Part shown: positions 1 through 64,000 of the stretch, in pieces
How the letters are laid out: the number at the start of each line of letters is the position of its first letter
Numbering within the stretch: the stretch's first letter is position 1
Source: Candidatus Poribacteria bacterium
GTDB lineage: Bacteria > Poribacteria > WGA-4E > WGA-3G
DNA: 64,000 bases
Direction: 5' to 3'
NCBI GenBank assembly: GCA_965197475.1
Contig: CBDANF010000002.1
Span: 1,248,001 to 1,312,000 of the forward strand
Position numbers and translations under genes: made by a program
Notes under the pieces: model-generated
Told to the model about the DNA's origin: nothing
The model's input: the letters and a program-made list of their open reading frames with translations, nothing else
The model's database searches: none

Positions 1-199
1 TTTCTCTCAACGGTATTAACGCCTCCATAAAATAATCAGTTACAATAATTTAAGATATCAAAGGGAAACCTGCTGATAAACAGAAAAGTGGCAATTAGTA
101 ATAAAAACTAAACCTAATTTTTCCTAATTTCCTCTATTTTCTGCTTAACCGTTTTACAAGTAAAGTGTTTCTCAAGCAAAACTTCACACTTAAAAAACC

Positions 200-991
200 T
201 TAATAACCCAATTCCCGTAAATACTCGCGGTTAACGGTCATTCGCTCTTCATCCGAACGGTCTTCAACCATACCGGGACAAGCAGTAATCCATCGATCAT
301 AGCCAAGTTCTTCCAAAGTAGACATAATTCCGGGAAAATCCATCGCAGTACCACCACCTACATCCACCCAATCCACATTATACGAACTGTCATCGCCACC
401 TGTAAACCCAGAATAATCCTGAAGATGTACGTAAATAAGCACATCCTTATATCGACGAATAGACTCAATAGGATCAAATCCCCATAGTGCGGAATGCGAT
501 ACATCAATGCACAGTTTACACTTTCGGAGTAGGCTCATATATTTTGCCCAATCCTCAATAGAATCTACTGTTGTATTGGTATGAATATGATAACAGACAT
601 CTAATCCGTATCGTGATGCGTATTCTGCCCACTCTTCGGAAACATCAGCAAGCTTAGCGAGATCAGAGTTGTCTACTGGTCGGTCACTCGGTTTTCCTGT
701 CCCCATGAACATGAAACAATCCGCCCCCACCTCTGCTGCGAAATCGATTCTTCGCTTATTGAGTTCCATCTGTTCATAATTTTTGTCGATCGGCAACCCA
801 CGTGCTGTAACAGCAGCAATAGGTAGGTCAACATTCTCACACATCCGCCGAATACGTCGCGGTGTGCCTGCCCATTCTAAGGATTGCCGCATTTCCCAAC
901 CATCCCAACCGGCATCCTTGAGTTGTGTTAACAGTTTCTCAAAATCTGGCTGTTGCCAGCGTAACGTGCTATATCCAAATTTAAAACCCAT
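200..991 (-). CDS. Sugar phosphate isomerase/epimerase (xylose-isomerase-like TIM barrel)
   Basis: GWDGWE, CYHIH, LCIDVSH, YVHLQD and LGYDRW motifs of the AP_endonuc_2/IolE-like family; GGAG RBS upstream. Confidence 0.8.
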   Translation of the reverse strand: MGFKFGYSTLRWQQPDFEKLLTQLKDAGWDGWEMRQSLEWAGTPRRIRRMCENVDLPIAAVTARGLPIDKNYEQMELNKRRIDFAAEVGADCFMFMGTGKPSDRPVDNSDLAKLADVSEEWAEYASRYGLDVCYHIHTNTTVDSIEDWAKYMSLLRKCKLCIDVSHSALWGFDPIESIRRYKDVLIYVHLQDYSGFTGGDDSSYNVDWVDVGGGTAMDFPGIMSTLEELGYDRWITACPGMVEDRSDEERMTVNREYLRELGY

Positions 992-1144
992 CTTTTTTCT
1001 CCTCTTGGGTGTTCTTCTTTAACCAGAAACATTCAAGTATAAATTATAACAGATTTTCATATTGCTTGCAATAAATGTTCATATTTGCTAAACTATTAAA
1101 AACTTCACGGATTTTCCGTTACGACCTATTTTTAAGGAGAAAGT

Positions 1145-2110
1145 ATGGACAAAGTTAAACTCGGTTTTATCGGTACAGGTGGTATGGCAGGCGCACACAT
1201 GCGCAACCTGAAAGATAATTTTGAGGATGTTGAATTCTGTGCGATGTGTGATATTTCTGAAGATCGTGCAAAAGGGCGCGCCGAAGAGTTTGGCGGTAAC
1301 GCTTACACCGATTTTCGTGTTATGTACGATAAAGAGGATTTGGACGCTGTTTATATATGCACACCTCCGTTTGCGCACGGTGAACAGGAACGGATCGTTT
1401 GTGAAAAAGGCATCGCGATGTTTATTGAGAAGCCGATCCATTCTGAATTGGAACCGGCTATCATTATCAATGATTACATTAAAGAAACAGGCACCATTAC
1501 AAGTGTTGGTTACCATTGGCGTTACGGTGGGAATGCTCAGAACGCGAAAAAGATGCTTGAAGAACAACCACAAATTCTTGGGGCACTCGGCTATTGGATG
1601 GGCGGTATGCCCGGAACACCGTGGTGGCGTGTGCGTGCACAATCTGGTGGACAGCACGTCGAACAGACGACTCATATTTTTGATCTTTGCCGTTTTCTCG
1701 TTGGCAGCGACGGTAAAACCGTCCACGGTGTAGCAAATAGCGGTAGCATGACACATATTGAAAACTATGATGTTGACGACATCAGCATGGTAAACATTGA
1801 ATTTGAGAACGGTGCTGTTGCGAATATCGTTTCTGCATGTGCGTTAGAAGGTTTTCGTCGTGTGCACCTTGAGGTATTCACACGTGGACTCGTTGTCACC
1901 GTTGGTGGACCTAACAACGCGAACCGCAAAGGTGAAACTGAACCGCTTTCAGGTACTGGTGGCAAAGATCGTGACCGTGTCTTTATTGACGCTGTCAAGA
2001 GTGGTGACGACTCAAAAATACTATCACCCTACAGCGACGCATTGCAGACACTTCGTATCATGCTTGCTGCAAGCAAATCGTTCGAAACTGGTAAGGCAGT
2101 TGACCTATAA
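1145..2110 (+). CDS. Gfo/Idh/MocA family oxidoreductase
   Basis: LGFIGTGG Rossmann motif, DAVYICTPP, FIEKP, EQTTHIFD; AAGGAG RBS. Confidence 0.9.
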   Translation: MDKVKLGFIGTGGMAGAHMRNLKDNFEDVEFCAMCDISEDRAKGRAEEFGGNAYTDFRVMYDKEDLDAVYICTPPFAHGEQERIVCEKGIAMFIEKPIHSELEPAIIINDYIKETGTITSVGYHWRYGGNAQNAKKMLEEQPQILGALGYWMGGMPGTPWWRVRAQSGGQHVEQTTHIFDLCRFLVGSDGKTVHGVANSGSMTHIENYDVDDISMVNIEFENGAVANIVSACALEGFRRVHLEVFTRGLVVTVGGPNNANRKGETEPLSGTGGKDRDRVFIDAVKSGDDSKILSPYSDALQTLRIMLAASKSFETGKAVDL

Positions 2111-2117
2111 AACATAG

Positions 2118-2138
2118 TAGGCACGCATTGCGTGCCTA
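2118..2138. repeat. GTAG-type REP-like hairpin / possible terminator
   Basis: taggcacgca-t-tgcgtgccta palindrome; related hairpins at about 5415, 17848, 36208 and 52397. Confidence 0.55.
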
Positions 2139-2175
2139 ATCACATAAAAAATTTTATACAAAGTGAGAAAGAATT

Positions 2176-2931
2176 ATGCCAATTAATCAATCCATCTGTT
2201 TTGGTGGTTTCCGGCGTGACAGAGAGCCGGAAGATGTTATTAAAAAAGCCGCTGAAATCGGTTACAAATCTGTTGAGATGCTATCTGCAGATCTCTGGCC
2301 TGTTGTTCAAGACAATGGGATGCGGGTTGCAATCATCGTTGGACATTCATCCCTTCCGTCTGGTTTGAATGATCCGAGCAATCATGATCGGATAGAGGAT
2401 GAGCTGCTCAAGAATATTAATATCGCTGCAGAAAACGACATCCCCGGTCTTATCTGCTTTTCTGGCAACCGAGAAGGCAGGTCTGATGAGGAAGGTCGTG
2501 ATAACACAATAGCGGGTTTGTCGCGTGTGACGAAGGCTGCTGAGGAGAAGGGTGTTAACCTTTGTGTTGAACTGCTCAACAGCAAAGTTAACCACCCCGA
2601 TTATCAGTGCGATAAGACTGAGTGGGGTGTTGAAGTATGCAAAGGCGTCGGTTCTCCGCGGGCACTGCTACTCAACGACATCTACCACATGCAGATTATG
2701 GAAGGCGATCTCATCCGCAACATCACGGACTACAGCGAATATATTGGGCATTACCATACTGCAGGGAACCCTGGGCGTCGCGACCTTGATGACGATCAGG
2801 AAATTTACTATCCGGCTGTGATGCGCGCTATCGCAAAAACGGGGTATGACCTCTATGTAGGACATGAGTTTAGTCCTAAAGGTGATCCGTTTGATGCAAT
2901 GCAGCACGCTTATGATGTGTGTAATGTTTAG
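2176..2931 (+). CDS. hyi: Hydroxypyruvate isomerase family protein
   Basis: LICFSGNR, VELLNSKVNHPDY, DIYHMQIMEGD, HYHTAGNPGR and VGHEF motifs. Confidence 0.85.
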   Translation: MPINQSICFGGFRRDREPEDVIKKAAEIGYKSVEMLSADLWPVVQDNGMRVAIIVGHSSLPSGLNDPSNHDRIEDELLKNINIAAENDIPGLICFSGNREGRSDEEGRDNTIAGLSRVTKAAEEKGVNLCVELLNSKVNHPDYQCDKTEWGVEVCKGVGSPRALLLNDIYHMQIMEGDLIRNITDYSEYIGHYHTAGNPGRRDLDDDQEIYYPAVMRAIAKTGYDLYVGHEFSPKGDPFDAMQHAYDVCNV

Positions 2932-2988
2932 GCTACTTTGAGATTTATAGGGCGGGCCTTGTGTCCGCCCATTCTAATTATATCTATC

Positions 2989-5403
2989 ATGACACCCGAA
3001 GCTGAAGCACGTCAAACCATAGATAGCATGCTGGAAGCGTCTGGATGGCAGATTCAAAATTTTGCTGAACGTGCAACAGATGCTTCGCTTGGTGTAGCAG
3101 TCCGAGAATTTCAGTTGCAAGACGATCAGAGTGCGGATTACCTTCTTTTTGTCAATGAGGTTGCAGTTGGCATCATAGAAGCAAAAAAAGAAGGCATGAC
3201 TCTTGGTGGTGCACTCCAACAAGCAGAACGGTACCGCGCCAGTTTCCCGGACACCTTGACAACATTGCAGGGGTGTCCTTTTTTATACGCATCTACAGGC
3301 ATTGAGACCTATTTTCAGGATAAGCGCGACCCGAACTCCCGTTCCCGCCCAGTGTTTACCTTCCATACACCAGATGCGCTCAGAGATACACTTGATCCCA
3401 GGACCCTTCGTCGAAGACTTAAAGATGATTTGCCTGATTTAGAAAAAGGCATTCTCTGGGACTGCCAGTTTGAAGCGATCACCGAACTTGAAAAATCTTT
3501 GGCAGATGCTAATCAACGTGCTTTAATTCAGATGGCGACAGGTAGTGGAAAAACTTATGTCGCAGTAAGCAGCATGTACCGACTCATCAAATTTGCTAAC
3601 GTCAAACGTGTTCTTTTTCTGGTAGACCGCAACAATCTCGGCAAACAAGCACTGCGTGAGTTTCAGTCCTACATGACTCCTGATGATGGCAGGAGGTTTA
3701 CTGACCTCTATAACGTTCAGCACCTCTCCAGCAACGTTATTGACGAAGCAAGTGCTGTCTGTATTACCACTATCCAACGTCTCTATTCCATGCTAACAGG
3801 TAAATCGGACTTTGAAACGGACGAAGAGGAAAGTTCCATATTTGAACGGGAAACAGAGAACACAGCACCACAAAAAGTTATCTATAACCAAAATATTCCT
3901 ATTGATACGTTTGACCTTATCATTGTTGATGAATGCCACCGCTCTATTTACGGCAAATGGCGGCACGTATTAGAATATTTTGACGCGTTCATTCTCGGGC
4001 TAACCGCTACGCCGTATACACAGACGCTCAATTTTTTTAAGCGTAATCTTGTTTATGAATACCGCCACGAGCAAGCCGTTGAAGACGATGTAAATGTCGG
4101 TTATTACGTCTATCGGATTAAGACCGACATCACAGAAAGCGGCAGCACGGTTGCGGAAGGAAGTTATGTTGCAAGACGAGATAGAGAAACTCGGAGGCTT
4201 AACTGGGAGGAGTTGGCGGAAGATGAAGAATATACAAGAAATCAGTTAGATCGGGATGTTGTGGCAGAAGACCAGATTCGTACAGTTATTCAGGCTTTCA
4301 AAGATAGCCTCTTTACAGAACTCTTTCGCAGTAGGCAAACAGTACCCAAAACACTTATCTTTGCGAAAGATGATTCCCACGCCGAGGATATTGTCCAAAT
4401 TGTCCGGAATGTATTTGCCAAAGGCGATGATTTCTGCCAGAAAATTACCTACAGAAGTGATAAATCGGAGGAACTCATCGCGAGATTCCGTACAGATCCG
4501 ACTTTCCGAATTGCCGTAAGCGTTGATATGATCTCTACCGGCACCGATATAAAGCCGCTTGAGTGTCTTCTCTTTATGCGTGCTGTCCGGTCAAGCGGAT
4601 ATTTTGAGCAGATGATAGGGCGTGGCGTGCGTACTATTAATAGAGATGACCTGCGAGCCGTAACCGGCGATGCTGATGAAAAAACCCACTTCATTATCGT
4701 TGATGCTGTCGGTGTGTGTGAATCCATCAAAACTGATTCGCAATCACGCCCAGGCGAACCATCTACGACTGAGCCAAACGGACCGCCAGAAAGAGACCTC
4801 AACCAACTACTTGATAATGTAAGCGTAGACCGAATTATTGAAACTGGTTTTGCGGATCAAAGTTTTACACAGTCAACGACGGTTATTCACGCCTTTAAAC
4901 AGTTTATTAATCAAAACGTGGGTGAATTGTTAGCGTTGCAAATTCTTTGTAGGGTGCCGGAAGTACAAGGCACGCTGACTGAAGACAACTTAAAGGAGTT
5001 GGAGCATGCTTTACAACAGCATTCAAACAGTCTAAGTCGCGAGTCATTATGGTTTGCTTACGAAAGGGTATTCCCAACAAAAGTTCTCGGAAATACGGAA
5101 CAGCGTACAGACATCATATCCCTGGTCCGATTCGTTATGGGGTATAATCTATATCTGGAACCTTTTAGCGCAACCGTCAAAAGACGATATGAGGGATGGA
5201 TAACCGACAAAGACTTCACACCGGAACAACGTGAATGGCTTGAATGGATACAGGAACATATTGCCACCTCGCTTGATTTTCAGATAGAGGATTTTGGACT
5301 TACTCCCTTCGCGACACAGGGAGGTATTGCGAGAGCTTTTCATCTTTTTGGAGATGAGTTAGACGATATACTAACGGATCTCACACAGAAATTGGTTTCC
5401 TAA
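2989..5403 (+). CDS. hsdR: Type I restriction enzyme R subunit (EcoAI/EcoEI-like)
   Basis: N-terminal nuclease ADYLL..IIEAKK, MATGSGKT Walker A, IVDECHR, GLTATP, STGTD, QMIGRGVR, EcoEI_R_C-like tail. Start taken at MTPEAEAR. Confidence 0.92.
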   Translation: MTPEAEARQTIDSMLEASGWQIQNFAERATDASLGVAVREFQLQDDQSADYLLFVNEVAVGIIEAKKEGMTLGGALQQAERYRASFPDTLTTLQGCPFLYASTGIETYFQDKRDPNSRSRPVFTFHTPDALRDTLDPRTLRRRLKDDLPDLEKGILWDCQFEAITELEKSLADANQRALIQMATGSGKTYVAVSSMYRLIKFANVKRVLFLVDRNNLGKQALREFQSYMTPDDGRRFTDLYNVQHLSSNVIDEASAVCITTIQRLYSMLTGKSDFETDEEESSIFERETENTAPQKVIYNQNIPIDTFDLIIVDECHRSIYGKWRHVLEYFDAFILGLTATPYTQTLNFFKRNLVYEYRHEQAVEDDVNVGYYVYRIKTDITESGSTVAEGSYVARRDRETRRLNWEELAEDEEYTRNQLDRDVVAEDQIRTVIQAFKDSLFTELFRSRQTVPKTLIFAKDDSHAEDIVQIVRNVFAKGDDFCQKITYRSDKSEELIARFRTDPTFRIAVSVDMISTGTDIKPLECLLFMRAVRSSGYFEQMIGRGVRTINRDDLRAVTGDADEKTHFIIVDAVGVCESIKTDSQSRPGEPSTTEPNGPPERDLNQLLDNVSVDRIIETGFADQSFTQSTTVIHAFKQFINQNVGELLALQILCRVPEVQGTLTEDNLKELEHALQQHSNSLSRESLWFAYERVFPTKVLGNTEQRTDIISLVRFVMGYNLYLEPFSATVKRRYEGWITDKDFTPEQREWLEWIQEHIATSLDFQIEDFGLTPFATQGGIARAFHLFGDELDDILTDLTQKLVS

Positions 5404-5454
5404 TTTCATCTCTTGTAGGAGCGACCTCTGGTCGCGATTGCCTGTCCAAAACGC

Positions 5455-5483
5455 TTGCATCTGCATGCAGTTTGTGCTAAAAT
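5455..5483 (+). promoter_or_regulatory. Putative sigma70 promoter
   Basis: TTGCAT-17 nt-TAAAAT with extended -10 TG; similar layouts at 10244 and 12737. Confidence 0.5.
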
Positions 5484-5541
5484 TAGACTGTACAGTGTAT
5501 GTTTTACCGCAATTTTGAAAACACACCGAAGGAAACTAAAA

Positions 5542-6936
5542 ATGCCAAACCCAAAAGATGTTTTTGATTATCCTTTAGAGTATCTTGATTTTTTACAATC
5601 CGACAAATTTGAAAGGCAGAAATTTGACTGGAAAGAAGTTAGAACTGATAACAACAGTCAAATCAAAACACTGAAAGACAAGATCAAACAGTGCATCTCT
5701 GCCTTCGCGAATCGCAACAGAGAAGGTGGACTTTTGGTCCTTGGTATCGCTGATGATGGAACCATTAAAGGCACACAGCATGTTGACGAACAAACGATGA
5801 ATAGTATCCTACAAGTCACACTGGATTTACGTAACCACGCAACACAAGTGCAAGACGTGGAATTACCTAATTCGGATGGAAAACGAATACATCTACTTTA
5901 TACCCCGTGGACATCAAATGCAATTTGTGAAACAGTAGGTAATTTTCCTGAAGCATGGAAAAGAGTTGGGGCACAATGTCTTGCACTAACTGAACAAGAT
6001 AGAGACCAGCTTAAACGGGAAAAAAAGATAGTTGATTTTGAAGCTTCCTATTGCTGTCCTTATGATCCCGATGAACTTGACATAAAGGTGGTAGAGGAGT
6101 TTAAAAAGGTTTATCTTGAAGAGAGAGACGCGCAGTACGATTATACAACTGAAGAAGTTTTGTACAATATAGGCGCGCTAATGAAAGAGAATGACAAATA
6201 TGCATTTACCAATGCAGGTTTTCTATTTTTTGCCTCAAATCCCCGTAGGCTTTTTGCAAGTGCGTACGTAAGAGTTCTACGTTTTGAGGTAAACGTTGAA
6301 GAGTCCCGTACCCGTGGCGTGACAACTTTTGATAAACGTTTTGATGGACCTCTCCCCAACATGATCCGTAAACTACAAACCTTTTTCAAAGATTCCGCTC
6401 TTTTTAGAACTATCATAAGACGTAGCTCTCACGGAGGATTCATGGAAGATCCTGAATATCCGCTCTTTGTCGTGGACGAAGCACTCATAAACGCCGCAAT
6501 CCATAGGGACTACGGTGCCACTACAGCGATTCACTGCATTGCGTATCGAAATGGTTTGGTTGTGGAAAATCCGGGCGGCATCCCTCAAGAAGTTCCACAG
6601 CACTTCAGCCTTGCAGATACAGTGCTTAGTTCCGTACTGCGAAATCAGAAGATTGTTGAGTGGATGCGCTTTATGAAAGATGAACGCGGTGAACCGCTGG
6701 TACGTGCTTTAAGTGAAGGCACAAGAAAAATGCGTCAAGAAATGGAAAACCTCGGTCTACCGGCACCAGATTATGAAACGGCTCAACGTACCACCGTCAC
6801 ACTCTATAACCGTTTTGACGAGCGATTGGCACCACACGCATCTTATGCCACCAAATCCAAACCCGATATTCCACCTGAACAGGGCGGACTGAAAAAGACA
6901 CTACGTTCAATCGGAGAACGACTCACTAAAATCTAA
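5542..6936 (+). CDS. Schlafen/AlbA_2 domain protein with HATPase_c_4 (RecG C-terminal-like) domain
   Basis: ERQKFDWKE, ISAFAN..GGLLVLGIADDG (AlbA_2); EALINAAIHRDY, VENPGG, LRNQKI and SEGTRKM (HATPase_c_4). Confidence 0.85.
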   Translation: MPNPKDVFDYPLEYLDFLQSDKFERQKFDWKEVRTDNNSQIKTLKDKIKQCISAFANRNREGGLLVLGIADDGTIKGTQHVDEQTMNSILQVTLDLRNHATQVQDVELPNSDGKRIHLLYTPWTSNAICETVGNFPEAWKRVGAQCLALTEQDRDQLKREKKIVDFEASYCCPYDPDELDIKVVEEFKKVYLEERDAQYDYTTEEVLYNIGALMKENDKYAFTNAGFLFFASNPRRLFASAYVRVLRFEVNVEESRTRGVTTFDKRFDGPLPNMIRKLQTFFKDSALFRTIIRRSSHGGFMEDPEYPLFVVDEALINAAIHRDYGATTAIHCIAYRNGLVVENPGGIPQEVPQHFSLADTVLSSVLRNQKIVEWMRFMKDERGEPLVRALSEGTRKMRQEMENLGLPAPDYETAQRTTVTLYNRFDERLAPHASYATKSKPDIPPEQGGLKKTLRSIGERLTKI

Positions 6937-6960
6937 TAAAAGGTAACAAAATAAGGCAGG

Positions 6961-6989
6961 TTGATATTTTTACAAAAATATGGTAGAAT
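6961..6989 (+). promoter_or_regulatory. Putative sigma70 promoter for the Kiwa-like pair
   Basis: TTGATA-17 nt-TAGAAT with extended -10 TG. Confidence 0.45.
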
Positions 6990-7112
6990 TACAAAAAGTA
7001 AATAAAGAGATAATTAAAGCAATTAGTGTGTTTAATAAGCAATTAACAATATTTACATTTGATTTAACTCTATGTTTCATTTATAATAATGTTACTATAT
7101 TTAAATCCGGTT

Positions 7113-7234
7113 CAGGACTTACGCAATAGGTTCAAAAGTCCACCTGATAAGGGGGATTTAGGGGGTTAAAATACCGAAATAATGACTTTTTAAGTCCAAT
7201 ATTTCTTTTTTCTGCTCAATTTGCGTAAGTCCTG
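7113..7234. mobile_element. 122-bp MITE with 14-bp TIRs and 5-bp target duplication
   Basis: CAGGACTTACGCAA (7113-7126) and TTGCGTAAGTCCTG (7221-7234); CGGTT directly flanks both sides; the same TIR recurs at 63932. Confidence 0.85.
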
Positions 7235-7254
7235 CGGTTATTAGGAGAAGTCAA

Positions 7255-7839
7255 ATGTTAACAGGTTTTGCAAGATTTATTTTAGTTGCGAGTTCATTTT
7301 GTCCTGTATTTATTATTTTTGGTGTAATTGATTATCTCAATATAAATAATACAAGTACCGTTGTAACCCAAAATATAAATAATACAAGTACCGTTGTAAC
7401 CCCCAAAAATTTTACAGTTCCGATTATATGCTTTGCAATAGCAATTCTGCTCTTTGTATCGTGTCTAATTATATTAAGACAAGCAAAAAAAGGTATTAGT
7501 GCTCCAACATTTAAAATCACAAAGTTTTCGCGTAGAGATACAGGAATGCTCAGTTTTGTTTTTGTATACCTTTTTCCACTTATTAGGATGTCTCCTTCTT
7601 TGTCTATAGCACAATATATAATGCACGCTGTTGTGTATTTCATAATTATAGTTATTATGGTTGATGTCGGGACTTACCAGTATAACCCTGTAATAAGGTT
7701 TTTTTGTGGATACAGGTTTTATATGGTAGTTGATTGTGATGGCTTAGATCGTTTATTGCTTTCAAAAAGAAAACTTACAATTACTGATTATACAATTTCG
7801 GCCAAACAAATTATTGACGATGTGTATATAGAGTGCTAA
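7255..7839 (+). CDS. kwaA: KwaA-like membrane protein of the Kiwa anti-phage system
   Basis: 194 aa, about 4 TM segments, FVFVYLFP and YNPVIRFFCGYRFYMV motifs; AT-rich; directly followed by a DUF4868-like gene inside an R-M locus. Confidence 0.7.
   Translation: MLTGFARFILVASSFCPVFIIFGVIDYLNINNTSTVVTQNINNTSTVVTPKNFTVPIICFAIAILLFVSCLIILRQAKKGISAPTFKITKFSRRDTGMLSFVFVYLFPLIRMSPSLSIAQYIMHAVVYFIIIVIMVDVGTYQYNPVIRFFCGYRFYMVVDCDGLDRLLLSKRKLTITDYTISAKQIIDDVYIEC
7339..7402 (+). repeat. 33-bp-period in-frame tandem duplication in kwaA
   Basis: aatataaataatacaagtaccgttgtaaccc twice, giving NINNTSTVVT twice. Confidence 0.9.
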
Positions 7840-7840
7840 G

Positions 7841-8788
7841 ATGTTAAAAAACTTTCAAATCGGTGCGATAATATCTACAAACTCAACAGGCGGCAGAGGT
7901 ATAATTGTATTAGACCTGGGTGAAGAATTTTGTAAAAATATATCAAATGATTGGAGTAACCAATATCGTAAATTTACTGAAGGCAAGAGTGAAAAAATTT
8001 ACAACCGAGATTCACAAGGTGAAAAGTTTACTTACCAATACTTTGCAATTAAACCGTATGAACTTCCAGAATTTATGTCTGTAATAAACAGCGGTATTGT
8101 TAATACAAAAAATATAAGTAATATTCCAAGAAATCATAGAGTTGATCGTAAAAAAGTTGTATGTTTTTTTGGCGTTGCTATAGATGATAAAACCGGTTAT
8201 GAAATTATATTATTTCAAAATATGTCTGCAAAGAAATTTATTGCGCCTTGGCGATGTTTAAGTGAAGTTGTTTTACATCCAATTCAAGAAATGTCGCGAA
8301 GGGAATTATATACTGAAGCCACCAAAAATAAAGGGTATCTTGCACTTGATGATAAATTAACTACTATATACAATTCAAATACGCAAGAATTACGTTTCAA
8401 CAATTATTTTTATACCAATAAAACACTACCAATACCTGATTATCGTATTAAAGAAATTTTAAACAAAGAAATTAAAAAGTTATTAAAACACCGTATTTTT
8501 AAATGTGAAAACATAAATTTAATTGCAACAAACCCAAACATAGAAGTGAGAATGTGTTTTGCGAAGCTAAGAGATGATAACATATTAGATGAAATTATAT
8601 TGAAATTGTTGGTAGAAGATGCAAAAGATAATAATGTTGATATAGTTATTGAAGGCAATCAAATAGTTGTTCCAACAAATGATGAAGAACTAATAGATTT
8701 AATAATGTTAATAAATGGGGATTTAACTGAACGGAAATTTACCAGACAAACCCAACGCTTTAGAATTACTTCAAAAGAACAAAGATAA
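7841..8788 (+). CDS. kwaB: KwaB-like (DUF4868) protein of the Kiwa anti-phage system
   Basis: 315 aa soluble protein with ILFQN, LALDDKL..IY, LRF and IVVPTN..EL..LI..IN.D patterns; starts 1 nt after kwaA; AT-rich. Confidence 0.65.
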   Translation: MLKNFQIGAIISTNSTGGRGIIVLDLGEEFCKNISNDWSNQYRKFTEGKSEKIYNRDSQGEKFTYQYFAIKPYELPEFMSVINSGIVNTKNISNIPRNHRVDRKKVVCFFGVAIDDKTGYEIILFQNMSAKKFIAPWRCLSEVVLHPIQEMSRRELYTEATKNKGYLALDDKLTTIYNSNTQELRFNNYFYTNKTLPIPDYRIKEILNKEIKKLLKHRIFKCENINLIATNPNIEVRMCFAKLRDDNILDEIILKLLVEDAKDNNVDIVIEGNQIVVPTNDEELIDLIMLINGDLTERKFTRQTQRFRITSKEQR

Positions 8789-8878
8789 CAATGTTGCCAG
8801 TTGCGGACTAAGTACTTATTCCGAACACCGAAGGCAAAGTATCAAACTACTTATTCCGAAAGGGAATGCTTGAGCAAA

Positions 8879-10210
8879 ATGAACACGGGTTTATCTGATT
8901 TGCCAAAAGGTTGGGTGTGGACAACATTAGAAGAAATTGGTGAAATCATATTAGGGCAATCTCCTCCGTCCTCTACCTACAATACAGATGGAGACGGACT
9001 CCCTTTTTATCAAGGCAAACTTGAATTCGGGAAACTCTATCCTACCCCCCGAAAATGGTGTACTGCACCAAAGAAAATTGCTGAAAAGGGGGACGTTTTC
9101 ATTTCTATTCGCGCGCCTGTAGGACCTACAAATATTTGCCTCGAAAAATCTGCCGTGGGAAGAGGACTCGCAGCAATTCGCGGATTAGGCGGAATTGAGT
9201 CGTTTTTCATTCTTTATTTAATGCGTGCCTATGCAAATAAGATTGCGAGCAGAGGAACAGGTACTACTTTTGACGCAATTACGGGAAATCAACTTAAGAC
9301 ATTTGAAATTCCACTTCCGCCGCTTGCAGAACAACACCGTATCGTAGTCAAGTTGGAGACGTTGTTTACACATTTAGACGCAGCAGTTGATAATCTAAAG
9401 AAAGCACAAACGCAGTTGCAACGGTACCGTCAATCGCTTCTCAAAGCTGCTTTTGAAGGGGAGTTGACAAGGGAATGGCGTGAAGGTTATTCGGGTAAGT
9501 CTCAATCAACAGAGGACTCAACTGGGTTACCCAAAGATTGGGAAAGGACAACAGTTGGATGTGCCATAGAAAAAGTATCCCTAACTGGAAAGAAACTGAA
9601 AAAAAAGAACTATGAAATTGAAGGAAAACTGCCAGCAATAGATCAGGGAGCATCCTTTATTGGAGGATACACAAACAACGAAGAACTTAAGGTTGAATGT
9701 GAACTACCTGTTATTGTTTTTGGAGATCATACCAAAGCAATTAAATATGTAGATTTTGACTTCGTATGTGGAGCTGATGGGATAAAGGTAATAAAATCTT
9801 TAGAAATGTACCATCCGAAACTGTTTTATTACTTTATCCGAGCAATCTCAATTCCGGACAGAGGATATTCCCGACACTTTCAATTTTTGGAAAAGGCACA
9901 GATACCTGTCCCACCACTGCCTGAACAAGAACAAATCGTCTCTGAACTTGAGCGGCACCTTTCAGTCGCTGCTGCAATAGAAGCAACTATTGCAGCAGAA
10001 CTCACACGCGCCGGACGTTTGCGGCAGTCTATCCTCAAGCATGCGTTTTCTGGTAAACTTGTGCTGCAAGACCCGAACGATGAACCGGCAAGTGTGTTGC
10101 TTGAGAAAATTCGAGATGCGAAAGAAGAGCAGCAACCGAAGCAAAAAAGGCATCCGACAAAATCGAAAATAACAACTTCGGCACAGCAATTGCCCCTTCC
10201 GCTTGACTAA
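8879..10210 (+). CDS. hsdS: Type I restriction-modification specificity subunit
   Basis: Two TRDs beginning LPKGW and LPKDW, IPLPPLAEQHRIV and IPVPPLPEQEQIV, SLLKAAFEGEL and SILKHAFSGKLV.QDPNDEPASVLL. Confidence 0.93.
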   Translation: MNTGLSDLPKGWVWTTLEEIGEIILGQSPPSSTYNTDGDGLPFYQGKLEFGKLYPTPRKWCTAPKKIAEKGDVFISIRAPVGPTNICLEKSAVGRGLAAIRGLGGIESFFILYLMRAYANKIASRGTGTTFDAITGNQLKTFEIPLPPLAEQHRIVVKLETLFTHLDAAVDNLKKAQTQLQRYRQSLLKAAFEGELTREWREGYSGKSQSTEDSTGLPKDWERTTVGCAIEKVSLTGKKLKKKNYEIEGKLPAIDQGASFIGGYTNNEELKVECELPVIVFGDHTKAIKYVDFDFVCGADGIKVIKSLEMYHPKLFYYFIRAISIPDRGYSRHFQFLEKAQIPVPPLPEQEQIVSELERHLSVAAAIEATIAAELTRAGRLRQSILKHAFSGKLVLQDPNDEPASVLLEKIRDAKEEQQPKQKRHPTKSKITTSAQQLPLPLD

Positions 10211-10243
10211 AAGGTATCTTTCGTCAAGATCGGAGAATTAGCA

Positions 10244-10272
10244 TTGCATTTGAGGTGGACTTATGTTAAAAT
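10244..10272 (+). promoter_or_regulatory. Putative sigma70 promoter
   Basis: TTGCAT-17 nt-TAAAAT with TG extension, upstream of the small-gene cluster. Confidence 0.5.
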
Positions 10273-10357
10273 AGCGGCAAGAAAAATAGTAGACTGCTTA
10301 GTTACAACCTGTGTGTAAGGAGTTACCCCATTTGTCCGAACTTAAAAGGAGAATCTA

Positions 10358-10612
10358 ATGAACGATCAGGAATTCCGCGAACATATCTTAACATTCATTG
10401 CTAAGTCAGATCAATGGATGCAGGATGCAAGTAAAAAACTTGATGTCATTGACGATTTACAGCAACAGGTGTCATGGATGCGAGGCAAATTAGAGGGCAA
10501 ACAAGAATCCGAAACTTCGCTGTGGATTAAAATTGGTGCTGTCGCTGGGTTTGGTTCAGCTATTATCGCGCTTATCGCAATCTTCCTTTCTTTAAAAGGT
10601 TGTGGTGTATAA
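10358..10612 (+). CDS. Small coiled-coil protein with C-terminal membrane anchor
   Basis: AAAGGAG RBS; heptad region followed by hydrophobic IGAVAGFGSAIIALIAIFLSL. Confidence 0.7.
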   Translation: MNDQEFREHILTFIAKSDQWMQDASKKLDVIDDLQQQVSWMRGKLEGKQESETSLWIKIGAVAGFGSAIIALIAIFLSLKGCGV

Positions 10613-10628
10613 AACAACGGAAAAGTCT

Positions 10629-10895
10629 ATGAAAAAATCAAAAACACAGGAAACCGATCCGCTTCTTGCATTAGCAGGCACGTTGAATTGTGATGTCACA
10701 GACATAAAGAAACGTCTCAAGAATGCCGTCCGTCCAAAGACACGCGTGGTTAAAGGACCTTATGAAGACCACCCTGATCCGCTTATCGCGTTGCTGGGAA
10801 CGTTGGAATGTGATGTCACAGACATCAGTGAACGCCATGATGATTATATTGGGGACGCGTTATTAGCAGAATTATGGGGAGATGAGGATGAATGA
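10629..10895 (+). CDS. Putative antitoxin-like small protein (orphan)
   Basis: Duplicated motif DPL(L/I)AL(A/L)GTL(N/E)CDVTDI and C-terminal DISERHDDYIG, resembling small proteins usually encoded before PIN toxins. Confidence 0.55.
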   Translation: MKKSKTQETDPLLALAGTLNCDVTDIKKRLKNAVRPKTRVVKGPYEDHPDPLIALLGTLECDVTDISERHDDYIGDALLAELWGDEDE

Positions 10896-10928
10896 GGAAC
10901 TTATCTCACATTTGTATAGGTGAATAAT

Positions 10929-11354
10929 ATGGAAACTGGACAAAAGGAACATGATCTCCCTTTACCGCCAGCAGATAAAGTACTGTTTCGGAAACAGGGG
11001 CAACGCGAATTAGACGAAATCCGACAAGAAGCTAAAGAAGCTTATGCTTTGGATAACGAGATTGATCATGTTCCAGAATCTGCTTATCATGATGCGTATT
11101 CTTTACTTGAGATCCTTTTTCATAATAATGTCCCCATGCCCGATATTGGCTGGTTAATAGATGGCGGTATTGGGTTTGAATGGCGTTCAACAAATGGTAA
11201 AGGGATAGCAACAATGAGCATATATGGCGACAATCTGGTCGTTTATGGGGCATCATTAGAAAGTGGACATAAAGACAAAGGAACATGTAAATTAACTGAT
11301 TATGTCAAACTTGTCCGCTTTCTTCCAATGTTAAAAACTTTATGCTCTCAATAA
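10929..11354 (+). CDS. Module gene A, copy 1 (unknown; putative antitoxin/immunity)
   Basis: Paralogous to 11791, 13409 and 18811; motif PESAY.DA..LLE.L..PMPDI.W..DGG.G.EW. Confidence 0.8.
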   Translation: METGQKEHDLPLPPADKVLFRKQGQRELDEIRQEAKEAYALDNEIDHVPESAYHDAYSLLEILFHNNVPMPDIGWLIDGGIGFEWRSTNGKGIATMSIYGDNLVVYGASLESGHKDKGTCKLTDYVKLVRFLPMLKTLCSQ

Positions 11355-11364
11355 AGGACTTGGT

Positions 11365-11757
11365 ATGAACGTTCCGCCAGATGAAAAGTTAACCCGTTTC
11401 ATTTCTTCTAAGAAAAATTTTTCTATTGAAAAGAAGACAGTCAGTTATAGAGCATTTATCCCGCAAAAAAAGAGTCCACAAGATATTTCTGTGTATCGCA
11501 TCTCTACCCTCATAGAAGACGAAAACAAAGTGTGGGAGATTGGAAGAGAATATGTACAAGGGGAAAATGAAATAAAAGCAAGGGCAGACTTTTTGGCAGA
11601 GATTGTTTATGAGAATGGTCTTATAGTAAGTGCAGACATGCAAGTCCACGAACTGCATGTGAATATCATGCCTCTCCCAATAGATAAGGAAGATCGGGAT
11701 GAGATTTTAAGAGAACTTGCCCTTGCCAGTGAATTAGTCCCGATACCGATAGAATAG
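11365..11757 (+). CDS. Module gene B, copy 1 (putative ADP-ribosyltransferase-fold toxin)
   Basis: Paralogous to 12219 and 13836; EKLTRFI, AFIP, ISVYRI, IKARAD and HVNI motifs. Confidence 0.75.
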   Translation: MNVPPDEKLTRFISSKKNFSIEKKTVSYRAFIPQKKSPQDISVYRISTLIEDENKVWEIGREYVQGENEIKARADFLAEIVYENGLIVSADMQVHELHVNIMPLPIDKEDRDEILRELALASELVPIPIE

Positions 11758-11790
11758 ATTTCTTTCTAACATGTATAAAGGTAATATAAT

Positions 11791-12204
11791 ATGGAAACCG
11801 GACAAAAGGAACATGATCTCCTACTACCGCCAGCAGATAAAGTGCTGTTTCGGAAACAGGTGCAACGCGAATTAGACGAAATCCGACAAGAAGCTGAGGA
11901 AGCCTATGCCTTGGATAACGAAATTGACCCAATCCCTGATTCTGCTTACGATGACGCGCTCGTTTTGTTAGAGATGCTTTGTAATTACAAGCTGCCCATG
12001 CCAGATTTTAGTTGGGCAGAAGATGGTAGTCTTAGCATCGGATGGTACCCGGATGAAGGCATGGTAACAATGGGGATATATGGGGACAATCTTGTCATCT
12101 ATAATGCTTTTTTTGAAGAAGAACGTCAATTTGAAGGAATCTGTGAATTGTCAGATACGCCAGTGTTGTCCGGTTTTCTAACAACATTGACAAATATCCT
12201 CTAA
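11791..12204 (+). CDS. Module gene A, copy 2
   Basis: First ~35 codons nearly identical to copies 1 and 3 (METGQKEH...RELDEIRQEA); the rest is diverged. Confidence 0.8.
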   Translation: METGQKEHDLLLPPADKVLFRKQVQRELDEIRQEAEEAYALDNEIDPIPDSAYDDALVLLEMLCNYKLPMPDFSWAEDGSLSIGWYPDEGMVTMGIYGDNLVIYNAFFEEERQFEGICELSDTPVLSGFLTTLTNIL

Positions 12205-12218
12205 TAAGGATGTGTGTT

Positions 12219-12638
12219 ATGAATGTTTCACCGGGTGAGAAACTCACCCGTTTTATCCGTTATAGCAGTTATTTTTCCGTTGTAACTAACAGAGTTAAAC
12301 CTGATGCTTTTCTTCCACATAAAAAGAGTATTGATGTATCCGTGTTTCGCATTTCCGAACTCAATGACAGTGAAAAACTCTCAAAAAACGAAATCTGGGA
12401 AATTGGGCGAAAATATGTTCAAACAGAAGAAAGACCAATAAAAGCAAGAGCCGACCTTTCCACAACTGTTGTTTATGAGAATAATCTTGAAGTTGTTCCA
12501 GATGAGCCTCCTCAAAGGCACGCGAACATAACGCCTTTTCCGGTAGAGAAAAGTCCTACAGATAGGAAAGCGCGTAGATCCATCGCAACTAAGCTTGCTA
12601 ATGCAAGTAAATTAGTCGTTCTACCAGAAAAGATATGA
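12219..12638 (+). CDS. Module gene B, copy 2 (putative ART-fold toxin)
   Basis: EKLTRFI, AFLP, VSVFRI, IKARAD and RHANI motifs. Confidence 0.75.
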   Translation: MNVSPGEKLTRFIRYSSYFSVVTNRVKPDAFLPHKKSIDVSVFRISELNDSEKLSKNEIWEIGRKYVQTEERPIKARADLSTTVVYENNLEVVPDEPPQRHANITPFPVEKSPTDRKARRSIATKLANASKLVVLPEKI

Positions 12639-12667
12639 TTTCAGTACGATCAAATTGAGAAACACAC

Positions 12668-12726
12668 ATGTCCAACGAATCATCAACAATCGTTCAAAAA
12701 CTATGGAATTTCTGCGATGTTCTCCG
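12668..12726 (+). pseudogene. Duplicated 5' stub of hsdM
   Basis: MSNESSTIVQKLWNFCDVLR matches the hsdM start at 14261 (MSNESSTIVQKLWNFCNVLR); homology then stops abruptly. Confidence 0.9.
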
Positions 12727-12736
12727 CTATAAAGTA

Positions 12737-12765
12737 TTGCGTTTCATGAAAATCTGTGCTAAAAT
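12737..12765 (+). promoter_or_regulatory. Putative sigma70 promoter whose -10 box is the MITE target site
   Basis: TTGCGT-17 nt-TAAAAT with TG extension. Confidence 0.45.
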
Positions 12766-12767
12766 AA

Positions 12768-13355
12768 CTATAGTTTGGACAATTTTATCCTGTCAGGACT
12801 TCCGATCAGGAGTTAAATATGGTTTGTCCGCACTCTTGTCAATTATTTAAATCTTGATTAAAATATGATATTGTGTTAATATATTAAATGTATAAGACAT
12901 TGGTAGGTATGTTTCCTAAATGTACCGATCAACAGTCTATAGGTTAGTTGGAACAACCGGAAACCCAACATTTTATTACATTTTAAGGGGATCGGTGTTA
13001 ATTTGGCATATTGCCATATTTAACATTATAGGGAAGTCACTGGGTTTCCCTGCCGATAGCCATTTGTGCCACTTTGCGTTGATTCACCGCTTGTGCACAT
13101 GTGAGAATCGGTTAAATATCCTCAGTATAAATTACTATACTTTGGACAATTTCTATCTGTTTTATGTTGTGTTTTCAAGTCCTTGCTGATTTTTCATTGA
13201 GTTTCGGATGGGAACGTAACTCACAGAAAAAGAATTTCAGGTGCAAACAAGAGCAGCCCCAGCGGGGCGACAGGTGTCCAGAATGTAGATGCAACCAAAG
13301 TATTTCTATAAAACCTAATGGACACTACAGTTTGAAAAAATTGTCCAAACTATAG
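12768..13355. mobile_element. 588-bp non-autonomous element with 19-bp TIRs and 8-bp target duplication
   Basis: CTATAGTTTGGACAATTTT ... AAAATTGTCCAAACTATAG; TAAAATAA on both flanks; second internal left end near 13135; related element at 56419-56660. Confidence 0.85.
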
Positions 13356-13408
13356 TAAAATAAGGACATATTAGGAAACTCATTTCACACTCGTATAGGT
13401 GACACATT

Positions 13409-13822
13409 ATGGAAACCGGACAAAAAGAGCATAATCTCCCTTTACCGCCAGCAGATAAAGTGCTGTTTCGGAAACAGGTGCAACGCGAATTAGACGAAAT
13501 TCGCCAAGAAGCTGAGGAAGTCTATGCATCGGACAGTGATATTGACCCTGTTCCAGATTCGGCGTATGATGAAGCCTATTCCTTATTAGAGATACTTTTT
13601 GATAACAATATACCTATGCCAGATTTCGGTTGGGCAGAGGATGGGAGTCTTGGGTTAGAATGGCGACCAGAGAAAGGAATCGCTACCATAGGGATATATG
13701 GAGACAATCTCGTTATATACGGTGCATTCTTTGAAGAGAACCGTCAAGTTGAGGGAATTTGCACACTATCTGATACCGCAATGTTGTCGGGTTTTCTTGC
13801 AACGTTATTAAACCTCCTTTAA
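13409..13822 (+). CDS. Module gene A, copy 3
   Basis: METGQKEHNLPLPPADKVLFRKQ...; PMPDFGWAEDGSLGLEW. Confidence 0.8.
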   Translation: METGQKEHNLPLPPADKVLFRKQVQRELDEIRQEAEEVYASDSDIDPVPDSAYDEAYSLLEILFDNNIPMPDFGWAEDGSLGLEWRPEKGIATIGIYGDNLVIYGAFFEENRQVEGICTLSDTAMLSGFLATLLNLL

Positions 13823-13835
13823 ATAAGGGTATGAT

Positions 13836-14232
13836 ATGAATGTCTCACCGGGTGAGAAACTCACCCGTTTTATTCGTTATAGCAATCAGTTTTCCCATGT
13901 TAAGGGGGGAGGTAAGATACAGAGCGTTTATTCCACCTAAAAATAGTATAAATCTGTCTGTGTTCCGTATATCATTACCTCCAGAACTCTCAAACAACGC
14001 AGTATGGAAGATTGGACTTGACTATGTCGAACGAGAAGGAATACCAATAAAGGCACGCGCCGATCTATTTGTGAGTGATGTTGCTGCTAATAACCTTGAA
14101 GTCATTTCTGACGAGCCACCTCCGAGGCATGCGAATATCACACCGTTTCCTGCAGACAACAAAGCGCGGCAAAGTATAGCCAGAAAACTTGCTCATGCCA
14201 GTAAATTAGTTGTTATACCAGAAAAAACCTGA
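13836..14232 (+). pseudogene. Module gene B, copy 3, frameshifted at a G6 run
   Basis: ATG at 13836 reads MNVSPGEKLTRFIRYSNQFSHVK, as in copy 2. Removing one G from 13904-13909 joins it to GEVRYRAFIPP...LSVFRI...RHANI in the 13840 frame. Confidence 0.85.
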
Positions 14233-14260
14233 TTCCAGTCGAAACAAATTAAGGGTATAC

Positions 14261-15727
14261 ATGTCCAACGAATCATCAACAATCGTTCAGAAACTATGGA
14301 ATTTCTGCAATGTGCTCCGAGATGACGGTGTGAGTTACGGAGATTACGTCGAACAACTCACATATCTACTTTTTCTCAAACTCGCTGACGAACAGAGCAA
14401 ACTACCCTCCAACAGATCATCTAAAATACCTTCCGGTTTGGATTGGGAAAGTCTGCTCAAAGAGAGTGGTGCTGCGTTAGAGGATCAGTATGTCAAAATT
14501 CTTCGAGAATTGAGTAATGAGAAAGGTTTACTCGGCGTTATCTTCAGAAAATCGCAAAATCGCATTCAGACACCTGCACACCTTCAACGCCTCATCAAGC
14601 TGATTGATGCGGAAAACTGGAGCGAGATGGCAGCTGATGTCAAAGGCACAATTTACGAAGGACTTTTGCAGAAAAATGCTGAAGACACCAAAAGCGGCGC
14701 GGGGCAGTACTTCACACCCCGACCGCTTATCAAAGCCATAGTTGCTGTGATGCAACCTGGCCCGATGAAAACGATCTGTGATCCAGCATGCGGAACAGGT
14801 GGTTTTTTCCTCGCTGCTTACGAGTACATATCGGAACAATACCGTGTTACATTAACTCGCGAACAGAAGGAGTTCCTCAAATTTGAGACTTTCGTTGGCA
14901 CAGACATTGTTGATAACGTTGTCCGTCTCTGTGTCATGAATCTATACCTGCACGGTATTGATGGGGCGGAGAGTCCAATTACAACCCATGATAGTCTTAG
15001 CAAGGCTCCAAGTGATCGTTATGATATGGTCCTCACCAATCCACCGTTCGGTAACAAGAGTAGTGTTACAATCACTACCGATGGAGAAAAACGGAGCAAC
15101 ACATCACTCACGTATGAACGCGATGATTTTTGGGCGACAACATCAAATAAACAGTTTAACTTCCTCCAACACATCAAGACGATTTTGAAGGAAGATGGCC
15201 GCGCCGCCGTGGTACTCCCGGACAATGTGCTTTTTGAACGGGGCGCGGGTGAAATGATTCGGAGGCAACTGCTAAAACTGTTTGATGTGCATACACTGTT
15301 ACGATTACCTACCGGTATCTTCTACGCGCAAGGTGTGAAGGCAAACGTACTCTTTTTCGACAAACGTCCTGCACGTGAAGAACCGTGGACACAAAAACTT
15401 TGGATATATGACCTACGGACGAACAAACGTTTTACCCTAAAGACAAATCCTTTACGCGATGCTGACCTACAAGATTTTATTACCGTGTATAATCCAAGGA
15501 ACCGCCACGAACGTGAAGAAACCGAACGTTTCCGTGCCTTCAGTTACGAAGAACTTACCCAACGTGAGCCTGCTAACCTTGACATCTTTTGGTTAAAAGA
15601 GGATTCACTTGAGGATGCAGCAGATCTTCCAACACCTGATATATTGGCAGGGGAAATCACACAGAATTTACAGACTGCATTGGCATTGTTTCAAAATATT
15701 CATGCAGAATTAGGCGACAGTGACTAA
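14261..15727 (+). CDS. hsdM: Type I restriction-modification methyltransferase subunit
   Basis: GQYFTPR, DPACGTGGF (motif I), TNPPFG (motif IV, m6A) and LRLPTGIFYAQGVKANVLFF. Confidence 0.95.
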   Translation: MSNESSTIVQKLWNFCNVLRDDGVSYGDYVEQLTYLLFLKLADEQSKLPSNRSSKIPSGLDWESLLKESGAALEDQYVKILRELSNEKGLLGVIFRKSQNRIQTPAHLQRLIKLIDAENWSEMAADVKGTIYEGLLQKNAEDTKSGAGQYFTPRPLIKAIVAVMQPGPMKTICDPACGTGGFFLAAYEYISEQYRVTLTREQKEFLKFETFVGTDIVDNVVRLCVMNLYLHGIDGAESPITTHDSLSKAPSDRYDMVLTNPPFGNKSSVTITTDGEKRSNTSLTYERDDFWATTSNKQFNFLQHIKTILKEDGRAAVVLPDNVLFERGAGEMIRRQLLKLFDVHTLLRLPTGIFYAQGVKANVLFFDKRPAREEPWTQKLWIYDLRTNKRFTLKTNPLRDADLQDFITVYNPRNRHEREETERFRAFSYEELTQREPANLDIFWLKEDSLEDAADLPTPDILAGEITQNLQTALALFQNIHAELGDSD

Positions 15728-15886
15728 TTACGCTGCCGTTTGTTTAAATCTAAACATAGGGTAGATAATTTCGAAACCATGGCTAAAAGATCGGAGACGC
15801 TTTAGCCAGAATTATATTCTTACATGCAAAATTAACGTCTCTACTTACCTCTACTGAGGTAATACAACTATTTTGGAGGGTATTGC

Positions 15887-16615
15887 CTAACTAATGATAT
15901 TCATGGTTTCCATTCCGCCAAGTTTTAAAATGTCAAACACGTCTCCATTAACACGAAATCGTGCGAACAAGGCAATCGTTAGGTTCACCATCTCCACACT
16001 TTTTGAAACAATAATGGACGGACGTTTGAACCGGCCGAACCAGTGCCGCATCAAGCAATTGTTGCGTTCAATGCGATGTGTCTCCGCCTTCGTTTGAACA
16101 TGTTTTGAAGCAGGTAGGATGGATTCGTCCACCTGCCACTTGTCGGTGTAGGACATTTTGACATTCAAGGCTTTGAGGCGATGCGTCAGTTTTTCAAGGG
16201 TTTCTGTGTTGCGTCCGCCGCATTGCCAATCTATGAGGTATCCTGTGTTCCTGTCAAGTGCTTTCCATATCCAAAGTTTGTTTTTCTTCTTTCCGATATA
16301 ATGCCACATTTCATCAAGCTCCAAAACTACGGTGGATCCGGGTGAAAATGTCCGTTTCGGGGCGTGTTTTTTCGCATAGGAGCGTCCCCATTTGAGAACA
16401 GTTGTTACATGAATGTTGAAGAGTTTTGAGATAGCATTCATTGAAATACCGTGGCAGTCCAAGAGCAGAGCGAGGGTTTTATGTGTCTGGGGTTTACCTC
16501 GTGGTGTTTTGCGTGTGAATTGATAGTGGCAACTTGGACATTTATAGCGTTGTTTTGCGTTGACGAACCCGTTTTTGACGAAGTGAATATGTTGACATCT
16601 TGGACACGCTTTCAT
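15887..16615 (-). CDS. IS1-family transposase (single InsA-InsB-like ORF)
   Basis: CPRC...KNG...QRYKCPSC zinc ribbon, HTH, ELDEMWHYIGKK, YTDKW and IERNN DDE motifs; GGAGG RBS. Confidence 0.9.
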   Translation of the reverse strand: MKACPRCQHIHFVKNGFVNAKQRYKCPSCHYQFTRKTPRGKPQTHKTLALLLDCHGISMNAISKLFNIHVTTVLKWGRSYAKKHAPKRTFSPGSTVVLELDEMWHYIGKKKNKLWIWKALDRNTGYLIDWQCGGRNTETLEKLTHRLKALNVKMSYTDKWQVDESILPASKHVQTKAETHRIERNNCLMRHWFGRFKRPSIIVSKSVEMVNLTIALFARFRVNGDVFDILKLGGMETMNIIS

Positions 16616-16680
16616 GGTATCCTCCTGTGAGTAGAAATGAGTTGTTTTCAATGAGGATACAGGTTTTAGGCATATAAGTC

Positions 16681-16964
16681 AATGAAAATCAGTCTGATTT
16701 TTTCATTGACAACTCTCGTTATAAGTGTTATCATTACCGCAACTGAAATATGATGCAGCGCGGTTCAGAGGGTATCCCGCTAATTCTTGCATCATTATTT
16801 AACCAATACCCTCATATTTTGAAATGAAAATCAGTCTGATTTTTTCATTGACAACTCTCGTTATAAGTGTTATCATTACCGCAACTGAAATATGATGCAG
16901 CGCGGTTCAGAGGGTATCCCGCTAATTCTTGCATCATTATTTAACCAATACCCTCATATTTTGA
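16681..16964 (+). repeat. Perfect 142-bp tandem duplication spanning the IS end and its flank
   Basis: 16681-16822 is identical to 16823-16964. Confidence 0.92.
16706..16734 (+). promoter_or_regulatory. Outward-facing sigma70 promoter in the IS end (second copy at 16848-16876)
   Basis: TTGACA-17 nt-TATCAT, preceded by the palindrome aatgaaaatcag/ctgattttttcatt. Confidence 0.6.
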
Positions 16965-17014
16965 AATGTGAGCGAAAAGTTCACAGTCACTAACAATCTA
17001 AGGAGAAATTTAAA

Positions 17015-17824
17015 ATGCGTAACAAACTTTTACTTTCACTTTTCACCCTCATAATTGCTGTCCTTTTCAGTGCTATTGCAGCAGCGAGTTTACAAGATGG
17101 CTTAATTGTCTATTGGTCATTTGATGAATCGGATGGGCAAACTGCTTTCGACGTGTTAGGAAGTGGCAACGAAGCAACACTTACAGGTAGTGCCAGTTGG
17201 GATCCCAACGGTGGAAAAATTGGTGGTGCTTTGAAACTTGATGGCAGCGGTGATAGTTCCGCTGAAGATATCAACGGCGCAAACTACATCAATGGGCTTA
17301 ACGCTTTTACCGTCGCCCTCTGGATCAAATCCGCTGAAGTTGACTCCAACAAGGGCTTCATGCACGGTAAAGACCCTTCTGGTCAAGACAATACATTCAC
17401 CCTACGATACGATTCCGCAGGTGGTTCAGGAGGCGGTACTAATGTTATCAAAACAGGCATTACCACGACAGGAGGGGAAACCAGTTATGAGAGTGCAAGC
17501 GACGTGCAAACCACAGAGTGGCAACACATCGCGTTGACATGGAGCAGTGGCAACCAACTCGCACTCTACATTGATGGCGCACTTGATGAGCCAACAAATA
17601 ATAAAGATGCTGTTGAAGGCGAAGTGTCCGGTGTCACAAAATTCCTTATCGGCAAAGGTGGTAAAGATACCAACGCCTCATGGAACGGTCTTATTGACGA
17701 AGTTCATCTCTACAACCGGGTATTAGACGATGCAGAAATTACAAGTTTGGCATCTGGTTTTAATGCCACTCCTGTTGAAGCGCGTGGAAAGTTAGCAACT
17801 GTTTGGGGTAGCCTTAAGCGTTAA
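17015..17824 (+). CDS. Secreted LamG/concanavalin-A-like domain protein
   Basis: Signal peptide, YWSFDE, EWQHIALTW, GLIDEVHLYNRVL, tail PVEARGKLATVWGSLKR. Confidence 0.88.
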   Translation: MRNKLLLSLFTLIIAVLFSAIAAASLQDGLIVYWSFDESDGQTAFDVLGSGNEATLTGSASWDPNGGKIGGALKLDGSGDSSAEDINGANYINGLNAFTVALWIKSAEVDSNKGFMHGKDPSGQDNTFTLRYDSAGGSGGGTNVIKTGITTTGGETSYESASDVQTTEWQHIALTWSSGNQLALYIDGALDEPTNNKDAVEGEVSGVTKFLIGKGGKDTNASWNGLIDEVHLYNRVLDDAEITSLASGFNATPVEARGKLATVWGSLKR

Positions 17825-17847
17825 TAGTGAACATTTTTGAATCACAA

Positions 17848-17875
17848 AGTAGGCGTGCTTCTTAGCGCGTCTACT
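17848..17875. repeat. GTAG-type REP-like hairpin / possible terminator
   Basis: agtaggcgtgct-tctt-agcgcgtctact. Confidence 0.5.
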
Positions 17876-17901
17876 ACTGAAATCCTAAGGAGGAATTTAA
17901 A

Positions 17902-18717
17902 ATGCGTAACAAACTTTTCCTTTTACTCTTCACTCTCATTATTACCGTGTATTTTTGTTCAATTTCAGGTGCAGGTATAGATAGTGGGTTAATTGTCTAC
18001 TACCCATTTGATGAGGCTAATGGAGATACAGCATCTGATGATAGCAGAAACGATAACGACGCGAAACTTGTCGGCGGTGCCAGTTGGGAACCTAAGGATG
18101 GAAAAATTGATGGTGCTTTGAGACTTGATGGCACCGACAGTTCCGCTGAAGATGCCGATGGCGGTGATTATATCAACCGACTGGATGCGTTTTCAGTGTC
18201 CGTTTGGGTTAAATCTGATACCATTCCCCACGATAGAGGTATATTCAGTGCTGCAGATCCTGCTGGTCAAGACAATACATTTACCCTACGATATGATGCC
18301 GCTGGATTCAAAGTTCCAGCCGCCATAAGTCTTTTAAAAGCAGGTTTTACAACCACAGGTGGTGAAATTCAGTATGAAAGTGCCAACAACTTACAAACTA
18401 CAGAATGGCAGCACCTTGCTCTAACGTGGAGTAGTGGAAATCCTGTTGCACTTTATATTGATGCAGAACTTGATATTCCTCAATATAATCAAGATGTAAG
18501 AGATGGAACTATTTCTGGAGCGACTAAATATATTGTTGGAAAAGGGGGTAAGGACACTGGTGGCACCTCATGGCCAGGACTCATTGATGATGTTCGCCTC
18601 TACAATAGGGTTCTGAAGGAAAATGAAATTGCGGAGCTGGCTACCGGTGTTCTCGCTGTTGAAGCAAATGGAAAATTAGCAACTACCTGGGGACACCTAA
18701 AGCAGAAACGTTATTAA
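17902..18717 (+). CDS. Secreted LamG domain protein (tandem paralogue)
   Basis: Same RBS and start as 17015; YYPFDE, GLIDDVRLYNRVL, tail AVEANGKLATTWGHLKQ. Confidence 0.88.
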   Translation: MRNKLFLLLFTLIITVYFCSISGAGIDSGLIVYYPFDEANGDTASDDSRNDNDAKLVGGASWEPKDGKIDGALRLDGTDSSAEDADGGDYINRLDAFSVSVWVKSDTIPHDRGIFSAADPAGQDNTFTLRYDAAGFKVPAAISLLKAGFTTTGGEIQYESANNLQTTEWQHLALTWSSGNPVALYIDAELDIPQYNQDVRDGTISGATKYIVGKGGKDTGGTSWPGLIDDVRLYNRVLKENEIAELATGVLAVEANGKLATTWGHLKQKRY

Positions 18718-18810
18718 TTAGTACCCTATCCAAAATAGAAGGCAGGGCGTGCCTCCATCTGTTAGACAAGTATGGAAGCGCGCCCCTACAAGCAATAGTT
18801 GGGAATAGTT

Positions 18811-19209
18811 ATGCAATTACATCTTGATACGCTGCGAGCAGATAAGGGCACGTTTCGATATAGTATCCAACGTGAATTAGCGGAACTTTATCAAAAGGCT
18901 GAGGGAACTTATACGTTGGATAGCGAAATTGATGCTATCCCGGAATCAGCATACAATGACGCTCTCTTTTTACTTGAGATTCTTTTCAATTCCAGTATTC
19001 CGATGCCAGACATCAATCAGACAAAACACGGCAGCCTTAGTCTAAATTGGTATCCAGAAAAAGGCACAGCGACGATGAATCTCTGCGGCGATGGACTTGT
19101 TGTCTACAACGCTTTTTTCAATGAAGATCGTCAAGATGAGGGTGCTTGTGTTTTGACAGATACTGCTGCGCTTGATGAACTTCTTGGTGCGTTGCGCTGC
19201 GTTTATTGA
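18811..19209 (+). CDS. Module gene A, orphan copy 4
   Basis: ADKGTFR..IQREL.E, IDAIPESAYNDALFLLEILF..PMPDI, GSLSLNWYPEKG, VYNAFF; no gene B follows. Confidence 0.78.
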   Translation: MQLHLDTLRADKGTFRYSIQRELAELYQKAEGTYTLDSEIDAIPESAYNDALFLLEILFNSSIPMPDINQTKHGSLSLNWYPEKGTATMNLCGDGLVVYNAFFNEDRQDEGACVLTDTAALDELLGALRCVY

Positions 19210-19306
19210 CGAATACCTTTAAACATTTATACCACTAAGAGTACTAAAATTTTTTGATGTATAGACACATTTTATATTGACACACAGAATTGGAGATAGA
19301 ACTTAA

Positions 19307-21763
19307 ATGAAAAGCGACGCGCACGCTTCTAAAGCGCGCTTATCCGAAAATACAACACGTATTCTTGAAAATCTTCTCGGTTGCAAACTTGAAGATGTAA
19401 CTGAAGGAATGGATTTCAACTCCGATTCCTTAGAAACTTTCCTCGCCTCACTTCCAACAGATTCCCTTGAAAACTACTTGACACCGCAATGGGTAGTGCT
19501 TGCTGCTGGCAAAGGTACGCGCATTGATCCCACTAGTCGTTTAAGCAAGACGTTGGACATAATGTTCGGTGAACAGAACATGCTGCAACACTCACGCTGT
19601 TATCTGCCGGGGAATCTTCCGCATATTGTTGTTATCAATCCTCAGATGGCTGCCCGATTAGTTGACATGGAATCATCTGAGCAGCTACTCAGTGGCAATG
19701 CTATCACTTGTATTCAAGAAGAAATGAATGGCACAGGTGGTGCGTTGCAAGCGGCACTTCCCGAACTTCGTGAGTCAAACGCAGAATGGGTCGGTGTAGC
19801 ATTCGGTGATGAACCTTTTTTGGAGAAAGCCATCTTTGCACAGACGCTAATATCACATTTTCTCTCTGGGGCAGATGTTACCCTATGTGGCAAGATACCT
19901 GATACTGTTGTTGATAAAGGTGGTCTGTTTTTTGATGCAGACAGCAAATTCATCGGGACAAAAGAGTGGTACGATATGACAGCGGCTGAGAAAACAGAGA
20001 TGTGGCAACGTTTAGAGCGCGGTGAAGCATATACCAATACTGGGATCACGATCATTCGCAAAAGCTTGATGTTGGAACGGATAGATCGGTTGCAACCCCA
20101 TACAAACCGAAATGGCGAACTTCACCACGTCGATCTAATTCGACTCTGTTATGAAGATGGTTTGAAAACAAACGCTTTTATCTACCGTGGGAAAGTCCTG
20201 TCAGGGGTAAATCGGTGGTCAAACGTCTTGACAGGTGAACAGATGTTATATGCAAAGACTCGCGAATTTCTTGCGGGGAAAGGTGTTCGCGTTGATTCCG
20301 CATCACAAATTACATTAGGTAGTGAGGATATTGAAATTGGGGCGGCATGTTATCTTATCGGCAGAATTCATTTAGGAAAAGGTGTCAAGATTGGTGATTA
20401 TTGTAGACTTGAAAATGTATCTCTGACCGGTGCCACAAATGTAGGTGATGCTGTTGGGATGCAGCATGTGACTGCGATTGATAGTATTTTTGAATCGAAT
20501 CAGATACCTTTGACTTTGGGCAAACCTGTCAGCGGACTTGCGACAGGCAGTCGTATCATAAATTGTTCATTTGATAGTGTTGTAGTAGGCAGCAGTGTCC
20601 AGCTATCAGATATTCGTGCACATGCAACAATAATTCCATCTGATATCCGACTGAAAAATCAAACATTAGGTGTTCCTTTTGCCGTGTCCCCACTTGATGT
20701 GCCGAGTTCTCTTTTCAATCAAATTATTCCTTCCAACTATAGACCCGGCGTTTTTACATTTGGCGAAAAGAAAGATTTGCCAGATTGGGAAAACCTTCGA
20801 GAACATGTCCGTTCACATAGTGCTTCAGAATTGATACCTCGTGCGACGCGCAATATGCAAGTGCAAGAAAACGTTTGCAACGCAGTGAATACGTTAATGG
20901 ACATACGACGTGCGAATGGGGATTATCTGATTGAATCTCTTACGCCTGAAGAACTGTGGGGAAGTATCTTTGAGATGGTGAAACTACATACGGGCAATCC
21001 GAACCCTTACCATCACGATAAACTAAAGGCACGGGAAACAGCACTTGACTTGATGCTGGAATTTTGGAGTGACAATTGGTTGACAAGGTTAAAACTTGTT
21101 GTAGCAGGGAATGTAATTGACTATAGTAGTGCGCGGGTTGTCCAAAAGGTGAATGCTAATCCTGACTATTTTTCCCAAGCACTCCGTGCAGCGGTTGAAA
21201 CGCCTTTCGCCATTGATTGTTATGAACTGTTCCACGAAAAAGTTATTGATGCTGCTCCTCAGCAGATTCTGTGGCTTGTTGACAACGATGGCGAAGTTGT
21301 CTTTGATATTGCTTTCATTCTGGAACTTGTTGAATGTGGACATCAAATATGTATTGTAGGAAAAGCGGACAACGCTAGCAACGATGTTACACTGGAAGAT
21401 TTGCATGACATTACACAATATTCGCAATTCGGAGCATTTCAGTGGGCAATTGAGGAGGGTATGGTTACACTTATTTCGTCTGGTGCGAAGACAATAGGCA
21501 CCAATCTCTATAATGCTACTCCCGAATTTATCAATGCGTTGTTAGACGCTGACCTTGTTATCTCAAAAGGACAAGGAAATTTCTTTACCACGCCCGGATG
21601 GCATAAAGACACCTTTTATCTGCTTATGTCTAAAGGATTAACTGCTGAACGAAGCACTGGTGTGGTAGCAGATAGAAATCTACTTGTTGATGGACTTATT
21701 TTGGCATATCTTCCAAGTGGAACAAAACGCGTGGCGACGCTACAAGACCTCTGTAACCTTTGA
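19307..21763 (+). CDS. Fusion: GlmU-like nucleotidyltransferase + left-handed beta-helix + DUF89/ARMT1-like phosphatase
   Basis: VVLAAGKGTR, QEEMNGTGGA, GDEP, hexapeptide-like repeats; C-terminal NPYHHDK, AGNVIDY, VDNDGEVVFD, NDVT and ISKGQGNF. Confidence 0.8.
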   Translation: MKSDAHASKARLSENTTRILENLLGCKLEDVTEGMDFNSDSLETFLASLPTDSLENYLTPQWVVLAAGKGTRIDPTSRLSKTLDIMFGEQNMLQHSRCYLPGNLPHIVVINPQMAARLVDMESSEQLLSGNAITCIQEEMNGTGGALQAALPELRESNAEWVGVAFGDEPFLEKAIFAQTLISHFLSGADVTLCGKIPDTVVDKGGLFFDADSKFIGTKEWYDMTAAEKTEMWQRLERGEAYTNTGITIIRKSLMLERIDRLQPHTNRNGELHHVDLIRLCYEDGLKTNAFIYRGKVLSGVNRWSNVLTGEQMLYAKTREFLAGKGVRVDSASQITLGSEDIEIGAACYLIGRIHLGKGVKIGDYCRLENVSLTGATNVGDAVGMQHVTAIDSIFESNQIPLTLGKPVSGLATGSRIINCSFDSVVVGSSVQLSDIRAHATIIPSDIRLKNQTLGVPFAVSPLDVPSSLFNQIIPSNYRPGVFTFGEKKDLPDWENLREHVRSHSASELIPRATRNMQVQENVCNAVNTLMDIRRANGDYLIESLTPEELWGSIFEMVKLHTGNPNPYHHDKLKARETALDLMLEFWSDNWLTRLKLVVAGNVIDYSSARVVQKVNANPDYFSQALRAAVETPFAIDCYELFHEKVIDAAPQQILWLVDNDGEVVFDIAFILELVECGHQICIVGKADNASNDVTLEDLHDITQYSQFGAFQWAIEEGMVTLISSGAKTIGTNLYNATPEFINALLDADLVISKGQGNFFTTPGWHKDTFYLLMSKGLTAERSTGVVADRNLLVDGLILAYLPSGTKRVATLQDLCNL

Positions 21764-23116
21764 AATCGTAAACTCTCGCTTTCCAGACACAGGAAGTGGG
21801 ATCTCATCCACAAATTCCATAGCTACAGTAACTTCTGCTCCAAGCACATCTTGGATTTTCTGGATAATGTAAGTGCCTGTTTCCTTTGTCCACTGTTCAT
21901 TAACAACAAGTTTCAATACACACTTCTCAAACGTCTCCTGAATTAATTGAAATTGGCTTACACCGACAGTGTTATAGAAATGTTGGGTGAAGTATCCGCC
22001 GTGTATCAACGTTCCTGTATTTGTTCGGAAAGTCGCAGTGCTACGACCAAGAAGTTCTGCCAAAATAGGTAGATGGTTACCACACGGACACGTCCCTTCT
22101 GAAAGGCGACCGATATCCCCGATTCTATAGCGAATAAATGGCATTGTGTAGTTGTTCAATTGCGTAACGAGCAGATCGCCAGGTTTGGTATAGGGATCAG
22201 GACTATCAACCTCAAGATAAATGTCGCGGCAGTTGATATGCATGTGTCCTTCTGCACATTCCATAGCGATTAATCCGACTTCTCTCCCGCCGTATCGGTT
22301 GTAAATCTTTGTGTTAAAGACTGTTTCAGCAAGTGATCGGTAATGCGGGTGTAACATCTCTGCAGATGAGATTATGCCTTTCAAATCCCATTTCTGTGCT
22401 AAATTATTGTCAGAGAGAAATTTGGCAAATTGATACAATGACGATGGATAGGTAAGAATTGTTTTGGGTTGCCTCTGTTGCATCTTATTGAATGTTGTGT
22501 GCATAGCAGAATCTGTGAGATTAAATCCGTTAAGCCAGTCCTGATTTCGCCAATAACGGTTCAGATTCTGTTTCCAATTGCCATTTTCGTTGACATCCGC
22601 GAGTGCTCCCCAGATAATTAGCTGCGGTTCTCCAAAATCCCATCCTGCCCACTTGTCAAAGTAGTAGACACTCAAATTTCGCTGATTCCAATATTCCCTG
22701 TCTTGATGAAATGTAAGTGGCGTACCTGTAGAACCACCTGTCGCATTCATAATCCGTTTCTGCGGTGGAATTGCTTCAGAACAGAGATTTTCAAGTTGTT
22801 CTCGGATTGTCTGTTTTTCGAGCGGCGGAATTCTTGATATGTCAATGGTACTGGGATTAATTTTTCGGAACAGGAAATCTTGATTCAAACCAAGTTTATT
22901 GAAAAGTTCGCGGTAGTATGGTGTCGTTTGGTTTGCATGCTGAATAAGTTGTTTCAAACGTTCACTTTGAAACTTTAAAATCGTTTCGCGTGGCGCATTG
23001 AACAATGCATCTCTTTCTGAAAGTTGGGAACGGTAACGTATACCTTTGCGGTAAGTATTGTATGCATGCCAAGCGGCTTTTGAGAATAGCACTTTGGCTG
23101 AACGATTGATTGACAT
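21740..23116 (-). CDS. Phenylacetate-CoA ligase family (CapK/PaaK-like) adenylate-forming protein
   Basis: ATGGSTGTP, YGGREVG, PFIRYRIGD and SGKREF motifs. Confidence 0.88.
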   Translation of the reverse strand: MSINRSAKVLFSKAAWHAYNTYRKGIRYRSQLSERDALFNAPRETILKFQSERLKQLIQHANQTTPYYRELFNKLGLNQDFLFRKINPSTIDISRIPPLEKQTIREQLENLCSEAIPPQKRIMNATGGSTGTPLTFHQDREYWNQRNLSVYYFDKWAGWDFGEPQLIIWGALADVNENGNWKQNLNRYWRNQDWLNGFNLTDSAMHTTFNKMQQRQPKTILTYPSSLYQFAKFLSDNNLAQKWDLKGIISSAEMLHPHYRSLAETVFNTKIYNRYGGREVGLIAMECAEGHMHINCRDIYLEVDSPDPYTKPGDLLVTQLNNYTMPFIRYRIGDIGRLSEGTCPCGNHLPILAELLGRSTATFRTNTGTLIHGGYFTQHFYNTVGVSQFQLIQETFEKCVLKLVVNEQWTKETGTYIIQKIQDVLGAEVTVAMEFVDEIPLPVSGKREFTISKVTEVL

Positions 23117-23202
23117 AATCTAATATTTTTGAACGTCTAAATATCCGACATTGATCGGACATTTAGACGCATTTTAGGCGAAAGGATATGTTTGGAAGAA
23201 GG

Positions 23203-24690
23203 TCAAGAACGTCCTCTGATGGGATCAATATGTGGTGAATATCCAGGTGGTAACTGATCACTTGAAGAACGTCCATCTTGGAAAAGTTGATCTGCGTCCG
23301 GATTTTCCGGTTCGATAGGTTGTGGGAATTCGCGCCACGCATTCCCATCAAGTGGAAGATCGTAACCATCCTCTCTGAACCAGTTAATCAACCGTTCCCG
23401 ATAATCTCTTAACGTTCGACCGTATCCGGGATTACCAACGAGGTTTCGCTCATCAAGCCGTCCGGCGAGACGTCTGAAAAGCCATTCTTGCTGATCGGCA
23501 GCGGAATAGATGTATTTGTATTCAGATGTCAAAAGCATATACATACCTCTCCCTTCATGCGCCAATTGTCCAACAATCGCATCCCGTTCAGTATTGCCGG
23601 AAGCAATATCAGCGAGGTCAACCCCGCTACGATCAGTATCTGGTGTTAACCCTGCTGCACCCAGACTGGTGGGAAGCACATCAACAAGACTCGTAGGCGT
23701 ATCACATTGGACGTTTGCCTCAAAACGTTCAGGATACCGGACAAGCAGCGGTACTCTTGCTGCAACGTCAAGGAAGGAACGTTTGCCGTAACAGTCATAA
23801 TCCCCAAGTAGTTCTCCATGGTCGGAAGTGAAAAGTATCAACGTATTGTCAAGTTCACCTTCAGATTCAAGATAGTCAAGAATACGACCGACTTGGTAGT
23901 CAATGAAAGAGATAGCAGCATAGTATGCAGCCCGCATTGTCCGAAGAAGATTCATATCTCTGCCTTGGTCGCGGTATTTGTAGCGATTCTGATACCGGTT
24001 CCAGTAGGTGTGCAGATGCTCATAGTCTGGTGGTAGGAATGGAAGAGGCATTTCGACTGTTCTGTAGAGTCTGTTCCAAGGCACAGGGGATTCAAATGGC
24101 GGATGTGGTTTAATGAAACTACTCCAACACAAAAAGGGTCTACTCGTATCTCGCTGGGAGAGGAACTGAAGTGTTTTATCGCCAACCCATTGCGTGTGAT
24201 GAAGTCGGGCAGGAAGTTGTGAAGGTTGTGGGATATAGTAGTATTCACTCCGTTCTCCGTGCGGCGCAATGATATGATCAAATCCGTTTTCATGGATGGA
24301 CTGTGTAAAATCATCGGGCCCGGGTCCTTCCTCTGAAAAATCTCTGGTTTCAAATCCCCACATTTTGCGTCCTTGTGGCGTAAAGTGCATTTTGCCGATG
24401 CCGTGTGTCTGATAGCCTACCTCGTTTAGCAAATCCATTACTGAAGAACGATCTTGTGGCATCGCTGAATTGGTCGTGCAGCCAGTTTCATGCGGCCACT
24501 GCCCAAGCAGAAAACTACAACGAGATGCCACGCACACAGGGGAAGGACAATATGCCGAAGTAAAACTTGTTCCTTCTCTAACAATTCTATCAAGTGCAGG
24601 TGTCTGAATAACTGAATTTCCGAGTGCTCCAACAGTGTCAAAACGCTGCTGATCTGTCATGAGAAAAATAATATTCGGTTTTTTTGCCAT
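23203..24690 (-). CDS. Sulfatase (choline-sulfatase-like)
   Basis: KPNIIFLMTDQQR, CVASR formylglycine motif, GKMH, KPHPP, TSDHGE. Start taken at MAKKPN. Confidence 0.9.
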   Translation of the reverse strand: MAKKPNIIFLMTDQQRFDTVGALGNSVIQTPALDRIVREGTSFTSAYCPSPVCVASRCSFLLGQWPHETGCTTNSAMPQDRSSVMDLLNEVGYQTHGIGKMHFTPQGRKMWGFETRDFSEEGPGPDDFTQSIHENGFDHIIAPHGERSEYYYIPQPSQLPARLHHTQWVGDKTLQFLSQRDTSRPFLCWSSFIKPHPPFESPVPWNRLYRTVEMPLPFLPPDYEHLHTYWNRYQNRYKYRDQGRDMNLLRTMRAAYYAAISFIDYQVGRILDYLESEGELDNTLILFTSDHGELLGDYDCYGKRSFLDVAARVPLLVRYPERFEANVQCDTPTSLVDVLPTSLGAAGLTPDTDRSGVDLADIASGNTERDAIVGQLAHEGRGMYMLLTSEYKYIYSAADQQEWLFRRLAGRLDERNLVGNPGYGRTLRDYRERLINWFREDGYDLPLDGNAWREFPQPIEPENPDADQLFQDGRSSSDQLPPGYSPHIDPIRGRS

Positions 24691-25167
24691 GAGATGTTCC
24701 GGTCCTTTCTTAAATGAAGATGTTTGGTTTGCTATGGATGTATAGCAACAGCATATCACTTTTTCAAACAGAACACAATTAATATTTCTATTATGAATGT
24801 AGGCAGCAACGGATTCAGCAATGAGAATCACGTTCGGTATGGTCAATTTTGGGTTGAAATTCAATTTGATGTGTGGTATCATTTATTGTTGGAACTATGG
24901 GTAAATAACGAAGGTTCGCCGTATGATGATCACCACAGCACGATGGGATTGAGAATCATTGAAGTTATTGTCAAAAGTTGAATTCACATTCCAATTTCTT
25001 ACTAATTCTTGTTCAATTTCCTATTTTGTCGCATGCAACCTAATCGCTGCTCCTACCGTCTTTATGACAACTTCTAACTGGGAAACGTTAAACACATTGT
25101 GACAAATTTTCGATTTAGACACATTCTCGGTAGAATCTGCAAACATCCAGAATAGAATTGTAAACAA

Positions 25168-25380
25168 ATGCAAAAATGGTACGAAAACAGCGCACTTTTG
25201 AACATTTTAATTGTCTTAATGATCGTATGTTTTGTTGCGTACTACTTCTATCACTGGAAGTGGGGATTACCACTATTTCTTACCTTCGGTACAGCCATTA
25301 TGATAAGAGGTGTGACAAAAATAACGATGTGGATGCGCGGCAATAAAACCAAGCCAGATTCACAAAACAAGGAGATATAA
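25168..25380 (+). CDS. Small two-TM membrane protein
   Basis: Two hydrophobic segments; stop overlaps the next start codon. Confidence 0.55.
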   Translation: MQKWYENSALLNILIVLMIVCFVAYYFYHWKWGLPLFLTFGTAIMIRGVTKITMWMRGNKTKPDSQNKEI

Positions 25381-26372
25381 TGAAACGAAGGACCTTCATC
25401 AAATTGAGCGCGATGAGTGCTGCAGGAATGGTTTACCCTCTTCAGTTGCAAGCACAAATAGATGATGTCCCTATATTGAAGCCTCGCGCCCTCATCACAC
25501 CTAATGAGGAATTCTATATCCTTCAAATAGGTGACCCTGTTAAAATTGATGCAGCAAATTGGCGTTTAGTTATTACTGGCTTGGTAGAGAATCCTATTGC
25601 ACAGCTTCAACTTGAGGACATCAAGTCAATGGAATCGGTAAAAACGATGCGAACCTTGAAATGCATCGGTGATCCAATTGGCACTGAACAGATGGGGAAT
25701 GCGGAGTGGAGAGGAGTCCGTTTGCGCGACCTTCTTCAAAAAACTGGTGTTAAAGCTGAAGCCAAAGTTGTTGTTTTCCGATGCCTAGACAGTTATCATA
25801 CCGCAATTCCGTTAGCAGATGCTATGCATGAAGATACGATTCTTGCTTATGAGATGAATGGTAAACCCCTTCCGACAGACCACGGTTTTCCAGTCCGATT
25901 ATTGAATCCCGGTCATTATGGCACAAAAAACCCGAAATGGATAGTTAATATCCAATTAGCAACGGAACATAAAAGTTATTGGGAAGAAAGGGGATGGGAT
26001 CCTGTTGCGAATGTGAAACTTGCGACAGTAATCGGCACACCAAGCGAAGACGAAGAAGTTATCGGTGGGTCTAATTATATTGTCAGTGGGGCAGCGTTTG
26101 ATGCTGGACATCATGGTGGTATAAAGAAAGTAGAAGTCAGCGTTGATTATGGAGAAACGTGGCAAAAAGCAGAGATATGGGCGAAAGATACACCGCTGGC
26201 ATGGGTGCTTTGGAAATGGAATTGGCGGGTACCTAAGAAAAAAGGTCCAGTGGAGATTTACGCGAGGGCAACAACCAACAGCGGAGTCACTCAAGACGAA
26301 TTTGGAATTAATGTCAAACCGGTAGACGCATTAGGTTATCATACTGTTGATGCCAAGATTGTGGATCCATAG
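25380..26372 (+). CDS. Sulfite-oxidase-family molybdopterin oxidoreductase with Tat signal
   Basis: MKRRTFIK twin-arginine signal, TLKCIG, GNAEWRGVRL, LAYEMNG.PLP.DHGFPVRL, KW; Ig-like C-terminus. Confidence 0.9.
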   Translation: MKRRTFIKLSAMSAAGMVYPLQLQAQIDDVPILKPRALITPNEEFYILQIGDPVKIDAANWRLVITGLVENPIAQLQLEDIKSMESVKTMRTLKCIGDPIGTEQMGNAEWRGVRLRDLLQKTGVKAEAKVVVFRCLDSYHTAIPLADAMHEDTILAYEMNGKPLPTDHGFPVRLLNPGHYGTKNPKWIVNIQLATEHKSYWEERGWDPVANVKLATVIGTPSEDEEVIGGSNYIVSGAAFDAGHHGGIKKVEVSVDYGETWQKAEIWAKDTPLAWVLWKWNWRVPKKKGPVEIYARATTNSGVTQDEFGINVKPVDALGYHTVDAKIVDP

Positions 26373-26468
26373 AAAGTGCTACCCTTGTTAGTTCGTAAAT
26401 CAGGTTTACAAAGCCCTTCTACGATTGATGAGATAGACTGTAGAACCCTTCTCAAAATAACGCTATAA

Positions 26469-27653
26469 ATGCGCTTAAAACCGAGCAAACTTTTCACCGT
26501 CTATTTTCCAGTTTTACTAATAGATTTTGCTTTCAGCAGTGTCCTAACGAATTCCTCTTTTTATACCAGTTATCTTAGACTCTCCTCAACCTTTTTAGGT
26601 CTGCTGATGGCAATTGCAACAGTCTTTTTCGCGTGCCTTGCTGTGCCATTTGGGCAGCTATCTGATCGCGTGAAACGGCGACGTATGTTATACGCCGCCT
26701 GTCTTTTATTAGCGGTTGTTAGCATTGTACTCCCCATTTGTAGGGATAAAATCCATTTACTGATTATTTTTCCTGGTCTTGGAATTAGCATGGCACTGTT
26801 TTGGCCGGCTTATGAGGCTTGGCTTTCTGAACAGGAGGGCGAGGGCAACCTACTTCAACGAGTAACACTTTTCAACCTATTTTGGAGTATCGGCGTAACT
26901 TTGGGACCAACGGTGTCGGGTTATCTGTATAAAGATGCGAACCCATTTAGTCCATTTTATCTGTCAGTCGTGCTTAGTTTGTTCACTATAGTGCCGCTAT
27001 TTTTACATAAATCCAGTGATGATTCACACACAATAGAAACATCATCCGAAACCGTTGAGATACTATTTCCGTCACCTACAGTCAGAACAACCCATCTCAA
27101 CTTAGCACGGTGTGCCAATTTTGCATCATGGTTTGGGCTTGGTGTCTTGCGCAGGTTATCTCCGAAGTTAACATTAGAGATGGGTATCCCTGCCAAAATG
27201 TATGGAAATTATATGCTAACGCTTGGCAGTGTGCAAACGTTGGCGTTCCTTGGACTTGGGACAGGTTTTTCTACTCAATGGCACTACCGGTTTAGACCTT
27301 TATTAATAGTTCAAGGATTGGCAATTCTCAGTTTCATTGGTATGTGGAGATTCCAGCATACCATTCTATGGACAGTGTCGTTTGCTGCAATTGGCTTATC
27401 AGCGGCGTTTACCTATTTCAGCAGTCTCTACTACGGTTTGCACAAGCATACAGACAAGGGTAACAAAAGTGGGTGGCACGAAGCAATTCTGGGAATGGGT
27501 ATATTAATAGGTCCGTTATTAGGTGGTATAGCAGCAGATTCGGGATTGGGACAACAAAGTCCATATCTAATCTGTGCTGCAGCGATTTTCACGGCTATTG
27601 TGATAGAAATTTTTATTGCCTTAGGGAGTCGGTTGTCAAAGGATGTGCCTTGA
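26469..27653 (+). CDS. MFS transporter
   Basis: About 12 TM segments; GQLSDRVKRR motif A. Confidence 0.88.
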   Translation: MRLKPSKLFTVYFPVLLIDFAFSSVLTNSSFYTSYLRLSSTFLGLLMAIATVFFACLAVPFGQLSDRVKRRRMLYAACLLLAVVSIVLPICRDKIHLLIIFPGLGISMALFWPAYEAWLSEQEGEGNLLQRVTLFNLFWSIGVTLGPTVSGYLYKDANPFSPFYLSVVLSLFTIVPLFLHKSSDDSHTIETSSETVEILFPSPTVRTTHLNLARCANFASWFGLGVLRRLSPKLTLEMGIPAKMYGNYMLTLGSVQTLAFLGLGTGFSTQWHYRFRPLLIVQGLAILSFIGMWRFQHTILWTVSFAAIGLSAAFTYFSSLYYGLHKHTDKGNKSGWHEAILGMGILIGPLLGGIAADSGLGQQSPYLICAAAIFTAIVIEIFIALGSRLSKDVP

Positions 27654-28749
27654 TGTAATCTTCGTCCGGTGTAACGCCAAGACCAGGACCGTCTGGCACT
27701 GTGACGACATGGTCATGAATTTCAACACCGCTAACTACCAAGGTATCTAAAAATGCGGGGGCGTTTAGTTCAGCAGGTAGGACAAGATCGATAGTTGAGA
27801 AGAGATGAACGCTTGCGATAAACCCGACACCCGCCTCTGTCAAACCGCTGCCGAGTAGTTCCAGAGCATTGGCTTCTGCGACGTAAACACTCTTGATGCA
27901 TTCCGAAAGACCGCCTGATTTACATAACTTCAAAACAACAGCATCCGCACATTCAAGTCGTGCGATTTTGCCAAGATCGAAATACGTAAAACAGCCCTCA
28001 TCAATGGCAATCGGAACAGGGGATGCCTCTCGAACCCGTTTCATACCGAACCAATCTTGACTTGCGACAGGTTGTTCCATACAGTAGACTTCGTTAATAT
28101 TTTCAACGCGTTTCAGTAGTTCCAATGCGTTGGACGGGGTGTAAGACTGATTCGCATCAATCCAAAGTTTGGCATCCGGCATCGCTTCGTGAACTGCGCG
28201 TAATCGATCTTCATCCAATGCAGGCATGCCTGCAACTTTCACCTTGAAACAGGTACAGGGTGATAAAGCTTTCGCCTTCAACGCCATTATCTCTGGCGTA
28301 TCAATACTCAAGGCATAACTGAGTGGTAGTGTATTATGTCGTTTTCCACCGAAAAGGGTATGCAGCGGCACATTTAGGATTTGACCACATAGGTCATGCA
28401 ACGCAATGTCAACAGCGGCTTTCGCGAAGGGATGTCCGTTGCTGACAGCAGGTTTTAACGTCTGATAGATTGTATCGTGGATTTTGTTGCGGTTCAGCGG
28501 ATTTTGTCCCAGAAGTAGAGGCGCAATATGGTGTCGAATCGTGGTTGTAATAGACTCTGTTGTCTCATAACTCCAAGAAGGTAGCGCACGTTGTTCACCC
28601 CAACCGATATAACCATCATCTGTTGTAATTTTTACAAAGATGTGGTGTCCTGCAGCATCGGGATCACTAACGAAACCGGTACCGATAGTGAAAACGTCTT
28701 TCATTGCGATTGCAGTGGGAAAAATCTCTATGTGTGCGATTTTGCTCAT
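27613..28749 (-). CDS. Enolase-superfamily (muconate cycloisomerase/mandelate racemase-like) enzyme
   Basis: KAAVDIALHD, FKVK, IDANQ, MEQP, IDEG, VLK and PDGPGLGV motifs. Confidence 0.9.
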   Translation of the reverse strand: MSKIAHIEIFPTAIAMKDVFTIGTGFVSDPDAAGHHIFVKITTDDGYIGWGEQRALPSWSYETTESITTTIRHHIAPLLLGQNPLNRNKIHDTIYQTLKPAVSNGHPFAKAAVDIALHDLCGQILNVPLHTLFGGKRHNTLPLSYALSIDTPEIMALKAKALSPCTCFKVKVAGMPALDEDRLRAVHEAMPDAKLWIDANQSYTPSNALELLKRVENINEVYCMEQPVASQDWFGMKRVREASPVPIAIDEGCFTYFDLGKIARLECADAVVLKLCKSGGLSECIKSVYVAEANALELLGSGLTEAGVGFIASVHLFSTIDLVLPAELNAPAFLDTLVVSGVEIHDHVVTVPDGPGLGVTPDEDYIKAHPLTTDSLRQ

Positions 28750-29020
28750 GTGATTGGTATTAACTCCGGTGTGCTTGCAAATAGGAAGATGCTTTGATTA
28801 CTTTCTGAATGTTAATGCCTATATTTTATCAGTTACCCATCAATTTATCAAAAGGTATATTGAAAATGTCCTTGACAAATATCCGACTTATGTGTCAAAA
28901 TAAGAATTATAATCAAAGTGCTGATCTAACAAAACGTAGCCTATGTAAAATCTAAAATACCTATACATTGAAATTAAATCATACTTCCAAGTTTCAGGAA
29001 AACATACTAAGGAGTTTAAC

Positions 29021-29674
29021 ATGCAAACGGATCCGAATCACACGGAAGAAAAAGAACTTCCGCTTTTTCCGTTGAATGTTGTGTTGTTCCCTGGTGGTTT
29101 GCTGGCGTTATACATTTTTGAACAGCGTTATCGTGAAATGGTGAAGTTTTGTATCAGAAACGAATCGTCCTTTGGCATTGTCTTGATTAAAAAAGGTGAG
29201 GAGGTCGGTGAAGCAGCAACGCCTTGTAAAATTGGCACCGCAGTTGATTTGGTTGAAGTTGATCGGTTTCCAGATGGGCGTATGAATATCATGACATCTG
29301 GACACTCTCGGTTTGAGATATTGGAAGTTGACGACGAATTGCCGTATTTGGTGGCACGGGTGCGGGTGTTAGATTCGTTAGACGCAGAACCCGACATAAG
29401 ACTGGAAAATATTGCTGCGGAAACTCGTGAACTCTACATTGAATATGAAACGTTATCAAGTTATTTGATATTTGGATGGCAGCCGCCGGATAACGATCCC
29501 CAACATCCACAACAATTAGCGTATCAAATTGGAACAAGGTTGCGTATCTCACTTGATGAAAAACAGGAACTTTTAGAAATTGCTTCTTTTGACGAACTCC
29601 TTAAACGTGAAATTGAAATTTTGAAAATTCAGAATCAACAAATAGCTTTTCAATTGGCAGCACGAAATAATTGA
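29021..29674 (+). CDS. LON peptidase substrate-binding domain protein
   Basis: LPLFPL.VVLFPG..L.IFEQRY, DGRMNI; AAGGAG RBS. Confidence 0.9.
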   Translation: MQTDPNHTEEKELPLFPLNVVLFPGGLLALYIFEQRYREMVKFCIRNESSFGIVLIKKGEEVGEAATPCKIGTAVDLVEVDRFPDGRMNIMTSGHSRFEILEVDDELPYLVARVRVLDSLDAEPDIRLENIAAETRELYIEYETLSSYLIFGWQPPDNDPQHPQQLAYQIGTRLRISLDEKQELLEIASFDELLKREIEILKIQNQQIAFQLAARNN

Positions 29675-29823
29675 CTCCCGATTACCACGATAAGGTTTTT
29701 GACGCATTATTATAGCATTCGATATTACGTGTTTTAACGTATTGTTGGTGTCCATTGTTATATGAAAAGGTTTTTAATAGTGTTCACATTGGTGCGTATG
29801 ACACCGGTAGGTCGAAGAGATCC

Positions 29824-30456
29824 ATGGCACTCAAGGCTCCTATTCACCAATTCACTGAAACTCGGACGATCCATATTTCAGGGAGAGATTTCTTATATAT
29901 AAGCAATCTCATTTCAGCGTTCAGACTGCTGATAGTCCCGGTTCTCTTTTGGTTGATTTATCAGGAGAACTATAAACCCGCGATTGTGGTGGGCGGAATA
30001 GCGGTTATTTCAGATCTGCTGGATGGATTTTTTGCGCGAGCGTTGAATCAACACTCGGAACTCGGTTATATTCTTGACCCAATTGCTGATAAATTCGCTA
30101 TTGGTGCTGGAATTTTTGCTCTCGTTTTATCAAGAAATTCCGAATTCCCAATGTGGGCATTTGCAGCAGTGGTTTTCAGAGATGTGGCAATTGTGGTAGG
30201 CAATGCATACCTTGCTTATAAAGCCAAAATGATTACGCGTTCTAATTGGTGGGGTAAGTGTACTAGTTTTTCATTGTCAGTCGCATTGATGCTATACCTT
30301 ATTCGTCCAATACAGCCAGAACTGTTCCCAGAGTGGGTTGATTTTTTTACGCTGTGCATCGCTTTAGTATTTGTAGGGATTTCCACGGTGAGTTACGCTC
30401 AGCACATGTTTCGTGTACTAAAAAACGCTTCAATTCAAACAAAAGCTGCACACTAA
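29824..30456 (+). CDS. CDP-alcohol phosphatidyltransferase (PgsA/cardiolipin synthase-like)
   Basis: SDLLDGFFAR...LGYILDPIADK signature. Confidence 0.9.
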   Translation: MALKAPIHQFTETRTIHISGRDFLYISNLISAFRLLIVPVLFWLIYQENYKPAIVVGGIAVISDLLDGFFARALNQHSELGYILDPIADKFAIGAGIFALVLSRNSEFPMWAFAAVVFRDVAIVVGNAYLAYKAKMITRSNWWGKCTSFSLSVALMLYLIRPIQPELFPEWVDFFTLCIALVFVGISTVSYAQHMFRVLKNASIQTKAAH

Positions 30457-30544
30457 CATCATGACAGTATTGACACTATCTATACAAGTGATATGTGGGA
30501 ACCTCAGTAGCGAAATTTAATTATAATCGGTTAGGAAAATTAAA

Positions 30545-30973
30545 ATGGAACTCTATTTGAATCCTTCTGACGTGGCCGAAGTGATCGGTGTTGATGAGGA
30601 AATAATAAAACAGACCTTGGACCGGAAACATGCAGAAATTGAGCCCTTTCTCCGTGTTGTCGCTACACCTTTAGAAGAAGGGGTGGAACCGAAAGCAATT
30701 ACCCAATTAAGAATCGATGGCTTAGCACCATTGATAACACAACTAAGTTACAATATCCCTACAAATGACATAATTGAAAATCTTATTTGTCAAGTCGTTC
30801 ACATCGCCTACCTCCGGGAAAATAATGAAAAATTGGAAACAGAAATTGCTGAACTCCGAGAAAAAGTTAAATCTCTTCAAGAGGAAAGAGCTGATTTGCG
30901 GGTCCAGATTCACAACTTACAAGAAGAAAAACCGAAGAGCTGGAAAAATAGATTATTCAAAATTGGAGATTGA
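30545..30973 (+). CDS. Hypothetical protein with HTH-like N-terminus and coiled coil
   Basis: LNPSDVAEVIGV, long heptad region, amphipathic KSWKNRLF tail. Confidence 0.65.
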   Translation: MELYLNPSDVAEVIGVDEEIIKQTLDRKHAEIEPFLRVVATPLEEGVEPKAITQLRIDGLAPLITQLSYNIPTNDIIENLICQVVHIAYLRENNEKLETEIAELREKVKSLQEERADLRVQIHNLQEEKPKSWKNRLFKIGD

Positions 30974-31013
30974 GCGAGTTTCTCGGATATGTTAATCTTT
31001 CTTGAAATAGCTT

Positions 31014-31640
31014 ATGATAAAACAGAAACGAAATAAGTTAATCGCTATCGGGTTTTTTGTTCTTAGCACTGTTTTTCTCTATGTAGAACTGGGAAATATA
31101 TCGACTATTCCCAAAGTTTTCACGCAAATTGATGTGCTGCTCAAAGGAATTGCGTTTGTGATGTTAAGCATTGCCGCGATTCTTGCCAGCGTTTCTTTTG
31201 AGAACAAACTACGTATATCACTTATTTCAACAATTGGTTTGGGAATCGGACTTGGATTTCTCTATCTTCCTGTTCCATCAATTTTCCGCAGTTCTGCATT
31301 TCATATCCTCTTCAGTAGTGCCATTGCGTTCGGGATTACAACTCCTGCTAAAAAGATCGCCTCAGTTGTGTCAGCTATTTCTGTTTGTATCGGGATCGTT
31401 TTTCTCTATCAATCCTTTTTTCCAGCACTCAGTAGCACTTCATTATATCTGATTTTACCGGGGATGATTGTGTTTTCTATTGTCTATTCACAGAAAACTT
31501 TGTGTGAACGGATATCGATTGGATTAATAGCTCTCGGTTTAATTTCTCTTTGCCAACCGTTTCTAATTCTATTTTATCAAACAGGATTTCATTTACTACT
31601 TGGGGGGTTAACCGGATTTATTGTCGTAGCACATAGGTAA
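31014..31640 (+). CDS. Multi-pass membrane protein
   Basis: 7-8 hydrophobic segments with an internally repeated helix pattern. Confidence 0.7.
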   Translation: MIKQKRNKLIAIGFFVLSTVFLYVELGNISTIPKVFTQIDVLLKGIAFVMLSIAAILASVSFENKLRISLISTIGLGIGLGFLYLPVPSIFRSSAFHILFSSAIAFGITTPAKKIASVVSAISVCIGIVFLYQSFFPALSSTSLYLILPGMIVFSIVYSQKTLCERISIGLIALGLISLCQPFLILFYQTGFHLLLGGLTGFIVVAHR

Positions 31641-31735
31641 GTCAATTCTATGGAAGATGAAAATAGTTTCCTACAAAACACATCCTCCAAATCACCCCAA
31701 TAGTTGCCCAATTATAAGATACCCAAATTTCGCTT

Positions 31736-32860
31736 ATGGCATCTGCCAAATCAACACAAATTGTCATCGTCGGTGCTGGTGTAATAGGTGCTTCAATAGC
31801 CTATTACCTATCCCGTCGAACGAACCATATTATAACTGTGCTTGAGAGTGACATTCCCGGATCAGGTGCATCTGGACATTCCTTTGCTTGGGTGAATGCT
31901 TTTGGAAAAGATCCGCGCGATTACCATTCGCTGAATAGACGTTCGTTGGATATGTGGTATCGGTTAGCGCATCAACTTGATGCGGATATAGGTATCCATT
32001 CTGGCGGTGAAATGCGGTGGGAAAGCACAAAAGAACGGGCTGTGCAGCTGCAAAGGCGTATCCAGCAGCTTCAAACATGGGGGTATCCATGCAGACTCAT
32101 TACGCGGGACGAGATGTTGGCATTGGAACCACACTTAAATCTAGGTCCTGTGGAAACTGCATCCCATTCCGAAGCAGATATACACATAGACACTGATAAA
32201 TTTATTTCCGTATGTCTCAAACGCGCACGAGAATCTGGCACTTTGGTACATTCACACACCAGAGTGGTAGGTTTTGATGTTCTCAAAGATAAAATAGCTG
32301 CAGTCCAGACAAATGATGCGGAATTTCCGTGTGATGTCGTTGTTTTGGCGAGTGGTGTTCAGACTACCGAACTGGCTTCCTTAGTTGGTGTCCACATTCC
32401 GCAACAACGCAGTCCAGGGATCGTAATTAAAACAACGCCGTGTACCTCAGTTTTACATAGTGCCGCGGTCATTCATGCCCCACCAACAAATAAAAACCAT
32501 CAACACCTACACCTTCGGCAATTAGCGGATGGAACGCTCAGAATTGGGCAAGGCACCCAAGAAGGAATAAACCGTGACGACTCGCAAGACCACGCTGACG
32601 CGCTTCTTGCTCAAGCCAAAACCTACCTGCCAATAATAGGACATGCCGAAGCAATCCCGACCCCTGTCGGATATCGTCCGATGCCACTTGATGGATATCC
32701 GGTAATTGGGTTTACCGATACGGTTCCAAATCTGTATATTGCCTTAATGCACAGTGGTGTAACCTTAGCACCTTTAGTGGGTGAAATGGCGACATTGGAA
32801 ATCGCAGATGGTGCGCAAGTGGATTGGTTCACACCTTATCGATTAGAGCGGTTTGGGTAA
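31736..32860 (+). CDS. FAD-dependent oxidoreductase (DadA/glycine oxidase family)
   Basis: VIVGAGVIG, GASGHS, GYRPMPLDGYPVIG and HSGVTLAP motifs. Confidence 0.9.
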   Translation: MASAKSTQIVIVGAGVIGASIAYYLSRRTNHIITVLESDIPGSGASGHSFAWVNAFGKDPRDYHSLNRRSLDMWYRLAHQLDADIGIHSGGEMRWESTKERAVQLQRRIQQLQTWGYPCRLITRDEMLALEPHLNLGPVETASHSEADIHIDTDKFISVCLKRARESGTLVHSHTRVVGFDVLKDKIAAVQTNDAEFPCDVVVLASGVQTTELASLVGVHIPQQRSPGIVIKTTPCTSVLHSAAVIHAPPTNKNHQHLHLRQLADGTLRIGQGTQEGINRDDSQDHADALLAQAKTYLPIIGHAEAIPTPVGYRPMPLDGYPVIGFTDTVPNLYIALMHSGVTLAPLVGEMATLEIADGAQVDWFTPYRLERFG

Positions 32861-33051
32861 CCTACAAAAAGGATAATTCATTGATGGCAATTGAATTGAG
32901 CATTCACAAGGTTAAAACTGGAGTAACTTGCAAAAATCTATGTGTCCATTTGTATTACATCTCACATTCAGAATTTCAAAACATTCCAAATAATACCATT
33001 TCTAAGAGATTGTATTGCATTATTTCGTCCGTCGGGTAGAGCTTGCGATAT

Positions 33052-33480
33052 CCTTATGCGTCAATTTTAGTGTTATGCGGTGGAAAAAATGGACACCTGT
33101 CGCCCCTCTGGGGCTTGGTAAACACAGACATCAGCTGCTATACACCTCATGCAGCATGCCATACGCGCATGCTGCATCTCCGAGGCTATAGTCAATCGTA
33201 TCTCAGCACCAGCGGTGCGGAAGGTGTATAGAAAACAGCCTCAAACAGTCTCTTGAACCCCGCCAAATGCCATACGCGCATTTGGCGTTGATTCGCGGGG
33301 CAGCATGCACTTTTGGCATGCTGCATGAGGTGTCTGACAACACGTACACACACACACATATATATACCTTTCGCCCTCTGGGTTTGAGTTTGGAAGGGTC
33401 GCGTGTCTATACACCTTTCGCCCCTCTGGGGCTTAGATATCCAAAATATAGGTTTATTTCCTTAAATTGACACCTATGGG
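33052..33480. mobile_element. MITE-like element carrying REP-like hairpin repeats
   Basis: Imperfect TIRs ccttatgcgtcaattttag / cttaaattgacacctatggg; internal repeats acacct(g/t)tcgcccctctggggct at 33093 and 33411, plus a degenerate copy near 33365. Confidence 0.6.
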
Positions 33481-33783
33481 TTTATATCAAATTAACCCGA
33501 TTTGTAGTGCAAGGTCCCTGGGTTCTCCTCGCAATGCTGACTTTATCAGAAAACTTCCGCTCATGTAAAAGGTGTGTGCGGTTATTTTCATGAAGGCAAT
33601 GGCCACACGGGTTAAATTTTCATTTGCACTCATTCTTTACATGAGCCAAAACTTCTAATCAAGGTAATCTGGTATTATTAGGTTTCTTTAGCTGCCGGCT
33701 ATCGGTTAAAGATGAACAAAATCGGGCTTACAAAGCCCTTCTACAAGAAGGAAACAATGAATTGCACGACTACGAACTGTTGC

Positions 33784-35025
33784 CTAATCATGACGTAGTG
33801 CTTCAGTTGGGGTGAGACTTGCAGCTTTATTTGCCGGATAGATCCCGAAAAATACGCCGATGAACGCGGAAACACAAAACGCTATAGCAGCTGCTTGAAC
33901 AGAGACAACGGCAGGCCAAGTTGCATCTTTAATCATGAATTTTGAGATGACCCAACCCGATCCGGTCGCAAGCGCACTACCGATAAAAATACCGATAAGC
34001 CCCCCACAAATGCTTAAGACAATTGACTCAATCAGAAATTGGATTAGGATGTCGCTACGCCTTGCACCGATGGCTTTGCGTAACCCGATTTCGCGAGTCC
34101 TTTCTGTTACGGAAACTAACATGATATTCATGATCCCAATACCACCCACAAACAGGGCAATACTCGCAACAGCACCAAGGAGTACCTGAACAATCCGACT
34201 GACATTTCCTACCTGTTTTATGATCTCCTTAGCGGTAAAAAAATCAAAGTATTTTTCATCACCATGTTGTTGCCGAAAGGCGACTTTGATCTCAGCCACA
34301 GCTTGCTCAACTTTTTCATAATTTTCCGCTTGTGCAATCAGCATGATCCAACCTTTCCGTTTGCCGATAAAACGGTTACCCATAGTGGAAAGCGGTATAA
34401 TCACACGATTATCCCAACCTTCACTTGCCATCTGATTACCTTTCGCCTCCATAACCCCGACGACAGTGAACCGTTCTCTGTCAATTTTCAACTCCCTGCC
34501 AATCGGATCCTCCATCTGAAATAGGTCTTTATGCACTTCAGAACCGATCAAACAAATAGGGTCAACCCGTTCCATGTCATCCTCGGTAAAAAACCGGCCC
34601 GTTTCAGCGTACCAGTTATTGACCTCTTGAAAAAACGGTGTAACACCATGCACCTGGAGTGACTGATTAACGTGTCTGTGTGACACACGGCGCACCATAC
34701 CAGATTGTGCGGCAGCGGTTTTAAGAGAGGGGCACGTTTCAAGTATGAATGCGAGATCTTGATACTCAATATATTCCGGATGTTTATTTTCTATGTAAGA
34801 ACCGTCCGGTCTACGGATATGCTCCTTCCGAAAGCAGACGATCATGCCCGCACCACCAACCCGTTCCAATTCTATCAGAATGAGGTGTTCCGCACCACCA
34901 CCAACAGAAACGACTGCAACAACAGCCGCAATACCTATGATAATTCCGAGCATTGTAAGCACGGAACGTAATTTGTTACGCCTGAGTGCTGATAAGCCAA
35001 CGCTAATGCCTTGCGTAATTTGCAT
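33784..35025 (-). CDS. MacB/FtsX-family ABC transporter permease
   Basis: RNKLRSVLTMLGIIIG, GGIGIMNIMLVSVTERTREIGLRKAIGA, GIYPA.KAA.L.P.EALR. Confidence 0.93.
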   Translation of the reverse strand: MQITQGISVGLSALRRNKLRSVLTMLGIIIGIAAVVAVVSVGGGAEHLILIELERVGGAGMIVCFRKEHIRRPDGSYIENKHPEYIEYQDLAFILETCPSLKTAAAQSGMVRRVSHRHVNQSLQVHGVTPFFQEVNNWYAETGRFFTEDDMERVDPICLIGSEVHKDLFQMEDPIGRELKIDRERFTVVGVMEAKGNQMASEGWDNRVIIPLSTMGNRFIGKRKGWIMLIAQAENYEKVEQAVAEIKVAFRQQHGDEKYFDFFTAKEIIKQVGNVSRIVQVLLGAVASIALFVGGIGIMNIMLVSVTERTREIGLRKAIGARRSDILIQFLIESIVLSICGGLIGIFIGSALATGSGWVISKFMIKDATWPAVVSVQAAAIAFCVSAFIGVFFGIYPANKAASLTPTEALRHD

Positions 35026-35054
35026 GGTTCTCTAAGTTCTCGTTACAGGTAATG

Positions 35055-36122
35055 CTACTCCGGTTTCATGGATTCCCCGCGTAACAAAAAGGCACGGATG
35101 TCATATCTACCAGGACGTTCAACAGGCAAATCACCACTTTCAATCATCAAATCAAGCGGGTTTGCATGTGTCCGTAACGGCAATTTAACCACTTCGTGCA
35201 TACGGGCTGATTCATAGATCGCCATGATAATTTCAACAGCGGCGCGGCCGTGTTTTGCTTCCCCACGGTGTTCTGGACCGCCATCAATCCATTCCACCAA
35301 TTCTTTTGCTTGCGCAACGTGTTGGTTAATTCCATCAGACGGGCGTTCTTCCCAATCTGTAGATTTATTGTTGAGGAGGCGGACACGTCCCTCTGTCACA
35401 TCTGCAATTCCGTCAGTCCCGTAGACAATTCCGCCTTGATAGTTAGGTCTACCGATCTCCTGCAGTAGCATGCCGATGCACCCATTTGAAAACCCGACAA
35501 TTCCTGCACTCCGATCCTCAATCTGAATATCGCGTTCGTATCGCTCCGTTTTACGCTCAACGTTGCCAATAACCCATTGAGGAGCGGGATCACCGAGCAC
35601 ATAGCGCATCATATCAAAGAGGTGTGAGCAATCATTCAACAATCCCTGTCCACCGTGACAGACAATCTGTCGTGGTTCGCCTATTGCCCCCTCAGCGATG
35701 AGATTGCGTGCATCTGTCCAGGCGGAATTAAACCGACGTTGGTGACCTATCACAAGTTTCACACCGTTCCGGTTCGCAGCGATTAACATATCATCGCATT
35801 CACCAAGGTTCACGCCCATCGGTTTTTCACATAGGACTGCCTTTGGTGCCCGTGCACACGCTGCGATTGCCATCGGTGCGTGCAGTTTGTGCCACGTTGC
35901 GATGCTGACAATATCAAGATTTTCGCTATCCAGCATCTCCCGCGCATCCAAATAGCAGTTTTGCTCGGATACGTCGTAGGTATTTGCAAACTTGTCAAGT
36001 GCTGTTTGGGCAGGATCAGCGAGCGCGACAATCTCTACTTGCTCAACACCCTCATAACCACGAGCATGCGCATTGGCAATCCCACCACATCCGATAATTC
36101 CGACCCGATATTTTGATGCCAT
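35055..36122 (-). CDS. Gfo/Idh/MocA family oxidoreductase
   Basis: VGIIGCGGIA, LCEKPM, GHQRRF and HLFD motifs. Confidence 0.9.
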   Translation of the reverse strand: MASKYRVGIIGCGGIANAHARGYEGVEQVEIVALADPAQTALDKFANTYDVSEQNCYLDAREMLDSENLDIVSIATWHKLHAPMAIAACARAPKAVLCEKPMGVNLGECDDMLIAANRNGVKLVIGHQRRFNSAWTDARNLIAEGAIGEPRQIVCHGGQGLLNDCSHLFDMMRYVLGDPAPQWVIGNVERKTERYERDIQIEDRSAGIVGFSNGCIGMLLQEIGRPNYQGGIVYGTDGIADVTEGRVRLLNNKSTDWEERPSDGINQHVAQAKELVEWIDGGPEHRGEAKHGRAAVEIIMAIYESARMHEVVKLPLRTHANPLDLMIESGDLPVERPGRYDIRAFLLRGESMKPE

Positions 36123-36255
36123 TTGTTCTCCATATCGCCAATAAAGCGATTTTGCTTTAGACTCAAAATGTTTCGGCACACGACATGTGCCTGCAACTTT
36201 TTAAGGAATAGGCACGCTAAAAAGCGCGCCTATCGGATAATCACTAAATTTAAAA

Positions 36256-39200
36256 CTACTGATTCGCTTGGACGATTTCCGCTTGTGTTTTACCGAAATA
36301 TGAGGCTACCTGAACGAGGTCACGGATATCCACCTTACCATCCATGTTCACATCGCCGGAAAGTTCTTCGCCAGATTCACCGAATTGGTTTGCAACCAAC
36401 ACTAAATCCTGAATATTCACCTTCCCATCGGCATTAAGGTCCCATGGTACTGGTTCTATCGTGGTTGCAGTTGTGATTTCAGCAGTTTTCGTGCTATCTC
36501 CTTTCGATGTAGCGATCACTTTAATTTCATATTCACCCAGTTTTGTGAAGAAATCACCCGCAGCTATAAATGTAACTTCAGCAGAAGCACCGGGAGCAAG
36601 TTCAATCTTCAACTGGCTTGTAGGAATTTCCTGATCGTCAGATTCACTGAACGATCCGAGCACGCTACCTTCAATCCCGATCTCTGCAGAAGAGCCAAGC
36701 ACTACCGTATCGTCGATATTACCGGTGTTTGTGACTGTGATCGTATAACTGACACCCGCAAACATATCCATCGTTGCGCCTTTCAGTTCGCCTTCATCTT
36801 GTAACATTACACCGTAGACCGGCGGAATAGTTGTAGCCGTTGTGATTTCAGCGGTTTTCGTGTTATCGCCTTGTGAGGTTGCCGTAACTTTAACTTCATA
36901 AGTACCCGCAATCGCAAGCGCATCGCCAGAAACTGTCAGTGTCACTTCTGCCGAAGCATTAGGTGCAAGCGAGACAGAGGTTTCACTTAAGGTAGCAGCA
37001 ACATCGCCTGATGTAGCTAAATCTATCATATCATCAGTGTTACCGGTGTTTGTGACTTTGAGCGTATAAGTAACACCTTCACTCGCATCTGCTGTTTCGG
37101 TTGTCAAATCGCCTACGCCTGCCAACGTAACACCATAAACAGGGAGAATAGTTGTCTTTGTTGAAACCTCAACTATTTTCGTATCATCGCCTTGTGAGGT
37201 TGCCATAACTTTAACTTCATAATCACCTGCTTTCGCAAGCGCATCACCAGAAATAGTTAATATAATTTCTGCTGAAGTGCCAGCGGCAAGCGAGACAGAG
37301 GTTTCACTTAAGGTCGCAGAAGCATCACCTGACGTGGCTAAATCTAAAACGTCATCTGTGTTGCCAGTGTTCGTAACTGCGATTGTATAACTAACACCTT
37401 CACCCGCATCTGCTGTTTCGGTTGTCAAATCGCCTACACCTACTAACGTAACATCATAAACAGGGAGAATAGTCGTGGTCGTTGAAATGTCCGCAGTCTT
37501 TGTGCCATCCCCTTGCGAAGTGGCTGTAACCTTGACTTCATAAGCTCCAGCAGTCGCAAGAACATCATCAGAAACAGTTAATATAATTTCTGCTGAAGTG
37601 CCAGCGGCAAGCGAGACAGAGGTTTCACTTAAGGTCGCAGAAGCATCACCTGACGTGGCTAAATCTAAAACGTCATCTGTGTTGCCAGTGTTCGTAACTG
37701 CGATTGTATAACTAACACCTTCACCCGCATCTGCTGTTTCGGTGGTCAAATCGCCTACGCCTGCTAACGTAATGCCATAAACCGGAATAAGCGTTGTGGT
37801 CGTAGTGATTTCAGCGGTTTCTGTGGTATCCCCTTGCGAAGTGGCTGTAACCTTGACTTCGTAATCCCCAAATATTGTTAAGGCACTACCAGAAATCGTC
37901 AATGTTACCTCCGCTGAAGCATTGGCACCAAGCGAGACAGCGGTTTGGCTTAATGTAGCAGTCACATCACCTGATGCTACTAAATCTATCACATCATCTG
38001 TGTTACCGATGTTCGAAACTGCGATCGTATAACTGACATCCTCACCCACATCAGATGTTTCGGTGGTCAAATCGCCTACACCTGCTAACGTAATGCCGTA
38101 AACAGGGAGAATAGAAATAGTCGTGGTCGTTGAAATCTCCGCGGTTTTTGTAGCATCTCCTTGTGAGGTGGCAGTAACTTTGACTTCATAAGCACCTGCA
38201 GTCGCAAGAACATCGTCAGAAACAGTTAATATAATTTCTGCGGAAGCACCCGCACCAAGCGAGACAGCGGTTTGGCTTAAGGTCGCAGAAGCATCACCTG
38301 AAGCACTCAAACTTATTGTATCGTTTGTGTTGCCGGTGTTTGTGACTCGGAGCGTATAACTCACCCCAGCACTTGCATCTATCGTTTCCTTTGTTAATCT
38401 GTCTACACCTGCTAAAGTAACACCGAAAACGGGAAGAATAGTTGTCTTGGTTGAAACCTCTGCCGTTTTTTCGGTATCGCCTTGTGAGGTTGCCGTAACT
38501 TTGACTTCGTAATCTCCGGCAATCGCAAGCGCATCGCCAGAAACTGTCAGTGTCACTTCTGCGGAAGCATTAGGTGCAAGTGATACAGAGGTTTCACTTA
38601 GGGTCGCTGCAACATCGCCTGATGTAGCTAAATCTATCATATCATCTGTGTTGCCGATGTTCGTCACTGCAAGCGTATAACTGACACCTTCACCCGCATC
38701 AGCTGTTTTAGTTGTCAACTCATCCACACCAGATAACGTAACACCGTAAACAGGGAGAATAGTTGTAGTCGTTGATACCTCAGAAGACTTTGTGTTATCT
38801 CCTTGCGAAGTCGCCGTAACTTTGACTTCGTAATCACCAGCAATCGCAAGCGCATCGCCAGAAACTGTCAGTGTCACTTCTGCCGAAATATTAGGTGCAA
38901 GCGAGACAGAGGTTTCACTTAAGGTAACAGCTACATCGCCTGATGTAGCTAAATCTATCATATCATCAGTGTTACCGGTGTTTGTGATTTTGAGCATATA
39001 ACTGACACCTTCACTCGCATCTGCTGTTTCGGTGATCAAATCTCCTACGCCTGCCAACGTAACACCGTAAACAGGGAGAATAGTTGTAGCCGTTGTGATT
39101 TCAGCGGTTTTCGTGTTATCGCCTTGTGAGGTTGCCGTAACTTTAACTTCATAAGTACCCGCAATCGCAAGCGCATCGCCAGAAACTGTCAGTGTCACTT

Positions 39201-42200
39201 CTGCCGAAGCATTAGGTGCAAGTGATACAGAGGTTTCACTTAGGGTAGCAGCTACATCGCCTGATGTAGCTAAATCTATCATATCATCAGTGTTTCCAAT
39301 GTTCGTGACGGTGAGCATATAACTGACACCTTCACCCGCATCAGATGTTTCGGTTGCCAAGTCTCCTACGCCTGCTAATGTAATACCGTAAACCGGAAGA
39401 ATAGTTGTCTTGGTTGAAACCTCTGCCATTTTTTCGGTATCGCCTTGTGAGGTTGCCGTAACTTTGACTTCGTAATCTCCGGCAGTTGCAAGCGCATCAC
39501 CAGAAATAGTTAATACGACTTCTGCGGAAGCATTAGGTGCAAGTGATATAGAGGTCTCACTTAAGGTAGCATCGTCAGTCGTAGTTAGATTGATCACATC
39601 ATCTGTGTTGCCGATGTTCGTCACTGCAAGCGTATAACTGACACCTTCACCCGCATCAGCTGTTTTAGTTGTCAACTCATCCACACCAGATAACGTAACA
39701 CCGTAAACAGGGAGAATAGTTGTAGTCGTTGATACCTCAGAAGACTTTGTGTTATTTCCTTGCGAAGTCGCCGTAACTTTGACTTCGTAATCACCAGCAA
39801 TCGCAAGCGCATCACCGGAAATCGTCAATGTTATTTCTGCTGAAGCACCCGCGGCAAGCGAGACTATGGTCTGACTTAATGTCGCTGCAATATCACCTGA
39901 CGTTGTTAAATCTATCACGTCATCTGTGTTACTAATATTTGTGATTTTGAGCGTATAACCGACACCTTTACCCGCATCAGATGTTTCAATGGTCAAGTCT
40001 CCTACGCCTGCTAACGTAACACCATAAACAGGGAGAATAGTTGTCTTTGTTGAAACCTCAACTATTTTCGTATCATCGCCTTGTGAGGTTGCCGTAACTT
40101 TGACTTCGTAATCTCCGGCAATCGCAAGCGCATCGCCAGAAACTGTCAGTGTCACTTCTGCCGAAGCATTAGGTGCAAGTGATACAGAGGTTTCACTTAG
40201 GGTAGCAGCTACATCGCCTGATGTAGCTAAATCTATCATATCATCTGTGTTTCCAATGTTCGTGACGGTGAGCATATAACTGACACCTTCACCCGCATCA
40301 GATGTTTCGGTTGCCAAGTCTCCTACGCCTGCTAATGTAATACCGTAAACCGGAAGAATAGTTGTCTTGGTTGAAACCTCTGCCATTTTTTCGGTATCGC
40401 CTTGTGAGGTTGCCGTAACTTTGACTTCGTAGTCACCTGCTTTCGCAAGCGCATCACCGGAAATAGTTAACATTACTTCTGCCGAAGCACCCGCAGCAAG
40501 TGATACAGAGGTCTCATTTAAACTCGCAGCAACATCACCTGATGTAGATAAATCTATCATATCATCAGTGTTACCGGTGTTCGTGACGGTGAGCATATAA
40601 CTGACACCTTCACCCGCATCAAATGTTTCAGTTGCCAAATCTCCTACGCCTACTAACGTAACACCATAAACAGGGAGAATAGTTGTCTTTGTTGAAACCT
40701 CTGCCATTTTTGTGTCATCGCCTTGTGAGGTTGCCGTAACTTTGACTTCGTAATCTCCAGCAATCGCAAGCGCATCACCGGAAATAGTTAACATTACTTC
40801 TGCCGAAGCACCCGCAGCAAGTGATACAGAAGTCTCATTTAAACTCGCAGCAACATCGCCTGATGTAGATAAATCTATCATATCATCAGTGTTACCGGTG
40901 TTTGTGACGGTGAGCGTATAAGTAACACCTTCACTCGCATCTGCTGTTTCGGTGATCAAATCTCCTACGCCTGCTAATGTAATACCGTAAACCGGAAGAA
41001 TAGTTGTCTTGGTTGAAACCTCTGCCATTTTTTCGGTATCGCCTTGTGAGGTTGCCGTAACTTTGACTTCGTAGTCACCTGCTTTCGCAAGAACATCACC
41101 GGAAACTGTCAATGTTACTTCTGCCGAAGCACCCGCAGCAAGTGATACAGAGGTCTCATTTAAACTCGCAGCAACATCACCTGATGTAGATAAATCTATC
41201 ATATCATCTGTGTTACCGGTGTTCGTGACGGTGAGCATATAACTGACACCTTCACCCGCATCAAATGTTTCAGTTGCCAAATCTCCTACGCCTACTAACG
41301 TAACACCATAAACAGGGAGAATAGTTGTCTTTGTTGAAACCTCTGCCATTTTTGTGTCATCGCCTTGTGAGGTTGCCGTAACTTTGACTTCGTAATCTCC
41401 AGCAATCGCAAGCGCATCACCGGAAATAGTTAACATTACTTCTGCCGAAGCACCCGCAGCAAGTGATACAGAAGTCTCATTTAAACTCGCAGCAACATCG
41501 CCTGATGTAGATAAATCTATCATATCATCAGTGTTACCGGTGTTTGTGACTTTGAGCGTATAAGCAACACCTTCACTTGCATCTGCTGTTTCGGTGGTCA
41601 AATCGCCTACACCTACTAACGTAACACCATAAACAGAGAGAATCGTCGTCGTGGTTAAAACATCTGCTGTTTTCATGGTATTACCTTGTGAAGTAGCTGT
41701 AACTTTGACTTTGTAATTCCCTGCTTTTGCTAAGGCACTACCAGAAACCGTCAATGTTACCTCCGCTGAAACACCCGCAGCAAGAGATATTGAGGTTCGG
41801 CTTAATGTAGCAGTTGCATCGCCTGATGTTGCTAAACGAATCGTATCGGTTGTGTTACCGGTGTTTGTGACTTTGAGCGTATAAGTGACACCTTCACTCG
41901 CATCCTCCGTTTTTTTAGTCAATGCGTCTATCCCTAACGTGACACCATAAACGGAGAGAATCGTGGTGGTAGTCGTGACTTCAGCAGTTTTCGTGCTATC
42001 TCCTCGCGAAGTTGCTTTTACTTTAACTGTATAATCGCCTGCTTTCGCAAGGGCAGTACCGGGAACTGTCAATGTTACATTCGCCGAAGCACCTGCAGCA
42101 AGCGATACAGAGGTCCGACTTAGTGATGCGCTGACACTGCCTGATGATGACAAACTAATCACATCATCTGTATTACCTATATTTGTAACCTTGATCGTAT

Positions 42201-42837
42201 AAGTAATTCCAGAACTTGCATCCGCCGTTCTCTTGGTCAATGCGCCTACACCCGCTAACGTAACACCGTAAACAGGGGGAACGTCCGATGTCGCTTTTTG
42301 GGTATAGATGTAATCACCTGAAGTTCCAAAATCGCTATTAGCGGCGTTTCCTGCGGCGTAAAACGTAATAGGTCCAATATCGGTAGCGGGGGCAGTCCAT
42401 TTAAAGGTCCACTGGTTTTTGTCTCTTGTTCCCTGTGCACTTCCAGCAGAGGTATGTTTAATATATTGTTTACTGTTTTCTTCTGATAATTGTGTATTCC
42501 CATCCGCTGCAGCAAAAGTGCCAGCGCGCGCGTTGTTCCTGTTCAGTGCTGTCATCTCAAATCCCCACTTACTCTGTCCAGCACGTGATAATTCGACAAC
42601 AATATCATACACCTCACCCGGCAAATAGTTCTCAGGAACTGTTAACATCAGTGAACCACCAGAGGCGTTAAGGGTATTGCCAACGTGGCATTGTGTACAG
42701 TTGCCTTCACCATGAGCACCTGTTAATTTATTTGGTGGACCATTACCAAAAGAAAAAGCAAATACACTACTATTGCTTGCAAGAAAAAAGAGTGCAAGCA
42801 TTGTCCAAATAGGAAAGATTTTTTTCAGATAATTCAA
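36256..42837 (-). CDS. Giant secreted protein: Reeler-like domain with CxxCH, 18 Ig-like (NEW3/CARDB-like) repeats, C-terminal dockerin
   Basis: TTG start after AAAGGAG; signal peptide; CTQCH, KWGFEMTA, WTFKWTAP..GPITFYAAGNAAN..GDYIY; ~107-aa repeats; WDLNADGKVNIQDLVLV and GDVNMDGKVDIRDLVQV. Confidence 0.85.
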   Translation of the reverse strand: MNYLKKIFPIWTMLALFFLASNSSVFAFSFGNGPPNKLTGAHGEGNCTQCHVGNTLNASGGSLMLTVPENYLPGEVYDIVVELSRAGQSKWGFEMTALNRNNARAGTFAAADGNTQLSEENSKQYIKHTSAGSAQGTRDKNQWTFKWTAPATDIGPITFYAAGNAANSDFGTSGDYIYTQKATSDVPPVYGVTLAGVGALTKRTADASSGITYTIKVTNIGNTDDVISLSSSGSVSASLSRTSVSLAAGASANVTLTVPGTALAKAGDYTVKVKATSRGDSTKTAEVTTTTTILSVYGVTLGIDALTKKTEDASEGVTYTLKVTNTGNTTDTIRLATSGDATATLSRTSISLAAGVSAEVTLTVSGSALAKAGNYKVKVTATSQGNTMKTADVLTTTTILSVYGVTLVGVGDLTTETADASEGVAYTLKVTNTGNTDDMIDLSTSGDVAASLNETSVSLAAGASAEVMLTISGDALAIAGDYEVKVTATSQGDDTKMAEVSTKTTILPVYGVTLVGVGDLATETFDAGEGVSYMLTVTNTGNTDDMIDLSTSGDVAASLNETSVSLAAGASAEVTLTVSGDVLAKAGDYEVKVTATSQGDTEKMAEVSTKTTILPVYGITLAGVGDLITETADASEGVTYTLTVTNTGNTDDMIDLSTSGDVAASLNETSVSLAAGASAEVMLTISGDALAIAGDYEVKVTATSQGDDTKMAEVSTKTTILPVYGVTLVGVGDLATETFDAGEGVSYMLTVTNTGNTDDMIDLSTSGDVAASLNETSVSLAAGASAEVMLTISGDALAKAGDYEVKVTATSQGDTEKMAEVSTKTTILPVYGITLAGVGDLATETSDAGEGVSYMLTVTNIGNTDDMIDLATSGDVAATLSETSVSLAPNASAEVTLTVSGDALAIAGDYEVKVTATSQGDDTKIVEVSTKTTILPVYGVTLAGVGDLTIETSDAGKGVGYTLKITNISNTDDVIDLTTSGDIAATLSQTIVSLAAGASAEITLTISGDALAIAGDYEVKVTATSQGNNTKSSEVSTTTTILPVYGVTLSGVDELTTKTADAGEGVSYTLAVTNIGNTDDVINLTTTDDATLSETSISLAPNASAEVVLTISGDALATAGDYEVKVTATSQGDTEKMAEVSTKTTILPVYGITLAGVGDLATETSDAGEGVSYMLTVTNIGNTDDMIDLATSGDVAATLSETSVSLAPNASAEVTLTVSGDALAIAGTYEVKVTATSQGDNTKTAEITTATTILPVYGVTLAGVGDLITETADASEGVSYMLKITNTGNTDDMIDLATSGDVAVTLSETSVSLAPNISAEVTLTVSGDALAIAGDYEVKVTATSQGDNTKSSEVSTTTTILPVYGVTLSGVDELTTKTADAGEGVSYTLAVTNIGNTDDMIDLATSGDVAATLSETSVSLAPNASAEVTLTVSGDALAIAGDYEVKVTATSQGDTEKTAEVSTKTTILPVFGVTLAGVDRLTKETIDASAGVSYTLRVTNTGNTNDTISLSASGDASATLSQTAVSLGAGASAEIILTVSDDVLATAGAYEVKVTATSQGDATKTAEISTTTTISILPVYGITLAGVGDLTTETSDVGEDVSYTIAVSNIGNTDDVIDLVASGDVTATLSQTAVSLGANASAEVTLTISGSALTIFGDYEVKVTATSQGDTTETAEITTTTTLIPVYGITLAGVGDLTTETADAGEGVSYTIAVTNTGNTDDVLDLATSGDASATLSETSVSLAAGTSAEIILTVSDDVLATAGAYEVKVTATSQGDGTKTADISTTTTILPVYDVTLVGVGDLTTETADAGEGVSYTIAVTNTGNTDDVLDLATSGDASATLSETSVSLAAGTSAEIILTISGDALAKAGDYEVKVMATSQGDDTKIVEVSTKTTILPVYGVTLAGVGDLTTETADASEGVTYTLKVTNTGNTDDMIDLATSGDVAATLSETSVSLAPNASAEVTLTVSGDALAIAGTYEVKVTATSQGDNTKTAEITTATTIPPVYGVMLQDEGELKGATMDMFAGVSYTITVTNTGNIDDTVVLGSSAEIGIEGSVLGSFSESDDQEIPTSQLKIELAPGASAEVTFIAAGDFFTKLGEYEIKVIATSKGDSTKTAEITTATTIEPVPWDLNADGKVNIQDLVLVANQFGESGEELSGDVNMDGKVDIRDLVQVASYFGKTQAEIVQANQ
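36450..42275 (-). repeat. Intragenic array of 18 repeats of about 321 bp
   Basis: 18 units counted by eye, each starting P/SV(Y/F)(G/D)(V/I)(T/M)L and containing a VTNTGN-like and a YEVKVTATSQGD-like motif; some units nearly identical in DNA; limits approximate. Confidence 0.9.
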
Positions 42838-42860
42838 AACGTCTCCTTTGCATATACGCG

Positions 42861-42934
42861 AAAAAACGCCCCCGCCGCCGACGCTAATCAACAGTAGATT
42901 CGCGCTCGGATAAACCGGCAGTCGGGGCGTTTTT
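42861..42934 (-). terminator. Intergenic stem-loop with U-tract between the cohesin and dockerin genes
   Basis: Minus strand: aaaaacgccccgactgccg ... cggcggcgggggcgtttttt, just before the RBS of the dockerin gene. Confidence 0.55.
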
Positions 42935-42958
42935 GTTATTGCGTTTTAGTTGCTAAAC

Positions 42959-45703
42959 CTACTTGAGGATAACCATGCGACGGGTAGCAGAGAAGTTCTC
43001 TGTTTGGAGGACATAGAAATAGATGCCACTCGAAACAGGTTCACCCGCGTCATTTTTACCATCCCAATAAGCTGCAGTCGAACTCGTCATATATAAACCA
43101 GTTGACTTATGACCTAAGCTTAGCGTCCGAACTGAATGACCGGAAACATCATAAATCTCAATCGTTACGTTGGTGTCACGACTCAGCTGATAAGGTATCC
43201 AAGTCTCAGGGTTGAAAGGATTCGGGAAGTTTTGTCCCAGAATCGTGTCTTTAGGACGCACATCGCCAACTCGCATCTGGACACTCATATAGGCGTTGTG
43301 GATATCCGTAGTTTGGACGGTGCGTTGGAACGGCCCGGACACAATAGTCCCGCGTTCGTCAAGGAGTGCGATCTCAACTTTATCGCCAGCTTCAACGACA
43401 CTCTTATAGTTCGAGTCTGCCCATACAGCAGTGACGCGTCCATCTTCACTGGTAACTTTTTGTGTTGCGACAACTCCTGTGCGGAGGTTTTTGGCAACCA
43501 TTGTGTAAGATGCACCGGTCTCTTTATCTTTCAAGGCACTTGTAATGATAAACGCCCAAGCATCTTTAGCAGTGGTAAGTTTTGGTGCAGCAGCGGCATC
43601 TTCCTCAGCCATTTCAGTCATTTCCGGCATTTCAGCTGGTGGGTTAGCCCACGCTGTACCACTAAATGTTACCGTTCCGCCAGTAGGTGTATTGACAATA
43701 TACCCTTTCCCACCTTCAATACCGAAATTGTAGCCACCTTCAATGCCAGCAACATATCCTACAAATTCTTGTGTTGCTGCGTTTAACTTGATGACAACTG
43801 TTGAACCTAACATCTCCGCAAGAGATTGTGCAGTATAGGGTTCTGTCGGCATCAACGGAACAGAGATCATGTTTAATCCCGCTTCAAATGTGACATCATA
43901 AGTAGGTAAAGGTGGTGGCATCGGTTCTTCAGGTAATACCGGTACTTCAACTACAGGTGTGATCATCAAAAGTGCTGTCGGTTCTGTCCAAGCAAATGCT
44001 TCGCCTACATCACCAACACCTTGGATACCAGCATGCGGTGTAATTACGCCACCTACTGTCGGCACACGTGCATTGCTACCCATCGGATCAGCATCCGCAG
44101 GTAAACCGACTGGACCAGGAATATCAGTCCCACGTTCGGTATTTTGTTCACTACCTGCGTCATAAGACCTCAATCCCAATGTTGTGGAAATAGGCATAGC
44201 AGCTGCATCATAGAGTGGTAAGTCAGCAACCCCGATAAATGCGTCATTTGTTGAGACCAACATTGTTGCAAGAGAGAGCGAAGAGTTCATGGCATCTGCT
44301 GTTAGACGAACGGTAACAGACGCGCTGGGATCAATAAGCCCCTCAGTGGCAGCAGCGTTTGCTCCTACAGCGGTGGCAAGTGCAGCAAGTCCTGAGGGAT
44401 CGCCATTTTCAGCAAGGAGGACAAGTGCCTCCGTAGCAGGTTGACCAACTTCGTATATCTTGGCACCAGCGGCGTGCGTTGAAAAGATCGGTGGTGAGAA
44501 GATTTGTCCACCCATACCATGCTCACCTGTGGTGAGGTTGGTCAGGGTAATCTCAAACATTTGGGGTTGGGGTTCGGGAACTATAATCGTTGTAGTCGTT
44601 GATACCGCAGCAGTTTTTTCCGCATCCCCTTGCGAAGTGGCGGTAACCGTAACTTCGTAAGCACCCGCTGTTGCTAAGGCATCATCGGAAATAGTCAATG
44701 TTACATCCGCTGAAGCACCAGCAGCAAGTGATATAGAGGTTTGATTTAATGTAGCAGTCGCATCGCCTGAAGTAGTCAGGCTTATTGTATCGTTTGTATT
44801 ACCGGTGTTTGTCACTCGTAGCATATAACTGACACCATCACCAGTATACACTGTTTCGGTTGTCAACTCACCCACACCAGATAACGATACACCGTAGACA
44901 GGGAGAATCGTTGTAGTCGTTGATACCACAGCAGTTTTTTCCGCATCCCCTTGTGAAGTGGCGGTAACCTTAACTTCGTAAGCACCCGCTGTTGCTAAGG
45001 CATCACCGGAAATAGTCAATGTTACATCCGCTGAAGCATCAGCAGCAAGTGATATAGAGGTTTGACTTAATGTAGCAGTCGCATCGCCTGAAGTAGCCAG
45101 GCTTATCGTATCGTCTGTATTACCGGTGTTTGTCACTCGTAGCGTATAACTGACACCATCTCCAGCATCCGCTGTTTCGGTTGTCAACTCACCCACACCA
45201 GATAACGATACACCGTGAACAGGGACAGTAACCGAACCATCTGCGGTTGTTACTTCCAATTCATCACTACCGGCATCGGAAATGAGAACATCTGTCAAGG
45301 TGATAGCGGACGCTTTTACCTCAACGACTTCAAACGTTACCGTAGCGAGTGTGCCGTCCCCATCCTGAGCAGCACCAAGCGTAATGAATTGGATGCTACT
45401 ATCAGAGGCAAGTCCACTAGGTGATACACTCGGGAAAGCTGCTAGATAATCCGCGTTGTAAGCACTGGAAATATATTTGAGCGCAGTTGGATCAAAGTTT
45501 AAGGTTACTTGGTAACCAGCAACATCTTCACCACCAGCAATATTAATATTCACGGTGAGTTGTTCACCTACCGCCGGGGATTCAATTGTAGCGGGATCAA
45601 CAGAAACGGTGGCTGCACCGTAACTCATCGCTGTCCATCCCAAACACATTACAACAGCCATCAAGAAAAAAAACATTTTCCTGTTAAAAAGCTGATTATT
45701 CAT
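42959..45703 (-). CDS. Secreted protein: cohesin, 2 Ig-like repeats, spondin_N domain, FlgD-Ig/T9SS-type-A-like C-terminal domain
   Basis: Signal peptide; GEQLTVNINI..DVAGYQVTLNFDPTALKY (cohesin); FEITLTNLT..FSPP..TH..LAENGD..TMLVSTNDAF..YDAGSEQNTE (spondin_N); LGQNFPNPFNPETWIPYQL..WDGKN..GE.VSSGIYFY. Confidence 0.85.
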   Translation of the reverse strand: MNNQLFNRKMFFFLMAVVMCLGWTAMSYGAATVSVDPATIESPAVGEQLTVNINIAGGEDVAGYQVTLNFDPTALKYISSAYNADYLAAFPSVSPSGLASDSSIQFITLGAAQDGDGTLATVTFEVVEVKASAITLTDVLISDAGSDELEVTTADGSVTVPVHGVSLSGVGELTTETADAGDGVSYTLRVTNTGNTDDTISLATSGDATATLSQTSISLAADASADVTLTISGDALATAGAYEVKVTATSQGDAEKTAVVSTTTTILPVYGVSLSGVGELTTETVYTGDGVSYMLRVTNTGNTNDTISLTTSGDATATLNQTSISLAAGASADVTLTISDDALATAGAYEVTVTATSQGDAEKTAAVSTTTTIIVPEPQPQMFEITLTNLTTGEHGMGGQIFSPPIFSTHAAGAKIYEVGQPATEALVLLAENGDPSGLAALATAVGANAAATEGLIDPSASVTVRLTADAMNSSLSLATMLVSTNDAFIGVADLPLYDAAAMPISTTLGLRSYDAGSEQNTERGTDIPGPVGLPADADPMGSNARVPTVGGVITPHAGIQGVGDVGEAFAWTEPTALLMITPVVEVPVLPEEPMPPPLPTYDVTFEAGLNMISVPLMPTEPYTAQSLAEMLGSTVVIKLNAATQEFVGYVAGIEGGYNFGIEGGKGYIVNTPTGGTVTFSGTAWANPPAEMPEMTEMAEEDAAAAPKLTTAKDAWAFIITSALKDKETGASYTMVAKNLRTGVVATQKVTSEDGRVTAVWADSNYKSVVEAGDKVEIALLDERGTIVSGPFQRTVQTTDIHNAYMSVQMRVGDVRPKDTILGQNFPNPFNPETWIPYQLSRDTNVTIEIYDVSGHSVRTLSLGHKSTGLYMTSSTAAYWDGKNDAGEPVSSGIYFYVLQTENFSATRRMVILK

Positions 45704-46014
45704 ATAAACACTCCTTACTAAATTCATTTACTATTGTGACGTTTTCTCTACCTTTCGGTACAGGTTTAAATTTCTCGCTTGAGGAGAGGTTTCACAAGAA
45801 ACCTAAGAGGCATCATTCGTATCAACGTATCACCACTCTATGCACAAAGGCAAATCGCTCAAACGTAGTTATACACTTAACAGATACGTTTATTCTAACT
45901 TAAAAACGTTGTCAAGTCAAATTAGATTTCAAATAGAACAATTCGGTAAATTGGAACAATCTATTCTTAATTATACTACAAATAACAGAAATAACGCAAA
46001 TTAAAAAACATCTC

Positions 46015-46647
46015 TTATTGAGGCACGCGCGGAGCAAGTTGATTCCAAACATCACCTAACTCTGAAACGGCTTTATAAACGGGATAGAGTGCATCCTACA
46101 TCGCTTGACGGGCAGCAGTAGCAGCCTGCTCATCATTTTCGGCAACGGCAGTTCTGAATTGATGTCCCATCTCCTCTTGAACCGCCACACACGTTTGTGT
46201 AAGTTCCGCAAGTTGTTGTACTGCCTGTATCTGGCGCGTAACCAATTCCGAAACGGGTACCTGCATATCGGGTTCCACATCATAAGCACTCGCTGGTGCA
46301 AAATTGTGTGGCACCCTCTCGCCATCTACAGTTCGTGGTGTGTGTGTCGGATGGATATGCGGTGTGACAGACAGATACATCGTCATCGGTTCGTCACCGA
46401 GCACACGCACCTGGTGTGGTTGATCGGCTAAAGCAACACACATCTGTCCTGGTCCCAACTCCTCTGTTTCACCGTCAATCTCAAATTCGACGCGCCCTTC
46501 CAAAATCAGGAAAATCTCATGTCCAAGGTCATGACTATGTAGTTGAGCACACTGTCCGGGTTCCATTTTTAAGAAACGCGAGCGAATCTGTGGTGTCACC
46601 AGAACGTTTCGGACATCTGTGCAATAGTCGTAAACAGGAAATCCCAT
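46015..46647 (-). CDS. Cupin domain protein, probably truncated by a premature TAG at 46096-46098
   Basis: LHSHDLGHEIFLILEG...PHQV cupin motifs; after the TAG the frame continues DALYPVYKAVSELGDVWNQLAPRVPQ to TAA at 46015. Confidence 0.75.
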
Positions 46648-46763
46648 TGTGTTCTCCGAATTTGCTTTAACTCAAGTATGCCATTTTTTGAGAAAAATGG
46701 CAAGATAAAATAATAGAGACACAGGGCATTTATAGTACATTTATAGTAAATGCGATAAAAAAT

Positions 46764-46793
46764 TTGACTTCTACCCATAAGATAGGGTATAAT
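46764..46793 (+). promoter_or_regulatory. Putative sigma70 promoter of the his operon
   Basis: TTGACT-18 nt-TATAAT. Confidence 0.6.
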
Positions 46794-46826
46794 ATATCAG
46801 AAAATAAATATTATGCCAAACACGTT

Positions 46827-46874
46827 ATGTTAACGCTATTTTTCTGCATCCATCATCATTCGATCCATTTCTAA
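46827..46874 (+). CDS. hisL: Histidine operon leader peptide MLTLFFCIHHHSIHF
   Basis: 15-codon ORF with four His codons upstream of hisZ-hisG-hisS; the His-codon segment can pair with the downstream ggattagaatgatgtgatgg. Confidence 0.8.
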   Translation: MLTLFFCIHHHSIHF

Positions 46875-46962
46875 GTAGGGCGGATTAGAATGATGTGATG
46901 GTTATCTCATATATTCATAATGGACACGAAGCAAGCGAAACTTGCTTGAATCCTGGTAAACT

Positions 46963-47018
46963 AACCGCTCTCCTCAACGCCGGTCTATCGGCACGTTGAG
47001 ATTAGTGGTTTTTTGTTT
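46963..47018 (+). terminator. Attenuator terminator of the his leader
   Basis: aaccgct..ctcaacg-ccg/cgg-cgttgag..agtggtt stem followed by T-tracts. Confidence 0.7.
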
Positions 47019-47093
47019 GCCTTTTTTTTGAATGCATCTTGGGAACAGATAGGTAAATCCGTTCGCATCTCATTTTATTAGGAGCAACACATA

Positions 47094-48527
47094 ATGGAAA
47101 AGTTTACGAAACCCGCCGGAACAAACGATTTTCTAGCCGAACAGATGGTTCAACGAAATTTCGTTGAAAATATCGTTCGTGAAGTATATGAAAGTTACGG
47201 GTACGCACAGATTCAGACACCACTGTTTGAATCCTTCGCACTTTTATCCGCACAATCCGGCGAAGAGATACGTCACAAAATGTTTACGTTTGTTGGTCCA
47301 GATAGGGTAGATTATGCACTGAGACCTGAACTCACCGCACCCGTTTGTCGAATTATTGCAAATGGTGACCTACAACATTTGCCTTATCCTTATAAACTCT
47401 ATTACATCGGACAGTGTGTGCGTCAGGAACCGAAAACTGACAATCCAGAGGTGAGGCGCGAATTTCGACAGGCAGGAGTAGAACTGATCGGACCTGCATC
47501 AACACTTGCAGACGCAGAGATTATTACACTACCGGTTCGGATTCTTGAAAAGCTCAATATTTCGCAGACGAAGTTGAAAATCGGCAATACTGGTATCTTC
47601 CGTGAGATTTTTAAACAGGTTGCACTTGATCCGAAAGATCATAGTGAAGTGATATTGGACATTGATCACCTTGCGCGGCTGCAGGTGGAAAGCCAACTTT
47701 TGGACATGGAGACGCTTCGCGATGAACTGAATATGTTGCGGCGTTTGCAAGGAACTGACTACCAAGGTGACCACAAGATTGAGACATCTACTATTCAGGA
47801 GTTAACAGAAAACAACACCACTACTTGGACAGAGAAGTTACCGATGATTGCTGAAGAAACCTATAAAGCGAGATGGCACAGATATTTCAATATATCAGAG
47901 GAGATAGCGCAGCGTTGTATTGATGTCTCAAAGATCAGCGGTAATAAGGATGTTGTCATGGCAGCGTGGGACACGTGTCTCGGTGATACTGCACAGGAAG
48001 TTCGCGAAGAGCTGCGGACACTTTGCGAATGTTTGGAAAACTACGAAATTAACGATTTTGAAATTAATCTGGGTATCACGCGCGGGTTTGATTTCTATAC
48101 TGGAACAGTTTTTCAGATTGAGTTACAGGATAAGAATCTTCCAATTTGCGGCGGTGGAAGATACGACCATTTGATCGAAAGTTTTGGCGGACCATCACTA
48201 CCGGGGGCAGGATTTGCATTCCAATTTGATTCACTGATGGAGGCATTTGCTGAAACACAGCGCGAACCTATTCAAGCGAAAAAGGATTACTTTGTCGCAA
48301 CAACTTCTGCTGATCTTATCCCTGAGGCACAACGTCTTGCTGAAACATTGAGACGATCCGGCAAGATCGTAGAAGTAGATCTAATGGATCGCGACCTGCA
48401 AGCACAGCATGACTACGCTGCGCTTGCAAATTACGATTATCTGGTCCGCTTAGCCTCAAATGAACCGATGTGTAAAACGGATCTGAAAACTGGTAACACA
48501 GAAGAGGTTACTATCAAAGACCTTTAA
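47094..48527 (+). CDS. hisZ: ATP phosphoribosyltransferase regulatory subunit (HisRS-like)
   Basis: KPAGTND, ALRPELTAP, REFRQAGVELIG, RGFDFYTG, GGGRYD; directly upstream of hisG, with a second HisRS-like gene after it. Confidence 0.8.
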   Translation: MEKFTKPAGTNDFLAEQMVQRNFVENIVREVYESYGYAQIQTPLFESFALLSAQSGEEIRHKMFTFVGPDRVDYALRPELTAPVCRIIANGDLQHLPYPYKLYYIGQCVRQEPKTDNPEVRREFRQAGVELIGPASTLADAEIITLPVRILEKLNISQTKLKIGNTGIFREIFKQVALDPKDHSEVILDIDHLARLQVESQLLDMETLRDELNMLRRLQGTDYQGDHKIETSTIQELTENNTTTWTEKLPMIAEETYKARWHRYFNISEEIAQRCIDVSKISGNKDVVMAAWDTCLGDTAQEVREELRTLCECLENYEINDFEINLGITRGFDFYTGTVFQIELQDKNLPICGGGRYDHLIESFGGPSLPGAGFAFQFDSLMEAFAETQREPIQAKKDYFVATTSADLIPEAQRLAETLRRSGKIVEVDLMDRDLQAQHDYAALANYDYLVRLASNEPMCKTDLKTGNTEEVTIKDL

Positions 48528-48583
48528 AATGGATGTAGACGAATACGATAAACCTTCCTATATCAAAAGCGAGGAAACCGATT

Positions 48584-49354
48584 ATGGAAACAGAAAGGAT
48601 ATTGAATCTACTTTTGCCGAAAGGCACCATACAGTCTGAAACACTTGAGACGTTTCAGCGCGCAGGCTACGAATTAAACGGATACAAGTCAACCGATCGG
48701 TCTTATCGTGCTACCTTTCAAAACGATAGCGAATTCCAGATAAAGATTTCTCGTCCGCAAGAGATACCGGTTTATGTTGGCATGGACAATTTTTATGATT
48801 TGGGAATCACTGGACAAGATTGGGTTGAAGAGACCGATGCGGATGTTGAGGAGATGCTGCCGTTGGACTATGGGTTTGTTAGTATTGTTCTTGCTGTTCG
48901 CGAGGAACGGAAGGACATCAATACTTTCACGGATTTGGTGAACCTTGCGGATAGAAACATTCGCATTTCTACGGAATATCTGAACATCGCGGAGAAATAT
49001 ATCCTTGAAAAGACAGAAAACCGCGTAGCACCTGCGATTTTAACCCCGTGGAAGCGATTGAACACCCTCGGCACTTATCAGTCCCCCATCACACTTATGC
49101 TATCTTTCGGCGCAACAGAGGGGAAACCACCTGAAGAAGCGGATGCTATCATTGATAATTGTAGTTCAGCGCGCACGTTGCAGGCAAACCATCTCAAGAT
49201 AATTGAAGTGCTACGAGAATCTGAATCTACTCTGATTGCAAACCCGAAGTCTCTCAAGGAACCCTGGAAACGCGAAAAAATTGATGAACTGAAGCAGACG
49301 TTAGAAAAAGGATTGCGGAGACGGCGAAGTCAAGCACTTCCCGGACACATTTAA
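48584..49354 (+). CDS. hisG: ATP phosphoribosyltransferase
   Basis: LPKG, RPQEIPVYV, DLGITGQDWVEE, STEY, SFGATE and ADAIID motifs. Confidence 0.9.
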   Translation: METERILNLLLPKGTIQSETLETFQRAGYELNGYKSTDRSYRATFQNDSEFQIKISRPQEIPVYVGMDNFYDLGITGQDWVEETDADVEEMLPLDYGFVSIVLAVREERKDINTFTDLVNLADRNIRISTEYLNIAEKYILEKTENRVAPAILTPWKRLNTLGTYQSPITLMLSFGATEGKPPEEADAIIDNCSSARTLQANHLKIIEVLRESESTLIANPKSLKEPWKREKIDELKQTLEKGLRRRRSQALPGHI

Positions 49355-49365
49355 GGAGCAAAATT

Positions 49366-50694
49366 ATGGCGACCATTAAACCGCGCGTCCCCCGTGGTAT
49401 GAGAGATATATTGCCTGAACAGATGATTCGCAGACAATATGTTATAGATGTTATTCGCGATGTATTTGAAGAATTTGGGTTTGAACCGTTACAGACTCCC
49501 GCGCTCGAATTATCCGAAGTGCTCACAGGTAAATATGGACCGGACGCAGAAAAACTAATCTACCAAGCTGGACATACCGGTGGTAAGGAGGACATTTCGC
49601 TTCGGTACGATCTTTCTGTCCCGCTCTGCCGTGTTGTAGCGATGTATCCACAACTGCCGAAACCGTTTAAGCGGTATCAAATTGATCCGGTGTGGCGCGC
49701 AGAACGTCCACAAAAGGGACGTTATCGCCAATTTTTCCAATGTGATGCAGATACCGTCGGAAGCGATAGTATGTTAGCTGACGCGGAAAATGTTAATCTC
49801 ATTTATCAAGTCCTTTTCCGTCTCAGTTTTTATGGCTTTGAGATTAATATCAACAACCGGAAACTGATTACTGGGATAGGGGAATTCGCTGGCGTGCCTG
49901 CTGAACAACTTGGCGGCCTCTATCGCGCTATTGATAAGTTGGATAAGATAGGATTGGATGGTGTTACCACAGAATTACGGGAAAATGAAATACCAGAAGA
50001 TGTTATTGAAAAATTGCTTACGCTGCTACAGATTGAAGGTGATGCGGCAACGGTGCTCAGTGAAATGAATGAACAACTTGGTGATTTAGAAATTGCTCGT
50101 GAAGGCATCGCTGAATTGGATGAGTTAATCCGTTATCTCATGATTTTTGGCGTTCCAGAGGAGATGTACAGGGTGAACGTTGCTATGGTGCGAGGTTTGG
50201 AATACTACACCGGACCGATATATGAAACGGTTGTCAAAAAACCGAAGATCGGCAGCATCACAGGTGGTGGTAGATATGATGAACTCATCGGAAGTTTTAG
50301 CAAACAGAGTTTCCCCGCAACAGGTACAAGTTTCGGCTTTGAGCGGATTATTGACGTAATGGAAGAATTTGATATGTTTCCATCTACTGTAGGGAAAACA
50401 GTGACACAGGTATTAATGACCGTGTTTGATGACGAGCTGATGGAAGAATCCCTTAAATTGGCAACACTGTTACGTCAAGGCGGCATCCGAACAGAGGTCT
50501 ATATTCGTCCTGATCGACTGAGTACACAAATGAAATATGCTGATGCTAAAGGAATCCCTTACGCTGTTATCCTCGGATCGGATGAGTTAGCTGCAGGTAA
50601 CGCTGCTGTCCGGGATTTGGCAAGTAGGGAACAGGAAGATGTTCCATTGGATAAGGTTGTTGAGCAGATTAAGCAGTGGATAGAGAAAACGTAA
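49366..50694 (+). CDS. hisS: Histidine--tRNA ligase
   Basis: PRGMRD, LRYDLSVP, VWRAERPQKGRYRQF.QCD, RGLEYYTG, GGGRYD, G.SFG.ER; anticodon-binding domain. Confidence 0.95.
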   Translation: MATIKPRVPRGMRDILPEQMIRRQYVIDVIRDVFEEFGFEPLQTPALELSEVLTGKYGPDAEKLIYQAGHTGGKEDISLRYDLSVPLCRVVAMYPQLPKPFKRYQIDPVWRAERPQKGRYRQFFQCDADTVGSDSMLADAENVNLIYQVLFRLSFYGFEININNRKLITGIGEFAGVPAEQLGGLYRAIDKLDKIGLDGVTTELRENEIPEDVIEKLLTLLQIEGDAATVLSEMNEQLGDLEIAREGIAELDELIRYLMIFGVPEEMYRVNVAMVRGLEYYTGPIYETVVKKPKIGSITGGGRYDELIGSFSKQSFPATGTSFGFERIIDVMEEFDMFPSTVGKTVTQVLMTVFDDELMEESLKLATLLRQGGIRTEVYIRPDRLSTQMKYADAKGIPYAVILGSDELAAGNAAVRDLASREQEDVPLDKVVEQIKQWIEKT

Positions 50695-50714
50695 TGAGGG
50701 GTAGTAACCTAATT

Positions 50715-52319
50715 CTAAACAGATGAGGGCTGCTCTTGTACCACAGGGATAACATAACTTCGAATCGTAAAACCATCTAATGTCTCAGTTTCTACACGAT
50801 GTTCGGGGACTGTGCGGTGATCAAATACGACGTAGTATCCTTCCATAGCACCTTCAGATTTGAGATAGGCAGCAAGTTGTCTTTTACCAGCTTGATAGCG
50901 GTGGTTGCTTTCCCAAATCTTGGTTTCAATGATGTATTTTTGCGCGTTGTGAAGAATAAGCAGGTCTATCCTGCCGCGCCCGGTTTGGACTTTAAGGTAC
51001 ATTGCACCTTGCACTATTCGAACGAACTGATCTAGATATGTATAGAGGAGATATTGTCCTACGAACTCTTTTGGCGTATCTGGCACATGTAAGATTTTGA
51101 AACCAGCCCGTGCAATAAAAGCCTGGAAGTTATCAAGCAGCGTTGCCATTTCAATTTTTCCATCGGTTGTAAGGTAATCAATGAAATCTGTATCTTCATT
51201 TTCGGGGAAATAGTGCCCTTCGATCCCGTTAATAAGAGGCAGGAAAGCTTGTATGATGCACTGCTGATAAATCGGATTCACAATCTTACACATATTATCA
51301 GCGCCTTCAGCAATGACACCATAAGTAGCGAGTTCGTTGACGAGTTCATTATATAAATTGAATTCTATACCGTTATCATAAGAAGTGATCTTCATGAGAA
51401 GTGTTTCAAATCGCCGATCTCTACGGATATTTGTTATCAGATGATCAATGTTGGTGTTTCGTTCACGAAGGAGTTTTACGTGTGCTTTTGAGAAGTGTTC
51501 CGTTGTGATCAATTCGTTTTTCGGAATATCTAATTCCTCAGTAAGGATTTGTGCGAATCGATTGACGAGGAACGGTTGCCCAGCAGTCTGCTTATGGAGT
51601 GCTTCAACAACTTCAGGCGAGAAGTTTTGTCCAGTTTCATCTGTATACTGTGTGAACAACTCTTGCACTTGTTGAAGCGTAAAGTTGGGCAAGTAAAACT
51701 CGTCCTGGATATTGAATGGAGAAACGGACCTATCATAGTTAAGTTGCGTGATGCTCTTGACCCCGACGATACCGACACTATGAGGGCAGCGCATCTCATC
51801 GGAAAGGTAAATGTCGCGTAGCGCATGAAGAAAATCACTTAAAACAGTCTGTGGAATACCATCAAACTCGTCTATAATGACGACAACCTTCTGATTACCA
51901 AGATCATTATTCAAAATGCTTGAGAACTGTTCAAAGAATTCCATCATTGAAAGGTGATTTATGATCTTAGCGTCTGCAAGAAATCGTGTAAGTGTACCTG
52001 AAGGAACATGTTTTCGCCTTTTGAAGACATGTTCAATTTCCTTACGAACTCTGTTGCAGAAGGCTCCGTAAAAATCAGATGCCGCGAGGTTTTTATAGAT
52101 CTCAAAATTGAGTTGAATCGGGAAATAGATTGACGACTCCTTTGCGAGTGTGTCAAGTGCCATTCTGAAAAAGGTTGTCTTGCCAGTTTGACGTGGGGCA
52201 AAGAGAACGATGTACCGCCCTTCTTTGACGCGTATAAGAAAATCGTCAATCTCCTTGCTACGAGGTACAACATAATGCTGTCCTGGATACACACGACCTT
52301 GGGTTCCAAAACGTCTCAT
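50715..52319 (-). CDS. AAA-like ATPase with C-terminal PD-(D/E)XK nuclease-like domain
   Basis: APRQTGKTT, IIDEFD, SPFNI, TAGQPFLVN; GRIDL...IIETK...QLAAY. Confidence 0.85.
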   Translation of the reverse strand: MRRFGTQGRVYPGQHYVVPRSKEIDDFLIRVKEGRYIVLFAPRQTGKTTFFRMALDTLAKESSIYFPIQLNFEIYKNLAASDFYGAFCNRVRKEIEHVFKRRKHVPSGTLTRFLADAKIINHLSMMEFFEQFSSILNNDLGNQKVVVIIDEFDGIPQTVLSDFLHALRDIYLSDEMRCPHSVGIVGVKSITQLNYDRSVSPFNIQDEFYLPNFTLQQVQELFTQYTDETGQNFSPEVVEALHKQTAGQPFLVNRFAQILTEELDIPKNELITTEHFSKAHVKLLRERNTNIDHLITNIRRDRRFETLLMKITSYDNGIEFNLYNELVNELATYGVIAEGADNMCKIVNPIYQQCIIQAFLPLINGIEGHYFPENEDTDFIDYLTTDGKIEMATLLDNFQAFIARAGFKILHVPDTPKEFVGQYLLYTYLDQFVRIVQGAMYLKVQTGRGRIDLLILHNAQKYIIETKIWESNHRYQAGKRQLAAYLKSEGAMEGYYVVFDHRTVPEHRVETETLDGFTIRSYVIPVVQEQPSSV

Positions 52320-52439
52320 TTTTTCACCATTTTCGATATTAATCCTTAACGGTTTATTGTATCACATCATTACTTGAAAGTCTATAGAAAATTAAGGTAG
52401 TAGTCGCACTCCGCGTGCCGTAAGTCTGTTAAAAATGTT

Positions 52440-52620
52440 TGAATGCCATAAGCACATGATGTGTTGATTGGCAATGAATTGCGCGATTACAACAGATGTC
52501 TTAAAAACTATATTTGTCCAAATAGTAAGTGATATCAAATTAACTTAATTCGACGTCTTCCGATAAAGTCAAGCAGTGCAAGGCACCAAATCAACGGTAT
52601 GAATGCGCTTATGGCATTCA
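52440..52620. mobile_element. 181-bp MITE-like element
   Basis: 18-bp inverted repeats with one mismatch: tgaatgccataagcacat / atgcgcttatggcattca. Confidence 0.6.
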
Positions 52621-52680
52621 CCGGGGACCTCACAGGACAAATCCCGTTAATTGGGTATAAAATAAAAAGAGAGAAAGATT

Positions 52681-53850
52681 ATGAAATTTTACAAACGTTC
52701 ACGTATCCTTTGGAGCATTTTTATACTCGGTTTGATTGTTCAGGCGGTGCAACTGACAATTATAGGGTGTAGCCATACTTCTCCCTACTACCACCCGGAC
52801 ATCCCAACTACTGAGAAACAGGATGTTGTAACGGAAGATACACTCCACTATCGGATATTGCTTCTTGGGGATGGAGGGCAACCGAATCCGGATGAACCGG
52901 TATTAAAAACAGTACAGGCATGGGCGCAAAAAATGCCTCAGAAAACCAGCATCGTTTTTTTAGGTGACAATATGTATCCTGAAGGGATGACAGAACGGAA
53001 ACAGCACGAAGCATCAACGCGGCTCGACCCACAACTACAGGTCGTCAAATCTTCTGATACACATGGACTGTTCATTCCCGGTAACCACGATTGGTCGAAC
53101 GGAAAAGAGGTGGGATATAGCGCGCTTCTTGCACAAGAGAAATATATTAATGCCACCCTATCCCGCGATCCAAAATTCCTACCGCGAGGCGGTTCTCCGG
53201 GACCGGTTGCACTGGAACTTCCAGAGTCGGCACCTATTGTTCGGATCATTGTGCTTGATACGCAATGGTGGTTACATCAACAGGAAAAGCCGCAAAAAGC
53301 ACCAGAATCAGTTATTGCTGAACTCAAAAATATGCTTGATACGGAATTACCCATCATCGTTGTTGGACATCACCCATTGCAAAGTTACGGAGTACACGGA
53401 GGTTTCTATGACTGGAAAGCACACCTTTTTCCGGGTAGAGTTGCGAAAAAATGGCTTTGGGTGCCTGTGCCTATCGTCGGTTCTCTGTATCCGTTGGCTC
53501 GATGGCATCTGGTAAAATCGGATCAGGACATCAACGGCACACGCAACAAAAATATGGTGGCACAATTCAACGCCGCTTTTTCTACTGTAAAAAAGACCCC
53601 TCTTTTAATATATGCCTCTGGACATGATCATTCTCTACAAGTTTTAAAGGGAGATGTTACGGATTACCTACTTGTAAGTGGACTTGGCTCAAGTGAAAAG
53701 GCGACAGAGGTGAGTCATGGGGATAACACGCTATTTGCGCACCAGCACTCAGGCTTTATGGCGATAGACTTTCTTAAAGATGGAAAGGTTTTGTTAAGGG
53801 TGGTTGAACCCGGCAGCAAGGACGTATTGTTTCACCATTGGCTGAAATAA
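52681..53850 (+). CDS. Exported calcineurin-like metallophosphoesterase
   Basis: GDGG, FLGDNMY, PGNHDW, GHHP and SGHDH motifs; N-terminal signal, possibly a lipobox. Confidence 0.9.
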   Translation: MKFYKRSRILWSIFILGLIVQAVQLTIIGCSHTSPYYHPDIPTTEKQDVVTEDTLHYRILLLGDGGQPNPDEPVLKTVQAWAQKMPQKTSIVFLGDNMYPEGMTERKQHEASTRLDPQLQVVKSSDTHGLFIPGNHDWSNGKEVGYSALLAQEKYINATLSRDPKFLPRGGSPGPVALELPESAPIVRIIVLDTQWWLHQQEKPQKAPESVIAELKNMLDTELPIIVVGHHPLQSYGVHGGFYDWKAHLFPGRVAKKWLWVPVPIVGSLYPLARWHLVKSDQDINGTRNKNMVAQFNAAFSTVKKTPLLIYASGHDHSLQVLKGDVTDYLLVSGLGSSEKATEVSHGDNTLFAHQHSGFMAIDFLKDGKVLLRVVEPGSKDVLFHHWLK

Positions 53851-53877
53851 TGAAGTCTGAATTAATATCTTACACAT

Positions 53878-54162
53878 CTATTCAGTTTCATGACCTTCCT
53901 CGCGGGCATACTTCAGAAATTCCATGTTGTGTAGATAAGGTGTAATATCTTCCAATTGCAAACGTATATCGCTTATATCTGCAGCTGCCTGATTCAGATC
54001 TGTTTGTATCTGTTGATACGTTTGTCGTGCTTTTTTGGGATGGTATCCACTTTTTTTTAGAAAATGATCTGTAATTGCCTTAACTGTAACAAGCACGGTA
54101 ATGGTTAAGCTTCCCATAACAATCACCGTAAGGTTTGCGATAAAGGCGACGAGTTTAGACAT
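53878..54162 (-). CDS. Small membrane-anchored coiled-coil protein
   Basis: N-terminal TM plus heptads; AAGGAG RBS. Confidence 0.65.
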   Translation of the reverse strand: MSKLVAFIANLTVIVMGSLTITVLVTVKAITDHFLKKSGYHPKKARQTYQQIQTDLNQAAADISDIRLQLEDITPYLHNMEFLKYAREEGHETE

Positions 54163-54175
54163 GCGTTTTTCTCCT

Positions 54176-54412
54176 TTACTCTGTGATACCTTTAGCTATC
54201 TGAATTAGTTCTTGTAGTTGCGTTTGCAGGGCACCAATTTCGTTCCGAACCTGCGATACCTGCTGCTGTAATGCTTCTATCTCGCGTTGCGATGCTCCTT
54301 GACGAAGACCGCGTTTCTTTTCGGCGTATGATGTGCCCATTGAGACACATCCAAGTACTGTTACTGTAAGACATCCACACACAATCACGACTATGAGTAT
54401 AAGTCCTGACAT
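54176..54412 (-). CDS. Small membrane-anchored coiled-coil protein
   Basis: AAGGAG RBS; TM (LIVVIVCGCLTVTVLG) plus coiled coil; resembles its neighbour. Confidence 0.65.
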   Translation of the reverse strand: MSGLILIVVIVCGCLTVTVLGCVSMGTSYAEKKRGLRQGASQREIEALQQQVSQVRNEIGALQTQLQELIQIAKGITE

Positions 54413-54756
54413 TTTCAAAGTACTCCTTATTGTTGTGTTATTGGATATTAGAGTGTGTTTAATCCTAAAAGATAGTTTAAATTTGATAATTAGAGGTATA
54501 TAGTGAAGTCTAAAGGTCAAATTGTGTAAATATTATAGACCTTACTATAAAATCTAATTTACTGAAATTCTTGAAAGGTGTCAATTGCTTTTTCTAAAAG
54601 CCAGGAACAAAGATGTTCCCCGCGGGAGATAGCAGTCTGTAGGAAGAGCAAGGTCAAGAAGGATAAATTCTATTAAACTTTTATGGATAATGTAAGTCTA
54701 AAGGCAAAATATGGACTAAACTTAAAATAACTGGATAGAGATAGAGGCGATAAAAT

Positions 54757-55530
54757 ATGCTTACGCAAAAACAGAAGTTAGAATTCCATGAAAATGGTTA
54801 TATTAAAGTCTCTGGTGTTGTGCCAAAGTTAATGATAGATGCTGCTCGTAAAATCATTAATCATTCTATCGGTGCTGTGGGACTGCACGAAGACGACTTA
54901 GAAAAGTTTCGGGCACAATCGTATTGTAACGAAATTAGGAACGCCCCGCAAATTGTGGATATTTTCCATAAAACACCTATCCATAACATTGCTGAATCGA
55001 TGCTGGGTGAAGGCAACGTGCAAGTCCCAGGTTCAGGACAGATAGCACTCCGATTCCCGATGCCGTTAGACCGCGATGCGAATGAACCACGCGGACATCT
55101 GGATGGATTGGGAAGTGGGACAAATGGAATGGCAAAAGGTGTTTACCGTCGCGGTTTTTCTGCGTTAGCGGTTGTGTATCTGGCAGATGTGCCTGAACCG
55201 TATAGCGGTAACTTTACGGTGTGGCCCAAAACGCACAGTTTTTTCGCTGACTATTTCAAAAAGGAAGGGCATGAGATTTTGGCAAACGGAATGCCGCGTC
55301 CGGAACTTCCTGAAGGTCCCACCCAGATAATCGGCAAAGCGGGAGATGTGGTTTTGACACATCACCAGATAGTCCACTCAGCAGCACCGAATGCATCGGC
55401 TGACATTCGTTACGCTGTAATCTTCCGTGTGCGGCATGTGGATTGTGCAGAAAACGGGTATGATGGTTACACCGATATCTGGCGTGAATGGCCTGGTATA
55501 CAGGAAGCGATAGAAAACGGAAATGCCTAA
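54757..55530 (+). CDS. Phytanoyl-CoA dioxygenase (PhyH) family protein
   Basis: FHENGYI, HLD, GNFTVWPKTH, AGDVVL.H..VHS..PN...R. Confidence 0.88.
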   Translation: MLTQKQKLEFHENGYIKVSGVVPKLMIDAARKIINHSIGAVGLHEDDLEKFRAQSYCNEIRNAPQIVDIFHKTPIHNIAESMLGEGNVQVPGSGQIALRFPMPLDRDANEPRGHLDGLGSGTNGMAKGVYRRGFSALAVVYLADVPEPYSGNFTVWPKTHSFFADYFKKEGHEILANGMPRPELPEGPTQIIGKAGDVVLTHHQIVHSAAPNASADIRYAVIFRVRHVDCAENGYDGYTDIWREWPGIQEAIENGNA

Positions 55531-55540
55531 AAGAAATTAA

Positions 55541-55577
55541 GAAACGGGTGATTCGATTAAATCACCCGTTTGCTTTT
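55541..55577. terminator. Hairpin terminator between convergent genes
   Basis: aaacgggtgatt-cgatta-aatcacccgttt followed by T-rich sequence. Confidence 0.75.
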
Positions 55578-56395
55578 TACTTTGTGCTCTTGATTTGTGC
55601 CCATGTAATGCTCAATTTGTCCACAGGTTCGACTGCAAATGGATCCCCATTGGATAAATAGAGGTTTTCCACCTCATCTGCAGAAAGTGCTCGGTGGAAC
55701 ATTAGGAACTCATCCATCAATCCTTTGAATGTCCACGACGCGGGAGTCGCGACACCATTAAATGCTGTGGCTTCAGAACCAACCCCGATGAATCCGTACC
55801 GTTGTAATTTCGGTCCGATCATTTTATTAGTAGTAGCTGTGGCTTCCTCTACATCCACTTTACCATCAACATAGATCCGCTTCATATCGGCATTAAAAAT
55901 TGCCACGACATGATGCCATTGATCGTCCGTAACTTTAACATTACCATGCCAATCCTTTATAGGACAACAGACATCAAAAGCGACAAAGTCCGTCTGATCG
56001 ATTGCAACATCTCCAGCTGCAAAACGGAAATAGTCGCTGCGATCCCAAGAGGCAATCATCCCTCTATCAACAGTCTTAATCCATACCGCGATGCTAAGTT
56101 CCGGTATACCTTCGGTATAATTGAGATTTCGCACTGAGATATATTCGGTTGCCCCACCAGGAAATTCCATACATTCGTTAACTTTGCCATCATTCACAAT
56201 ATTGAGATTGCTGCCGTGGAGGAAACCGTCATTTCCGGACCCATCCAAGATATCTTCACCCTTAAGGGAGGCAGCGTCAAAACTATAATAGATGACCAGT
56301 TCTTTATCACTTATACCCCGCGCGTGGACAGTCAACGTTGGTACTGTTAGAATTAGTGTTAGCGTCAATAGTTGGAAAATCAAAGAGGTTTTCAT
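55577..56395 (-). CDS. Secreted LamG domain protein
   Basis: Signal peptide, YYSFD, QWHHVV, GLMDEF; tail AVEPVDKLSITWAQIK. Confidence 0.88.
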   Translation of the reverse strand: MKTSLIFQLLTLTLILTVPTLTVHARGISDKELVIYYSFDAASLKGEDILDGSGNDGFLHGSNLNIVNDGKVNECMEFPGGATEYISVRNLNYTEGIPELSIAVWIKTVDRGMIASWDRSDYFRFAAGDVAIDQTDFVAFDVCCPIKDWHGNVKVTDDQWHHVVAIFNADMKRIYVDGKVDVEEATATTNKMIGPKLQRYGFIGVGSEATAFNGVATPASWTFKGLMDEFLMFHRALSADEVENLYLSNGDPFAVEPVDKLSITWAQIKSTK

Positions 56396-56418
56396 TTTAG
56401 GTCTCCTTAATTATTTTA

Positions 56419-56660
56419 CTAAAGTTTGGACAATTTACGCGTTATTCATGTAGACTTCTCAAAGGTAGTGGCTGTTCTCGCCAAAAACCTGTTATATTTT
56501 CTGCGATTTTGCTGATTGGAAGAACTCCCTGAAAAATACATCTTGGCATGGCAGTCCGAGCAGAGCGACAGATGTATAGAAGATAATTAGGTTAATGTCT
56601 AAGATGTTTCCATTTTACCCTCTACACATTGAAGTCCTTTAAAATTTGTCCAAACTTTAG
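56419..56660. mobile_element. MITE of the CTA(T/A)AGTTTGGACAA family
   Basis: ctaaagtttggacaa ... ttgtccaaactttag; internal REP-like gcagtccgagcagagcgacagatgtatag. Confidence 0.7.
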
Positions 56661-56681
56661 TAGGTGGTAACTTGGGTTATT

Positions 56682-57506
56682 TTATTTCGTACTCTTAATC
56701 TTTCCCCATGTGATGCTCAATTTGTCCGCAGGTTCAACGGCAAGCGGATTCCCAGACGCATTAGCAAGACGTTCAACCTCTTCTGCAGAAATTGCTCGGT
56801 GGAACAGAAGGAATTCATCCATCAACCCATTGAAAGCCCAATTGGGTCCTACGACCGCATCAAAAGCTGCAGCTTCTGAACCAATTCCGATGAATCCGAA
56901 CCGTGCTGTCTTCGGTCCTATCAATTTAGTGGCTGTGTCCGTGGCTGCCTCCGCATCCAATTCACCATCAACGTATATCCGTTTCATTTCAGCATCAAAG
57001 GTTGCCACGACATGATGCTATTCGTCATCAGCAACATCAATCTTACCAAACCAATCCTTTATAGGGCAACAAACATCAAAAGCAACAAAGGTTGTGGCTG
57101 CGTTCCCACCCATGTCATCGCCTACAGCAAAACGGAAGAATTCACTCCGATCCCAAGAGGCAATCAAACCTCTTTGCGGTGTCTTTACCCATACCGCGAG
57201 CGTCAGTTCCGGAATACCTTCAACATATTGGAGATTACGTACCGAAATATAATCGGATTGAGCCCCTGGAAACTCCATACATTCGTTAACTTTGCCCTCC
57301 ACAATCTTGAGACTGTTACCTTTGAGCAAACCGTGATTCTCATTTCCGGATCCGTCCAAGACATCTCCATCTTTAAGGGTATCCTCGTCAAAGCTATAAT
57401 AGATGACAAGTTCATCTGCACTGATACCCTGTGCATGACCAGTCAACGCTGGGACTGTTAGTATTAGTGTTAACGTTAAAAGTTTGAAAATAAAAGCGGT
57501 TCTCAT
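56682..57506 (-). pseudogene. LamG domain protein interrupted by TAG at 57018-57020
   Basis: Reads DVADDE*HHVVATF; the adjacent paralogue has TDDQWHHVVAIF, so TGG>TAG; both halves are in the same frame. Confidence 0.88.
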
Positions 57507-57522
57507 TATAGTACTCCTTTTA

Positions 57523-57554
57523 TAGTATGCGCTTTTACTAGTATGCGCTTTTAC
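57523..57554. repeat. 16-bp tandem duplication upstream of the LamG pseudogene
   Basis: tagtatgcgcttttac twice. Confidence 0.85.
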
Positions 57555-57576
57555 AAGCTCGTAAATTATAGTTAGC

Positions 57577-58407
57577 CTAAGAATATCCTCCTACACCCAA
57601 CAACATCCGTTCCTCCATATCTGCTTCTTTGAGAAAGGTTTGGGTTAACCCGTCTGCAGGTGGATCGCCGCCGTGTGGCGACCTTCACAGCCACGTCGGC
57701 GTATAACCAAGAATTAACATTCTCCGCTTTGAGCGAAGTGTTAGCAAAGCACGATGCCAGAGATTACCGTGGATAAGTACGGCACCGCCAGATCTCACTT
57801 GAAGTGGTACTTCGCCATCTATCGGTTTATATGTACTAGGCGTTGCCTTGTCCAACCAGTTGTGAGAACCGGGGACAACAACCGCACCAGTATCTTCGTT
57901 TAAATCATCAAGATAGATAAGACAATCGATACAGTGTGGTCGTGAAAACCATGGTGGTATCGGGTTAGAGACAACACGCATGTGTTGATGCCAGGGCGTT
58001 TGGTGTTGTCTGTCATCGCCAGGATAAGTGATTCGTGCGCTCAATCCGCGTAGTCGAACAAGCGGTCCCATCATTGCCCGTACTATTGATAAAACCGGTT
58101 GAAATTTCAGAAGTTCAAGGAATGCTTCGTCCTTATCCATCAAATGACGCGGAATGAACCCCCAACTACGTTTGGAGGCAAGAGCGTTATCACGTTTTTC
58201 CCATTCTCGCGCTTCCAATCGGTCAAGGGCATCTCTTAGTTTTTGAAGTGCCTCTCCCTGAAAGAGTCCTTCTCAAATAAGGTAACCGGTCTCAGCAAAT
58301 GTTTGCAACTCTTCGCGGGTAGCGTGCACTTTCACGTCCCAATGTTGTCCGGTTTCACCCGGGTTATGGACATTTAGTACTTCGTAATGAAGTGTGTGTT
58401 GTTCCAT
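57577..58407 (-). pseudogene. PhyH family dioxygenase with two in-frame TGA codons
   Basis: One frame reads FAETGYLI*EGLFQGEAL... (58273) and GYTPTWL*RSPHGGDPP...GGYS (57685); contains WHQH, VVPGSH and LWHR. Confidence 0.82.
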
Positions 58408-58461
58408 AATTGTCTCGCTATGTGCAGTTTCTGTTGACGTGGCAAGGCACCTCATATTGTG

Positions 58462-59250
58462 CTACTTTTTCAAAAATTCTCCTGGAAGACGCGAACCGGG
58501 ATAGTTGCCATTTTCATCTCGATTAGCAATCGGTTCAGGAATCTCGTCATTCCAATAGCCTGGAACGGTGTTTGGTCTGCTGTGCCATGCCAAGATTAAA
58601 GTTCGTCGTTTATTAGTATGATTTCTGTGGGCAGCGTGTAAGAGACGCGCATCCGCCATCATTAATGAGCCCGCTTTGGCATACACATCCACCTGATCTG
58701 GATGATCACTAAACATGATCGGATGGTCTTCATCAATAAACCGTGCACCCTGTTCATGTGCGGGTACTAACTGGTCGTGAAAATCAATCCGCTTGAGATG
58801 GGTGCCGGGAATTACCTTTAAACATCCGTTTTCAGGTGTAGTATCCGTCAGATAGTAATTGAGAAAAATGGTCTGTGGCCAGGGGGAACAGCTGAGCGGG
58901 TCGTTCCAACGCATCCAATCTTGATGCCAATACAGTGCGGGTCCGCCAGGTTCTTTCGTTAATATGATAATCCCGCCGGAGGCAACGAAATCTCCAAAAC
59001 CGATCTGTTTCAGTGCGTCCCATGATGGTTGCCACTCCAGCAACCGCAGTATATACGGGTTGTCTGCACCACGTACATTTACGTGTTGTCCCTGATAGAC
59101 CATTTCGTCTGGTTCCACGTGTCCTGTGATGAGTCGTTCCGATTCATCGTGCAGCTCCTGCAAGAATTCATCCGTTAAAATATCGTCAACAACGCAAAAG
59201 CCGTCGCGCAGCATATGTTCCCGTTTTTCTAAGGCGACTTCAGGTGTCAT
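58462..59250 (-). CDS. Phytanoyl-CoA dioxygenase (PhyH) family protein
   Basis: RDGFCV, WHQD, ENGCLKVIPGTH, LLHAA..N...RR. Confidence 0.9.
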   Translation of the reverse strand: MTPEVALEKREHMLRDGFCVVDDILTDEFLQELHDESERLITGHVEPDEMVYQGQHVNVRGADNPYILRLLEWQPSWDALKQIGFGDFVASGGIIILTKEPGGPALYWHQDWMRWNDPLSCSPWPQTIFLNYYLTDTTPENGCLKVIPGTHLKRIDFHDQLVPAHEQGARFIDEDHPIMFSDHPDQVDVYAKAGSLMMADARLLHAAHRNHTNKRRTLILAWHSRPNTVPGYWNDEIPEPIANRDENGNYPGSRLPGEFLKK

Positions 59251-59452
59251 TCAATTTGCCCTCAAAGTTTTGAATTTATCCAATTTTATACAAAATTGCT
59301 TAAAAATACAACAATTTTTTATTATTGCTAAGTTTGCAAAATGACTTGATGTAAATTTTAAGGTGAAATTGTTTGCTAAATGTGGTAATATATTCTACAG
59401 TATATACGTACATCTAATGCAAGAATTGCGTTATAAACATGGAGGAAGAAAT

Positions 59453-59659
59453 ATGGGTGTCCCTGGCATACCGGAATTATTGATTATATTAGTGATAGTG
59501 CTGCTCCTATTTGGCTCAAAGAAGCTGCCTGAATTAGCACGCGGGCTTGGCAAAAGCATCACAAACTTTAAATCCGGGCTCAACGAAGAGCAGACAGACG
59601 AAACCGAAACCATCGCACAACAGGAAAAAGAAACATCACAAAAAGAGGAAACTGGCTAA
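59453..59659 (+). CDS. tatA: Twin-arginine translocase TatA/E subunit
   Basis: GIPELLIILVIVLLLFGSKKLPELARGLGKSI..FK; GGAGG RBS. Confidence 0.95.
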   Translation: MGVPGIPELLIILVIVLLLFGSKKLPELARGLGKSITNFKSGLNEEQTDETETIAQQEKETSQKEETG

Positions 59660-59671
59660 TTTTAACCGAAA

Positions 59672-60001
59672 ATGAAAGATAAATTACCTGACTTTCTTCA
59701 GGGGGTGATAGAAGAATACCCTGAAATTTGGAAAGCATATCAGGCATTAGGCGAAACGTGCGGCACCGCCGGACCTCTTGAACCCAAAACTGTGAGGCTT
59801 GTCAAACTTGCATTGGCTATTGGCGCGAAGTCTGAAGGTGCTGTACATTCGCATACTCGACGGGCACTCCGTGAAGGTATCACGCGAGAGGAGATACAAC
59901 AGGTGGCACTGCTTGCAGTGACATCCATCGGTTGGTCATCAAGTATGGCATCCTTATCTTGGATTCAAGATGTCGTTAATAAACATTTACAGTCAGATTG
60001 A
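59672..60001 (+). CDS. Carboxymuconolactone decarboxylase family protein
   Basis: GPLEPKT.RLVKLALAIG..SEGAVHSHTRRAL.EG. Confidence 0.85.
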   Translation: MKDKLPDFLQGVIEEYPEIWKAYQALGETCGTAGPLEPKTVRLVKLALAIGAKSEGAVHSHTRRALREGITREEIQQVALLAVTSIGWSSSMASLSWIQDVVNKHLQSD

Positions 60002-60041
60002 GAATATTAGCATGGAAGTAGTTTATAAACGACGAAATTCC

Positions 60042-61283
60042 ATGTTTGCTAAGATTGCCTGTGGGGTTTTAATCCTCACTACTACTTTGTTGCTCACTCC
60101 ATCTATTAGTAGAACTGAAACAGCAGTATCGGAAATGCAACAAGGACTGGAATACGTCAAACTCCGACTCTACCCGCAGGCAGTTGATACCTTCAAATTG
60201 ATCTTATCGCGAAAACCGACAGATATTAACGCGCTTTTTCAATTGGCGAATGTCTACAAATTACAAGATGAGTTGGAATTAGCGATAGAAACGTTCAACA
60301 AGATTTTTGCAATCGCAGAGTCGAAAAATATATTGGCAATAGATCGGATTTTTGGATTTACGCATCTTGCGCTGGCTGAAATTTACTGTAAACAGAGCAA
60401 GTTAGACATGGCTGAGCAGCATGCGATGGAGGCAGTTCAGATATGCGCTACGGATGCTGATACACATTACCGACTCGGTTATATTTACACACATCAGGCA
60501 AAGTTTGATAAGGCACTCTCAGCGTTTAAGCGAACACTTACACTCAAACATGATTTTGCTGAAGTCTATGAATGGCTCGGCTTGATTGCGCTTATGCAGC
60601 ACAAACCGAAGCAAGCGATAGCACACTATAAAGTTGCAATCCAGAAAAAGCCTTATGTTCAGAGTGCCTACTATAACCTTGCGAAAGCTTACCGTATCCT
60701 CGGCGATATGGAATCCGCAAAGGAACAACTAAAGTTATTCCAACAGATGAAGACCTATTACGACAAGACTTATGCTATTGAAGGTTCTTTGGCGGAAAAT
60801 CCATCAAACACAACGTTACGACTGAAATTGGCAGAGATACATGTAGCGCACAAGCATTTCTCAGCAGCAATTGCCGCTTACCAAGCACTGATTCGGTTGA
60901 ATCCAGAATTTATAACAGGATATGACAAATTGGGAAGGCTCTATATGGAACTTAATATACCACAGCGCGCAATACCGCTTTTCCATAAGGTAATAAAATT
61001 AAATCCTGATGCTGTAGAAGCACATGTTCGGTTGGGATGGCTACATACAGTAGAAAAATCATTTGACAAGGCAGAAACACATCTGAAAAAGGCTATAGAA
61101 AAAATGCCGAAACTTACTTTAGCGTATCACGGGTTAGCAGAAATTTATACACAACAGGGGCACATCGAAAAAGCGATTAAAATCTATAAACATATCACAC
61201 AAATTGAACCTGACGATAGAGATGCTTGGACGGCATTACACAAATTGGAACGTATGAAAAAGGGAGGACAAACGAAGCAATAA
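60042..61283 (+). CDS. Exported tetratricopeptide repeat protein
   Basis: Signal-like N-terminus and about 10 TPR units (e.g. THYRLGYIY, AYYNLAKAY); start could be 60012. Confidence 0.88.
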   Translation: MFAKIACGVLILTTTLLLTPSISRTETAVSEMQQGLEYVKLRLYPQAVDTFKLILSRKPTDINALFQLANVYKLQDELELAIETFNKIFAIAESKNILAIDRIFGFTHLALAEIYCKQSKLDMAEQHAMEAVQICATDADTHYRLGYIYTHQAKFDKALSAFKRTLTLKHDFAEVYEWLGLIALMQHKPKQAIAHYKVAIQKKPYVQSAYYNLAKAYRILGDMESAKEQLKLFQQMKTYYDKTYAIEGSLAENPSNTTLRLKLAEIHVAHKHFSAAIAAYQALIRLNPEFITGYDKLGRLYMELNIPQRAIPLFHKVIKLNPDAVEAHVRLGWLHTVEKSFDKAETHLKKAIEKMPKLTLAYHGLAEIYTQQGHIEKAIKIYKHITQIEPDDRDAWTALHKLERMKKGGQTKQ

Positions 61284-61310
61284 GTTTTCTATAGGTTGTC
61301 GGTTATTTTT

Positions 61311-63014
61311 ATGTTAAAGATTAACCACCATTTTTACACGCCGTATCTCTATCTCCTATTCATATTAGCACTCATCACTAAGTTTATAGGTTTTCAAAAC
61401 TGTGTTCCCGCTTCAGCAGAATCAATTTTTGTTGACGTTACCGAGTCTGCGGGCATCACGTTTGAACATACCGATGGTAGAAGCGGTAAAAGGCTTTTCA
61501 ATGAATTTCTCGGTTCTGGCGGCGGTTTCTTCGATTATGACAATGATGGGGACCTTGACATCTATCTTGTGAACGGTGCAATTCAGACAGGCAACGCCCA
61601 AGACAAAACACAACATAACGTACTCTACCGAAACAACGGTGATGGCACGTTCACCGATGTCACCGAAAAAGTAGGCGTGGGTAGTACAGCTTACGGCACA
61701 GGTGCTACCGTTGGTGACTATGATAATGATGGTGATCTTGATCTTTATGTTACTAATTTTGGTGGAGATCAACTTTATCAAAACAACGGAGACGGCACTT
61801 TTACAGATGTAACAAAGCAGGCTAAGGTCGGCAACCAAAACTGGGGAACGAGTTGTGCTTTTGCTGATGTTGATAACGATGGGGATTTAGACCTTTATGT
61901 AGCGAACTACGCCGCATATAATCCGAAGGATGATAAACAGTGTAAGGAACGAGGTGTACATGTCTATTGCGGTCCTCATGCCTACCCTGCAGTTCACGAT
62001 ACTTTTTACAAAAACAGTGGCGATGGCACGTTCACCGATGTTTCTACCACATATCGCCCCTCTGACCTGATCCCTCAGCACGGGTTAGGTGTAACATTCG
62101 GAGATTACGACGGTGATGGTGATTTAGATTTATATGTGGCAAACGATCAAGATCCGAACTTTCTATTTCAAAATGATGGAAAAGGTAAATTTTTAGAGGT
62201 TGCATTAATTTCTGGTGTTTGCTACAATGATATGGGAAAAGAAGAAGCTGGAATGGGTACTGATTTCGGTGACTATGACAACGACGGGAAACTTGACATT
62301 ACTGTCAGCAACTACCAGACAGAAACGAATACCCTTTACCATAATCACGATAGCGATTTTTTTATTGACAATACTATTGCATCAGGAATAGCTGAGGTGA
62401 CACACGGTTACCTCGGATGGGGTATCAAGTTTTTTGATTATGATAACGATGGGTACCAAGACATTTTTGTAGCAAATGGCCACTTGATGGATAACATCTC
62501 TGTGCTTGAAAAGCACGTGACCTATCCGCAAAGGAATCTGTTGTTTAGGAATTTGGGTGATGGCACGTTTGCCAATGTCATGTCACAGGAAGATGGTTTA
62601 ACCTTGAAAAAGGTCAGTCGTGGTGCCGCTATCGGCGATTACGACAATGATGGTGACCTTGATATTCTTGTTACCAACTGCAATCAACGTCCGGATCTGC
62701 TTCAAAACGTTGTTGGTAATCGAAATAATTGGGTGCAAATTCAGGTTGTCGGACAGAAAAGCAACCGTTCTGGCATTGGCGCAAAAATAAAGGTTGTGGC
62801 CGGAACACACGTCCAGTATCGTGAGGTACAAAGTGGTGGGAGTTATCTCTCTTTTCATGATCTACGTGCCCATTTTGGTGTTGGAAAAGCGGAACAGATT
62901 GAACTTCTTGAGATTCGATGGCCTACTGGTCAAATTGACAGAGGCACACACCTTCCCGCCAACCAAAGGTATTTAGTTGTTGAAGGAGACAAAATCGTTC
63001 CGATTCAACAATGA
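61311..63014 (+). CDS. CRTAC1/ASPIC-UnbV family FG-GAP repeat protein
   Basis: Repeated DYDNDGDLD, FTDVT and N.GDGTF; C-terminal SNRSGIGA..GGSYLS..HFG.G..IRWP.G. Confidence 0.92.
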   Translation: MLKINHHFYTPYLYLLFILALITKFIGFQNCVPASAESIFVDVTESAGITFEHTDGRSGKRLFNEFLGSGGGFFDYDNDGDLDIYLVNGAIQTGNAQDKTQHNVLYRNNGDGTFTDVTEKVGVGSTAYGTGATVGDYDNDGDLDLYVTNFGGDQLYQNNGDGTFTDVTKQAKVGNQNWGTSCAFADVDNDGDLDLYVANYAAYNPKDDKQCKERGVHVYCGPHAYPAVHDTFYKNSGDGTFTDVSTTYRPSDLIPQHGLGVTFGDYDGDGDLDLYVANDQDPNFLFQNDGKGKFLEVALISGVCYNDMGKEEAGMGTDFGDYDNDGKLDITVSNYQTETNTLYHNHDSDFFIDNTIASGIAEVTHGYLGWGIKFFDYDNDGYQDIFVANGHLMDNISVLEKHVTYPQRNLLFRNLGDGTFANVMSQEDGLTLKKVSRGAAIGDYDNDGDLDILVTNCNQRPDLLQNVVGNRNNWVQIQVVGQKSNRSGIGAKIKVVAGTHVQYREVQSGGSYLSFHDLRAHFGVGKAEQIELLEIRWPTGQIDRGTHLPANQRYLVVEGDKIVPIQQ

Positions 63015-63061
63015 TTATTAAAATAAATGCCTACTAAGGCAAATTAAAAAGGAGGTACAAA

Positions 63062-63847
63062 ATCAAAAGCTTATTTATTATGTTAACGCTTTTAACGCTT
63101 GTGGCATCTTTCGCGCATGCAGCAAATGAACCAGAGGATGCGCTCATTCTCTATATGTCTTTTGATACAATTGATGGAATACAGACGATTGACCATTCAA
63201 AGTATGAAAACCACGGTGAAATGATGGGAAACCCACAACACGTTGAAGGAAGATTCGGTAAAGCTCTTCAATTTAACGGTGTATCCGACTATGTTGAAAT
63301 TCCACACCATGAAACACTTACCGTGGATCAGGATGTCACGGTCATGGCTTGGATTCATACTGAGAGGCATACAGGACCTGATAACGCGCAATGGCAAGGT
63401 ATCTTGGCAAAGGGGAACAACCCACGTTCTTATAGTTTCTGGACTGAGGAAAAGAGTAAGTGTTTGCACTTCAGTGTAGGTGCACCTAATGGTGGTAGTG
63501 TCTGCCACCAAGGTGAAGTCAAGCTAAACGAATGGCAACATGTTGTGGCACAAGTGAATAGTGGAACCCACCGTTATTGGATTAATGGGGAAAAAGTTGG
63601 AGAAACCGGTAACAAACCGGACCCACCTGGCTTAGAGGATACATCCCCTGTCGTCGTTGGAACTGCAGGCGGAGGTAATAAACGATATTTCCTCGGTATG
63701 ATTGACGAAGTCCGCATCTGGAACCGTGCGCTTACTGAAGAAGAGGTGAATGAACAGATGGAAAAAGGGCATTTCGCACTTTTTCCTGTTGACCCGCGCC
63801 AAAAATTAGCTACAACGTGGGGAAACCTGAAAACACAACAGCGATAA
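63062..63847 (+). CDS. Secreted LamG domain protein (start ATC at 63062 or ATG at 63080)
   Basis: YMSFD, EGRFGKALQFNG, WQHVV, GMIDEVRIWNRAL; tail PVDPRQKLATTWGNLK. Confidence 0.85.
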   Translation: MKSLFIMLTLLTLVASFAHAANEPEDALILYMSFDTIDGIQTIDHSKYENHGEMMGNPQHVEGRFGKALQFNGVSDYVEIPHHETLTVDQDVTVMAWIHTERHTGPDNAQWQGILAKGNNPRSYSFWTEEKSKCLHFSVGAPNGGSVCHQGEVKLNEWQHVVAQVNSGTHRYWINGEKVGETGNKPDPPGLEDTSPVVVGTAGGGNKRYFLGMIDEVRIWNRALTEEEVNEQMEKGHFALFPVDPRQKLATTWGNLKTQQR

Positions 63848-63931
63848 AATGGACGATCATCTTGATTCGTCCTCAAGAGAGTTTCTGCTGAATTTGTAAC
63901 AAGTGCTTGCGGAGACTCTTTAAATCTATAA

Positions 63932-64000
63932 CAGGACTTACGCAAATTTGAAGTAGCAGCAAAATTGAGTCTGCATTTCTAAAGAACGCGCAATAAATTG
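63932..64000. mobile_element. Left end of a CAGGACTTACGCAA-family MITE (runs off the window)
   Basis: 14-bp match to the TIR at 7113. Confidence 0.6.

Follow-up and report, generated by a model that had tools for sequence, protein, structure and literature searches.

Two neighbouring genes of a Poribacteria genome encode secreted proteins that between them carry a Reeler-like domain, a spondin domain, a cohesin and a dockerin, raising the question of whether these products assemble into a bacterial imitation of animal F-spondin, as a preliminary description of the locus proposed, or into something else. Drawing on domain anatomy, fold, motif conservation, gene linkage and a genome-wide inventory of modules, from which we infer that cohesin and dockerin touch, that haem is attached, where the proteins lie and what they do, we think it fairly probable that the two genes form a cassette for surface display, conserved within one Poribacteria family, with a haem-bearing tip docked via cohesin and dockerin. 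The upstream product is called the anchor here and the downstream product the cargo; their features are given below as positions in the window (the whole stretch of 64,000 nucleotides analysed).

45892..45920, minus strand: promoter-like site ahead of the anchor gene, TTGACT-17-TAGAAT, consensus matched at 10 of 12 positions
42959..45703, minus strand: anchor gene, 914 aa from ATG 45703, in an ORF open from 45727
45617..45703, minus strand: predicted Sec-type signal peptide of the anchor (MNNQLFNRK...AMSYG / AATVSV), read from sequence
45224..45595, minus strand: cohesin module, aa 45-168, Pfam PF00963
44582..45223, minus strand: two Ig-like repeats of FixG_C/NPCBM_assoc type, common to the cargo stalk
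43973..44560, minus strand: spondin domain, aa 390-585, NF038123 and Spond_N (PF06468)
43271..43903, minus strand: pair of conserved spacer domains of beta-sandwich type, aa 609-689 and 725-819, AF2 model pLDDT 69.9
42962..43228, minus strand: T9SS-type C-terminal sorting domain, aa 834-922, TIGR04183, PF18962 and FlgD_ig
42857..42934, minus strand: intergenic terminator-like hairpin and U-run, -41.8 kcal/mol, z -1.84
36256..42837, minus strand: cargo gene, 2193 aa from TTG 42837, AAGGAG at 42843-42848
42757..42837, minus strand: predicted Sec-type signal peptide of the cargo, likewise read from sequence, cleavage predicted after VFA
42280..42756, minus strand: tip domain, Reeler fold, NCBIfam choice-of-anchor V, AF2 pLDDT 92.2
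42685..42699, minus strand: CTQCH motif, C65-H69, residues 20-24 of the predicted mature cargo
36454..42279, minus strand: stalk with 18 Ig-like repeats, of which 17 are recent units and one, next to the dockerin, is divergent
36259..36453, minus strand: type I dockerin, two intact Ca-binding repeats (DLNADGKVNIQD / DVNMDGKVDIRD), PF00404

Both gene starts were revised. The upstream minus-strand ORF runs over 42959-45727 (922 aa), and its likely start was moved to the second Met, ATG 45703, on the basis of an orthologue alignment and of the 914-aa database protein P0003. The downstream minus-strand ORF runs over 36256-42891 (2211 aa); its likely start is TTG 42837 (MNYLKK...), with AAGGAG ahead of it and orthologues beginning M(N/S)YLKN. 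The anchor N-terminus, within which the cleavage site is predicted, is conserved among 28 aligned orthologues, and the signal segment of the cargo is also conserved among its orthologues. The promoter-like site is a consensus match only, one of six such sites in the region, below the shuffled-control mean of 16.1. A simple terminator scan passed over the intergenic hairpin, the loop of which is too long for it, and an Rfam search of the window gave no match.

The anchor cohesin matches PF00963 at 47.2 bits (cut-off 24.1; positions 5-139 of 139) and is the top cohesin match of a genome-wide search, at 52.9 bits. The Ig-like repeats behind it, 2.0 copies with 95% matches by Tandem Repeats Finder, share 71-76% protein identity with pairs of cargo repeats. 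The spondin domain reaches 121.1 bits with NF038123 (cut-off 40) and 31.6 bits with Spond_N (cut-off 24), with the spondin profile match covering 2-199 of 206 positions, while a single-sequence PDB search found mindin at E 0.25 only. According to PMC3117680, the FS-domain signature comprises conserved PSPDW and DAGTD stretches and three acidic Ca ligands. The YDAGSE of the anchor aligns with mindin YDAGTD, D523 and A524 (the D-A of its DAGSE stretch) being invariant and D495 nearly so among 28 orthologues, and the PSPDW position reads STNDA, its Asp nearly invariant. The domain is probably Ca-binding and C2-like. The two spacer domains that follow, kept in a spondin-less orthologue, returned only generic FN3-, pilin- and transthyretin-like matches when their model (pLDDT 69.9) was searched with Foldseek. 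The C-terminus matches TIGR04183 at 32.6 bits (cut-off 23), PF18962 Por_Secre_tail at 27.3 bits (cut-off 27) and FlgD_ig at 33.6 bits, the T9SS type A profile match lying at the extreme C-terminus (residues 834-920 of 922).

In the cargo, the tip passes the cut-offs of both Reeler PF02014 (25.0 bits against 21) and NF041895 choice_anch_V (110.8 bits against 42, full-length), and a genome search found this choice-of-anchor V tip in single copy (117.8 bits). The stalk repeats are of the FixG_C/NPCBM_assoc Ig type, with 18 repeat starts spaced 105-109 aa apart by motif count and 16.8 copies of a 321-nt unit with 80% matches by Tandem Repeats Finder; the divergent dockerin-proximal unit is also found in short orthologues. 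Dockerin_1 PF00404 is matched at 31.1 bits (cut-off 22.9), and both D-x-N-x-D-G-x-V-(N/D)-x-x-D loops are present, their D/N/G positions invariant in 33 orthologues. Tip and dockerin are kept in every listed homologue of the tip protein, and the stalk varies between them: it measures about 353 to 1923 aa among those listed, with open frames of up to 2991 aa, and differs between lineages from one Ig domain, as in genus g2, to about 25. The ORFs, signal peptides and repeats bear out the adjacent, co-oriented, secreted pair with a common Ig-like repeat that had been described at this locus, and scans with Reeler, Spond_N, Cohesin, Dockerin_1 and NPCBM_assoc models gave domain calls that pass curated cut-offs. 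Both architectures, namely cohesin, spondin_N and a C-terminal sorting-like domain upstream (by Pfam and NCBIfam matches) and a Reeler-like tip, 18-repeat stalk and dockerin downstream (by profile matches and repeat count), are confirmed, and the pair is real and non-cellulolytic as claimed, with no glycoside hydrolase in it.

The two genes are also linked in other genomes, as the earlier proposal of a docking pair supposed. Of the 81 other genomes of the same family (f1), 79 have a single copy of the tip domain, as does one of 39 genomes of other families. Among 71 other genomes readable at this place, 70 have a gene for a cohesin-CTD protein immediately upstream of their Reeler-dockerin gene; the count leaves out nine tip-bearing genomes that break at a contig end. 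The sole readable exception, G081, belongs to another family and has a different architecture. The linked pair spans at least five genera, and its flanking genes are conserved as well (a cupin upstream, GFO/IDH/MocA downstream). A spondin domain is found upstream on the same strand in 67 of 80 tip-bearing genomes, at a gap of 1091-4588 nt (median 1260 nt), and three genomes (G090, G114 and G025) have a cohesin+CTD gene upstream of the tip gene that lacks Spond_N; the spondin domain is dispensable to the pair. Because the linkage is conserved, docking is well supported, and anchor and cargo probably bind one another through cohesin and dockerin outside the cell.

Whether this binding is private to the pair is a separate matter. 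An inventory of the genome counts at least 62 dockerin ORFs and at least 16 cohesin ORFs (Pfam gives 64 dockerin and 20 cohesin matches), so the pairing may not be exclusive. Of the 62, 33 are dockerin-only, 29 of these with the dockerin at the extreme C-terminus, whereas a cohesin with a CTD and no dockerin occurs in only three ORFs, including the anchor and its paralogue; cohesin and dockerin share one chain in eight further ORFs with a CTD and three without. These numbers favour a reading in which the anchor is a general scaffoldin for many dockerin-only proteins and the cargo may dock on any cohesin, such that adjacency reflects shared history or regulation and not exclusive contact. Positions 10-11 of the cargo dockerin repeats (IQ, IR) are likewise of a common type, IQ occurring in 39 repeats of the genome and IR in nine, and a cohesin-spondin-CTD anchor is present in all six examined loci of other families that lack a tip gene. 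Other dockerins score 60-79 bits with the local HMM against 106 for the cargo dockerin itself, that of the paralogous cassette ranking about 30th, and the anchor cohesin and its paralogue stand together by local HMM (195 and 201 bits), every other cohesin being at or below 132 bits. Dockerin specificity proved unreadable by this route, the cargo dockerin having no private clade and its contact residues being the common ones. Against the general-scaffoldin reading, the same neighbour is kept in those 70 of 71 readable genomes and across at least five genera, and the paralogous anchor, a spondin protein paired with a DUF3108-like cargo, likewise has its own small dockerin-ended gene directly downstream. 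We regard a general scaffoldin as unlikely, and even that arrangement would let the pair bind.

What the cassette would hold out is a true Reeler-fold domain, as its Reeler-like label had implied: the human F-spondin reeler is its best PDB match both by profile (tip-family profile against Spondin-1, E 1.6e-5) and by fold (VIA Z 12.0, rmsd 3.2, 127 residues aligned; Foldseek E 2.9e-7). Searched singly against the PDB, the tip sequence met chance matches only, the best of them designed trefoils at E 0.015. The bacterial family to which the tip belongs, NF041895, comprises 6479 clusters and was found by motif scan in Bacteroidota, Acidobacteriota, Zixibacteria, Ignavibacteria and other MAGs, mostly of free-living phyla, in a scan that favours members with TGAPGE..C..CH (52 of 141 representatives). 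Its function is not on record, and none among the literature matches listed for "choice-of-anchor" concerns the domain.

The tip most likely carries covalent haem on its C-x2-CH motif. This spacing is found in 109 of 120 poribacterial homologues, the remaining 11 having C-x3-CH, and neither the second Cys nor the His varies among 78 aligned family members; in remote representatives the Cys spacing is x3 or x4 in 16 of 141, and no motif was found in six. Such a pattern, an invariant Cys-His preceded by another Cys at x2-x4, is what marks haem c. The other marks of a c-type cytochrome would also be in place, with a Sec signal on the cargo and maturation matches in the genome, where three PF01578 cytochrome c assembly matches lie over cut-off. 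The tip model furthermore resembles the large domain of cytochrome f (1q90, 1ctm, 1ci3), a beta-sandwich of similar topology, at Z 10.1-11.6 over 134-138 residues (rmsd about 3.0), which is about as close (Z 11.6) as it comes to the F-spondin reeler (Z 12.0). This alignment runs from the N-terminus, pairing model residues 19-21 to 175 with chain residues 1-3 to about 247. In cytochrome f, CXXCH stands at position 21-25 of the mature chain, and the tip too has a CXXCH about 20 residues from its mature N-terminus; unlike cytochrome f, it has no small domain and no membrane anchor and lies outside any b6f operon. Cytochrome f was absent among profile matches to the PDB at E up to 10, and because the similarity is thus one of fold without a sequence match, we say that the tip resembles cytochrome f and not that it belongs there.

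The competing view of the tip is that of a haem-free adhesin head, in which the Cys pair forms a disulphide loop and the His binds a metal or ligand; we judge it the less probable account, if a possible one. It gains from the tie in fold with the haem-less F-spondin reeler domain, from the varying Cys spacing and from the likeness to copper-binding YcnI (Z 9.2) and a weak sequence match to PmoF1 (E 0.93), but the invariant Cys-His with its second Cys at x2-x4 fits haem c, and the cytochrome f alignments begin at the very N-terminal segment that bears the motif. The company that the domain keeps can be read both ways. Redox-module fusions occur in six of 75 remote relatives (GSDH in three, and Cytochrom_C, SoxA/TsdA-CCP and plastocyanin-type Copper-bind), so that cytochrome c, cupredoxin and PQQ-type dehydrogenase partners do exist, and eight of 107 flanking ORFs are redox or metal proteins, both counts being without a background control; most relatives, however, have Ig, FG-GAP or sorting domains as fusion partners and not redox modules. 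On the haem-free view, the protein would be a variable-length adhesin of the "periscope" kind, which its range from one to about 25 repeats suits; a stalk both long and variable is more to be expected of an adhesin, and this counts against the haem-bearing cassette.

The preliminary description had gone further, reading the locus as a candidate self-assembling F-spondin mimic that jointly presents Reeler and spondin domains, plausibly to bind sponge matrix or cells. Part of this stood: both domain calls and the pair are real, and the same two domain families are found here as in animal F-spondin (2zot, 2zou, 3coo; PMC3117680). The bacterium also lives in sponges: homologues are named Candidatus Poribacteria, a Geodia barretti record supplies one homologue, and sponge metatranscriptome runs contain the stretch. 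PMC3117680 describes the reelin_N and FS domains of F-spondin as adjacent and acting as one membrane-binding fragment, with reelin_N binding heparin. Here the two domains lie on two polypeptides, in another order along the assembly and about 20 Ig domains apart if docked, though the one-Ig stalk of genus g2 would bring them close. The domains are, moreover, of bacterial type, the bacterial models fitting far better than the animal-seeded ones (110.8 against 25 bits for the tip, 121.1 against 31.6 bits for the spondin domain), and the tip family is spread over many phyla. Nor do the two domains travel together elsewhere: Spond_N was found in none of 75 multidomain relatives, spondin or cohesin in none of 107 flanking ORFs, and a spondin match in none of 122 loci. 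The spondin domain was lost in three genomes that keep the pair, the paralogous spondin anchor has a DUF3108-like cargo instead, and the pairing arose once, which makes coincidence possible. The anchor spondin keeps the DAG(S/T)(D/E) Ca-site stretch with STNDA in place of PSPDW, but no TSR family was among the Pfam matches of either protein, and the invariant N-terminal CXXCH of the cargo falls outside the part aligned with F-spondin and has no counterpart in it. A mimic of the host protein is therefore very improbable on present showing, and we return to the haem-bearing display cassette.

In that cassette, the anchor would be exported by Sec and then sorted to the cell surface by its T9SS-type C-terminal domain. 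Sorting from the C-terminus would leave the N-terminal cohesin distal to the cell, above the spondin and spacer domains. The cargo would plug its C-terminal dockerin into this cohesin in a Ca-dependent manner and so hold the Reeler-fold tip at the end of a stalk of variable length, where a tip with covalent haem could serve outside the cell in redox reactions or ligand binding rather than copy an animal matrix protein. The same T9SS-type tail is found on 53 ORFs of the genome by local HMM. Genome profile searches for the secretion machinery gave PorU-like ORFs at 255-279 bits (cut-off 420), a PorV-like ORF at 83 bits (cut-off 250) and a SprA-like 2194-aa ORF in five collinear pieces (best 66 bits against 200; SprA_N 21 against 27), using PorU, PorV and SprA models that none of 14 control genomes brings to the curated cut-off and that are hence without a positive control. 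The cargo itself lacks a sorting domain, which leaves its passage over the outer membrane unexplained and counts against display. A wider proposal, tentative and doubtful as a whole, would join these points: the choice-of-anchor V domain may be an unrecognised class of surface c-type cytochrome with a cytochrome-f-like beta-sandwich, spread across thousands of bacterial lineages, of which the animal Reeler domains would be haem-less relatives; in Poribacteria, the dockerin would both mount it on a variable stalk and act as a hitch-hiking export tag, so that a cargo without a sorting domain crosses the outer membrane riding on its T9SS-sorted, cohesin-bearing neighbour.

In RNA data, contigs cover the 3' part of the anchor gene in all four sponge metatranscriptome runs of one study and the tip region in two of them. 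None lies over 42588-42895 or bridges both genes in these four runs, though such a gap proves nothing and contig depths cannot rank the genes; the RNA libraries may also contain carried-over DNA. Among searchable papers, none relevant was found that links Poribacteria to cohesin and dockerin, or to spondin; those on sponge symbionts with dockerin held nothing on the subject by title or start of abstract; and a search for a haem-binding bacterial Reeler domain or a link between cytochrome f and reelin-N found nothing relevant. A plug-and-socket pair that an entire family of diderm symbionts of sponges retains, apparently to hold a non-enzymatic head far from the cell, bears on how dockerin-only proteins leave diderm cells, on haem in a large family of surface domains and on the role of bacterial spondin domains. 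It also cautions that "eukaryote-like" domains of symbionts should not be taken as host mimicry where bacterial families fit better.

Finally, the cassette can be set beside two kinds of known system. With other NF041895 proteins the cargo has the TGAPGE..C..CH head in common, after which alternative anchors follow (PEP-CTERM-like tails, T9SS domains or dockerins); the Poribacteria cargo picks the dockerin and keeps the cohesin gene next door. Cohesin-dockerin assembly is textbook knowledge for cellulose-degrading Gram-positive bacteria, with the type I modules of Clostridia, and Peer et al. in 2009 reportedly described non-cellulosomal cohesin and dockerin modules across the three domains of life. 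Like cellulosome-type systems, this one would place the cohesin on the protein that is anchored to the cell; the secreted partner ends in a dockerin with duplicated Ca-binding repeats, and the genome has few anchors beside many dockerin proteins. In contrast to those systems, the host here is diderm, a T9SS-type C-terminal domain stands in place of SLH or sortase, many proteins join cohesin and dockerin in one chain, and the cargo consists of a Reeler-fold domain with CXXCH, borne by an Ig stalk, with no glycoside hydrolase in the pair.

We found the domain anatomy of both proteins proposed in the preliminary description borne out in every particular, with Pfam and NCBIfam profile scores above their cut-offs. 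Orthologue alignments put the real start of the upstream gene (the anchor) at ATG 45703, so the end coordinate first proposed is right; the product is 914 aa, the same as database protein P0003. In the same alignments, the downstream gene (the cargo) really starts at TTG 42837, with AAGGAG 5' of the TTG.

Features of the gene pair (scores against cut-offs; modules in protein order)
42959-45727, minus strand: anchor open reading frame, 922 aa
minus strand, anchor N-terminus: signal peptide
minus strand, after the signal peptide: cohesin PF00963, 47.2 bits, cut-off 24.1
minus strand, after the cohesin: two Ig-like repeats
minus strand, after the Ig repeats: spondin domain, PF06468 31.6 against 24, NCBIfam NF038123 121.1 against 40
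minus strand, after the spondin domain: two conserved beta-sandwich spacers, model pLDDT 69.9
minus strand, anchor C-terminus: T9SS-type C-terminal domain (CTD, the sorting tail), TIGR04183 32.6 against 23
36256-42891, minus strand: cargo open reading frame, 2211 aa, co-oriented with the anchor frame
minus strand, cargo N-terminus: signal peptide
minus strand, after the signal peptide: tip, Pfam Reeler 25.0 against 21, choice-of-anchor V 110.8 against 42
minus strand, after the tip: 18 Ig-like repeats, motif starts spaced 105-109 aa
minus strand, cargo C-terminus: type I dockerin, 31.1 against 22.9, two intact Ca loops
42857-42934, minus strand: terminator-like hairpin, -41.8 kcal/mol, z -1.84, between the anchor stop codon and the cargo ribosome-binding site

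The tip fits the NCBIfam choice-of-anchor V model much better than Pfam Reeler, and the anchor spacers have only generic fold matches. The stalk comprises 16.8 copies of a 321-nt unit at the DNA level, and its repeats are 71-76% identical to the anchor's two. The hairpin, built of a long A-tract, a G+C stem and a U-tract, might make the amounts of the two proteins differ. The stretch is found in contigs of four sponge metatranscriptome runs from one study, which cover the anchor 3' part in all four runs and the tip region in two; none crosses the hairpin, a gap that is no proof either way. Homologues are named Candidatus Poribacteria, one from a record of the sponge Geodia barretti.

The surrounding genes are ordinary chromosomal ones (sulfatase, GFO/IDH/MocA, xylose-isomerase-like, Laminin_G_3, PhyH, TPR, FG-GAP/ASPIC). 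They include four small concanavalin-like Laminin_G_3 proteins of about 255-272 aa (17015-18717, 55577-56395, 63080-63847) and a PhyH dioxygenase gene cluster at 54757-59250. At 47094-50694 (plus strand), two histidyl-tRNA-synthetase-like genes flank a short HisG (48584-49354). The first of them, 477 aa long and lacking a match for the anticodon-binding domain, resembles regulatory HisZ; the second, 442 aa long and carrying HGTP_anticodon, resembles HisS. Further off, 2938-16651 looks like a defence island holding a type I restriction-modification set.

Type I restriction-modification genes
2938-5403: HsdR
8801-10210: hsdS
14210-15727: hsdM

A Schlafen/AlbA_2-HATPase_c_4 gene (5455-6936) is inserted behind hsdR, 7255-8788 contains two further ORFs assigned to no family, and the set ends with an IS1-family transposase on the minus strand (15887-16651). 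The 4 kb separating hsdS from hsdM are taken up by eleven small co-oriented ORFs (60-144 aa; 10358-14232, plus strand) that lack a Pfam match; the G+C there is 0.36-0.41, below the window's usual 0.42-0.47.

The two genes are linked in other genomes. Across 121 genomes of the phylum, this one counted in, the tip domain is present in 81, one copy each; by family, with this genome excluded, it occurs in 79 of 81 f1 genomes, 0 of 9 in f2, 0 of 19 in f3, 1 of 3 in f4 and 0 of 8 others. The only f1 genomes without it, G023 and G073, are each in at least 300 contigs and have no spondin match either. The spondin domain is present in 90 of 121 (f1 74/81, f2 3/9, f3 11/19, f8 1/1), and in 67 of the 80 other tip genomes it lies 1091-4588 nt (median 1260) upstream of the tip, in the same orientation. 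In nine of these 80 the tip gene abuts a contig end and its neighbour is unreadable, leaving 71 readable genomes, 70 of which keep a cohesin-CTD gene followed by a tip-dockerin gene; the flanking cupin and GFO/IDH/MocA genes are likewise kept. In three genomes (G090, G114, G025) the cohesin and CTD gene directly upstream has no spondin domain by Pfam, and one such orthologue aligns with the anchor at the cohesin, spacers and CTD (61-70% identity). In G081, from another family, the tip is in a different protein with no cohesin neighbour. Because the genomes are related, the 70 cases count as a single arrangement conserved from an ancestor rather than as 70 separate events.

Tip and dockerin are constant across homologues and the stalk is variable: cargo open frames reach 2991 aa in genus g1, while those of genus g2 span 368-527 aa and encode just one Ig domain. 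That one domain is the counterpart of the divergent 18th, dockerin-proximal stalk unit, from which it follows that the remaining 17 arose by recent expansion. The cohesin-spondin-CTD anchor predates the pair: all six spondin proteins examined at f2 and f3 loci without a tip gene share its N-terminal cohesin and type of tail, and in two of them the spondin domain is present twice. The present genome itself has a second cassette built alike, with a paralogue of the anchor.

C3:3600435-3604089 (locus L142:1436-5090): 894-aa cohesin, spondin and CTD ORF, then a 268-aa gene

The 268-aa product has a DUF3108-like domain and a terminal dockerin, and second spondin matches in about 11 genus g1 genomes suggest that this cassette, too, is conserved.

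Pfam gives 20 cohesin and 64 dockerin matches in the genome, a list from which the cargo's own dockerin is absent; local HMMs give 16 cohesin, 62 dockerin and 53 sorting-tail ORFs.

ORFs of the genome by domain content (local HMMs, all stop-to-stop frames)
8 ORFs: dockerin, cohesin and CTD
3 ORFs: dockerin and cohesin
18 ORFs: dockerin and CTD
33 ORFs: dockerin only; the dockerin ends the chain in 29, including the cargo
3 ORFs: cohesin and CTD without dockerin (anchor, its paralogue, one more)
2 ORFs: cohesin only

The cohesins of the anchor and its paralogue stand apart as a pair, scoring 195 and 201 bits where the others reach at most 132. The cargo dockerin is not distinctive (self 106 bits, next 79; common contact residues IQ/IR), so exclusive pairing with the anchor is not established. 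Linkage and module logic make docking into the anchor cohesin the best reading, and a somewhat probable one. The anchor's sorting tail scores above its cut-offs and the cargo has none; one hypothesis is that the cargo leaves the diderm cell by riding out on the anchor. The candidate T9SS machinery is divergent: three PorU-like peptidase ORFs (1749-2196 aa, each with its own sorting tail) score 255-279 bits, below the cut-off of 420, a PorV-like ORF 83 bits (cut-off 250), and a 2194-aa SprA-like ORF, matched in five collinear pieces, at best 66 bits (cut-off 200). Two PorV-like ORFs directly follow the sorting tails of giant ORFs, at C3:3991275 (4851-aa frame) and C3:1413490 (5213-aa frame).

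The tip family is very large (6479 clusters at E <= 1e-3, 3856 at <= 1e-10), its protein-atlas neighbours being bacterial "Reeler domain-containing" clusters. A motif scan of species genomes found at least 122 loci, and the 80 matches listed are mostly from Bacteroidota and Acidobacteriota, with Zixibacteria, Eisenbacteria, Ignavibacteria and others. Poribacterial homologues carry C-x2-CH (109/120) or C-x3-CH (11/120); among 141 remote representatives the spacing is x2 in 119, x3 in 8 and x4 in 8, and the first 120 residues of the other 6 have no motif of this kind. Across an alignment of 78 sequences, neither the second Cys nor the His varies.

The tip model (pLDDT 92.2) has the human F-spondin reeler domain as its best Foldseek match (E 2.9e-7, about 22% identity). 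By VIA-align that domain (Z 12.0, rmsd 3.2, 127 aligned) ties with cytochrome f (Z 10.1-11.6, with about 136 residues aligned from chain residue 1-3). The CXXCH stands at residues 20-24 of the inferred mature cargo chain; the cytochrome f motif is at residues 21-25. The family profile against the PDB retrieved the F-spondin reeler domain (E 1.6e-5), in an alignment lying C-terminal to the CXXCH segment, and no cytochrome f. Fold and profile matches together thus show the tip to be genuinely related to the Reeler fold, with a bacterial CXXCH at its N-terminus. The motif most likely serves haem attachment; cytochrome c assembly genes are present in the genome. Of 75 multidomain relatives, six have redox fusion partners (three GSDH, one cytochrome c, one SoxA/TsdA-CCP, one plastocyanin-type), the partners being mostly sorting domains, dockerins, Ig and FG-GAP modules.

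Outside the poribacterial pair family, Reeler does not travel with spondin in the bacterial relatives and loci scanned. Spond_N occurs in none of the 75 multidomain relatives, and local HMMs, which recovered the tip from each of the 122 scanned loci, turned up no spondin, cohesin or dockerin of the pair's types there; as a control, the spondin HMM does pick up a poribacterial domain of 32% identity (E 1.9e-12). Pfam likewise showed no Spond_N or cohesin in 107 ORFs flanking the tip gene, all of at most 1500 aa and drawn from the 59 of 122 loci of at least 9 kb, with the duplicate locus L061 omitted. Redox or metal proteins make up eight of the 107, and DUF5777 membrane beta-barrels three (loci L012, L024, L028; Bacteroidota and Pyrinomonadaceae MAGs), counts that have no background rate for comparison; outside Poribacteria, the barrel may recurrently accompany the tip family.

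At listing level, our literature search found no publication on this poribacterial pair, and the part of PMC3117680 covered here has no mention of bacteria. The preliminary description saw F-spondin's Reeler and spondin_N domains split over a cohesin-dockerin gene pair, as a candidate host-matrix mimic. The resemblance of domain families is true, but the analogy is a poor guide to function, because Reeler and spondin came to be paired a single time, the spondin domain can be dispensed with, the anchor also accepts other cargo, and about 20 Ig domains would separate spondin and tip in this genome. Moreover, as far as the aligned region goes, the haem-type motif missing from animal Reeler domains sets the poribacterial tip apart from them.
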